64,000 nt of DNA from Bispira polyomma (Eukaryota): NCBI GenBank assembly GCA_965649765.1, contig OZ287753.1, positions 63,922,001-63,986,000 of the forward strand, read 5' to 3'. The first letter of the stretch is position 1. Each line of letters opens with the position of its first letter. The translations under genes were made by a program, and so were the position numbers. The notes beneath the pieces are model-generated. The model had not been told where the DNA came from. It worked only from the letters and a program-made list of their open reading frames with translations, and did not search any database. Of this stretch, positions 1 to 64,000 are shown piece by piece.

Positions 1-1864
1 AAATTTCTGATTTTTAAAATTTACATTTTTTTTTCATTGCTTGAAAGTGATATTTTGTTGACGTAACATGTACACATATTGTCTCAAATTCACTTCATTC
101 TATCAAGAGCTTGTCTGTAAACTATTTCAGATAAGACTTAACGTTTTGTACATGTCACATTTGGCAGTATACACGTAGTAGCAGTAGCAGTCACTTTTTA
201 GAGGGCTGTCTTAACGCCAAGAAAAACTTTTTAAAGTTAAAAAAAGTCATCCAATTTATAGAAAAATGTATAGAAACTCTTTCTCATATTAATTTAAAGA
301 TAATGTATTCTACTCAATTTTTATTGCACTTTTTAATCATTCCAAAAAAAAATGGCACTTGCGTCACAAAATCATTTTCAAAATCAAATTTCTTGAGAGT
401 TATATTTGCAACATTATCTCTATATATGTGGCAAGTAAATGTTAATTTATTTGAAATGGCTTTTTAGATCATCTCAAACGATTATTAAGTATCCACCCTT
501 TAAAAAGTTTCAACATAATTTGAGTTACAGAATACCTGGGAGTTGAATAACACCCCTCTCAATAGGGTAGACGCTTTTCAGACGGTCCCTGATGTTAAAA
601 CCGCGTGTGTAACAATAGGCGTATTTCACAGACGAGAATCTTCAAATCTGAAATACATCAACATTTCACTAAACCGGTTCACTATTCGGTGCATTTCACA
701 ACCGAATCCGTTGATCCACGAATCTGGATTCGACGGATTGTGTCTGTGAATCACAATTAGATGGCACAGACGGGCCATTGCCTATATCCTAGAAACACAG
801 TGTACCCATTCAAGACATATTCTTTTCTTGAATTTCTTCCTCACAAGCAACCAAATATCTTATTACAGTCCATGCCACAGATATTCAAAATAGGAAGTCA
901 AAAAGATATATGTGAACATTATGGACAGTTTTTTAGGACGTCAGGGAGCAATATTCAGATTTTACAGTCACTACCTGCTATATATCTGGCTTTACTTGCG
1001 ATCTTTCAGGAAAATTCCACTTGTAATTTATAAATTGCCGTGTCAGAAATGTTCAAACTTATTTTGGGGGACAGAACAGAACTTTAACTATGGTTTTTAG
1101 ACCATTTATAAATTTGTGCCAAATTAAAACACCATGTGCAAATTACAATGCTGGGCACTGCTATAGTGATTTGGGTACGGTTTTGGAGAGAATGGTACTT
1201 TTACACCACAACGTCTGGGGCTAAACAATGTTCCTTAAATTGTTGATATTTTTTATTCGTATACTGTATTGGCATATGACTATAATAAATAAAAAAATAA
1301 AATAAAGACTAAATTATTGGCGAACCAAAAACTAAGATTTGTACGGCTAAAGTGACCAATATGACTAAAGTTAATATTATTTCAAATTATTGAGAGAAAT
1401 ATATTTGTTATTACCTATTCAAATTTATGTATGTATACTGATAAGATTTAGCAAATGGCTAAGTTAACATCTCATACTAGGGTTATAAAATTAACTTATA
1501 TATGAAATAAATATCCATTCTGGAAATACTGTGTTTGAAACATATCAATTCGTACATTCAACTTGTTTCGACAAACATATGGAGCTAATTCTTTGGATTT
1601 GATCATTTTAAATCCCACCTAAACATGTGGTACAAGTCTTCCAATAACACTACCAACAGTTTGTACATTCTTATAATATGTTCTCTGATTGGGTGTAATT
1701 AAGTTTGTGAATTAATGTCACAAGTGTTATCAGTGCTGATTTTACATATGTAGCAAAACCTGATTTAGTGACATCCAAGTTTGTCAGTTAACATCGATTT
1801 CACAGCTCTGACAAAAACGGTTTGCTTATATTTTATAAAAAAATTTAGGGTTTCAAGTCATATG

Positions 1865-2128
1865 AATGAAATAGGAAATAGGACATTTGTTATAGCACAC
1901 TTGCAGAACACAGCGTCCTTTCAAATGCGCTTCCTCATAGGCAGCCACTATGGGCACCGAGGCTTGCTTGAGGATGACCATTTACCAATGTCCCCAAGGA
2001 TCTTTAATCTGCCACTGGAAATATTACTCAGTGACAGAGGACCGCCATTTAAGTGGTCATCCGAGCCACTAGGCAAACTAGGACCCTCTGATCATCAGAC
2101 CAACACCCTAACCACTAGACCACGGGGG
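1865..2128 (-). mobile_element. tRNA-derived SINE
   Basis: Minus strand begins CCCCGTGGTCTAGTGGTTAGGG (pol III A-box), has a central GGATGACCACTTAAATGGCGGTCC...AAAGATCC segment resembling Nin/Deu-type SINE domains, and a short-repeat tail. Second copy at 45630-45843. Confidence 0.75.
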
Positions 2129-5100
2129 ATATGTACTTCTGCATTATTGTCCAGTTTTATATAAACCCAAAATACGGTTGTTTGAGGTTGTAGTGATAGA
2201 AATATGTAAAAGTATCAACATTGTGACCAGAATACTGAAGGTTTACTTTAACATTTTAATTCTTAAAAAAAAAACTTTCTTATGGAAAGACGTACCAGAA
2301 AGGATAGACGTATAAAGCAAATCACTATGTGGTCACTAAGATATTTTATATCCATAAACAAAATATCAATGTTTTTAAGATTAGTGTGACAAAAGTCATT
2401 TTCCTGTTGACTTCATGAGATAGAAAACACTTCGCCTACGCTTCCTTTTAGCACATTCCGACGTCGGCCGATTTGTGTGTGGCCGAGCCGATCCGACGTC
2501 GGCCGGTGTAGCGTTTCCTTTCATCAAATGTGTGATACACTTCACTCATGTACAGAATATTTTTGGAAAATGGGCAAGAAGTTAATATTACTTATTGAAA
2601 AAACATTGATGATTTTTAATGCATACTGAATAGACTTTAAAGAAGACATTGAGGATTCATTAGATAATGAATAGACAACTTTACCACTTCTTTAAAACCA
2701 CATAATTGCAAAGTGGTTTACTATTCAAAAAGGAATAAACACCGAAAACTATATCAGTTTATGTGTTATATCCCAAAATTGAAATACAATCTATATTTTT
2801 GCCAGATAAGAATAGGTTTTTGACACTTTCAGATAAAAAACATGAAGGTATTTAAAAGAAATCTTGATGAAAGAATTAATATGTAACCTTTGTAAGCATT
2901 TGTTCAAGTTTTAAAAATATTCTAGTTTATATTTTAATATTATAATACAAACTAGGTACAACTGAAACTCTTGCTTTTTTAGATCAGTTTCAACTAAGAA
3001 TGTGTATCCAAAAAACCAAAATATTGATTTTGTATCAGAAATGTGAATTTATGAATTTATTATTTACTGTTTAAAAGGTAAAGGTAAACTTACAGTTATT
3101 GGTAAAACTGCAACTTCAGCATGGTTCATTGTGACTGGGTATTATTAATAAGTCATATCTGCTTGGTTTGTAATATATGTATGCTATATCACTATAATAA
3201 ATGAATAGAGCTAAATAAAATGCATATATGAATTCAGTAACTAATAAAGCACTAACCAGCAATACAATACAGTTTTCTTTTTCTGTATCACCACTAATTA
3301 TGTCTAAAATATGACGTATTTCCTCATAATCCACCTGCCACAATAAAGCTATGAACTGTTTTGTGTTTAATTTTCAATACAGCAGTTCAAATCCCAAGTG
3401 AAACAATGTCAGATTATTTAAAATCCCCCCCCAACAAACAAAGGTCACACGGGGATTGAAACATACAACATTGGCTTTGTTATTTGCCCGTTAATTGCAC
3501 TTTTCCTCTTAACCAGTGTAACTGATGTCTTTGTGGTACACTAATCCTATTAAGGTGCAATGCTCATACCGGAGTAATAAACAAAATGGCCTTTTAATTG
3601 TGTGTATGTGTTCGAGGAAAACATATGTATAAAAAAGCTTTTTTCTCGGTGAATTGGTCAGTTATACTTTTGCGACTTAAAACAGCAGGAGAGTTTTTTG
3701 TAAACACTGGATTAAGTCTGAATGCTTATTTAATTTGGTGTATTGACCTAGCTGAGAAAACTTGTAAACTTTCAAAGTGGGCCTAAGAGAAACTCTATTA
3801 CAAGAGGTGTTAATTAGCAGAAACATATATTTATTTTCTTTATAACTCGTCTTACGTAATACACGGCATTACATTTATACAGTTTATACTTCTTTACTTG
3901 AAGAGGGTTTGGTTAGACCCAAAATAGATCTCTTTGTGGACAAAGAATATACAGAAAAAAAAAACCTTTTCTAATTTGGGTAGGATTTCTATAAATATTT
4001 TCTTCTTGTGTTACATAACTTGAATCAAAGATTTTTTGGGGGGTAGTATAATAAGTCTACCACTTTATGAAGAATAAGTTACGTGCTTGTTTCTTTTAGG
4101 AATTTTATTCTTTAAGACAAATTTGCATAAACAAGAGCATTTTACCGTAAAAATATCTCCACAAAGGCGTGAAAGTGGGAAGTGTCAAAAGACACACGTC
4201 ATATGACTGACAGCTGTTGTGCCCGCCCACCACTGTACAGAAAGATCCACTCTTGTCTCTAATTTGCCAGAAGGGAACCCAAAATCTTTGGAAGAAATCA
4301 TTAATACTTTCGGGTTTCATCGAAGAAGGCGTTAATTTTCACGCATTGGCAAAAGAGAGGGACTCGGCTAGTGTGGCAGATATAGTATAGTATCTGTGCT
4401 CTTAAAATATAGATAATAAATATAAAGAGGATTAAATACATGTTGGTAATGGCTAGAAAACATTAGACCATTGTGACCACAGTGATCTCTTTCACGGATT
4501 AGATATTGTTTCGGTAAAATTGTGTGGAAAAATTTTATATATATTTTTTTGTAAGTTTACTCTTAGAAGGATTGTCTATCATATTAAGTGTAAAATCGTT
4601 TCACAAGCGATTTCACAGTGAAATATAAATATTGATGAAATAAGTAAACCAGGATTAAATCCAGAGAAGAACTCGGGAATAGTTAGAATTTTTATTTTCT
4701 GAATCAAGGCAGTTCTGTATTGAATTATATTTGGTGGCCAAAAAGGAAGGAACAAGGGTGAACAATCGCTTATTACTTAATACACCATAACACGTGTCAT
4801 TAAGGACAGTAACAATAGAAGTGATTGAACAGAGGTTGTCATCTTAATTATTCAGTTATGTAAACCATATAATTAGACTTTGTCTGGTAGTAACTAGTCT
4901 ATTCTTTCGTGGTGGGGAAAGCATAATTAGTTCATCTGCTTCAATATATACTCAAAAAAAGAGACAATTAAATAGAAGAAGACATTAGCTACTACACGTG
5001 TCAAAACGTGAATAGTGGTATCATTTGACAAAAAACCCTTTTGGTGCCAAAGACATTTCTTGCATCTATTTAAACATAGTGATCGAATATAGGCGGATAA

Positions 5101-5165
5101 ATAAACTATATAGTTGGGTGTGTATATTAAAATAAACAACGTCTTATATATAGCCTACACACACT

Positions 5166-6210
5166 ATGGAGCAGGTCAGTTTTCGTATCCAGACGCTTCT
5201 TGTCTGCTTCCTGGTAATCCTGAGACAGGGACACAGTAACAATGAATTCCTGAAAATCTTTGGACCTCAACAGAATCCACCAGATCCGTGTTACAATGAG
5301 CAAGGGGAACCCACCAAGTGTATCCCAGACTTTGTGAATGCAGCATTTGGCCGGAGCGTAGATGCTTCCAGTACGTGTGGGGAGCCACCCAGTCGGTACT
5401 GTAATACAGCGACCAGCGGAGGGAAAGTGGTGCGGAACTGTTTCATCTGCGATGCTAACCATCCCAAGAGACAGCACCCTCCAGCTTACCTCACGGACCT
5501 TAACAATCCTAACAACCTGACGTGTTGGATATCCGAACCCTTTGTGAACTACCAGCAGAACATCACGCTGACCCTGAGTCTGGGCAAGAAGTACGAACTC
5601 ACCTACGTCAGCCTCCAGTTCTGCTCCGCCAGACCCGACTCCATGGCCATCTACAAGAGCATGGACTACGGCAAGACCTGGGTTCCATTCCAGTTCTATT
5701 CCAGCCAGTGCGAGAAACTCTACACCAAGTCGCCGCGTGGGGTCATTACAAAGGCCAACGAACAGGAGGCCCTGTGTACGGATGCCTACAGCACTACAGA
5801 TCCCTACAGTGGGGCTAGGGTAGCCTTCAGTACCCTAGAGGGTCGACCCTCAGCCCACGACTTCGACAACAGCCCCGTGTTACAGGACTGGGTGACTGCC
5901 ACCGACATCATGGTCGTCTTTAACCGCCTCTACAGCACCCCGATCCCCCGCCAGGACAGTCGACTAGGCAGTGGTGGTGGTGATGGCGGGGCAGACAGAG
6001 AGAGCTACTACTACGCCCTCTCCGACTTTGCCGTGGGCGGACGCTGCAAGTGTAACGGACACGCCTCCAGGTGCATCTCGGACCGAGACGGGAACTTTGT
6101 GTGCGAGTGTAAGCACAACACTGACGGAGTGGACTGTGAGAAGTGCAAGCCTTTCCATTACGACAGACCCTGGGCTAGAGCAACCACCTCTGACGCCAAC
6201 GAATGTGTGG
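5166..6210 (+). CDS. NTN1: Netrin coding exon 1: signal peptide, laminin N-terminal domain VI and LE1 (V-1)
   Basis: ORF 5166-6218 is netrin-like throughout; donor G|GTAAGT at 6210/6211 after ...ANECV. Confidence 0.97.
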
Positions 6211-9200
6211 GTAAGTGATCATTACTGTCATTTACTACAAACCTCTATTATCTGAACTTCTCTTAATATGAATATATTACATTTTATGGACCATATGTTT
6301 TAATATTTATAATATTTTTTACTTATTGAATACTGCAGAACCTCTATTATCCAAACAAGATGACAAAGAGAAAGAATTTACTTTGAAAAAAATGATGTTT
6401 TAGTGTTAAATGTTAACTCAGAGAGTAAAAACTTATTGAGGTCCTTATATTCTATTTTTCATATTGGACACATTTTGGCACATATTAAATATATAATATC
6501 TGATTATATAATCCTTATATACACAGTATAGGACCATACATATATATATTACACATAAATATACCTATTAACTAGTATTTTAGTAATTTTGAATGGTTTA
6601 AATACAAAGTGCTTTTCTCTTGTTATCCCACATATATCAGAATTTCACACCCTCAGTGTGAAATCAGAACCACACATATAGGATCTTGTTGACAAAGTGA
6701 GGGCCCATTCTTTCATCTTTCTCTTCAAGCTACAATCTTCTTCATTCCCCCCTCCCTCTCTTCCACTAAAAGCCAGTGGTTTCTTCTCTGAATCTCTTGT
6801 ATACCCAAAACCTGACATTTCCTCTTCACCTGTGTTTTTACCACCTTTTTGATCAGTGTATGAAGGCTGCTGTCAAAACTACAGAAGAGTCTGGAGGTTT
6901 CTTTTTCAAGTAGGAAATCTAACAAGCAGTTTTTTTCCTCGCCTTCCTTCAAAATGAAATGCATGTGAAATCTTGCACACATCATCAACCAGTCATATGT
7001 GTGTATGTGCTTCAAATCCCAGATATATATATATATATTAATATCAAAACTGAACTACACTTTATACATCTGTGTCTAGCTTTTCGTTACTTTTTTTTAA
7101 ATAACATGCCTCTTATAATAAATTTCTACCCTCCCCCCCCCCCCCCCCCCTATAAAGTGATAGGGTGTGTAGAAAATCTGCAGAGCTAGGGAGACTCCTG
7201 AAAACCACATATGTTGTGGTTTCAATATTAAATAATAAATGCTTGTATCATTGCAAGTACACTGAAAGATTAATGCAACCAAAAAAAAACTACATTAAAT
7301 ACCTTTGATCATTTTAACTTTTAAACAAATTACTTTTGCCATTCAAGATTTTTTTTAAAACAACAGACGTTTATAGTTTGTGACAAACTTTTATAAAATA
7401 TACATACAACATAAAATCAGAAAATAAAATCTTCCAAACCTACTTATTTAAAGGTGTCATCTTCAAAAATAACCTCAGTAGTTGAATTAACTGTGATTAC
7501 AGGTGAGCTCATCAAATCTATGGGCCTGTAATTTCTTCCAGAAGACCTAATAACAAAATCCTTTTCCCCCTATTATCACCCAGTCATGAGATGACATTAT
7601 TTCTCCTTATTTTGTCTTTTTTAAACCCTTCTCACGTCCACAAATTAGTGTGGTCATGAAAACTATGTAGCTTTATACATGTATATAGATATGTGTATGG
7701 ACTATGGAGAGAGGTACACCCTTGGTACACAAGCCAGTGCAACCCTCTATGAAATTTTAATCTCTTTGAAAAATAAACAATACTTCAGACCCACTTTACG
7801 GCCAGAATTCTCTTCCTGTCATTAACCCCCTCCCCATGATATATAGAGATTTTCAAATATGCTTCAGAGGTTTTTGAATAAATAACTTTGAGTATCTCTT
7901 GAACCCAGCGGTAAACTGTACAATGTCCAGTGTAGAATGCAGTAAGGGGGTCCTCATGTTTACAAGCTTAACAGAAGATTTTTTTGTGGGGGGTTAGAGG
8001 GGGTGGGGGGTTAATTAATTGCTGAATTTAACCATCTGAATAGTAGCATTTGACTGGGGGTATGTTATTCTAGTGTAACTTTATATGGCACAAGTTTTGT
8101 GTATATGTGTGTGTATGGGCATAATTAGTACAACGTTATATACAGGCTGTTTGGGCAATATATGGGAGATTTGTGCTACTGCTGAGAAAACTACAGTATA
8201 AATTCAATTATCCGAAAATGTGCTAAATGAGGAGCAAGATTTTGTTTGGATAATAGAAGGTTCATATATACAAATTATAGAGACAAAAGGCAAAATGAAA
8301 ATTTGGGAGAGTATAAAAGTGTGTCTGTGTTCATAAAATCAAATATTTGAATAACAAGAGTTTGAGATAATAGAGGTTCTACTGTATTTTTATGGACTAA
8401 AATCTAAAACATGAAAAAAAATTAACTGTGAGAAATTCTTCTTATTCTTCCCTGTGAAATATACGCTAGTGTCCTTCGTGAACTTTACTCCTTGGAATTC
8501 TGTTGTTGTTTTTGTTCTTATAAAGTTACTAGCCATGTATACACACAGCAGTGACTAGGGACTGTTAATTAAATAATTACAACAGCCTGTGGTTGACTTG
8601 TAACACCCCCACTGGGAGATAATCTAAGACTTAATCCCATCACCCCCCCCTCTCCATTGGTGGCCTTAAAAAGGTGTATCTCTACATTTGAAGTAGTGGC
8701 ACTGACTTCACAGAGAGAGATGTGTTGTGAAGACATTTTTACCCCCCACTTGTGTATAAGGACACAGTACAAAACCTGTGAGTTATGTATTATATATAAA
8801 TACACACTTGTGTGGGGGGTTAGTCAAAATAATCACAGCTATTGACCATGAAAAAGGCTTGCTTACCAACTGTGGTGTACAATAACACACTCTGGATAGC
8901 AGTGTCTTGTCTTTTGGGATTATTATATGGTCCTGATCTATGAGAAATGCATGCATGCATTTGTGTGTGTGCGCCTGTGTTTGTAGGACAAACTTGTAAA
9001 AATTGTACACACTCCTAATTTGGCAAGAAAAATTGGGTGTGGACTGGTGAAGGAATTTTAATCCAGCACAGTCCGGTGTGTTAGCCAGATTTATACCCAC
9101 CTCACCCACCTTGTATTCTGCATGGCCCCCTATTTATATAGCACCCATTTGAAGCAAAAATCCTGTACAGAAAGTATCATTTATGATTAATCCATGCAAG

Positions 9201-12200
9201 CTTTAAAACAAAAAATTAAAAAAATCTGACAAAGTGATTGTGGTGAGTTAACAAAAGTTGTTACACCAGTGATTAGGGACTCGATTTTTATTTGTTCAAC
9301 CCTAAAAAAAAAGTCAACTACTTTTAAAACCATTCACTGGGGTTTCGGTCTTTCGGAATGTGACATTTTTTTTTTTTGTGTTAAGTACGAGTTTTGATAT
9401 ACCCCTGGTTTGTATTATCCCATATTTCCTGTAATATAAATCACGGTAAATCCTCAGTTCACGCCTGGTAGGATTCCAGTATTCACCCCCTGCCTTAATT
9501 GGAACTACAAACATTTCACATTTTTTTCATGCACCCTCCTTTATAAGCATGTTTTTACTACCACAACAGAAGTATACCACCCCATTTTAACTTTTGCCAT
9601 GTGGGGGGAAAAACTCGGGTGCACCAAAGTTTTATTAAAGAGACAGTTGACACAGGAACACGATAGTTGATTTAAGTTTGAGAGCCTTTATTATTTAAAT
9701 CAACTCTTGTACAAATGAAGGGGGTCATTTGTTAATGGTGTCATTTCTATTGGTTATTTTTCTTAGGGAGGTTATTTGACTACAAACGGATTATGATAGG
9801 GAAAATTTGGTGTAAAAGTCTGTACATGTACTGGGGGGGGGGGGGGGGGAGGGGGGAAGCTACTAGTATATATTTAGATTAGATCTATTTAAAATGAGTA
9901 GGGGGAGAGGGGGGGGTAGTCACTGCTGTGTGTAATATGTGTCTTAAGGATTCCCGTGATTTTAGAAAAAAAAAATTTTGTGTCCATTGTGATTTTTTTT
10001 TCTTGTCAATCGGCTTTAGAGCGACTTTGTTAAACTATATTATAAAAGTAAAGATCCAAATATCCCTAATCTGACGAGCTGGATAACAAACACCAAACAA
10101 TAAATACAACCACCCAAAGATATTATTGCAATCAAATATTAATGTAAAGATGCCAAATCCCATGTTTAGCTTTCTTTTAGGAAGGACAAAACACACTACT
10201 ATCTGTTACGTCTTATCTAAGCATCTATCTCACGATAACACATACATACAGATTAGTAGATAGAAGGACATGTAGGATACTCTTGATTAAGCAAATTGCC
10301 CACAAGCCAAGGGGAATGTTTGCAGACATTCTTTCCCATACTTGTATGACTGAATAAATGGTTTGAGGAGAGCAGTGCAGCAATGTGGATTGGCCATTAG
10401 GCGGAGTTCCTGAGAATAGCTACTTTCTGGCTAACCTTTCTATATACAATTTAATTCTCGGTCTTCAACAGTTCATTTTACATATAGAGTTTTATACTCT
10501 TCAGATATATTCTTATATTCAGCAACACTACACACTAATGAGTGAACAGGGCGGTGTGTAGTTTAAAAGGTCAGAGATAATCAGTATTTGATTAAAACTG
10601 TCACAGTAAAAAATGGCCTAGTCATTTGATTTCAAAAACTTTTAGACATTTGGGCATAAAATGTACCTAACTGACTTTAGACCAAATGGTTTCTTAAAGA
10701 AATGTCTCTTTGAGGTTGTTGATTCGTCAAGTAATTTAAACTAAGTAAATGTTTATAGGAAAGTGTCTGGGAAGCTTAGAGACTACTACATTTTTACCCC
10801 TATACTTATTTTCCTATCATAAAACCCCACCAAAAATGATATCACTACGGCCACTACATCTATATTACATCTTATTGACATACATACAGATTAACAAAAA
10901 ATCCGCCCCCCCCAAAAAAAAACAAAAAAAAAACAACAAAAACACACACCCTATATTGGATAAGCTTTTGTAGGCCATCCAGTCAGTGTATTTGTATAGA
11001 TTCACTTCTAAGATACACATCTATAACTGTGTACACAGGTACTCTTTCTGTATAGTATCCACTAATCTCCCCAGTAAGCTGTAGTCTGTAGGTTGTGCAT
11101 GTGTGTCTGTAATTTTGATGCTCACTTTCCTCCTTTGATGTGTTCAATCAAAGATAGAGGTGCAAATTGTCACCTATTATCACCAGCTAATAAGATGGAT
11201 GTCATTGGGCTGGCTATAGTTACAGCGGCTGGCCTTTAACTTACTCTCATCCGGTTGAAGGTTCTACACATAAACTGGTAATTCGTGGATCATTGTAAAG
11301 TCTATGTGACTAGAACGTACCCTAAGTGAAATCAATTAAGATAAGAAATGTCAATCAACATGATAAATACGAATAACGAAAAAATATTTACTGATTTCCC
11401 AAAATACATGAAGCATGATATTGTTTGATTCTTGTGGTTATCAAAAACTATATGAATTAACTTGACAGTTATAGTTAGTGTACATAATTTAGGACCCTGT
11501 AATTTAGTTTATACCATGTATTCATTTGAAATGGAATACAACCTTTTAAAAAATTATCCATTAGTGTATATTTTTAATTTTACAGAAAAAAAGATGTTAC
11601 CAACTATATTATAGATTCTAAAAACTGTTCATTGATATTTTTCCTCAATCTCTCATAACATAGATACACAAATAGAGAACAAATGTTCTGCCTCCTTCCA
11701 CTGTTCTAGTCTTCTCAAGGTTTACCAGATTCTCTGAGCAAAAGGTCCTTAGTATATATACAATGTGTAAGTTTTACTTTTGTAGTGAGATGAAGACAAA
11801 TAAAATCAGCATTCCCTACATACTCGCTTTAATTAGTAGGTTCCATATTCTTTTAAAGTTCAGCAGTTCTTCACAATACACACAGACTTGAACACAAATA
11901 TAGATTTGTCATCACAGTTTTACAAACATAGGCAGAAATTTACTGTGTACACGTTTTTTTTTACCTGCGAATCAAAAATAAAATATATTAAATAGAATTC
12001 AGAGTCGTATATAATATGAATATTTGATCAAGACATCGCATTCTAAATGCCCCTGTTTTTGCGTTAAGACTGGGAATAAGTGGGTTGGTTTTAGGTAAGA
12101 CCACAGCTGGTAGCTAATCAGTGTGTATAGCCTGATGGTAAGGTTTTCCCATAAACTACAGTCTGCATTTTTTTTTTACGATTTCTAAGATTGATGAAAT

Positions 12201-15200
12201 CCCCCCAAAAGAAGCAATTAAAATATGCCTTGAATTAATAATTTAACTTAAAAATGTTATTTAAGCAAAGTAAATTGTCTTCCAATTAGAAGAAAACATA
12301 AAAAGATAACTAGAATTATCGAAATCCTTATTAGACAGACGGATTGTTTTGTCTTGGCGAGGCTTTTTAGTACCTTTTCTTCTGCTGCACAATGAATCAG
12401 TGCTGGATTCTGAATCTATAGGCAGCCTTAGTGTATGTACACATGTATGCGGCTTGCGAAGTGCAATTTACTTCCCCCCTCCGACGCCCCCCTCTCCCCT
12501 CACGCCGCCCCCCCCTCCCCTTACTACTGAATTATCACCTTAAACAGTGCGATTTTATATTCTCATCCGATTTTTTCGGTCCTGGAGCGAAAAGTTCGCA
12601 TTCGGAAGCTGCAGATCGTGCATCCCAATTCGCAGTCTGATACATGTGTACAAATAAACAAAAGATATGAGGAGAGAAAAAATCGCAGACGCAAATCAGA
12701 TGTCTAACGTCGGGAGCCGCATACATGTGTACATACACATAGTTGAACTAGTTAAACCCTGTAACGGTATTATAGACTGAAACTCTGGCTCATTTAAAAA
12801 CCAACAAAACTATATACCTAATTCCAATAATACATAGGCTAAGTGAGACAAAGTACTGCAATTTGAATATCACGTTACAACTCGTAGCCATACGTGATAG
12901 CTAAAACAATGAAATATCAAAACATATATTATATACACATATTTTTTATATAAAGCATACTCTACTAATATTACTATAGTCTACTATACATTATACTACA
13001 GTTATTAATAACATCCGTCTGTATAGTTGGTTTACAAGACTTTTTAAAGCTACATTCTGGTGTACACAAACACCTGTTTGTTACACGTTTACCCTGACAC
13101 ACATATATATATATATATCATAAGGACACGCCTGTAGCATTGCAGTTTGCCAAAAATGGGAAAACCACAAACTCAAAGGAAAGGACGGCCACCAATGCAA
13201 TAATGTCAAAGGAGAAATGTACACTTGAAATTACAGAGATCCCGTTCTTTCAGGTTTCAACAAATATTATTTATTTGTGTAATTTTCTGTCTCATTTCAA
13301 ACTGCACTGACGTAAAAAAAAAATCAAGCATTATATTGACAAGGAACTCAAGAGGGTTATTCTATTTGGACAAGTAGGTTTAGAAATGTCCCGAGTCACT
13401 GGCTTCAAAGTCCTTTAAACTGACTGCACCCTGGTAACATATAGTGTCCTTATTGTTACATTAGTAACCAACCCAATAAACATCTGCACACTCTTACAGC
13501 CAAAGAATTCTTTTTTCTTATAAATTTTACACAAGGTAGAAATTTTTTTTTTTTGCGGCTCACTGTCACAGATTTTGTATTTTCAGAATTTTAATTCAAC
13601 ATTTCTAAATTAAGTCAATTTGTCTTTTCTAATTGTGTTTCATTGTAGACTTTAAATGTTTAAATATATCAGTAATAATAACAGTAATGCATAAACGTTA
13701 ATATTTTATGGTAATATATACTTTTGAAAGTATTGATTATTATATTTATATACCGTATATGTACTGCTCAGTAGATATTAGTGGATTATTAAAAATGTTT
13801 TATTGCAGTAAATTATAGTGAATTAATTTTATCACAATTTTGCTAATTAATAGAATACAAGTTCTGGAAATAAATGTAATTAAAAAAACTTTGTTAAGTA
13901 TCAACAAATTCATATTTAAAATAATTATAATTTTGTAAATTCTATTAATTATATAGATATTTCAACAGAGTATCAAAACCACCAGTAAATGTTTAATGTG
14001 CTTTTTTATTGGGATAAATTACTTTTCAGATGAAAAAAAAACCCAAATCAAATTGATATAACATCATCCCCCACTCCCTCCTCCCCTGTAACAATCTTTT
14101 AAATTTCACAGTCGACATATTCTCGTCATCCCCCCCCCCTCCTCTGTAAGAAGACAGTGTCTTTAAGTGACGCTCCCAACTTTGAGAAAAACAACCCCAT
14201 CAAGGACAGGGCCCAATTAACAGACTAGGTTGTAACAGCTCATTACAAAGTTAGGGCCCCAGTAATAGGGTTTCACTACTGTGCATTCCTGTCCTAGATA
14301 ATGTACCACCGTTGGCATGACAACGTATATATTGAAAGCCCCTCCCAGATTGAGATTAATGAAGGACACTATTCCTATCTTTACCCTATACTTTCAGCCT
14401 GTCAATGTAACCTCCATGCCACCCAGTGTCGTTTTAATATGGAACTTTACAAATTATCGGGCCTAAAGAGCGGAGGGGTGTGCCTCAAATGTAGGCACAA
14501 CACGGATGGCCGAAATTGCCATTACTGTAAAGAAGGCTTTTACCGCGATCCCAAGAAGCCGATGTCACATCGCAAGGCTTGTACAGGTATTTGAATAATC
14601 AGTTATTTAGGTGTTAAGTTAGATTCCCATGTCATTAACTGACTTGGTCTTGCTTTCTCTTGTCTTGCAGCGTGCAAATGTAACTTACATGCCAAGAGCT
14701 GTGAGTTCAATAAGGAACTGTATCTGCTGTCCGGACGCAATAGTGGGGGTGTGTGCCTGAAATGCAGGCATAACACCAAGGGGCGCCACTGCCATTATTG
14801 CCAAGAAGGGTTTTACCGCGATAAGCTAAAGCCTATCACTCACAGAAAAGCATGTAAAGGTAGGAGATAACACCCACCCACACAGTTTCACACAAACTGC
14901 CACCCCCTCCTTCCTGAGTGATTCAAAAGGCAGACAAGTGTGCAAACTGTGTCAAAGCTCCCATCCCTCGTCCCTGTAGAAAGGCACCTTTTAGCATTAG
15001 AAATGTATATTTTTAATTTGTTGAAAAGAAAATTTTAAAAAACCCTCTATTTTCATCTTGCTTTCATATAACTTAAATGACTTAAGAAATGTTTCTCTAT
15101 GATATTATTTTTAACCAAAGATGCAAATGCAAATTTTTTCTTTTAGACAGGAAAGTGCAAAAAAAATTAGTATTTGACCAGAAAACAGAAAGCACATATA

Positions 15201-18200
15201 TAAACATATTGTAGAAATGGAAACAAATGTATCAAGCAAAAGACATTTATAATGTTACAAAGGTGTCTGAAATCAGCCATTTCACCTGCTACTTCTTACC
15301 TCTTTTGTTTAGCTGCAACTGTTTAACATGATTATGGAATATGTACCATCACATTGTTGTCTTATCACAGGAATATTGTCTAAAATATTCTAAGTAAATA
15401 AATTTTTCAAAATCACTGAAGAGTAGTTGTACAGCTATTTCTGAAAAAATGGTATATTCGTTAATTTCGAAATTTTATGGTATATATTAACATATTATTC
15501 AACATTTATTTTGCAATTAAAATATTTTTCTTCAATTATTTAATAATTCGTAGCTTTTAGAATGGTATGGAAATAAAAGATTGAAATTTAATATTTCAAA
15601 AATGATATTTATACATAGATAAACATAACCAAAAGCCAGGAAAACGAAGGTTAAAGTTAATTGCAAAATAATTGAGTTGTGTGTACTTGTGTTGTACAAC
15701 TGAGAGATTGTGTGGTATTTTCTACAAATTGTACTTTGTCTGTCCTATAGTCCAATCTCTTTGGAGATGTGCATTTAGAATATCTTTGTAATTTGAATAA
15801 AATACCAAAACTTTATTTAATTATTAAAAATGAAAAAAAAAAAATTCTTGTTTCGATCGCATAACAAATTGGATTACTATAAAAGGATCTATAACAATTT
15901 AGACTGAGTTAGCTGTTTAATATGTTTGTTTACTGCCAGTGTCATTGTGAGTCCGTGTGTCTGTTATATGTTTTATATGTTGACATCCGTGTTAGTTAAA
16001 TAATGTGGTCTTTTTGTGAAACTGTGAGTTTCTCAGAAAACACCCTCTCATTTTCTGAGTTAGTTTATGTATCTGTATCTTGGTGAAGTGGCTGATTTAC
16101 TCTATTTCTGCCCCTACCCCTCCCCCTCCTGTGTGGTGTGTGGTGGGCCTGATATATATATACATATTGTATGCTTTTGTCTTACTAATGTCCAGCAATA
16201 TCTTCTCTATCCCCCCCTCCTTCTCCGACTTGCTTTATTCATTGTTTTAACCCCCCCCCCTTTTTTTACCTTACAGCTAAGCGCAGTAATACAGCACCTG
16301 TATATATAAATATTTTAAAAACCACTGTAACACAAGTTTTAACTAAAGACTGCACAGCGGCCAACAAAATGGCAGATTTAATAAAATGCACAAACTTACA
16401 CTTTACTAATTCACACAGGAAGCTAGATTAATTTCATTTACTTATATATATATATATATATATATATATTACGCAAGTTATAGATAAGAACAGCTTTTAA
16501 TTTTTAAAAGGTATATTGTCAACCTAATGAAAGAAGTACTTATCATTATTTATTTTAATTTTATTATATACCTTAATGTACAAAGCTTGTATAAATGATT
16601 TTGTAATATCTGGTTTTATTCAGTTTGTATATATACTTATATATATTTTATGTTGGGTATTTTTATGTTAATAGTTTTATTCAATATCTTAGCATGATAA
16701 AGGATTTTTTTTTTGTATTATAGTTTATTGTGGTATTAAACTATGTGAATGTAATGCTGTGGTATAATATACAGTGTACTTTTATTATCACATATTATAA
16801 GACACACATAATGTAGATTATTTTTTTTAAGTTTTCATTTTTAAAACTGCCAATTTACAACCAACAGTCAAAATTCTTATCAACGTAAAGCGTTTTGATA
16901 AACTCTTGTAGGTTTTTTTTGAGCGTTTCAGTATTACATACTTTATGAAAAGTGACACTTAGCTATTGAATCTCTATGAGCTGACAATGAGATGGTTATG
17001 TGGCACCTATATGTTGAATGGTCTCTGTGAGACTCTGTGAGAGTGGGTGGTACCATGACTTCTGTTTGTATTCAGACTTAGCTTCTTTCTTTCAAAAGGA
17101 TGTTTTAAGAAGAGTTTAACATTCAAACCCTAGCTAGTCACTTCACAGTTTGGTGTCTTATTATATACAGACATTCTTTGTCCAAGATCTTCTTTGTACA
17201 GTAAGAAACAGTTTTCGTACAGTTCAGTTTGTTTGTCACAAGGATTATACAAAAAACTACTAAACTAATTAAAATGAAATTTGATCAAAGTAAAATGTCT
17301 TTAATTTTGGAATGGATCTTGGCAGAAAGAAGGACTTAGGAAAAAAAATTCAGAATTACTTTTCGGCACTCTAACGCCTTAGCAGTGGTGTACACTCTAC
17401 CGAGTGCCTTTTAGATTCTCAAAACCTGGAACAAAAAAAATAGAAACCTTTAAAAGGTAGCTTTAGCATTGACCTTAGCTATTAGCTAACTCAATAATAA
17501 TTTCTCAGTAAGTATATATCATCTCAGATGATATAATACTGAAGTGTACTAGTTTACTTGACATCCTATGAATAAAGGAATAAATTTTAGGCATATTTGA
17601 CCATTAACACTTGTATTACTGGGCTAAAAGGCTTCTGAAGAAATGGTATATGAAAGACTTGCATAGAGTTTTGGCAAACATGTGTTTTCATACAGGAGTC
17701 CACATAAAAGGTGTTTGGTATTTAGTAGCTGAGATGATTTTATTAACTCTTAAAGGTTACAAGGTTAGGGTATGAAATGTCTGAAGATGTAAGAGCCAAT
17801 TAATACGACTATACACAAACTCCCTATATATTTAAAGGTATTACTTTGATTTGAGTAGATTTTTTTTTGTTAAGAGGGCAAGACCTTATTTACAAGTCAG
17901 TCACATAAATATTTACTAATAAACCTCTCTTTACAGCAGACAGATATTAGGGATTTTCTGCCTTTGTACACTGTAAGACGGGTGTTGCTTTAATAGAAGT
18001 GCATGCATGCAAATAAAGAATTCTTCAGGGGTCAAAGATCTGTGTCGGCAATGTCACAGCTCTCTCTATATATTTAAGGGGTGGAATATTGGAATGTTAG
18101 TCAGAATATAGGGGGGGGGGCTTAGTTAACAGTGTATTGTGGGCTCTTCAGGAACTGAGTATTATCTTTACCTCCTTATGTGAGATATTAAAGCGCGACT

Positions 18201-21200
18201 AGAGAAGGGGTATTAAAGTGTCAATGGCTGTTATCAAGATCTTCTTACATAAGTCTAGCATGGCTTCAAGTGATATTAGAGAATTAAAATCGCCACCTAG
18301 GAAGATACCGTATTGAACACAAAAGGAACAAGAGGCCCCCCCTAACTTATTGGTGGGGGTTGATATATTTTTTTTCTTCAAATACATTGATTAAAATGTG
18401 ACAATATGTAGTAAATTGAAACAGTACTCATGTTCATGTGTTACCTGTGGTTTATGGATTGGTTTGCTTTAAATGAAATTGTCGAAGTATATGTTTTCTA
18501 AGATACATAGGTAGTACTTCAGAAATTTTTTTTTATAATAGAATTTTTCATAACCACTAGAGCATAGGGTCTTTTTTCTTGTATAGATACGGTCTATGCA
18601 TTGTAGATTGTATAGTACTTGTACTATTGTAAGTCAGTTTCAATGGTTGTCTGAGAGGTATACATTCATTGCACGGAGACTAAAGGTATTCACTCAGAAA
18701 CCAGCTGTCCCCAATGTCTCAATTTATTAGAATATTTTGCACATATTTTGGGGTTTTTTTTATAAGCTTTTAACTAACTTAAGTAGGTTAAAGAATCTCT
18801 TCAATATAATTACTAGTAATTAGTGCAGGATGTCTTGTATGAGTTTCAGTTTTTTAAAAAAAATTTAAATTTTTAGTTCAATTTTAAAATTTTATAAACA
18901 GATTATTCTTACACATTTCTGTTTATGTGTGTTTTCATCTGTTTATTGTTTTCATTAATATATTTAAATCCTTTTTACTCTGCCATTAGAATCTTTTTTT
19001 ACTTTGACCAGTTAAGTAGAACATAAGTTGTTGTCTATGCATTAAGATTCAGTCTAAGAAAGTAGGAATCAGTTTGTAAGAATGAAATCCTCATAACATT
19101 AAGTTTCATTGACACACAAGTTCTATATTAGTATCAATGAACTTTTAAGACGGTTATTTTGTATTATTTTTGGCACATGGAGACTACTATTTTTAAACAT
19201 ACCCTCCTCGGATAACCTGGATGGTGAAAGTGACCGAGTAGATTATTCTCACATTGGGTCTTAGTCAAGGATAAGAAAACTAACAACTGGCTTGGTAGAG
19301 ATTAATTATATATTTAAAGGTCCCCCCCCCCCCCCCCCCCCCAGCCATATCTCGCTGATTTCTGGTTACTTAATGAAAGGGAACAAACTGTGTAGGAGGA
19401 AAACTTTGGAATCCTGTTTAAATGGGAAGAATTCTACATGTTCTACTTTTGTATAAATTGACCATCTACCATCACAAATGTACCGCCTTTAACATCTGGG
19501 AGGCAACATATATATATATGTCACAAAATATGTCCATGTATATATTTAGATAAATACCTGATTCCATAGAATTGGCTGGCATAATGTTGACATAAAAAGA
19601 GAGAAGGATTTTAATTTTTAAAAAAAGGTTAGAGAAAAAGATGACTGGGGTGAGTGAACATGGTGGAAAAGGTGAAAGGAAATATGTACGTTTTTTTTCA
19701 GTGAAGCCAATAATAGAGGTTGAATCTGCTAGTTCAGTTAAAGCTAAAATGATGAAACAGTTGTTAGGGGGGATTTAAAATAGAAGGATTCTACTCTAAA
19801 AATATGTACATCTTACTATAAATAGGTTGAGCATCCTTATTTTGGAGAGAATCTGCAGATGTGGTGGCCAGTTACACAAGATTATTTTAAGCTTAAAACC
19901 CTTTTCTTTATACATAATTTACGTACTTTACTGTGTAAATAAACGTAGACACAGCTATTTTGTCCACATGTACATAAACCTGCTATTTGTAAGATTTAAT
20001 TGTTACTTAAGACTTAAAAAACCCTTCAAATCGACATTTGTTGTCCAATAACATCAAAAATTTTTTGTATGTTACTCCTCAATGGTAAAAGTACATAAAA
20101 CTTATATTCTTCTCTTTAAATTGTTATATACATTCTATGTGGCAAATTTAGATCAGTGGCACAACAATTTTTTGTTATTTTTCAATTATCATTGAAACAT
20201 TTGTGGGATATATTTCTTTTTGTAAAGCCTTTGCAAGAAGAGAAGAAATTAGTAAACTTAAAAACTTAATCCCTTTAAATCTTTAAACAGATATAAATAC
20301 CACAATAATAACCTGATGTCTACATTAATTATTTTTAAGTAATTTAACTTAGCCTTTAAATTAAAAGTGACAGGGCAGCAAACTTTGAAGTTCTCCACAA
20401 ATATACACAGTAATTCAGTTGAAGAGATAAAGGTTTCCCCCTAAAAAACCCACTGTTCTTCTTCCTTCCTCCTTCTACTACCGCCTTCCCAGGTTTTTTG
20501 CACCATGATCCCTAACAGCTGCTGAGGTGTGAAAATCTACACATAACATGATAGACAATGATGCCTGGCTCGGACTTTTTTAAGTGCAAGGCCTTTTTTT
20601 ACCGAACAAAAAACTGTCCCATTTGCAGCCGAGGCATTTTCCCCCCCAGTGTTTTTTTTACAGCATTAGGCGGGCACATGGTGCATGTAACAGAGACAAA
20701 TTGGTCCATCCTCCCACTATGTTGTATATGTGTACATATATTCTAGTGAGTCAGCTGTGGGCCGAGACCTGCTTCTTATTACAGTATTTTAGAAGGCGCA
20801 GCCTGATACTATTTTCATTCTGTAAAGAATCCTAGAAATAAAATGTAAGGACATTATTGATTGGTTAAAAGCAAACGATTGGTCCAAACTGAATGGTGTA
20901 TCATAGAAAGTTGAAAATACAGCGCCTTAGTTTTACTAATGCTTAGAGGTGAAATTTACTCCAATGTATGAAGACCCCTTGTTTTGAATAATATTTAATA
21001 AGACAGAAAATATAAGGTATTTTGATATAGGTATAGTAAAGTAAACGTATAATTATCTTACTTTAAAAACCGAGTATATTTTCTTAAGATTTTAACACAC
21101 CTCTAAATTAATATTTCTCCCCCTAAAACAACCCTGTAAACTTGATTGAGAATCCTAGTAGTCATCTATGATGTGTGTTAAACAAAGTGTTGCATTGAAA

Positions 21201-24200
21201 AGTCCATCAGGCATATAACAACAAGGAGTAAAACCAGATCCAGCTAATCCGGTTGTCTGACAGTTACATAGATGAGGATAAAAGTCTACAAACCACCCAA
21301 TTATTGGTAGAATAGATAGTTTTCTTTCGGGAGGAAACATCAGAAGCTCAGGCACAGTTTGTAAGGGGAATAGTGCATCCATATTATCTCTGTAGCGCGG
21401 TAGGGGTGACCATAGCTCACCCCAGGGATAGACCTACACTGTATACCTACCGAGTACACATAAAACATTGTGTGTGTTCTTTACTTAAACTTAGACTCTG
21501 CTTAACATAATCTAATAAATGTAAAATTAAAAATCAGAAAGATTTACAAGTCTAGCTATAACAAAATCCTTTCGTGTTGGAACAACATTTGTTTTTTAAT
21601 TAAAATCGACGTAGACAATATTAAGAATTAAGAGTTATTAATATATTGGCGTACACTTGAGGTGATATATAAAAACATTGGGTATATAACAAGGATCTAA
21701 AATATAGATTGATCTACTCTGATAAACAAATCTAAAAAGAGGAAAAAATGTATATACAATATAGGATTTGTACCTCAAACTATTGTTTTGACTTAGTGAT
21801 ATATATTAGAAAATAAAAAGCCATCAGATAAGTATATGAGGGGGGGTTTGTGTATTTTTATGAGATTAAAAATTAGAGTAATTCAATTGCTCAGCCATTG
21901 TCACTTGGTATGGGTGAAGACGTGTGTTACATAGTTATATATAATCAGGCTATATCCTATAAAGACAGTAATAAAGGTTCAGTTATACACCCGGCATCTG
22001 TCTGAAAGTGGCCGTTAAATGTCAGCTATATCAGAGGATGAAATAGAGCTGTGAAAAAGGCCAAGTGAAAATCTCACTCACTGGGGATGAGTTTATTTTT
22101 TGTTTTTTTTTGTGCTGATCAGTTTTTGTAGCCGAGTCCATTGTGTGATAAAAATCATTCAGAAAATAATCACTTATCACATAATATTCTTGTTTTGGTA
22201 TTTTTTATATACCTATTAAAATAAACATTGGAGAGATGAAGTTTTGAAGCATTGCAAATTTTATTTTATATTCAGCATGAAACACTAAAGCTCTATCATC
22301 CTGTATGTTATCAAAGAAATATTTATTTTTTTTCAGACTTATTTTGAAATTTTAATCTACCACAACAAGTAATTATGCCTCTATATGTCATATGTTTTCC
22401 ATCCAGCAGTTTCTTTTGTACATTTTTATTTTTTATATAGTACTGTAATGTAATTTTGGAAAGGCAAATATGCAAAAAAAAACAATTATGCCTCTGTATA
22501 TAAATATCAAACTTAGTAAAAAATCAAACCATAAATAATGAATTTTAGCTATATCAAAAAGGTCATTCAACAAAATATATAAATATACAAACCTAGTCAA
22601 TGGTTCATTGAAAAGTAAGTTGTGGTCTTTAATTGTGGAGGTAAATAGTGGAGGTTTTTGATACACTTTGAGTAGACACATTTGCCCTAAACATAGTAGG
22701 ATGGAGCACACTTGAAAGCTAAAGTATCTATGGCTAGAAACACGGCACAGCTTTAGAGAGCCGAAAAAAACGGACTAAAACCAGAAGTAAAAAAAAGGGG
22801 AAAACTCTGAAATAACACAGATGCTTTCAGAGGTGTTTGTAGCTAGGCAGAAAAATGTGTGAGGTCCAATTATTTAAACTAAGTGGCTTCAAGTGTAAAG
22901 TTTATAATTAATTAACTGAACTTGGTAGTTAAACGGGTGATTTAGAGCCAGGTGTGGGTTTTTAGCTAATGGGCGTAAAAAACATATGTGCTTACTGTTT
23001 TGTTAACAGTAAATGAAATTATGGTTATTATTACGTTAATTATAAATTGTTGGCATATTTATCTGATAACACAAATTACTATTAACGTCAATGCTGTTAA
23101 TTAGATGTTCCTTGATATCCTTTGAAAACCCTGTTTAGTAGAACTCCCTTAAGTCACTTACCTTGTTTACAAGGAGAAGCATTTCTAGTGTCCAGCAAAA
23201 GGCATTTTCCTTTGATATCTACCCTGTTAAGTGGAAATCCTGCATACATAGACAGATCTGTTCTGGTTCTGGTTCCCCAATTCAGGATTGACTTTATAAA
23301 AGGTTCAGTATTTGTATTTTCACAGACAGAATAGACAAAGTGAAGGTTAACTTCAAAAAATTCCAAATGTTTCTAATTGTGTGGCTTTTCAACAGTTTAC
23401 ACTGATGGCACTTACTGATGAATATATTGTAGTGCTAGTTGGAGTAGGGATGTACACAGTTTTATGTGCAGGAAAGGTGTCAAGAGTCCTCCATTTGTTA
23501 TCTACAAGAGTCACATAAACACTTAGTAAACAGTATATATAGTTTTGACCCTACTGTGATGTACATTAATGGGTAAAATGAGAATATAAACAGGACCTGT
23601 ACATTTAACAGGGGAAAAGTAGATTCTGTATAAGTAAATAGAAAAGATAATGTACAAGGCATGTTTTTTTTAGTCTAAGCAAATATTTTTGAAAAAAACT
23701 TTTAGTGTGCATTTAATTTATTTTGATTATTTCCTGTATTGCGTGTATCTGGTCATAGCTTTAGAAAAACCTCAGGCATTTTATTCTCAATTATAAATTT
23801 AAGGTTAGTATAAATTTACTCTGTAAATCTAGGATGTCCTAGTCTAACTGTGTATGTTAAATATCAAAATCTGATTTTAAATACAAATTTAACATTGTAA
23901 GCCTCTACATTCAAAAGTAAGTTTTTTTTGCCACATGCGAGGACTCTGACCAAAGATTTCTTTTTACAAGTTTGAGCTTGAGTGAGGTTTTGAGCGGAGA
24001 CTTAGACCCAGCATACTCTGCAGGCTCATCTTCATCTCTGTTTTCATCCAAGAAGTGTGGGGGTTGTATAATGAAGTGGAAGGAATGTGAGGTATTAGCA
24101 AGAAACAGATTGGGACAGGTTTAAGACTTCGCTAAATCACAGACATGCATTCACAGTTATCTTAAAATGTACAGGGAAAGAGCAGAAATGCACTTACTTT

Positions 24201-27200
24201 TAGCTTTTAATTTCATTATATCACACAATAGAGCAAATTCATATTCAAGGGTACATGTAGTTTCTTCTGTGACTTTAAAAACAAAAAAATATGTCATTAA
24301 ATTAGTGTTAAATCTAAGAGATTTTATGAAAATGTATGAGACAAAAGTTTGTCATTTTAAGCTGATCTTAATAAGTTATCAAACTTGCTAAAGTGTGGGG
24401 TCTGTTTAATATAACTGGAACTTATGCATGTGGAAAACTGTTTGCAGATGCTTCACATGGGTGATTTGCAAGGCAAGGAAAATTGATGAGGTGTTCTACA
24501 AGGAATTATTAATAAACCTAGAAATGGTGCAAATGAATGAGCGTAGCTTCTCGATAATTTGAGATAATTTTATATATTCACTGTACTTGGCACACAATAT
24601 CTTGTATGTGTCTTAAAACCTTCCAAATTCTCAAATTTTGAATTTGTAATATTTATATATGTCATCTCAAATTTAGTGATAAACAGTTGAACCCTCTTAA
24701 ATTGTACCTCTAGGGACCAGAAGAAGTATATCGAATTAAGCAAGATTTTCTATCAGGGTAGATTTTTAAAATTAAAGGCATTTGTAGGACAACCAATCTT
24801 TTTCTCCACAAAAAAAAGAAATTGACTTAACAGAGTTCTAGTTAAAAGGGGTTTGACTATATTTCTATTAGAATGATATCAAAACTGATTTGCAGTTAAT
24901 TGGGTAAAACTAATAAATGAGAAATTTTTATTGATTCTATGAAGATTTCATTCTTTCTGCTCATATAATGGTACCTACAGAACTGTAGATTCTATGCTCT
25001 ACTAGAGTAGGCATGTTTCTTCTATAAGACAGCTCATCTCGATACACTGAGCTAGTTGGTGCAAAGATTAAAAGCATATTTATTCTATCCCAGTGTTTTT
25101 TGGACTCAGATCTGTTTTGAAGATTATCCTGAACTGTCTGATCCAGTGTGGCAGACTGTTTAGACAGGTTATTTTGATTGGAAAGTTACTTTTTTGCCGT
25201 GTAGGTTCCAAACATTTCATTGAAGCGTGACTTAGATCTTTGGTAGCTGTTTGTAGTGGGCTATTATTGCACTGTGTTGTCTGTGGATCTGGGTTCATAT
25301 ATTCTCGCATGTATACTCAGCTGAACTTCAGACTTAACTCAACTCAAATCGGGATTCTTTGGAAAAGAATTAAACTTTGAATACAGTAAATAATAATTAA
25401 AATCTGACTTCATATTTGAATTCAGTGTTGAAAGTTGTATTATAATGAATGGTCACAAGTACAGGTTTTTTCAATGTACAAGTATTTACACTTAAAGTTT
25501 ATATTAGAGTTGAATATGAGTTGAAGAATGAGTGGATTACTAGAATACTAGCCGTGTAGAATTAGATAGTAATAGTCACAACCATGTGAGTAAGAAGGTA
25601 TAGTCTTAGTGACCTGATACATTAGAAACTCTATTATCTGAACTTCGGTTATTCAAATATTTGATTTTATATGAACTTGTTTTCACTCTCCCAAATTTAC
25701 ATTTTCCTGTTATTTTCTTCTCGAATGCCTCTTCTATTTTATGCCTCTTTTCCTATTATCCCAACAAAATATTGCTGTCCCCCTGAACATGTTCGGACAT
25801 TAGAGTTTCTACTATGTTTGTTTCCCCAGCATCTGGAGGAGTGATCCATCCTCTTCAGGACAAATTGGCCAATTTTCTGCTAGTTACTGGTGATATGTAA
25901 ACAAACAAACGCTAGCAGATCTTGCTTATATATACTTAATTAACTGAGCAAAGAGATGTTTCATCTGTGGAGACTATAGAAAACAAACAAACAGTATCAG
26001 TAGTTTGGTATTGGTTGTTTCTTATAGACATGGTGATTCTGGAGGCCTCAAGGTGGTCTTGGTTCAACTTTGTGTGAAAACAACAAAACCATCACAAATC
26101 TCCTTATGTTGTGTTCAGTATATGTAGCTTCTGAGGTTTGTTTTAGTAACACTTGTAAATGTTAACAAAACAAAAAATTAATTAAATGTGTTATGAAAAA
26201 TTTAAAGTATGAATTTAAAAACAAAATTTGAAATTGAAAACAATTTAAGACAGTTATATAAATAAGCTTCTGGATAAAACAAATGCTGTGTTAAACTGCA
26301 GAATACTTTAGTTTTAATACCTGAGTGGACTTGCACACGGATATCTCACCAGTTGATTGTGATATGTGGCTTTCAACAAATCAAATCATTTACACATAAT
26401 TAATATATGTCCACATAGAGCTTTCACTACCTGATTTGTTTCTGGGCTACTGTTTAAAGTATAGGGCTTCTTTGATCCTATAACCACCTCAGTCTGAGTC
26501 AACTATAGTTAGTGCACAGTAGATGTTTAATGGCTCTTTTTTTCTCATGTATGATTAAAGTAATAAAGAGTATTTGTGTAGGTGTATCTATCCATGGAGT
26601 AATTTGGTTCAAGTACATTTATTAGTAAAGTGGATGATATACTTACTAATGTATTTTAGATTTATAAGGTCCAAATAAAAATAGCCCAGATATTTTATTT
26701 GGGGTTGTTTATTATGTAATTCAAACTGGAATTAATTAGAAATAATTAAAACCAGAGAGAGCTAGTCCACAAGTTAACAAGAGATAGAAGCAGCTTCATA
26801 TAAAATGATAAAAAAAGGTTTTTTAATTTAGTCGTCTATGAAATAACCAGATTTTGGAAGTACTGTATTCTTCACCTGGTGATGTTGAAAAACTTTGTAT
26901 GGAAATAATACAACAATTGGCAAATATCAAAGGCCTTCTCTACTCTTATATAAAATCATCAGTTTAAAGGTCCAGACCCAAGTACACTAAGAAAAACAAC
27001 CCCCCTTGTTTTCACCCCCTACAGTGGGATTACTGATAATTGGCTATTACATTCTAGTTTTGTGACACTTATACAGGCTTTTGGCACTGAGTTCAGGAAA
27101 TAATAACACCTTTTATTCAAGAGCTCACACTGTGTTTATGGGTCCTGTGGTGAGACCTTTATAGAATATATATTGCAACACCATACCTGATTGTCTTATA

Positions 27201-30200
27201 TGGTGAGAAATAGTATTATTGAGGACTTAATATTCCAAGTGAACACAATAGAAACTCTTGAGAACAAAATCAAAGTGGTTTTTGTCATTGGACAGGTGAT
27301 ACAAATATTCCTGTAAGAAGGATTATTTATTACTCAGGACTTGAGTTCTTCTTCAAAGCCATTTTTGAGATCTTTTTCAACGATTTAAAGACTTATTAAA
27401 GATGACCCCCAGAAATGAAGTGGGGACAGATCATTGGCATATCAAAGTGGTCAAGTAGTTACAGGTGAACTTCTCTTGGAAAAAGACTAAAATATCACTT
27501 TGATCAAGCAAGGCCAATTAATGATCAAGCAAGGCCAATCAATTTAAACATTTATAGGGAATTTTTTATTTCTGTCAATAACATCAGTGGACCTCAGAGG
27601 ACACATCCAGATTTGTACAGGTTATAACAGGTACTGTATTCTCAATTATAGATGAGATGTATGGCTCTTAAAAATCTTTATTAATAAGAACTTTGCACAG
27701 GGAGCAAAAGGTCAGACATCTTTATATTATTAATAGTGTTACAAAAATGGAAAAGTTTATTTAGTCTAGATATTTTTCCTTGACATTAGAGCATAGGTTG
27801 TTTTAAATTGTAGGTGAAATTCTAAACCCGAACATAACCACAACTTAAGGAATAATATTGCTTCATAAAAAAGGGTTGGCCGTCATAAGGGACTAGTTGG
27901 TTTTATTAAGCCCTAAGGTTATAGCTTGCGAATTGTAGAAGTTGAATAAGGGCAAATGTGTAGATGGCAAGGTCAGGGTAGAGCGATTTGTTTATAGAGC
28001 CATTTCTGTCGGTAAAGACCTAGTATTGTAGTCAGCCAAACACACTTAACAGACAATTGCTAAAGTGTGTGTATGTGTCTGTTAGTAAGAGTAAACGATG
28101 AAAGCCTTGCCTTCTTTATAATGTATATATATTTCATATAATAATCAAACTTAGACACACTTTGTCAGCTCTGTAAGAATAATAATAATACTTGCTAATA
28201 TAGTTGACTCACAGGGAGAGATCTAAAGATCTGTGCACATTTGTGGTATTAGTTCTTTATTCCTATTACTTTATTACCCCCCCCCCCAAAAAAAAAAAAA
28301 AAAGGACACGTTTCAAAACGGTTAATATAATAAATTAGATAAATACCATTATGGATTAAAAGAGTAGGAGGGAGGGGTCGGAAATTCCGTGAGTTCTCAA
28401 AATCAAAAGAATGTTAAGTGGGACAATTTGCTGTTAATCTTAAAACTTGCTGAGTGTCTTTTTGCTTCTAATTGTTGTTGTTATATGTATGTATCTCTTA
28501 TATACAAGTAATGTCGAGAGAAGAATGTTGATGCACACACACACAGTTCGAGCTTTGTTTGGTACTCCTCCGAGTGTGCCCAGGGTGGGGGACAGCCTTG
28601 TGTGGCTAGTTGTAGTAGTAAGCAAATCCTTTTTAGAAATGACAATATTTAGATAAAACATTATATGAACAGACAAGGGTAGAACCTTTACCCTCACAAG
28701 GTCTCTAGGTACACACTGGATGCTCGTATAATAACCGGGCCAGGTCACAGAATTGAACTCTACTAAAAGTCATGTTATATAGTGTAAGGAATCTATAAAA
28801 TTTGCCACCTAGAAAATGTGTTTTTGGTTAGAATTTGGGGTAATATTTGCTGAAATTGAGATTTTTGTGACCATTTTGCCTTGTTTACCTAAATTCCATT
28901 TTTTTTTCGCCTAGTTTTTTTATTGATTTGGCTAAAATTTTAGGGGAAGGTGAATTTCAGATACAGTGGCAAATTTTAGATTTCTTATTTTCGATTTGAA
29001 GTAACTTAAATTCTTAGAAATTATTTGGTAAAACAGATTTAATTCAAAGAATATGAATTAAAGTATAGCAGAAAAATATCTACATTTCAATGTACAGAAA
29101 TCTGCAGTGATTGGTATGATGAAATGATTAGTATTATGAGTTTTTCCATTGTTCATGAACATTTTCTAAAACATTAAAAACTAGCAGTATAACAAGTGAG
29201 AACATCTCAATATCAGAGACGTTAAAAAGTTAGCTTAGTTTATAAAAAAAACCATAAGAGTTATGTCAACTATTCCCTGTAGTAATGTATGTAATTTATA
29301 ACATTATTGTCAGACTATCATTATACATCATACATATTTAGTTCTGTCTCCATGTTACCCCCGTGGATGAAGGAATTATCTTTGAATGTACATAAGTATA
29401 GTTCACTGTAAATATGATCAAAGTATTTAAGATTATAACATACATTTGGTGCCAGACGTTTGCGTTTTTTTAACAAATTATCAGTTAAGGTATTAAGAGT
29501 GCAGAAAATTACTGACAGAAATTATCTTAGTGTATTATTTTGTGACTCCTCAAAGACTGGTGATGGAACATATACTGTAAATTCTGAAAATCCTTATCGT
29601 CTCTAAAATAAAAGCATTTATGATTAATATTTCTAAATTCCTAACCTTTGGTCACCTATATTTAGATATGTGTCTTATAGCTAATTCTTAAATATGATTA
29701 TTTATAGAAAAAATATGTTAAGCAATTTATAAAGAATTTACAGTATATTAATATTTTGTTCAAAATCAATTAGAGCTTGATGATTTTATAATCCATGTAT
29801 AAAGTTGCAGAGATGTGCTATTATATACTTTATATTCTGACTGTCAATTTTAATACAAATATGTATTTTAATTTACCATTAGTAAGCAATAGGAGTTTTG
29901 TCTATATTATTTTTGTTTATTTTTATGTCTTTTGTTTAGTTTTGATTTTCTCATTTCTTTATTTTCATATTATTTTGTTAAAGAAAACATTTACTGTTAT
30001 CAAAAATTGACTTATTATTTCTATACCAACTAGATAGCAGGTGTTCTAAAAAACCTATATATATAAATATCATTGCACACAGTATATGCAACTGTTGCTA
30101 TATATATAATTTATAAAAAAGATATGTCACCTTGTGGGGACCTTTATGGCCTGACCCTTGCTATACAGTAGAACCTCTATAATCCAAATTTCTATTATCT

Positions 30201-33200
30201 GAAAACTTGATTGTATGAACACATTTCAACTATTATCCTTAATTTGGATTTCCCCATTCTTTTATTGAGTAATGCCTCTTCTATTTTACAAATTTTCTTT
30301 TATCCAAACTATATCTTGGCTGTCTCAACATGTTCAGATAAAAGAAGTTTTACTGTATTGACCTGCTTCTGTATAGGAAATGAGTTACCTCTTTGTCTGG
30401 CTCTATATATACATATCTTTACTATAGAAGTAGAAATTTTAGCTGGAAGAAAATTGGACTAATTTACACGGCAAAAGAAAATCACGGCAATATTTTTCAC
30501 CGCTGGCTGTTTCTTTGTACAAAAATTTATACAAATTAAGATTTTCACTATTTTTACTCATTAGTTGAAAGAACTACAATAAATTCCAAGTGAAATTTCA
30601 ATTTGTATAAATTTTTATACTAAAAAATGAGCCGCCAGTAGTAAAAGTTGATTACAGAAAAGTCATACTTATATATATACTACATACAATATTATGACTA
30701 CAACTAATTGTCATTTATTTCTCTATTCTTATCTGCCCCTATCAGCCTGTGAGTGTCATCCTGTGGGCGCCCTGGGTAAGATGTGTAACCAGACGACCGG
30801 TCAGTGTCAGTGTAAAGATGGTGTGACAGGACCCACTTGTAACAGATGTAAGCCTGGCTGGCACCAGAGTCGCTCTCCAATACAGCCCTGTGTCAGTAAG
30901 TACACACACACTACTTCTTATACACTCTCTCCCTCATCCATGCCTTACTGTTTGACCTTGCCACATATAGTGTGCCTTTGACCTTTGTGATGGCCTCCTG
31001 ACAGTGTGAGTATCACATGTTTCCAGTCGGAAATTTACAAACGTAAAAAAAAGGAATTTTTGGGAGAAATTTGCTTGACACACTATCCATTTTGGAAACC
31101 AGATTAGTAGTTTTTTTGGTATGCTGTATATGTCCCATATATTATTATACAACACCTTGTATTTAACCTTTTTGGGGGTAAGAGAATTGTGTCAGTTCAA
31201 ACTATACTGGGGTATTTGAGTAGTATTTAAGTGCCGAGGCATCTGGCCCCAAAAAGATGAAATACGGTTTGTGATTTGTGAAGACCTTGCTGCCCCAGTA
31301 TCAAGTTTAAACTTTGTTATCTGTGTGTATAATGTATAAATGTTGTACAATTGCACCTTATTTTACAGTTGAGTAATTCAGTTGTTTTATACATGTTGTT
31401 AAATATTTCATAGTCTTCCTAAGTTTTACTGCTACAATTTCAACCAGCAACTTTTTCCATGATTATAAAAAAAATGAATCGACAGACTCCGTAAATAATG
31501 GTTTGATATTTAAGTTTTATCTGCATATTAAAAAATATTTCAAATCGTTGTACTGCATTGCAGTTCAATTTAATCTCAATGTTGAATGTTTAATATTTAA
31601 TATTTATAGTTAAATTAAGTGCAAATCCTTGGTGTTTTAAACACAGATCTTCTACTATATTCAATAGGTTTAACAAAATGCTGGCAGAAGTGGTCTCTTA
31701 ATTAAGTATATAGTATATAAAAGTCAGAGTTAATCATATAAATAATGTATAAACTGTATAGTGTTAGAAAGTATTGCTTTGCCTGTATGTGCTTTTTTTT
31801 GCAGTCATTTATCTGTAATTATTGATTGTTTGCATGCTTCTTGCTAATTCTGATATTTTTTCTGTATATTTGTTTATAGAAAAGCAGTTTTTTCCCCCTT
31901 TTATTTCCTTGTATAAATATGATGCATTATAGATTAGCATGGAGAAACCGGTATTGTTTGCCCCTTGCTGTTGTTTTCTCACTGGTTCTACAACTACTCC
32001 TTTACTCACCATTATACAAATGAAAGTTTCAGTAAGAGATAACAATGCTCAATTATATGACCATTAATGTCACAAATAATTTAACACCCCCATGAAGAGT
32101 CCTGGTCCAAATAAGTAATGTACCAAATTATTACATTACCATTGTTTTCTTGTGTTTTTTTGTCAAATAAAAGTCATCAGTCTGGAAAGGTTTAATTTAT
32201 ATTATAAATACCAATTTATTCACTAATAAAAAACGATGTTTTATGGGGAAAACACTACAAGATATTCATTGTAAAATGGTGTTTGGAGTAAACTGTTTTA
32301 TAACAAGGAGATAAGTTCAGTGTTTTTTTTGTTGATCCCATATACACATACATGTATTTTTTTAATTTTTTTTTATAAAAGATGAGTTTCAGTTGATTAT
32401 GAGTTGCTTTGTAAATACCCAATTTTTAAGTGTTTTCTTTTGTTCCTTTGCTTATAAAACCTTATATATGTATTGGATTATTGAAATATCTCATTATGCT
32501 TAAAACTGTTGTCAAAATGATGAATCATTACTTTATATTGGTGTTGTTTGCTTATCTTTTATAGACGATCTATCTATATCCTCATGGCTTTAAAAGTTGG
32601 GAATTTAATGAATTTTAAGCAGAGATCTTTCATAAATACAAAATATTGCAAGTGACTATTTGATTTTCATTGTTTTGTCTGTGTATGTATGTACATGTAC
32701 AATGTGTTTTTACCCCAGCTGTCATTTAATACTGTACAGTGGAACTACTGTTATCAAAACTGGTAAATCTGTTCAGATAATAGAATGTTCATCAAATAGA
32801 AAAGGTATAGAAGTGTCACTCACTAGAAACATCTACATTATATTTGATTGAAATAGAGTTAATAAAATTGAAGATTCACAAAATAGATTCTTAAATGTAG
32901 AAATAAAGTTCAAGGGCGAGTACTTTATTGGAGAATCAAGGACTGACTTACGGCGGAATAATGGACGAGGGCCGGCAGGCCCGAGTCCATTATGCTGGAA
33001 GGCTGTCCTTGATTCTCCAATAAAGTACGAGCCCGTGTACTTTATTTCTATTATAAAGACTGACAATAATATTTTTAAACCAAATAATAAGATATTTCCC
33101 AATTTACTGTGAACTATTTTTGTAGCTACTGACGGAACTATTTTGCCGTGATCTATTCTCCCAGATAAAGTACGGCTACGAATTGCGCAGTGACGGCTTT

Positions 33201-36200
33201 TGTGTTCTATGCGCATTTCCGGTCTTTGTAATAGATGATAGAGGATCTATTGTTGTATGTTGATTGTGAGGTATATTGTTATTAACGCTTAGCAGAGAAA
33301 TGATTACATGCTATACATGTGTATATATATATATATATATATACATGTATACAATGTAATCTTTAGGCAGTTTTGGCCAGTTGAGATGTGACAGTGTTTA
33401 AAATTTGATACAAATGATGACTTAGAATGTGTGTCAACACCCCAAAACTAGTGACCTTAACTTTTCATTATATATCATATAATTTTGGAAGTTGATACAT
33501 TTTGATCTTAGTTTGACCTTGGGAGTTGTTTTTAGAGGTTAAAATATATGACCCTCATGTATATGTGCTTTCAGTACCTCTGGGTTGGTTTTTTTTACAA
33601 AGATTCTTACACTTATATAAGAGTATTAGTGTCTAATGTCATGGTTCTGATCCAAATGTTTGAAAGAAGCAATGCAGTTGGCCAAAAACAAAAAAAATTC
33701 TATGATAACAGTGTAAGAATGTTTGTGAATATGGCCCTCCTAATATGGTGCTAATTTATTTATTAACAACGGTGAAGGTGTTCAAGTACCTGTATATTTC
33801 TTTTTTAAGTTCTTTTGAAGTTTCTGTTTCTTATGCTCAGCTTCCGTTTTAGCACATCCTGTCCAAGTACAAGTAAAGACATGCTTTTCTTGTAGCTCTG
33901 TATGTTGCATTGACTATTCACAAAAATGTCCTTTGTGGAGGTCACTTTTTTGTGGTAGATTGTTACAAAGATTTCGGGACAAACATTGTTTTGTTTTTTG
34001 TACAAAGAGGCAAATATATTTGTTTAAATGACAATTGCTAGCTCATTACTTTCTGGAAACTCTACAAGATCTTCTGGCATTCATGTGGCAAGGATTTTTT
34101 TTGTATTCAGTCACCAAACTTTCACTGCACCCAAAGGTGAAGAACATTCACAATGATCTCCCTAAATTGTGACTTTTGCTTTCAATTTTTAACAGAAAGT
34201 TTTAAATTTTACTTGGTCAAAAAGGAGTCAACATTCAAAAAAAATCCTTGCCTCTTCCGAACTTATAGCATGGATACCTTGTTCTTACCTAAGGCAGTGT
34301 TTTGATTTTAGGGCAATTTTATTTGTTTACAAAATACAACAAAAAAATATTCCCAATACGCATGGCTGTTTCTACTCACACTACACGTTTCAAAGGTAAG
34401 CGGCTTCCACTTTTGATTTTTTTTTGTCTTTTAGTTTGATTTCGTTTAGTTTACTAACTCCTCACTTTAAGCAGAGTAAGTTTATACTGGTACATTCTAA
34501 AAGCTGGGGCTTTCCAGGTAGTCCTACAGAAGATATGGGTACCACAGGACATTCTACGAAAGTGACTGGACCAACACTTTACCCTTTCCCTATTTCTTCT
34601 AAAGGTAAGTCTCATCACACCACCCATACACACAGCCACTCACACACACATATACATATACACTGGGGTTGGCCTTTCTATTGACAACACTGAAGATAAG
34701 TAAAATCTAGAGATATAGATCTCTTGCCTTTTAGATATACATTGTAAGTCTATTGCTGTTTTCAGTCATAGGTCCTTCCATAAGCATTCTGACGAAATCA
34801 TTTATTTTTATGGCACTAAATCTTCCTCGAAGTCCTCAATCAGAAACAAAACGTATTGGTCCTGGGTCAAACACTGGTTGTTTCTCTAAATACGGGTGTG
34901 TTCCAAAAATGAAGTGAAGAAATACTATGGTTTTTTATATGTTCAACAATCTGTGATTTAACCTGATAGCGAGTCTTCTATTATTGCACATATATGTTTC
35001 CCTTACTTAAATGAAGTAGGGCCTACACCTTCGCTCTATATACATTGTACATGTGAAAGGGTTTCCTTGAATTAGAATTTTGTTTAAAAAGTCATATTAA
35101 TATTTAGGTGTGACAGTGAAACAGCCATGCATTTCCCCTGTTACTTCGCTTCTTTTAAGAGTAGAAATACCATACTATACTGGTAAACTTTCTTTAAGTA
35201 CACGTATTACTAAAAAGGTTATAGATGTATTTGTCCGTTAATTTGATCATTTAGATACACGAAAAGAATGTGCAGCTAGGCTGGGAGTTATTGCACAAGT
35301 ATTTAGTAATGGACTATATAATTCAATTATTTCATATTTGTCTCTTTGTCCGATTTACTGATTCTTACTCTCTTTTTTGTGTAGTAAAAGGTTGAATTCT
35401 ACCACCTATATTTGAATACAATCAATGATGAGTATGCCATTAATACAACAATGATTTTCTTTATTATTACAGATGCTTTGGTGCTGTATGCAGATGTTCA
35501 TAGTCATAACAAAAACTAACTGTATTAAGTTTTATTTATCGTAATAATTAATCTTCACAGATTTCTAATTAAATGTTTCATCCGTTTCAGGACCCGACCC
35601 TGAGCCAACTCCACCTAAAGAACCTACATCGACACCTGGTAAGTTTTTATGTATAAACGTTTAGTAATCATTTAATTCTTCCATTTTTCCAAATAAACTA
35701 CAGGAGATCCTCTTTAACTGGAACCAGTGTTAGTCAAATTGGTACTTTGGGATTGAAATAAGTTGCAGTTTGTATATGAATCAGAATAAAAATGATTTAG
35801 GGATCTAACTATCATGTGAATAATAACCCCCCCAAAAAATCGAATTTATTTCATTAGAAAAACACCACTGACTCAGTTTTAAAACAAAAAGATAAAAACA
35901 GAAATAAACATTCTTTCTCTGTGTAACCTTTAACAAAAATCCGCATTACACCAAGTTCCCAAATCTGGCGTGCTATCAGGCCTTTTTCTAATTATCCGTT
36001 GATACCCAAGAGAAGACTCCCAAGATTCACACGGTGGCTCCTTTTAATCCAAAAATCCATTTTTCACAGCCATTAGAAACAAGTTTTCTCCATTAGTTAT
36101 TCTGGGACACATTCCTTTACGCAATTTATCTCTGATTTTCCGGAATACCCCAAAATTACAGTCTGCAAGAAGGAATTACCATTGGTGGTGGGTGTTAGTG

Positions 36201-39200
36201 ACAACGCTTTGTTTGTGGTCACCCCCTGTGAATCCACAACCCTCCCCAACCATCTGCTCTTGTATTTGAAGCACCATCACTATCATCACAGTAAGAATTC
36301 CAACTTGAAGTCAAGCCATCTTCTTGACTTCAAAATCATATGTTGATCACTACTGTAACTGCTGTCAGATGCATCCATTTGAATTGCTGTATATTTAAAG
36401 TCATATTGTAGTTCATTTGACATTAATCTACCCTTGAGTTCTATATGTCACCCCTTATTTATACCAGACACTAGGCCTGGTTTATGTAATAAAAAAACTC
36501 AAACACAAATTGTTGAAAGACTGATGCATACTTAACTAACGTGTGAATAATCCAAGGACTGCACATTCCGATACACAGAACACAATTCCCTTCGTTCCAC
36601 CAACAGTCCAATTTCTAATACAAGACCCAAAGAAGGAAAAAAAAAGAAAGCGTTTTTCACAATCTACTGGCCAGAAAAACTGATGGAGCCCATGAGGCTT
36701 TACATTTCATTGTGAGTTAGAATTGTGTGGCTGTCAATAGAGATGGGGTGTTTTAGAGGGATCATATGAACCCCCTCCCCCCCTCATAAGATACCTTTAG
36801 AGACTTCACTTGACTCATCTGTCTGGATCAGTTAAATCTTTGATAACTGTGCATGTTCTGGTCTGTCTGAAAACAAAGTGACTGTTCTTATAGTGACTCT
36901 CTAGTTATAGAATGTATCAAATTTGCTTGAAACAAAAAAAGTAAGCATCTAAGAATCTTATAGTGACTCTCTAGTTATAGTACAGCAGTATAGCGCATGG
37001 TTTAGAAATCTTCTAATTTTCATAGTCTCAGCCAATTAAATTCTTTTAAACAATATTTTTAGCCAATCAAATTGCTTGAGACAAATAATTTAAGACAAAG
37101 AATCTTTGTGAGGCAACAAGGTGAATAAGGTCTCACAATGTTATCATTTTTCTCACTTCGTATATAATGTCATATCTCACGCAGTGATGAAGCTTTCCTT
37201 CTTCAGGAAATGTTTTTAAACAAATGGAACAACTTACAAGAAATACAATTAAGATATATGAGGCAATATAGTTTGTTTTTGTGAAGAGCTGTATATTTTT
37301 AAATATATATGTAGGTGTACCTATAAAGTACAGATGAGATATAAATCACTAAAAATATTGTTCAAAAGAGTAAACAAAAAGATAACATTTCATTAGCTGA
37401 ATGCATGTACATATGTGTATGTGTATCAAAAATATTTAAATACACAGTAAATAAACCAAATTACAAAACACTTTTTTTTTTTTAAGTTCACTTTTTTCAA
37501 GGAAAAGTTCGACCCGTGTCATCTTTATTGTTAAAATTTAAAATGTATACCTAACAAATCTAATGTACAAAAGCTACCTTCAGCAATCAGCCAGAGGCCA
37601 TTTTTAGTCTGCGAGACATTCAAAGGCCCCTGGGTGGTCAGAGCTCATGTTTGAAGCTAAATAGACAGGGAAAACAAAGTGCAACAAGGTGGAAAAAAGC
37701 AAGCACATCCTCAGTCTTTTAGTGATTGTGTGCGTTGACCAACTCTGGGTCTGTAAGTGCACAAAAACCCACTTTTCTTGATTCCATTTCCACCTGAATG
37801 GGGAACACCCACTGTCTGATAAGTATTGAATAAGATACAAGCAAATGACAGAGTAATTGTCAATTTTCCAACTCACTGGCCTCAAAGGACTGAAGTGTCA
37901 AAGTGTGAAACAATTTGTTACTAAAGGATGAGGGGGGAGGTGGAGAATGGCTTGATAAAAGAACTTACAAAAGAAGGGAACTGATACACAAATCACCACC
38001 TTTTTTTCTGTCTTGCTCCTTGGCTTTTCAGATAATGGAGTGGGAGAATGATATCTTTGCCACACAAATTTGTTGCGGTTTCAGGGACTTTCTTGATGAT
38101 ATATATTTTTTTAATTTTATCATTGTCATCAAAAAGCAGAATATATTACATTGGGAATACGTCCTTCAAACTGCTTTTTTCTCATGCAAATGACTTTTTT
38201 TTCTTCGTCTCCTATTTTTTATTGTATTTATATGAGTGATTTAAGAGGTTGAATCAGGATATATATTATGTACATCTATCATATTAGTGAAGACGTGTTC
38301 TTTGCCAGACAGACACACAAAAAACACATGACCGGGTGTGAAATAAAATAGCAGTTTTATAGAAGAAATTAGAACACCCTTCAAAAGAGGCCACCCTGCC
38401 TTTTTATTAACACAGGTGTTGTTTGCTATTTAGTGATTTTGACAAAATGTCTTTGAGGCACAACAAGAAAAAAAAGGGTTAGGGGTCTTCCAGTAACACA
38501 TTACCTGTAAAATTCACCATAAATGTGTCCCAAGCTGGGTTTATCAAAATACTTGACATAAGCCTGACAGATTGGTTTACTACTGGGGGTATAGTGCAAT
38601 ATTCCACCCCATGATGTATCTTGAGACGTAGGTAGGGCCTTTTTGGTGTCTCAAATCTTGACATTAGAGATGTATGAAAGAAAAGTCACTTATCAAATTC
38701 TAAGGTTCTTTTTCCACATTTGAATAGAATAGAATAGTAAGATCCCTTTCAAATATAGCAGCCACAGTAAAAAGCATAAAATCAAATCATTGTGGCAAAA
38801 GGTTTTTTAGATATGCAGTTCTCTCATAAACCATTAAAACACTTGGAAGTATTTAACCATCTATTGTCTATTTTGTATTTAATTGTATCAAAAGGTTTTA
38901 TATTATATTGTACTTCAGAGTTTACCATTTTTAGAAGTGTGGCAAAACTTAGGTACTACAATGAGAAACTTTACAATTTAAGTGCCGTTCAATATATCCG
39001 GTTTTCTAGTATGTTGCAAGAATATGTGTGCTGATAAAAGTCACATCGGTTCAGTGTACTTTTAATGAATGGGAGGGAATCAAAAAATTATACTATTTTA
39101 TTTTAAAAACACTGGAAACAGCATAATGCCGATTTGATCGAGTACCTCAAACACATTATTGTGTGTATTTTAAGAAAACAATTGATAAAAATTATGGCCA

Positions 39201-41263
39201 CTTAATCTTTAATCTTTCAAACAGATGAAGAGTGTTGGAGCAGGAGTCCTTACCATATGTTAACAACATTACTGTGCTAACTTTAGAGGATATTTCCTGC
39301 TCTTAAAACTCTGAAAAAATAGCTCGAGAGCAAAAAAAAGAGAGGGCATAAGTTAAAAGAGTTAAAAAAAATACTCATATATTTAGTATCATATTACAAA
39401 TATGCAAGGCTTAAGTTTATGACAGTTATTTTTCAACTTTTGTACAAATCTGTTTTAAGTATAATTATCCATATAATAGTATATATACTCGTATAATCAG
39501 AAACTTAGTACAATACTTCAGTTTAAGGACATCTATATATATAATCTTTAAATGTAAAAGTAGAGTTATGTGATAAAAAAATATATAATATGAGTATAAT
39601 TGCTTTTTCAAAAATCATTATAATGGACCAAGTACTTATACAGCCTTGATTAAATAATGTCTTAAAAACTTTACATGAAGCAAATTATAATGCTCACTTT
39701 AAGTTAAGTTAAAAACATAATGTACACACACCATGTAATTGTCAAAGATTTGAAGAGTTCTATAAAAGCTGATGATATATATTTAAAAGACAGATCAGAG
39801 CAAGTGAAGATAGAATTTTGTAACATTTTGTACCATCCTTTTCAGAAATGTACACCTTTAGTTGCGATAGTGCGCTCATTATATTAGTTTTGAAAGTGTT
39901 GCTGTAGGTATCAAATTCAGCGTCCCATTGACTTGTAATAGAACGACTATATTTACCAAATGTGGACAATTTACATTTAAACTTTCTGTGTAATTTTAGG
40001 AACAGTTTACAAGTTATTGGTGTGGGGGTGTACAATGATTTCACTTTGGGAATGAGAGATAGAACTAACTTAATGAAATCATCCTTAATAAATTAGATAT
40101 AATACCATAAAATCGTAAGATAGAGATACAACCTATGAACTGGGGTTGATAAATTTACTACTTGTTTATTAACTTAATTAATAAGACCTTGTGGCTAATA
40201 GGCATGACATTGTAAATTTAAATCTCATATGATTGATTACACGTCTTCATTTGTCACAATAATTTGACATCACTATTCTACATGTCATGCAGTAGTAGTC
40301 TACCCTTTGGGATTATGTAAAAGCAGTCTCTTTCTTTAAGTTTGATGGGCGGACTTTAACATGTATATTTTCTGGTTGCATATTCTTTTTAACAGTAACT
40401 TACCAGTTGGATTACATACATTTTGTAACAATTTTACATTTCTTTCCTTTTACAGATGAATGTCGAAAATGCAAGAAAAAGAGCCGACGTATGAATGTCA
40501 AGACTTACTGCAGCCAAGACTTTGGTAAGAATAGGAAATAGTTCTTACCAGCTTTCTCTTCAGTTGAAGAGGCTAATTTTACTGATATATAGTAGAAGTT
40601 AACTCAAAGTAAAACCAAACCCTAAACATTCGATCTATACATTCCAGTCGAATGCACACGGTTGTATGTAAGCTCATGTATATCTTAAAAACAGATATAT
40701 TTTTTTAAAACAGCAAGATAAAATTAAGTTTTTTATCTCTTGGGAAACAGTTACAACAAACGTGTTCTACTTGAAACAAATTCTAGTTAACAGGTTCAAT
40801 TTCACTTTAGAAATGTAGCAATGGGAGACCTAAAAATAACTTCCTACTTAACCAGTGATTCCAGTAATTACAGTTCTACTAAAAAGGGATTTAACTGTAT
40901 ATAAATATAATATATTTTGGTTATATATTTTCAGCCATCCAAGCAGACATTGTAAAGAGGGAGACGAGAGGGACGTATGTCAAGTTCACAGCCAACATCC
41001 TGAAAGTCTACAAAAACAGTGGTGCCAGTAAGATCCGGCGCGGGGAGACCGATTTCTGGGTGTCGCTAGAAGACCTCTCCTGTAAGTGTCCCAAGATACG
41101 ACTCAAACGTAGATACCTCATCATCAGCCAGAACAGCAAGAGTGCCAACAGGATAGGCTTCACGCTAAGTCGCAAAAGTAAAGTACTGGCCTGGAAGGAT
41201 CGCTGGGACAGTCGGATACGAAAGTATCAGAGGAGTGAAAAGTACGGGAAGTGTTACAACTAA
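5166..41263 (+). CDS. NTN1: Netrin (secreted axon-guidance cue; laminin VI - LE1/LE2/LE3 - C345C/NTR). Spliced CDS: 5166-6210, 14398-14586 and/or 14671-14859, 30746-30895, 35591-35638, 40456-40524, 40935-41263; 609 aa with one LE2 exon, 672 aa with both
   Basis: Signal peptide, [55 protein letters not shown], the LE repeats and C-terminal CKCPKI are all netrin hallmarks. All introns are GT-AG phase 1 and join in frame. Confidence 0.96.
8192..8386. mobile_element. Tc1/mariner-type MITE, family A (TA-CAGTAGAACCTCTATTATC termini)
   Basis: Terminal inverted repeats tacagt...attatccg / gataatagaggttctactgta with TA flanks; multiple copies in the window. Confidence 0.7.
12431..12738. mobile_element. 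308-bp non-autonomous DNA transposon with perfect 24-bp TIRs
   Basis: GTGTATGTACACATGTATGCGGCT at 12431-12454 and its exact reverse complement at 12715-12738; GC/CpG-rich interior. Confidence 0.8.
14398..14586 (+). CDS. NTN1: Netrin LE2 (V-2) exon, copy A: [63 protein letters not shown]
   Basis: Acceptor ctttcag| at 14397, donor ACAG|gtattt at 14587; 189 nt, phase 1-1, 8 conserved Cys. Confidence 0.93.
14671..14859 (+). CDS. NTN1: Netrin LE2 (V-2) exon, copy B: [63 protein letters not shown]
   Basis: Absent from the ORF track, translated by hand. Strong polypyrimidine tract with ttgcag| at 14670, donor AAAG|gtagga at 14860; 189 nt, no stops, 8 Cys. Confidence 0.92.
24682..24862. mobile_element. 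Tc1/mariner-type MITE, family B
   Basis: cagttgaaccctcttaa ... ttaaaaggggtttgact termini; related to 49740-49917. Confidence 0.6.
25618..25816. mobile_element. MITE family A copy
   Basis: tagaaactctattatctgaac ... gttcggacattagagtttcta inverted termini. Confidence 0.65.
28781..28990. mobile_element. MITE family C copy (opposite orientation)
   Basis: agtgtaaggaatcta...tttgccacc ... gtggcaaattttagatttctta. Confidence 0.7.
29573..29745. mobile_element. MITE with TACTGTAAATTC terminal inverted repeats
   Basis: tactgtaaattct at 29573 and agaatttacagta ending at 29745. Confidence 0.6.
30164..30357. mobile_element. MITE family A copy
   Basis: tacagtagaacctctat ... gataaaagaagttttactgta. Confidence 0.7.
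30746..30895 (+). CDS. NTN1: Netrin LE3 (V-3) exon: [50 protein letters not shown]
   Basis: Acceptor atcag| at 30745, donor A|gtaagt at 30896; 150 nt, phase 1-1. Confidence 0.95.
32898..33050. repeat. 153-bp near-perfect palindrome with GGCC-GGCA-GGCC apex, probably part of a foldback non-autonomous DNA element extending to about 33240
   Basis: Arms gtactttattggagaatcaaggac / gtccttgattctccaataaagtac and ataatggac / gtccattat are exact reverse complements. Confidence 0.8.
34530..34604 (+). CDS. Candidate alternative linker exon of netrin ([25 protein letters not shown]); alternative in-frame acceptor gives start 34518
   Basis: Perfect donor AAG|GTAAGT at 34604/34605 in phase 1. Two frame-preserving AG acceptors (34517, 34529) with weak pyrimidine tracts. 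Thr/Pro/Ser-rich content matches the linker. Confidence 0.45.
35591..35638 (+). CDS. NTN1: Netrin 48-nt Pro/Thr-rich linker exon ([16 protein letters not shown])
   Basis: tttcag| acceptor, CTG|gtaagt donor, phase 1-1; occupies the position of the V-to-C linker. Confidence 0.85.
40456..40524 (+). CDS. NTN1: Netrin C345C domain first exon ([23 protein letters not shown])
   Basis: Long pyrimidine tract with tacag|, donor TTTG|gtaaga; CxxC...YC..DF pattern of the NTR domain start. Confidence 0.92.
40935..41263 (+). CDS. NTN1: Netrin last coding exon (C345C/NTR domain, [10 protein letters not shown]...KYGKCYN*)
   Basis: tttcag| acceptor at 40934; open frame continuing into ORF 41060-41263 with DLSCKCPKI and RYLII; stop TAA. 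Confidence 0.94.
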
Positions 41264-42106
41264 TAGAGCCTTGCATTGCCACACACACTATAGAAACTTT
41301 GTTATAGAGATATTGAGGGAGGGAGGGCTATTCTTTTCTGTTTCTCCTATCTCTTCATCTATAAAACGATTATTATACGGCGGCGACTTGGGACACATTT
41401 TTATATATATGGATGTATAAATATATATATGTATCAATATATATTTAGCCCAAGATCATTTAAGAGGAAGAAGAATTATTTGTTGTTAAATTTGGAGGTT
41501 GTACATGTGTATATGTTGTTTATTAAGTGAAGAGAGAAAAACTTGTGGTCGCCTGTATACCACGGAGGAACATATATCTATATATATATATCACACAATT
41601 AAGAGAGTGTGAGAGAATAAAAGAGAGATATTAACAAAGTATTATATTCTTCATATTATAAAATTGATGTAGAGTCTCATTTTTGTTGTTGTTACTATTT
41701 TGATATCCAATGGTTTTATATATTTATATCCACACATTTATATATATATAAAATGCTCTCTATGTTCCCAGACTGTGATGTGCTATATTCTGTATAAGTT
41801 GAAATCTATGTTAATGCGTTTCCAGTCTTAAGAAATATATTGTGTGTCAAGGTCACTTCAAATACACTGGTTATTAGATTAATAATTATTATGTTACAAA
41901 TTGTCCTGTGTAAATTATTTCACATTTTTACTAGCGTTCCTTCCATAACAATTATGTAGAGCAAGCATTTCAGGATTTTTTTCTCTATTGATCATTTTAT
42001 GAATGGGGCATTTAGATATGAAATTAGGAGTGATAGAAGTCTAGTTAATACATAACATGCAAGAACTTTACAATCTTTAGTTAGAAACATTTAGAACTCA
42101 ATATTA

Positions 42107-42284
42107 TACAGTCAAATCTCTATTATCCAAACTTCTGTTATCTGAATATTTTATTTTATGAACTCATTTCCGCTCTCACAAAAATTGTAAGTGCTATCTA
42201 TTTCTTTTTCCTATTTTACAAATCTTCTATTATCGGAACAAAATCTTGCTTCCAACTTGTTTGGATAATAGAGTTACTACTGTC
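42107..42284. mobile_element. MITE family A copy (in the putative netrin 3' UTR)
   Basis: tacagtcaaatctctattatccaaac ... gtttggataatagagttactactg. Confidence 0.7.
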
Positions 42285-42755
42285 TTACTTTCTTTTCCCA
42301 GAACTGGTACAAACCTGGCAAGGTCACAGTTATATATGTGTATAAGTTTTAGAGTATAACGTTTTGTCCGTGATTGTTATTATATAAAAAGGGAGAAAAT
42401 AAATAGATAGTTTATATATCCGTGTTGTAAGATAGATGTTGTATTTATTGTCGAACTTTGTTATGGATTTTTCTTTGTAACTCTTTTGTACACAAGTGTG
42501 TATGTATATTGTGGAGTGATTGGTGTGTGTGTGAGTGGGTTGTGCTTTATATTAGTAGAAAACCAACTACACGTGTAGTTTATATAGTAAAATACGACAT
42601 GTGCTTCATAAGCACACGGCTGATTTACCTTCCAACAAGTACTAGAGTTCCTCTTTTGTGGGGTTTTAGAAAGAAAAGGGGTGTATTGAATTGAGATGAT
42701 AAGTTAAAAAGAGGGAAAAAGAGAAGGTTTCAGGTGTACATTTTTTTAGCTATCA

Positions 42756-42976
42756 AGAGTAAGGAATCTGAAATTTGCCAACCCTCTAAAATATAAGCCA
42801 AATCAGTAAAAAAAAAACTAACTAGAAAAAATAACTAGAACTTTAGGTGAGTCAGGCAAACGACTCACACAAGAAATCTTAATTTTAGCAAAAATTACCT
42901 ACAATTCTAGCCAAAACACAACATTTTCTTGGTGACGAATTTTAGATTTAGTGGCGAATTTTGGATTCCTTACTCT
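42756..42976. mobile_element. MITE family C (AGAGTAAGGAATC TIRs)
   Basis: agagtaaggaatctgaaatttgcca ... tggcgaattttggattccttactct; further copies at 28781-28990 and 50038-50262. Confidence 0.75.
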
Positions 42977-45629
42977 ATATGCAGTGAAGGAAGTTTGGAA
43001 TGTGTCACTTGAGATGGTGGCCTTTATACTAGACACAATACAGCTGTGCTGTATCCTCTACTTAAATATAGACAATATAAAAAACTACGGGCCCATTCTC
43101 CCCACCATCTTGGTAGCAGTGTTCCTAGTTTAAGGTAGTTGCCAACAAAAGGATATTTTGTCACTTCTCATTTACGTTCACACCAGTATATAGAAAACTA
43201 TATATTTTCATTCATGCATTAACTGGAGAAGTTCTTGAATTTCTCTCTCTAGTCCAATAACGCAATATTTTTTAATTTCTTCAAGTTGCTTTTTTTGTAC
43301 TTCAAATATGGCCACTTCAGAAATAATATTACAGTGAGGTGCAGCGTATTATATACATTACAGGAAGTTGTGAAGTAGTTGATTCTCAGTATATGCCTTT
43401 GTAAATTGCACTTCGTCAAATATACTGGAGTACATTTGATTTACAGACAGAAAGTACTTTGTCCTTTTTGAAAAAATTTGTCAAAATATATTATATTTTT
43501 TTGACTAAAAGAATATGATTTTATAGATGAAAATCATTGTAAATCTGTTGTATATGCAATAAAAGAAACCACTTGTTCTATTCCTGAAATGGAATTCTAA
43601 GTCTTCTGGATGCACTAGATTTGTGTTTTCAGGATTGGGTCAATGTCGGAGATATGACTTGATTGTAATGTATCGTGGTAGTATTTTGTAGTGTAGCTAG
43701 TGGATGATATTCTGTAATCAAATGTAAACAATTTGTAGTTCCACAAAAGCTTTTCTCCTTTACCATCTTCACATGTTATAAAGAGGAAATCCTGTCTAAC
43801 TTGCGAATTATTTTTTCTGATTCCCTTGAGGTTCCACTTGAAAGGGGTTCAACACCTGTAATTCATAATACCCTATGGTTTAGGAATAGCTGTAAAAAGC
43901 TTTGTATCAGAACCTATCAAGGAACACTTGTAACATGTAAAACTTAAAAGAAGCTTTCTAAAGTAGATAGACAGTTTTGTTTTCTCACTGACTTTAATTT
44001 TTAAAGACACAAGTGGCATAATAATAATAATACTCACACTAATTGCATTTCCTAGGTTTCTCTTACTACAAAATATTGTTTAATAACAAAAAAAAATCTC
44101 TTGTTTTGTAGAATATTCACCTTGGGTGTGAATCCGCCTGTGAATGCTTTGCACATACAGCCAAAACCATAATTGCAGTAGTGTACATGTGCTTGATGTG
44201 TATCTCGATATTATTACTCCAAGAAACTAGTCAAAATATTTATTGTCAAAAGGCATGTAGATATACGTATATTAAATTTATTAAGCTGTACATATTTACC
44301 CTAAAACTGTTGTGTAACTTTATACGTAAAAACCAAGTGAAATTGGAAGGGTTTTTAATATTAACATAATCGCATAATTGTGAACATAAGCTTTTGAATG
44401 AGTCAATATAGCTGTAGAATTACTTGTTAGAGAAAGAGATAGAATTTCTTTGGTACGCATCATTGAATAGTTGAGAGACTGGACCTATGGCAGGACTTTT
44501 AGACCCATTCATATGTTGAGAGATAGTTGTATGTTGTGTAAGTTATCTTTTAATAACTTTAGATTTAAATAAAACCTTTTACTTGTTGTAAACTTGTGAA
44601 TGCAAATATTTGGATTAACAATATATGACCATTACTTTTCATTGTTAAGCCAATTGTAAAACTTTAAACTGAAGAAATCAAATATGAAGGAGACACAAAT
44701 GACCGCTAAGATATGCTATTCGTTGAGAATCGATGGCTGTGAATATTTGATTGGGTTCCTAATTGTATGGAATATCATTCCATAACTTCGAATTTATGTA
44801 AATATAGATGTACACATTTGTTTATTTCCCCTGGAGCGAAAATGCTATACATTTGTATCTGTGTACAAACCTTTATAATATATTTAATCTACAGAAATAC
44901 ATTGCACTTGAACAAGTTAGATTGGAGCATTGGCTTTGGTCTATGATTGTATTAACAGTACCAGCTTTTTTTAAGGCTTTAATCAGAAAATTTTACCGAT
45001 ACAGACTTATATTATTTTAATGGTGCAGAAGCTACAACTTAAAGTTAAGGTACCTTGTGTAATGAAAGTTTATAAATTGTTTAGCAAAATGACATGAAAA
45101 TGTTTCACAATGACTAGAAGTTGTTCAGAGTCTCGATGTAGCAGTGTTGTGTGATAATACATGCAGAAAATACTTTTGTATAAACCATTTTTTTTGCTGA
45201 TGTTTTGTAAGTAAATAAAATACAAAAAATTGCATTGCTAGCATCAGGATGACCAGTTATATGAATTCGTAATGAATTCATCTCAAATAAAGTTGATGTT
45301 ATACTCTGTGTAGAAAAAAAACAATAATAGCACCTGTTAAACTTATGATGCACCTGTATATTTAATTTATTAGATACTATGCTTAATAAACTGTGCAAAA
45401 ACAACATGTAATGTAAAAAGAATTTAAATGTTCCCCCAAAAATTTGTATCGGTCTTACAAAACTGATTTCAAAGCTGCAAGGTTAATAAAGGTAAAATAT
45501 CTTTTTGTTTTGGTAAACTATGAAACCTTTATATAATTCGCATTTAAGATGTTAATTATCTTTGATTGTATATAATGTATGTTAAAAGTCGAATAAACTT
45601 AATATGTGTAACTGGTTTGTATTTATCTA

Positions 45630-45843
45630 AATGAAATGAGGTAGGACATTTGTTCTAGCGCACTTATACAACACATGGCCATTACAAATGCGCTTCCTCG
45701 TGGGCAGCCACTATGGGCGCTGAGGCTTGGTTGAGAAGGACCATTTATCAACGTCCCCAAGGATCTTTATTCTGCCACTGGAGATGGTACCCAGTAATGG
45801 AGGGCCTCCATTTTAAGTGGTCATCCGAGCCACTAGACAAACT
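45630..45843 (-). mobile_element. 5'-truncated copy of the same SINE family as 1865-2128
   Basis: Aligns by eye with about 1865-2080 (aggacatttgtt...caaatgcgcttcctc...gcagccactatggg...tttaagtggtcatccgagccactag). Confidence 0.78.
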
Positions 45844-46079
45844 TGTGTTACAAGGCATGTCTAATATGGATTCCATATTTAAGCCCTATTATATATACTG
45901 GAGACTCACTGAAAGTATTTGCTTTAGATTAACTCTGGTCCAAACTAAAACTTTGAGATTTGAGATACAGGGTGTCGGGTGTACCATACTTCAGACAAAA
46001 CTCCCGAGTTGTCACCCAGGTCACCCATATACTCCTATGGTAATGATCAAGAAATATATGGGTATAGGTTCCAAAAGAA

Positions 46080-46147
46080 CTTCAAAACCCGCAACCTCTG
46101 GATCATAAGGCCTACACTCTACCAGGTAAGCTAGAAGGGAGATCCCT
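46080..46147 (-). mobile_element. tRNA-like head of a second SINE family (degenerate)
   Basis: Reverse complement TAGCTTACCTGGTAGAGTG...CCAGAGGTTGCGGGTTTTGAA has A-box and B-box-like motifs; no complete cloverleaf. Confidence 0.5.
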
Positions 46148-48645
46148 ATTAGCCAAGCCAGTAGTAGTGATTTTATCACATTTTGGGATCCGTTAAAATA
46201 CACCAAACCTTGTTTTTGTGGGTAACAAATTTCAAAATTTTTGTAAGATAGAAAAAACCTACCATAGTTAAAAAATGGGTCAACAGTAGCAGAAAGAAAT
46301 GGAAGATTTCATTGGAAACTGGTTTCTATACTATTTTTTTTATAATTGTTTCTTTTGTGTTCAAAACTAACAGTTCTGTAGCACTAAAGCCCTGGTTATC
46401 TAATTTTCACAGTTAACTTTCAGCCTTTTTTCCACTGTCTGCTTATTTGTATCTTTGTTTTATAAACTGAACTACGCTTTTAAAACTCTACTACCTTAAA
46501 AAGCTTCTGTTGTCCCAACAAGATCTCACTTTACTTAAGGCGTTCAGATGACTATCAAGAACAACAGGCAATTCTTAGCTGAAAGATTTCCCGTGGTTAA
46601 AGGCCAAACATCTGAAAGGTCATCTGTAAAAAATGTCTGAAAGTCGTGACGTTTTCTTGTGACATAAGGTCAAACAAGGTGTCGTATGGGGTAGCTATGT
46701 GGTAAACATGCAAAATTGGTGGAACATCTGCCTAATTGTGAAGTAACTTGGCACTTCAGGTTGGTATAAAAGGTTGAGCAAAGTAAAAATTGTAAATATG
46801 TTGCCAATAGCTGAAGTAGGTAGATTTTGTGGTAAATAACTTTTCTGTCCAGGAATGTTTTGGAATCTTTTGGGAAAAGTGTCCCAAGTGTGCATAAAGC
46901 CCTAAAATTATATGTGGTACACCTTATGCACAGATATCTCTTCTGTTTGACAAAAAAAAAAAAATGCATGAAAATTTAATAGAAAAGTATGTATTAGGCA
47001 ATACTATTTAAAACAAGACATACAGAGTACAATGTATCCGTGAAGAATGATATCTACTATTTTGATTTTACTGAAACTTTAAAAATGAAATCAAAATGTT
47101 TTTTGTAAAGCTCTACTGAACATTTTACAGAAATTTATACAAACTTGACATTTTTATCATAAGTAAAATTTCTCAATGGAAAATATACAGAAAATTTTAT
47201 GGTACATTGTTCAAATAAAACACAGGTTATGTCCTAACAATGGCATCGTCGGTCATTAGATTAAAAATTACAGTAAACTCCCTCAAAACACCCCACGCTT
47301 TCATAATAGCCCAAACCCAAGTTTTCCATAAATACAGTTAAATTCTTGTACTAAAAAGTAAAAGAACGTTCTCTTTGGAGTCCATCACCTAAATATCCTT
47401 AAGTCCACATTAAAAGCCCACAGGAAATTCAGAGAGAGAAAGTTTAGGGTAATTTGATTTTTTTTTACATTATTCAACAGAACCCACAATGACCTCAATA
47501 TACCAGCATTCTACACATTATATAGAAAACAAGTTATATACACTGTGGCATAAGTTCATAATGTTCTTTTTAATAACTTTGTACACATTTTTTACACGTT
47601 TGGATAGGTATACACCTTTATCTGCATTACATTTTAAAATATCTGGTTGTCAAAAGACATCTCTTCCTTCAATGCTATATTCCTATCAAGGCCCTATAAT
47701 ATCGCATTCATGCTGGTCTAATATTGCACTACAATTAGTCCATCTGTAAAGGTGCAGTAAAAAGTTTTATTGACTTACGGAAACCAATATTGCACAATGT
47801 GAAGCGAGGAAGTCAACAAGGCTGCATCTTTAAAGATGTAGTAATTGTTTTTATTATATGATTTTATTGTGCGACTACACAGTCACTTGGATCTATTTTT
47901 AAATAAATAAATCTTAAATAAATTTTCGTCTGCAAAACATTCTTTTCGTCTGTAAAACAAATATTCAACGAGGAAGTTTTTCTCTCAATACAAGAATATA
48001 CTAACACCCCTGTTCAATATCACATTTGATATTGTACCCCCTACCCATCAATTTGTAAAATGTTATTGTTTTTTTTGTGAGTAAAAATCCTACCAATTCC
48101 TAACATGTGCTTATGTTTGACTCCCCAGGAGACAGCTCGGTCATAATGAAAAGTCACGACACTATCCAAGCCGACCCCATTAGTATACACCGAATACTAG
48201 GTCCTGACTCCAAATATAGAATAGGTGGTAAGGTGTATGTATCACAAATTCTTCTGTAGAATAAGACTACAATAATATACAGGTATCCATGTTACATAAT
48301 ACTTCAGAGTACATCATATATATATATATACAATGTCATATCTAGGAAACTGTCTGCTGATGTCTCACAACAAAGTTGCCAAATACATTTCATGTCCCAG
48401 GCTCGCAGCACTGACATCGACAGCTGTCAAAAAAGTACATCTTCTGATGAGGAAACATACCTACAAAAAAACAAAAATAAAGCTACAATGCTATATATAA
48501 AATATGAGCCTTGGTAAGGGTTTTAGTTTATGTAAAGTCCTTTTAAGTAGATTTGGGAAAACTAGAATTTACACAGGAAGACGATTGCAATGAATTGTAA
48601 GTAGATTGGACACATTCCATTTTCTCTAACGAGTAACACAGCAAT

Positions 48646-48752
48646 GGCGGTATTCACCATACGACTAAGTGTAGATATTGTCCCAAATCTAGTACAAAGT
48701 CCACTACATCTAAGACAAGGTCTTAGCTTAGACCTTTTGTGAATATCGCCCC
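48646..48752. mobile_element. Short PIF/Harbinger-like MITE
   Basis: ggcggtattcac ... gtgaatatcgcc inverted termini with internal ctaag/cttag repeats. Confidence 0.5.
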
Positions 48753-49739
48753 AGATTACTTGAAATTAACAAAGTATTTGACCAGATGTTCCAGAAACAT
48801 AACACTTAACATAACCTCTATCCTGTTCTTGGTAGTAATATCAAGGTTAATCATATGTGAACATCAGACCATAATACTCTACATAAATGTACAACCCACA
48901 ACTGAATATTTGTGTACCAGATGTTAACTTCCTTTATCTCAAAGGTGCTGGAAAAAGTCTGTGATCACTGTGATGTGTAAACAAGGTCATAAGTCATTTG
49001 ACGTCAATGTCATTGGGTAACATAATACAAATAAAATTAGATGTCATAACGTTAAAAAAATTGAGGACATCATACAAATCTTGATGCATTTGATCTTTAA
49101 CTTTGGGGGTCCCAACGACATATTCTTTGACCTTCCTTTCAAAAAAGAAGCACAAGTTCTAAATTTGCAAGGGTAAGATGGAATAAAGGACTCTTAACAA
49201 AAATAGAAGGGCCACAGCATTGTCTCATGCTAAAGAGAACAGACATTTGCATGCAATTCTTCATCACCCACAGCAACATCCTGTGTTAAAGGACTGAACA
49301 GGTCACATGTAAAGAGTCTATTCTTAGTAAAAATCTTAAAGCATGATTATAAGCAAGATCAACTATTACAGCCAAATGGGACAAAATATACATACAGCTG
49401 AAAGCAACTGACAACATCTTTCTTTTTCTTGGTAAACAACTAAATTTGATGATCAATGCTCAACTTGAAATGGTACATGAATAAATGATTTCTTTCTTTC
49501 TTACATTGTTTAATGAAACATGGCATACTTATGAAATACATGTACCTTAATTGTATCAAATTTCTAAATACTTTATGCGTATGTGTGCTTTATATATATT
49601 GATGTTACATCTTTATGTCACGCATCAGAAATAAGGACAAAACATACATTATCTCTTAAACTTGAAATGTTTAAAGATCTACAAGATAAGTGGATTAAAA
49701 AATAAAATATCAGTTTAATCCCTCTTTAATCAAACCAAT

Positions 49740-49917
49740 TACAGTGGAACCCTGCTAAGTCAAATCTGAAGGGATCATAAAAAGTAGTTCTACTTAACAG
49801 AAATTCTACTTAATAAGGTAAATTTTAATTATAAATATAGCAATTTTACCTTAAAAAAACTTCTACTTAACAGGTAATTCCACTTATCTGAGTTCTACTT
49901 CAAAGGGTTTGACTGTA
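49740..49917. mobile_element. MITE family B copy
   Basis: tacagtggaaccctgctaag ... aagggtttgactgta, with internal ttctacttaa repeats. Confidence 0.65.
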
Positions 49918-50037
49918 TGACTGTGTTTCTCCAATTAATGAATATCTTTTACCACAAACTGCTGCTAGTTAAACCCGAGAGAGAACAAGGGAAAACAAGT
50001 TATAGACACTGTGGCATAAGACAACAGGCTCGGTAGT

Positions 50038-50262
50038 AGAGAAGTGAATCTAAAATTCACTGTATCTGAAATTTGCCACCCCTAAAATTTAAGCCAAATT
50101 TTAAAAGCTGGCCAAAAATTACTGGAATTTAGGTCAGTAAGGCAAAAATAGTCACAAAATTTTCAATTTCAGCAAATTTTACCCACAATTCTACCAAAAA
50201 AACACAACATTTTCGAGGTGGCGAATTTCAGATACAGTGGCGAACTTTAGATTTCTTACTCT
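50038..50262. mobile_element. MITE family C copy
   Basis: Interior co-linear with 42756-42976; ends gtggcgaactttagatttcttactct. Confidence 0.72.
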
Positions 50263-51195
50263 AGTAAGGAGAGAAAACCTCCCTGCTCTGTGTTATAAGA
50301 CATAGAGGATATTAAACAGATACAACACACAGCACTATCTGGTGTTAACAGGGAACAATCCTCCACAGTAACGGTTCTCCTCACATTTATAGCCTCTTCG
50401 GGCATTTGTTATGAGGTGTTAAATATGTGCTGCGGCATGACAAAAAGGCTGCTCCTCCAGATCATAACACTGGCAAAACAGAGTACATTACTCTTGGCTG
50501 TACCGGTATAAAATAGAACCAATTAGTAATGTATGGTGCAAAACACACACTTGGAATAATTTACGGGCTTTAGGCATTAGTTCTAGGTTTTCTTCTTTTC
50601 AAAGAAAGCAAAAGATATTTCTTGTGATATTGGGGATGGTTTAAGTGTAGTAACTAACTGTATGGTTTAAATCAAAACACAAAGATTATTTGTAACCATT
50701 CCATATGATATCTCCCTACAAATTCAAAACATTACATGCTCAGTTTTCTCTATGAAACACAGTCATGATCATGTGCAAATAATGAGTATTTAAAGTGCTT
50801 AGCAAGCAGTGAGTTTTCATTATCATAAACCACAAGGAAAGTCATCTGAAGGTAAGTCTTAGGAATGCAACAATAAGTGGCATCATTTCAAAGAGTTTGT
50901 CTGTTAGAACATCACACCCTCGCTAATCTTACTTCCACAAATTATCTGTCTGGGTTTAAAAAAAATCAAATTATACCAACAGTGCTTCCAATCACTTCCA
51001 GAATAGAGATCGCTGATCCCACAGAAGAATTGTCAGAAATATTACATGTTCTAACATAGCATCAAAGATGCCGATACACCACAGTCACACTGTACGTAAG
51101 TAAACAAATGTTTCATCATTTTCTGTAAAGGTGAAGCAAATATAAATATGTAAGGGGTATTAGGGGTATCAACTAATACAGTAGAGGGCTGTAAT

Positions 51196-53601
51196 CTAAA
51201 CATGTGGGTTAATGCCTGTTGGTGCAATAGTAGGGAAGGCCCAAATATAGTACATTTCCTGTCGTTTGCGTTTCTGTGTACTATTTGGGTCTTCTGTGTG
51301 GCCTAGCCATTGCAGTACACTAAACTCCATGTCTCTAACAGTATGTTGGTTAGTACTGTAATGTCTGGACACTGGGATCAGTTTATTCTGACCAGGTTTA
51401 GTGACACTTGCTCTATGTTCATACATTCTGTTTCTAAGGGGTCTTTTAGTCTCCCTTATGTACTGTAATCCACATTTTTTGCATGTGATTACATAAATGA
51501 CATTCTTGAGTTCACAAGTAAGTCTGGGATTAGGTGGAATAGATATGCATTTGAACTGCTTATTGGTGTGGTGGCTGATGATATGATCCACTTTTTTTAT
51601 GAGTGGACAATAAGTACATTTTCCAAGTCTTGTGCAAACTGTGGGTATAGTTTTAATAGTTGTACTGTTTACTGGAGGGTAGCAAATCTTAGAACTTGAT
51701 AATTGGTCCCTGAGGTTTGGTAATCTCCTGTGACCTATTATGGGAGGTTCAGTGAAGATATTGGCAAGGCCATCAGTATTCTGGATGATGTTCCAGTTTT
51801 TGTTGATTATTTCCCTGATGTTTGGGTTATTTGGGTTGTACTGAGTTACCATGACAGGGTTGTCCGTCACTGGTTTGGTGGTTTTTTGTAGGAGTTCATC
51901 TTGGGTGAATTGAGATGCCCTTTTATAATGTTTGGTGAGATTCTGTTTGGAGTAGCCTCTAGCCAAATAGAACTTAGTGAGATTTTGGGCATTTTGCTCA
52001 AAGTCAACGTCTAGGGTACAGACCCTTCTGAGACGAAGATATTGTCCATAAGGTCCTTTTGATAGGGTGACCTTTGGGTGGGCTGAGGTGTGATGGAGGT
52101 ACAGGTGGGTATCTGTAGGTTTGGTGAATAGTGTTGTGATTAGGTCCCTGTTTGGGCCTAATTTAACAGTTGTGTCTAAGAAATTAATGGTGTGGTGATT
52201 GTATTCATGAGTGAATTTGATGGTTGGGTGGATGGAGTTTAGATACTCAAAAAATTGTATGAGCGAATTTTCTCCATGTGTCCAGATCATGAATATGTCA
52301 TCAATAAATCTCTTCCACACAAATGGTTTAAGGGGGTAATTTTTTATGGCTTTGGTTTCGAACCTGTCCATAAAAATATTGGCATAATTTGGGGCCAAGG
52401 CAGTACCCATTGCTGTGCCTCCTATTTGGAGGAAGTGGTCTCCATTAAACTCAAAGTTCATACTATGGAGTACTAATTTCAAGAGATCCAAGATGTATTT
52501 GGCTATTGGGGACTTGGTGGGGTCCTTCCTTAATTGGTCTGCTACAGCATTAATACCTTCATTATTTGGTATGTTGGTATAGAGAGAGGACACATCAAGT
52601 GTGACTAGAAGTGATCCTTCAGGAATTGGGCCTAAGTCCTTTATTTTGTGAATGAAATCTTGGGTGTCTCTGATGTAAGACTTGGTAAGGGGGACATATT
52701 TCTTAATATGCTCATCCACAAATTTGCTGATTCTGCAAGTAGGGTGGTTTACAGAACTACAAATAGGTCTGCCAGGTGCATTCTTCTTATGAATTTTTGA
52801 CAAGAGGTAGAATCTACCTTCAGTACAGTTTTTTGGTGTCAAGTATTCGAAGTTGTCCTCTGTGATCAACTTTGAGTTCCTTAGCTTGGTCAAGGTTTCA
52901 GTAACTTGATCAGAGATTTTATCTGTTATGTCAGTTTGGTTCCTGACATAAAAGTTGGTGTCTGACAGTTGCCTGTATCCTTCCCTTAGGTAATCAGTGC
53001 TGTTTAGCACTACCACTGCTGATCCTTTGTCAGCCTTTTTGATGACGACATCAGCATTATTGGCGAGTTCTTTAAGCCCAAGGAATTGTTCTTTGGTCAA
53101 GTTTTTGGTTCTAGGAGTTTTTACCTTACTTTTGAGTAAGTTCATTTTAAATGCTCTCTGAAAAATCTCTAATGACGTATGCACATTAGAGGGTTTCCAG
53201 GTGCTTTTTTCTCTGAAACGTTTATGAATTTCATTGAAAGGGTTTTCATTTACCTCCAGGTTGGAGGCAAGGAATTGTACTAATTCAAGGTCATGTTCAC
53301 TTAGGTGACTGAACATTTGGTTGTCCGAATGGATATGGAATCTGAGGCATAGCCTTCTGTAAAAGTCCTTGAAGTCATACCAGATTTGTGACTTGTTACA
53401 TGGTCCAGGGGTGGGACAAAATATGAGACCTTTTTCAAGTGCACTGATTTGATGGTCAGTGAGACAAGTGTTGGATAGGTTAATGACAGTGTGGCCCAAG
53501 AGGCTTTCCATTTTATGACCTTTTGGAAGCATGCCTGGTGAGACAGTAGGTGCTTCCAATTTAATTTGGAGCAGTTGTGATGCATAGTTTTTGTCTTGCA
53601 T
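51196..53601 (-). CDS. Penelope-like reverse transcriptase - Cys linker - GIY-YIG endonuclease (801 aa)
   Basis: VINLS, KKADKG, KIHK..PGRPI, TLDVSSLYTNIP, GTAMG, RFIDD, FLD, KPTD; CxxxxxCxxC linker; NVIYVITCKKC..QYIRET..R..EH (GIY-YIG with Gly-to-Arg). Confidence 0.96.
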   Translation of the reverse strand: MQDKNYASQLLQIKLEAPTVSPGMLPKGHKMESLLGHTVINLSNTCLTDHQISALEKGLIFCPTPGPCNKSQIWYDFKDFYRRLCLRFHIHSDNQMFSHLSEHDLELVQFLASNLEVNENPFNEIHKRFREKSTWKPSNVHTSLEIFQRAFKMNLLKSKVKTPRTKNLTKEQFLGLKELANNADVVIKKADKGSAVVVLNSTDYLREGYRQLSDTNFYVRNQTDITDKISDQVTETLTKLRNSKLITEDNFEYLTPKNCTEGRFYLLSKIHKKNAPGRPICSSVNHPTCRISKFVDEHIKKYVPLTKSYIRDTQDFIHKIKDLGPIPEGSLLVTLDVSSLYTNIPNNEGINAVADQLRKDPTKSPIAKYILDLLKLVLHSMNFEFNGDHFLQIGGTAMGTALAPNYANIFMDRFETKAIKNYPLKPFVWKRFIDDIFMIWTHGENSLIQFFEYLNSIHPTIKFTHEYNHHTINFLDTTVKLGPNRDLITTLFTKPTDTHLYLHHTSAHPKVTLSKGPYGQYLRLRRVCTLDVDFEQNAQNLTKFYLARGYSKQNLTKHYKRASQFTQDELLQKTTKPVTDNPVMVTQYNPNNPNIREIINKNWNIIQNTDGLANIFTEPPIIGHRRLPNLRDQLSSSKICYPPVNSTTIKTIPTVCTRLGKCTYCPLIKKVDHIISHHTNKQFKCISIPPNPRLTCELKNVIYVITCKKCGLQYIRETKRPLRNRMYEHRASVTKPGQNKLIPVSRHYSTNQHTVRDMEFSVLQWLGHTEDPNSTQKRKRQEMYYIWAFPTIAPTGINPHV

Positions 53602-53891
53602 TTTGAGACAAGATTTAACCAGAAGTTTTCACTAAGGTGCAAAAATTAGCACCGATTGGCACCGACTTTTGTAACCATGGAGATAAAGTGAGGGAAAGAG
53701 AAACATGTGGGTTATTTTTTATTTTAAATAACTAGCTGATAGCATTCCCTGAAGCAATCCAGAAACCTTTTCTGTCTGTTTCTGGAGGGGGCCAGGTTTA
53801 TTAAAGTAAGTTATAGCAATGTGATGACAAGAACAACTTTGAATTAATTGTCATGAACAATTACAATGTATTTGAGATTAACAATGAGTAA

Positions 53892-54704
53892 TCACTTTTT
53901 CTTGATTAAGTCACTGAGTCCCTTCAAAAGGAAGTTGAGTTGTTGGTTATTGTTAACTGGTCTATAGGGGCCTCTTTGGGGCCCTCTCTGTGGCCTTCTC
54001 TGAAATCCAGTTTTGCCTCTACTGTCCTTGCCTTTATTGGTTGGAGGAGTGGATGGGTTGTACTTTCTTTTGAGCACAGTTGGGGCTGCTTGTTTATACT
54101 TATCACTTAATGAGTTCTTAATTTCAAGGAACTGATCAGGAGAGAGCTTGCTTTGTAGCTCTGCTAAAAGTGTTTGGATTTCACTTTTAAGTTCAGTGTA
54201 TCTGGTGTTGAGCTCTTCTAGGAGGATCAGTGTGAGGTCCTTTTTGCAGGCTGCTGTTATGGAACACCATCTAGTCTTAAAGCTTTCGACCTGGCTCTGT
54301 GGAGGTAGGCACTTGAAGTTAGTCTGTATTGGGAAAACGCCATCCGATAATTGGGATTTGATGTGGTGAATGTTTGAAGCCAAATTCAGTTTCTTTCTGA
54401 ACAGGGTTTTTGTTTTCAGATACACACTTTTGGTGGCAATTGGGTAGTCATCCCTGGTGGAACTAGTTGTGTTCTCTGTAGGTGATGAAAATCTCTTCCT
54501 CTTTTTGGATTGAGCAGAATTGGGTTTATGGGTGTCACTGTTGAGTTTTTGAGCCACGCCAGTGAGAAGTTGAATAGTTTCATCACTCAGACAAGTCTTA
54601 GGAATGGGTGTCCCAGGAGCAGGAGTGTTGGCACTGGTGGGGGGCTGTACGTCCAATTTTCCCAAGGCACTAACAAGTGTAGTTTGACTCACACTGGTAG
54701 ACAT
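53892..54704 (-). CDS. PLE ORF1: 270-aa basic/coiled-coil protein (first ATG 54704)
   Basis: Open frame between the hammerhead and ORF2. NLS-like KKRKR, helical heptads (LLEELNTRYTELKSEIQTLLAELQSKL), Arg/Gly/Pro-rich tail; resembles the N-terminal region of PLE proteins. Confidence 0.75.
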   Translation of the reverse strand: MSTSVSQTTLVSALGKLDVQPPTSANTPAPGTPIPKTCLSDETIQLLTGVAQKLNSDTHKPNSAQSKKRKRFSSPTENTTSSTRDDYPIATKSVYLKTKTLFRKKLNLASNIHHIKSQLSDGVFPIQTNFKCLPPQSQVESFKTRWCSITAACKKDLTLILLEELNTRYTELKSEIQTLLAELQSKLSPDQFLEIKNSLSDKYKQAAPTVLKRKYNPSTPPTNKGKDSRGKTGFQRRPQRGPQRGPYRPVNNNQQLNFLLKGLSDLIKKK

Positions 54705-54720
54705 GATACCCAGAGAGATA

Positions 54721-55722
54721 ACAGAGTTAATACTTGGTGTGAGAGAAATTTGTTTGATAGTCAAATTGCCTGATATATAGCTATTATGTTGTATATATTT
54801 AGACCTGAGGTTTTGGTCAAAGGTCTCTTCAGAGGCTGATGTGATATTTAGGATTTTTGCCCATTAGGTACAAAAACCTGCACCGTCGGGCACCGCCCAT
54901 ATAGGTGCAGAGGTGCAGAAAGTGCTAGGCGGTGCAGTAGGTGCCAGGCGGTGCAGGGTTTATTTGATTGGAAAAAACAGAAAAAAGTTCTTTCCTGTTT
55001 AAGGGGTGACCTTTTTGAGTGTCATGATGATTAATGGTTATGTACAAAATAGGTCTGTTTCCATGGCAACACTCATATTGCATTCAAACCTATAGCCCTC
55101 ATAATGACTTATGTGGGTTGGGTGTGTTGAAATGGTAAACAGATGCTGGTGAGCACATTCCAGGTAAATCAATTAAGTCAGAAATAATGCCTTACTCTCT
55201 CTAGTGGGTAAAGCTATGTGGGTGCAAGTGACAGGGGGTGGTGGCCAGGTCAGAAAATCCATGATAGGCATAATATGGTATCCCCATTGGTTGCTGTTAT
55301 AGTCTGGTTTTATGTTAGATTTTACCATGAGATCACACCTTCTTATACTTGGATAAGGAGGCAAAAAAATCCATAATTTGGTAACTGTGATTACACTTAT
55401 TATGGTGGATAAGTGGGTCAGGCTAGAAGGTATAATTCCAGATATATCAAAAAATGTACTCAAAATTCACATATGTACTGTGTGTACTTTTACGAATTAT
55501 GGGTTGTACAGTTTGAATAATGATAAACTGAATCATATCTTAAAAAGACCTATTGAGAATTAGGACAATAGGTGAGTAATGTGTGGGTTGATACACATCA
55601 GGGGGCCAGAAAAACACATAAAAGTACTCAATGCATTTTTTAATTAGTATATAATTAATAATTATAAACTGAAATGTACAAGAAATCGGAAATTTCTCTA
55701 TCCCGGATAATTATCTAGTTCT
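54721..55722 (-). repeat. Left arm of 1002-bp inverted repeat (PLE pseudo-LTR)
   Basis: Reverse complement of 61437-62438; no net indel, about a dozen substitutions by eye. Confidence 0.95.
54768..54836 (-). ncRNA. Type I hammerhead ribozyme copy with GAAA>UAAA (G12U) core mutation at 54801, probably inactive
   Basis: Same sequence as 62323-62391 except the core G and one loop II base. Confidence 0.82.
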
Positions 55723-55802
55723 TATAATAAGTGTGTATGGCGTCATTACTAACATAGATATGTATTTTAAGACACTTTGTTTAGAGTCAGCCCAATATAT
55801 AA

Positions 55803-55864
55803 ATAAATATGTAAGGGGTATTAGGGGTATCAACTAATAGAGTAGAGGGCTGTAATCTAAACAT
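55803..55864 (-). repeat. 62-bp direct repeat of the PLE 3' end (51142-51203: last ORF2 codons, stop and 3' tail) placed upstream of the element - partial-tandem signature
   Basis: ataaatatgtaaggggtattaggggtatcaactaata[c/g]agtagagggctgtaatctaaacat at both sites, one mismatch. Confidence 0.92.
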
Positions 55865-56579
55865 TAACCTACATGTAAAGTGGAACCGGTAGTATGTAAC
55901 ACTAAATTTATTGTAAATTATTAAAAACTCAAGTATGTCAAAATGTGTACATGAACGTATCAGTGACTGTTCTGTTAAACGATGTACTTAAAAATATGAC
56001 TATAAATATTTACTTAATGATGTATGGAGATTATGTATGTAATTTTATGGAGAATCTTTTGCCTGTGTAAAGTCATAAATATATACTTAATGAGGGAAAC
56101 TTCTAAGAAAGTTATAGCACATCTTTTGTTTCTTTAAATAGCACTCCACAGATGATTCTGTATTTAGTATATAACGTGTACTGAATGCCATATTTGCACT
56201 TTACTGTTTACCAGTAACATACTGTCCTGATAAATTCTTCATTGGAACCCCATTTTCTTGTATAAAGACAAATAGTAAGGCTTTCATGTTTTTGGCTATA
56301 TCAAAATGTGTTAGTTCCACAACAATTCTGTGAGAGTTGATTAATTTGTAACCCCAAACTTTTCTGTTCCTTGTATATTAACAATCTCTCTCTGTATATA
56401 CCTATATAGATATTCTATTAATTTTTTTTTTTTTTCTCTTATCTTTTTTATTTATTGTCAGGTTATTGAGCTTTACTATGTTATCATTCATTCTTTCATG
56501 CTGTTATCCTAAAGGTGTGGTGACCTGTGGCGTTAAAAACTATGCAAAGAGAAACATTTGAAATAATGGGCTTACTAAT

Positions 56580-59500
56580 ATGCATATCTCCATAATAAGA
56601 GAACCAGTAGGAAACTTTTGTTTAAATGACGTAGGTTATTACTTTTTTTACTATTTCCACTACAGTGAGTTCTACTTCTCTTTGCATTCTCTCCTCGATT
56701 CAGCCAGAAATAGATTGTATATAGCAACACTGAATATTATATCGGTATGCCTTCCACTATTAATCTTACAAGTACTGGCATTGGCTGGTGATATTGAAAC
56801 CAACCCTGGGCCTGTAAATAATACTGAATTTTGCGATGTTTCTATATGTCACATCAACATTAGAAGCTTAAAGCCAAAAATTAATAATGTATTTTACAAA
56901 ATGGAAATTATAAGGCATGAAATTTCACTGAGATACAATATAATTACCTTAAGTGAAACATGGCTAAATGACCAGGATAATCTAGGGGACTTTGCTATTG
57001 ATGGATTTCAAATGCCATTTGTTCTAAATAGGAGTAACCTAGGGGGTGGGGTGCTGTGTTGGGTTGCAAATAACATTGCAGCTAAAAGAAAGATAGATTT
57101 GGAATTATCTGAAATCGAAACAATGTGGTTAGATGTTAGAGTTAATACAAACAAGTTTTTGCTATGCGTTGCTTACCGACCTCCATCCTGTAGTGACTTC
57201 TGGGTTCATCTACAAAATAGCCTTGACAACATCATAAGCACCGACTGCAAGAATTTACTATTAATTGGGGACCTAAACGCTGATTTCAACTCCTTACAGG
57301 GCCAGCACTTGAACAGCTTTTCTACTATAAATAATCTTCGCATTCTTATACATCAACCAACACGTATCACTAATACTACAAGCAGTGTTCTTGATCAATG
57401 CTTAACCAATTTCGCTGCGTTCATCAAAACTTCCGGAGTTGAACCACCTTTAGCAAATAACGATCATTGTACTATTTTTGTAAAACTTCTCTTTCGTGTA
57501 AAGAAAACAAAATGCTATAAAAAGACTATGTGGGATTTCAGCAAAATCAATATAGAACAGTATAAAAACTCTTTTGACAACTTTCAATGGAACAGTTTAT
57601 TAAATGAAGATAACATTGATGAAACATGTAAGTTATTTACAGATAAAATGTTACTATCAGCTCGAGAATGTATTCCACATAAGGAAGTGACAGTCCGTTC
57701 TTTTGATAAACCTTTTTACAATGGCTATCTACGTAGATTACGACGTAAAGTTAACCGCCTATATGCTAAGGCAAAACGCGCAAATACTGTTTCTTCATGG
57801 GATAACTATAGGCATGAAAGAAATTTTTATTATCGTGAAGTCAGTCGCTGTAAGAATGACCATCTAAATAAGGTCTATATGAAACTTAATGCAGAAAATT
57901 TCAATAATGGCTCATTCTTTAAACTAGCAAAATCTTTTTTGAAAAAGCCTACTGATAAATCTATTCCCCCTATGTTATCTCAGGATGGTACTCTGATAAC
58001 TGATGATAAAGAAAAAGCAAATGCTTTTAATTCTTTTTTTGCCGAAGCTAGTATATTAAGAGAAGAGCAGGCTCAATTACCAGTTGATGACACCCCATTG
58101 GGTGGTGTTTTACACAACATGGTAGTGTCAGAAAAAGAAGTACTTGACCAGATATCAATACTTAACTGTAACAAATCATATGGCCCCGATGGTCTTTCAC
58201 CTAAATTTATAAAACTAGCAAATTGCTCATTGGTAAAGCCGTTAACAAAATTATTCAACCTTTCATTGTCTACGGGGAAAGTTCCTAAGCTGTGGAAACA
58301 AGCTAATGTGGTACCGTTACACAAAAAAGACAGCAAGAATGTGTTAGGACACTATCGACCTGTATCTCTTCTTAGTATTTTGGGAAAGATGTTAGAGAGA
58401 ATAGTTTTTAAGTACTTATATAATCATTTTAAAGACAATTTCTTCCTATCAGTTTGGCAATTAGGGTTTTTGCCAGGTTCTTCAACAATTACCCAATTAA
58501 TTGAAATATATAATACATTTTGCTCAGCGGTATCTCAAAACAAAGAAATACGAGTTGTGTTTCTTGACATTTCTAAAGCCTTCGATCGCGTTTGGCATCG
58601 GGGATTGTTATTCAAACTGAAGAAATGGGGTATCAGTGGTACATTACTCCAGTGGTTTGAAGATTACCTAAAAGATAGGGTTCAACGAGTTGTTATCAAT
58701 GGTCAATTTTCAGACTGGAGCAAAATATTTGCTGGGGTACCACAAGGATCAGTACTGGGGCCTCTTTTGTTTTTGGTTTTTATTAATGATATTACAGAAG
58801 TTGTAAAAAATTATAGCTTAAGACTTTTTGCAGATGATACTTGCCTTTTTATTGAAGTTGACAATCGAATAGATTAAGCAATTAAATTAAATGAGGACCT
58901 AAGAAATATTGAAAAATGGTCTCAGAATTAGCTTGTTACATTCAATCCTTCAAAAACCGAATCAATGATTATTGGCCTCAAACATCACAAAAATGAAAAT
59001 CCAAGGTTGTACTTACACAACACACCAATTGTTAATGTGGCTAAACATAAACATGTAGGGCTTTGGCTTGAGGATAACTTGGGCTGGCATATGCATATAG
59101 ACGAAATCAGCACTAAAGCTGGAAAGCGATTGAACATGCTAAAGCAGTTAAAATATCAAGTTAGCAGAATTACACTGGAGAAAATCTACTTTGCTTTTAT
59201 TAGACCCATTTTGGAATATGGTGATGTTGTTTGGGCTGGGGCTAGCAACTCTGATTTACGCAAACTAGATAGTATTCAGGTTAATGCTATGAGGCTTGTG
59301 TCTGGTGCTCCTTTTAGATCTAACATTCGCTCACTCTTTGAGGAACTAGGCTGGCAAAATTTATGCAGTAGGCGTGAACAGCATGTGTTGATAATGATGT
59401 ATAAAATTTCACATGATTTAGCTCCGAGTTATCTAAAAAACTTAATTCCTCCTGCAATTGGAAGTACCATCACATATCAACTTCGAAACCGACATGATTT

Positions 59501-60017
59501 TCAGGTTCCAAAATGTAGAATAAATATGCACCAAAGTTCTTTCATTCCAGCTGGGATAAAACTCTGGAATAAACTTGACAACTCACTCAAATATGCAACA
59601 ACTCTCTCTACATTCAAATACATATTACGCAAACGACAATTTAAGTGTAATGAAAAACTAGTTAAATTCCGTAAAAAATTGTTTGTTGAAGGTGAACGGT
59701 ACTGGAATGCAATTCATGCTAGAATGCGCATGAACTGTAGCCCTCTTAAGGAACACCTCACAAAATATTTACATGTCTTGAGCAATTGCACTTGTGATTG
59801 TGGCCTATCTGATGAAAATAATACACATTTCCTTTTAGATTGTATAAACTATGCCATACCGAGACAGTTAATGTGAGCTAAATTATATGATATTCCTGCT
59901 GTTACAACTGAAACTCTATTATTTGGTAGCCTTGACTTGACATTTGAACAAAACCAGACAATATTTCGAACAGTTCAAGAATTTTTAAGGGAAACAAACC
60001 GGTTTTATAGTTTTTAA
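56580..60017 (+). pseudogene. LINE ORF2 (2A peptide - APE endonuclease - RT - C-terminal Cys/His motif) broken by three in-frame stops (58875, 58928, 59874)
   Basis: HINIRSL, LSETW, GDLNAD, NDH; YRPVSLL, FLDISKAFDRV, GVPQGSVLGPLLF, FADDT; CDCG..E...HFLLDC. All segments are in one frame ending ...ETNRFYSF* at 60017. Confidence 0.92.
56790..56813 (+). other. 2A-like ribosomal StopGo motif DIETNPGP
   Basis: LLILQVLALAG-DIETNPG|P matches D(V/I)ExNPGP immediately upstream of the APE domain. Confidence 0.85.
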
Positions 60018-60204
60018 TTGCTACAGTGCCAACACACCTTCTCATCTTTTCATTCATCATTCTATGTTATTTTTCTATTTTGTTTCTTTTGTATATATAT
60101 ATATCTTCCTGCGAGAAGGCTTTATAATAATCTTTTTGATTTTGCTTGATTGTTTTGTTCCAATAAAAAATATTGTTTATGAAAAAAAACCTACATGTCA
60201 CATA

Positions 60205-60321
60205 TTACGTCACTATAAGATCGTTACCACCGTCTAAGGTGAACTGGAAACGTCATAACGTTACCAGGTGATTGTTTTTACCTAGTCAACCTAGGCTGAT
60301 TTGAAAATTCATAACTCAGTT
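60205..60321 (+). promoter_or_regulatory. Candidate compact promoter of the ZF gene (CRE-like TTACGTCA 60205, initiator-like TCAGTT 60316)
   Basis: Motif matches only; TCAGTT begins 39 nt upstream of the ATG. Confidence 0.35.
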
Positions 60322-60354
60322 GGATTCACAGAGTGAACACCTATCTTAAACAAA

Positions 60355-61249
60355 ATGAAGAACTGTACTTGGTTCTCCTGTACTATTTGTCATAAGACAT
60401 ACTCTAGAAGAGCTAGTCTGAGGAGACACACAAAAGCTGAACATTTACACCAAACATTTAAATGTAACCTGTGTGATAAAAAATTCAAAAGGAGTGACTA
60501 TTTAATTAAGCACCAGAAAACCCACCATCAAATGGGTTGTGATGATTTCAGACAACTTCTGGATTGTGTTGACAACGAAATCAGCTCACCAGAGGAATCA
60601 CCTAATTTTCCCCTGGATCAGTTCCTGGATCACAGCCCAGATATTACTAAACAGGCATCCCCATCAGGATATTCTCTGTCTTCTAGTCTTCATGCACCTG
60701 GTTGCACTTATGAAGCTCCTACCTCCTACCCACCTTTGGTAACCTCTGACACTATCAGCTGCCTTACCACAGTCAACATATGTACACAAACTGATGTAGT
60801 CTGTATCAAAAGGAATGCTACAGTTACTCATTCAGGACAACCCCACCTGTGACAGTGCCACTAACACTGACATGATGATTCTGGAAGATAACAGAATAGC
60901 ATTGAACAACAGCTGGGACACCACCCCCACCTCAACACCCAGGACTCCCACTATTGACAGCTATTTCACTTCCTCATCAGGATCTGATGGATCATTCATT
61001 GAGGCTTGCAACATATTGATCAGCTCCTCACCACCACTTACTCCGTACTCTGAGTCAGTGACATCTCCACCGTCTGTTACCTCCAACACCACTAAGGTTC
61101 ACCAGTCTGAGGACCCACTACAGTCCTCCCAGTATGATTATCTCTCAGAATCATTTCATGAAATTCTGATGAACTTATCCCCACCAGATGATATTATGGC
61201 CAGCATTAGCAACATCAACTTTGACAGCCTCCTGGATACCAGTTATTAA
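60355..61249 (+). pseudogene. Intronless two-finger C2H2 zinc-finger protein with Ser/Thr/Pro/acidic tail (~297 aa), split by one frameshift near 60815-60850
   Basis: FSCTICHKTYSRRASLRRHTKAEH and FKCNLCDKKFKRSDYLIKHQKTH. ORFs 60355-60852 and 60815-61249 overlap and have matching composition; aaacaaaATG start context; AATAAA at 61250 directly after the stop. Confidence 0.8.
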
Positions 61250-61306
61250 AATAAATAACTCGCCTGAATATTCAATTATTTTCTTCACCCAGTGGTGTAA
61301 GTTTGT

Positions 61307-61311
<5 letters not shown>

Positions 61312-61351
<40 letters not shown>
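61312..61351. repeat. (TA)n microsatellite, about 20 units
   Basis: Seen directly. Confidence 0.95.
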
Positions 61352-61354
<3 letters not shown>

Positions 61355-61436
61355 TTAAAAATATTCTTGTAATATCAACAAAATGACATTACTCTACAAT
61401 ATATTTGCTTTAATATTATTATTCGTTTTAATTATC

Positions 61437-62438
61437 AGAACTAGATAATTATCCGGGATAGAGAAATTTCCGATTTCTTGTACATTTCAGTTTATAATCA
61501 TTAATTATATACTAATTAAAAAATGCATTGAGTACTTTTATGTGTTTTTCTGGCCCCCTGATGTGTATCAACCCACACATTACTCACCTATTGTCCTAAT
61601 TCTCAATAGGTCTTTTTAAGATATGATTCAGTTTATCATTATTCAAACTGTACAACCCATAATTCGTAAAAGTACACACAGTACATATGCGAATTTTGAG
61701 TACATTTTTTGATATATCTGGAATTATACCTTCTAGCCTGACCCACTTATCCACCATAATAAGTGTAATCACAGTTACCTAATTATGGATTTTTTTGCCT
61801 CCTTATCCAAGTATAAGAAGGTGTGATCTCATGGTAAAATCTGACGTAGAACCAGACTATAACAGCAACCAATGGGGATACCATATTATGCCTATCATGG
61901 ATTTTCTGACCTGGCCACCACCCCCTGTCACTTGCACCCACATAGCTTTACCCACTAGAGAGAGTAAGGCATTATTTCTGACTTAATTGATTTACCTGGA
62001 ATGTGCTCACCAGCATCTGTTTACCATTTCAACACACCCAACCCACATAAGTCATTATGAGGGCTATAGGTTTGAATGCAATATGAGTGTTGCCATGGAA
62101 ACAGACCTATTTTGTACATAACCATTAATCATCATGACACTCAAAACGGTCACCCCTTAAACAGGAAAGAACTTTTTTCTGTTTTTTCCAATCAAATAAA
62201 CCCTGCACCGCCTGGCACCTACTGCACCGCCTAGCACCTTCTGCACCTCTGCACCTATATGGGCGGTGCCCAACAGTGCAGGTTTTTGTACCTAATGGGC
62301 AAAAATCCTAAATATCACATCAGCCTCTGAAGAGACCTTTGACCAATACCTCAGGTCGAAATATATACAACATAATAGCTATATATCAGGCAATTTGACT
62401 ATCAAACAAATTTCTCTCACACCAAGTATTAACTCTGT
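61437..62438 (+). repeat. Right arm of 1002-bp inverted repeat (inverted PLE pseudo-LTR)
   Basis: Reverse complement of 54721-55722; ORF-track entries 55173-55463(-) and 61795-61986(+) share the same translation. Confidence 0.95.
62323..62391 (+). ncRNA. Type I hammerhead ribozyme, intact core; predicted cleavage after C62387 (AUC)
   Basis: GCCU-CUGAAGA-GACCU(loop)AGGUC-GAA-AUAUAUA(loop)UAUAUAU-C-AGGC: stems I, II and III all pair. Confidence 0.9.
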
Positions 62439-64000
62439 AGCAAATATGAACTTGCTTTTTGGAACTAGTATTTTCACTTATTAACTCTCCAAGCTGATTA
62501 GCTACAATTAGCTTTTCACTTGTACAATATGATATGATAGATTTTTAATGTGCCAAATTGATGCCAAGCATCTTCTAAATCAATGACAGAGTTGTTAAAA
62601 TCGTAGTCTGCTTCCAATACAAATTCGTGATTGGAGGGCGGGGAGGGGATGGGGGGAAAGCTGACGTGTAAGAGAACGATGTCTGTATAATAATACTTGT
62701 AACAGTATTTCAAGGATGACGGGATAAGGACAGGATTGTGAATGTCATCACACTCCTAAATCTGAAATACACTAAATTAACACTTTGTTAAAATCATAAC
62801 CACTCAAGATCTAATCAGTACTTTGGTTAATATTCACTTCAAGTATATTTACTGGTAATTCCATTGGAAAGAAACAGGAAATGCTGTTATGCCAAAGCAA
62901 GCTATTCTCATAATAAAGTTCAATGTAAGTGAAGGAACATTCAGTAGCTGCCTCTAAATGAGCACTGAAAACCTTGTTAAAGATGACTTCTATGGTGGCC
63001 ATTATGAACTGGTTTCCATGATAGAGGCTATGTGGCAGCCATCTTGGATATTTATTTATTTTTTGGAGGGGGGACAAAGATTACAACCTCTTTTACGGAG
63101 GCCAAGTCTGTATTGCTTCAGGGTCACTATTTTTTAGAAGCTATGTTACTCTTTTGACTGTTGAAATGTTTTTGACTGAATTTGAAAAACTTAAGACAAT
63201 CCTGGTAGATTGTGTGTGAATTTACCATTATAATATACCGTAAATTTACCATTATAATTTAGTAAATTTACTGGTATGTGTATTTCTCTTCAAAAGTTGT
63301 AAAAAGTGTCAGGTCACGTTTGTTAGCTCTTTTAACAGGTGAAGTGTTAAGCCCATTGCACACTGAAACCGGCGAAATGCAACACTGCAGCAAATATACC
63401 TTGCTTGCACACCAGAGGCAACAGTACACAGCATAAAAAAAGACATTGAGATACATGCACCAAACTATCAATATTTGTTATTATTACTACGTTTTTTGCT
63501 GATATATTGGTATCTATTTGGGTTTTTTCAAAAATACACACACTTATTAGAAGCAAGTATGATTGAATCTATTAATATCCCATTTTAAAGGGCACATACT
63601 GCCAATCTGCACTCGAATCTGTTTAAGTGCAGTAGTAGTATAAACCACAATTAGGGTAACACTCTTTGCTTTGAAACTTGTTTTAATCCCAATCAAGTTT
63701 GAATATTTTTATGGCTTTTATTATACTTAAATACACATTTTTATTTAAACTAAGGTTAAAGTGATTTCCAGAGTTACAAGAGATGTCATTATTAATTGCA
63801 ATTGATTGCACTAAACTAGGAATGTTAGATTATTTAATTGTGGAAATCTGAAAATTGTTAAGTGATTGCTTCTTTAGATGTGGCTTCCAGTATTAAGGTA
63901 ACAACCTATAGTTTTAAAGATAATTGCATTTATTTCTGTTTCATATGATTTTATGGCTTGACTAACAAACCCCCTTCAAAGAAGTTATGTAAGATTGAAT

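Follow-up and report, generated by a model that had tools for sequence, protein, structure and literature searches.

An ancient tandem pair of netrin LE2 exons in Spiralia, probably used as alternatives in Bispira polyomma

Netrins of the netrin-1/UNC-6 family (netrin-1/3/5, Drosophila NetA/NetB and UNC-6) carry a laminin N-terminal (LN) domain, three laminin-type EGF (LE) repeats and an NTR domain in each transcript, and the gene described here has the same layout. Whether a netrin attracts or repels in flies, nematodes and vertebrates is explained mainly by the receptors of the responding cell. Elsewhere in animal genomes, duplicated exons can be spliced as mutually exclusive alternatives; alpha-tropomyosin exons 2/3 and Dscam exon 17 are reportedly pairs of this kind, with steric enforcement. 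Known netrin-1/UNC-6 members have one LE2 exon, whereas the gene of Bispira polyomma has two alternative LE2 exons, here called A and B.

We analyzed the window that contains this gene, a 64,000-nt stretch of contig OZ287753.1 (positions 63,922,001 to 63,986,000, forward strand; assembly GCA_965649765.1), and compared it with netrin loci, proteins and contigs from public databases. We consider it very probable that one ancient LE2 duplication has been kept as mutually exclusive exons, with exclusion mainly by a short intron and with modules that diverged in the receptor loop.

Gene structure and the LE2 exon pair

The exon chain was mapped exon by exon by tblastn with homologues and by Pfam. 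Features are given in window coordinates; L101 is the locus of the closest relative.

5166..6210, + strand: netrin exon 1, with the start, the Laminin_N (VI) domain and LE1; phase-1 donor; Pfam Laminin_N and EGF_laminin; top matches are netrins
14374..14397, + strand: exon A acceptor region; 24 nt the same in L101, with the ending TACTTTCAG common to distant loci
14398..14586, + strand: LE2 exon A, of the M14, K18, N39 type; ancestral loop-b helix kept
14587..14670, + strand: A-B intron, 84 nt; conserved block at about 14617-14646, candidate branch adenines at 14638 and 14642, TTGTCTTGCAG acceptor in 7 loci
14671..14859, + strand: LE2 exon B, of the K/R14, L18, H39 type
30746..30895, + strand: LE3 exon, presumed constitutive (homologue tblastn, Pfam)
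35591..35638, + strand: probable 48-nt proline-rich linker exon, inferred from good splice sites and from closing the length gap relative to homologues
40456..40524, + strand: first NTR-domain exon (homologue tblastn)
40935..41263, + strand: last coding exon, NTR/C345C and stop (Pfam NTR, E 1e-20)

The domain order LN (VI), LE1-3, NTR is present in these exons, as judged by exon-by-exon Pfam and homologue tblastn. By arithmetic that takes in the probable 48-nt linker exon, a transcript with a single LE2 would encode 609 aa, which is a usual length for a netrin, and one that includes both copies would encode 672 aa. Exons A and B are 189 nt each, phase 1-1, bordered by AG on the 5' side and GT on the 3' side, and separated by an 84-nt GT..AG intron. 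They encode the same residue at 46/62 internal codons (47/63 with the junction alanine), 25 of the 46 residue-identical codons differ synonymously, all eight cysteines align and there are no stops; the layout is as the original prediction described it. Both exons match the laminin EGF domain in Pfam. Searched against solved structures in the PDB, exon A matched netrin-1 LE2 at E about 1e-30 and netrin-4 at 8e-17. These matches classify the gene as netrin-1/UNC-6 type, closer to netrin-1 than to netrin-4 or laminin. The genome has one netrin-1 locus (a single strong copy of exon 1), one DCC/neogenin-like locus and one UPA-domain (UNC5-like) locus, and a tree of the exon-1 protein places the Bispira netrin among non-mollusc lophotrochozoan netrins, loosely with annelids.

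Mis-assembly of the exon pair is excluded because contigs from three public runs (one study, possibly the source sample) cover the stretch intact, in one unspliced piece and with no differences. The same runs were considered as RNA evidence for B. polyomma and set aside, the contigs being unspliced DNA without exon joints.

Beyond the coding exons, intron 1 (window 6586-13534) shares many non-coding blocks with L101 at 79-90% identity, for example 9348-9793, 11114-11200 and 13147-13534, which we regard as candidate netrin enhancers. Downstream of the gene lie two reverse-transcriptase ORFs, at 51196-53601 (-) and 56580-58877 (+), the second of which has an endonuclease domain and is LINE-like.

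Age, spread and constraint of the pair

The original prediction had called the duplication old and under purifying selection, and had proposed to date it by homologue search. We searched with exon A for read-through ORFs with two LE2 modules, fetched the loci and added a metagenome scan. A-then-B order was found at 13 genomic loci, the Bispira window included and some of them near relatives of each other, with A-B introns of 45, 46, 49, 51, 57, 69, 75, 76, 78, 79, 84, 99 and 129 nt. The pair is also present in L101, whose exon 1 protein is 89% identical. Modules of the A and B types, with matching diagnostic residues, occur in annelids, molluscs (snails, clams), a brachiopod, a nemertean and rotifers, a Spiralia-wide spread that the original prediction had not recognized. 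Among 14 pairs of known order, A resembled A and B resembled B in 84/91 species comparisons. In a quick tree, 25/26 B modules fell into one group (SH-aLRT 93) that included the rotifer B and one outgroup row; A modules were mostly grouped but did not form one clade in this weakly resolved, 62-column tree, and the divergent pair L017 clustered by species. No second LE2 copy was found in the sampled arthropod or deuterostome netrins, whose isoforms share a single LE2, or in the flanks (up to 1.5 kb) of single-exon loci with an outgroup-type LE2. No flatworm, cephalopod or chaetognath was identified among the matches.

The simplest reading of these sequence patterns would be a single duplication before rotifers and lophotrochozoans split, a divergence that took place more than 500 million years ago. 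Repeated, independent duplications in separate phyla followed by convergent substitutions would accommodate the short alignment, the absence of a single A clade and the clustering of the L017 pair by species, but order, diagnostic residues and acceptor motifs are all the same across loci, and the sampled arthropod and deuterostome proteins and the single-exon flanks up to 1.5 kb contain no second copy; we give such convergence little credence. With one duplication as the preferred reading, the exon pair is a candidate molecular synapomorphy joining rotifers with lophotrochozoans.

Both copies have been held by selection. Against L101, exon A gives dN 0.021 and dS 0.45 and exon B gives dN 0.007 and dS 0.30; together with the concordance and the tree across phyla, these values bear out an old duplication under purifying selection. 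Decay of one copy in relatives, which the original prediction had named as the contrary outcome, was not seen, dN against L101 being low in both copies. Synonymous sites of the LE2 exons are more constrained than those of exon 1, with a synonymous divergence from L101 of 0.29 in A+B vs 0.68 in exon 1 (Fisher p about 1e-9). The constraint reaches into the flanks: relative to L101, nothing has changed in the 24 nt that precede acceptor A or in the final 15 nt ahead of acceptor B, a 30-nt block spanning the candidate branch points is largely identical, and distant loci share the acceptor endings TACTTTCAG (A) and TTGTCTTGCAG (B). In regulated alternative exons, silent and flanking sites are expected to be more constrained than usual. 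Three other readings, namely that one of the copies is decaying into a pseudo-exon, that the pair arose in assembly, or that it was duplicated recently in this species alone, are already refuted by the low dN of both copies against L101, by the presence of the pair in raw-data contigs and in other spiralian phyla and, for a recent duplication, by saturation of A vs B at synonymous sites (pS 0.81), and we assign them a negligible probability.

One group of metagenome host loci departs from the A-then-B order. In L034, L042, L047, L071 and L086, LE1 is followed directly by B; in L098, of the same host group, A is followed directly by LE3, and a third B-like type occurs in the same samples (L085/L092/L095). 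These samples probably come from gutless clitellate worms. The arrangement fits a split of A and B between duplicate genes in this host group, as far as the loci can be read; alternatively, the order may be swapped to B-A in one gene. In leeches, two netrins that differ in expression and activity arose by a clitellate or leech duplication (bioRxiv 10.1101/803353).

Either-or use and how double inclusion may be prevented

The original prediction weighed mutually exclusive use against a netrin with four LE repeats, and isoform pairs and spliced contigs, all from relatives, come down on the side of exclusivity. Equal-length annotated isoforms whose difference is confined to LE2 were found in eight species: Owenia fusiformis, Littorina saxatilis, Lineus longissimus, Lingula anatina, Rotaria socialis, Mizuhopecten, Argopecten and Pecten. 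The isoforms are thus already present, unremarked, in automated annotations. For one bivalve-like species, intron-free contigs from closely numbered runs contain B in SRR34486198 and A in SRR34486201 and SRR34486192; the A and B contigs differ at 66/1725 coding bases, all within the 189-nt exon. The run-to-run difference may reflect tissue regulation or the path chosen by the assembler. Isoforms of Lineus, Lingula and a scallop (P0285/P0422, P0306/P0425 and P0506/P0500) also differ by 13-17 aa outside LE2, which suggests a second optional small exon that possibly corresponds to window 35591-35638.

Two LE2 modules occur together in 13/285 retrieved proteins longer than 480 aa, and all 13 are bdelloid rotifer gene models. 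In these annotations (P0283, P0284, P0409 and related), four-LE models stand beside A-only and B-only models of the same species, and they may represent real double inclusion or prediction errors. The other joined A-B case is a Plakobranchus (sea slug) fragment, itself an automated model. No A+B protein was found in the RefSeq/GenBank isoform sets of Owenia, Littorina, Lineus, Lingula, Dreissena, oysters and scallops. Because the database isoforms come from automated annotation and rare forms are lost during contig assembly, both exons may still be included together at a low level.

Routine inclusion of both exons would yield a 672-aa, four-LE netrin whose stalk is longer and which carries two heparin/UNC5 sites. 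Such a product is permitted by a reading frame that survives double inclusion, by the canonical splice sites of both exons and by introns of 99-129 nt at two loci, long enough for splicing, and the bdelloid models and the Plakobranchus fragment do join A to B. Against it stand the lophotrochozoan isoform sets, which lack A+B, the single copy in each spliced contig, and the 45-51 nt introns at four loci, which are too short for a branch point to lie more than 50 nt from the donor. We regard routine double inclusion as improbable; the four-LE form would be a minor or lineage-restricted product at best, or else an error of gene prediction. Either-or splicing in B. polyomma itself is inferred by homology with these relatives.

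In each netrin mRNA, exon 1 would accordingly be spliced to one of the two LE2 exons and that exon to LE3, producing two 609-aa, three-LE netrins in which LE2 is the sole difference. The symmetric phase 1-1 exon would have been duplicated in tandem once, in the stem of Spiralia, and the pair presumably kept since then as mutually exclusive exons. Double inclusion is in frame, so nonsense-mediated decay is unable to enforce exclusivity. Steric interference, in which the branch point lies less than about 50 nt from the donor, is among the mechanisms described for human exon pairs (PMC5740500). It fits our loci best among those mechanisms because the A-B intron stays below 130 nt while neighbouring introns are kilobases long, a situation that resembles OGDH (PMC7969005), and it fits most introns, not all. 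By motif scan alone, a candidate branch point less than 50 nt from donor A is possible or forced at 8 loci. In the Bispira window the candidate adenines at 14638 and 14642 lie 52 and 56 nt from donor A, and the window joins L017 and L076 in a borderline class (52-59 nt; motif scan). In L101 and in the Littorina-like snail L015 the candidates lie beyond the limit of about 50 nt, at 67-71 and 82-88 nt, respectively. The steric hindrance put forward in the original prediction is therefore upheld in part: in most orthologous introns the candidate branch point is no more than about 56 nt away from donor A, and those of L101 and the snail do not follow this pattern. Because the window distances are borderline and two loci exceed the limit, cis-regulation probably contributes. 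Double inclusion would then be blocked at the RNA level, mainly by the very short A-B intron with its branch point too near donor A, assisted by conserved cis-elements that lie at the two acceptors and within A and B themselves.

Several candidate elements were examined. Hairpins within the A-B intron were no stronger than in shuffles and were not conserved. A stretch of 13 nt that lies 137 nt ahead of exon A and matches L009 was rejected as a regulatory element, since it is missing from L101 and most other loci. Farther downstream, intronic positions 17872-17901 and 17960-17982 are complementary to the exon B acceptor together with its pyrimidine tract and branch point (21 bp, one bulge, -29 kcal/mol). 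The segment 17872-17901 lies inside a block conserved in L101, where the pairing is weakened or broken. A docker/selector role for pairing of 17872-17901 with 14638-14659 is at most a weak lead: its energy equals that of the best chance duplexes of other acceptors, and it is broken in L101.

LE2 divergence, receptor contacts and known systems

Matching to structures sets LE2 position 1 at residue 341 of full-length netrin-1, so that positions 8, 9, 11, 14 and 18 are R348, R349, R351, M354 and K358. LE2 is the heparin site and is needed for UNC-5 repulsion, and R348D/R351D removes DCC site 2 (PMC10871540); RRxR and RH-HR bind glycosaminoglycans as heparin sites (PMC9984387). The loop-b helix contacts UNC5B Ig2 (PMC13759497). 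In the same study, the UNC5B-blocking antibody binds less well to the K358L mutant, and the authors call K358 critical for UNC5B binding, in a sentence that is ambiguous on which binding was measured (PMC13759497).

Single-copy LE2 modules of outgroups have M14, K18, H39 and RRCR/RKCR. A copies have M14 (12/20), K18 (9/20) and N39 (16/20), with Q/K at position 9, and B copies have R9 (13/20), K/R14 (18/20), L18 (14/20) and H39 (15/20). These residues are the prevailing states and are not universal: K14 occurs in A of scallop and Lingula, and Q18 in snail B. Positions 9, 14, 18 and 23 fall within a 17-residue stretch, residues 348-364, the loop-b element. In Bispira, the RRxR at 348-351 is mostly lost (14400-14432 and 14673-14705), reading T-Q-C-R in A and K-S-C-E in B; L101 has KSCQ, and RRCR is kept in most other spiralian B copies. 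This loss in both copies is a local divergence and no ground for excluding the gene from the netrin family.

The two modules appear to have diverged reciprocally in the loop-ab/loop-b region for heparan sulphate, UNC5 and DCC site 2. A would have kept the ancestral M354/K358 helix, usually lost R349 and changed H379 to N; B would usually have kept RRxR and H379 and acquired K/R354 and L358. Because the most consistent A/B differences sit in the UNC5B-contact stretch and most B copies have L358, we think that the two isoforms probably engage UNC5 or heparan sulphate differently, in a direction that sequence does not fix, and they may be used in different tissues or stages. We infer, as the original prediction did, a switch in guidance specificity, and the location of the fixed differences strengthens this reading. 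A competing account concerns this functional step only: splicing would be either-or but the modules near-equivalent, and the pair retained because its expression is partitioned or its regulation entrenched, not for its receptor chemistry. A and B are indeed alike in cysteines, loop-cd heparin residues and net charge, and some lineages have exchanged or lost diagnostic residues, yet the same reciprocal substitutions recur from rotifers to annelids at the receptor-contact loop, and position 18 is K in 15/16 outgroup netrins but L in 14/20 B copies; we consider near-equivalence unlikely, if worth keeping in mind. A bolder version of functional divergence, which we hold tentatively and with some doubt, is a receptor-selectivity switch more than 500 million years old, in which LE2-A (K358 helix) and LE2-B (a natural K358L, with K/R354), chosen under regulation, would differ in UNC5 (repulsive) vs DCC-only signalling or in heparan-sulphate-driven assembly, and in which clitellate annelids would have hard-wired the choice by splitting A and B between duplicate genes.

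An either-or exon may let one gene make two guidance signals. If it does, a ligand-side switch in the UNC5/heparan-sulphate module, conserved throughout an animal superphylum, would add a second control layer that flies, nematodes and vertebrates appear to lack. In the A/B pair, nature moreover offers variants at R349 and K358, positions that structural biologists have altered deliberately, and expression studies of spiralian netrins with shared-region probes would have pooled two products.

In our literature search, which covered few subscription journals, we found no description of the netrin LE2 exon pair, in agreement with the original prediction, which knew of none; the parts consulted of two netrin reviews (PMC10084454, PMC6408995) describe no such LE2 splicing. 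Mutually exclusive duplicated exons are known; their occurrence in the receptor-binding module of netrin, across Spiralia, appears to be new. The Bispira LE2 modules are 75-84% identical to many netrin-1-type LE2 modules. As far as the consulted part of one review goes, isoforms of netrin-G1 and netrin-4 resemble the Bispira netrin in alternative splicing within the LE region, but they involve skipping or insertion in independently evolved netrin groups, whereas duplicated LE2 modules are exchanged in Bispira (PMC6408995). Leech netrin-1 and netrin-2 likewise are two annelid netrin products with different expression and activity, but they come from separate genes (bioRxiv 10.1101/803353). Dscam1-type docker/selector clusters have conserved long-range pairing with compensatory changes, which our pairing tests did not support for the netrin pair. 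A parallel in architecture is OGDH 4a/4b, which like the netrin pair consists of equal-length tandem homologous exons with in-frame double inclusion and a long-kept short intron (PMC7969005). Compared with the OGDH, tropomyosin and Dscam pairs, the branch points of netrin are motif-predicted and lie beyond 50 nt in two orthologues, and the swapped module sits in a secreted guidance ligand, not in an enzyme or receptor.
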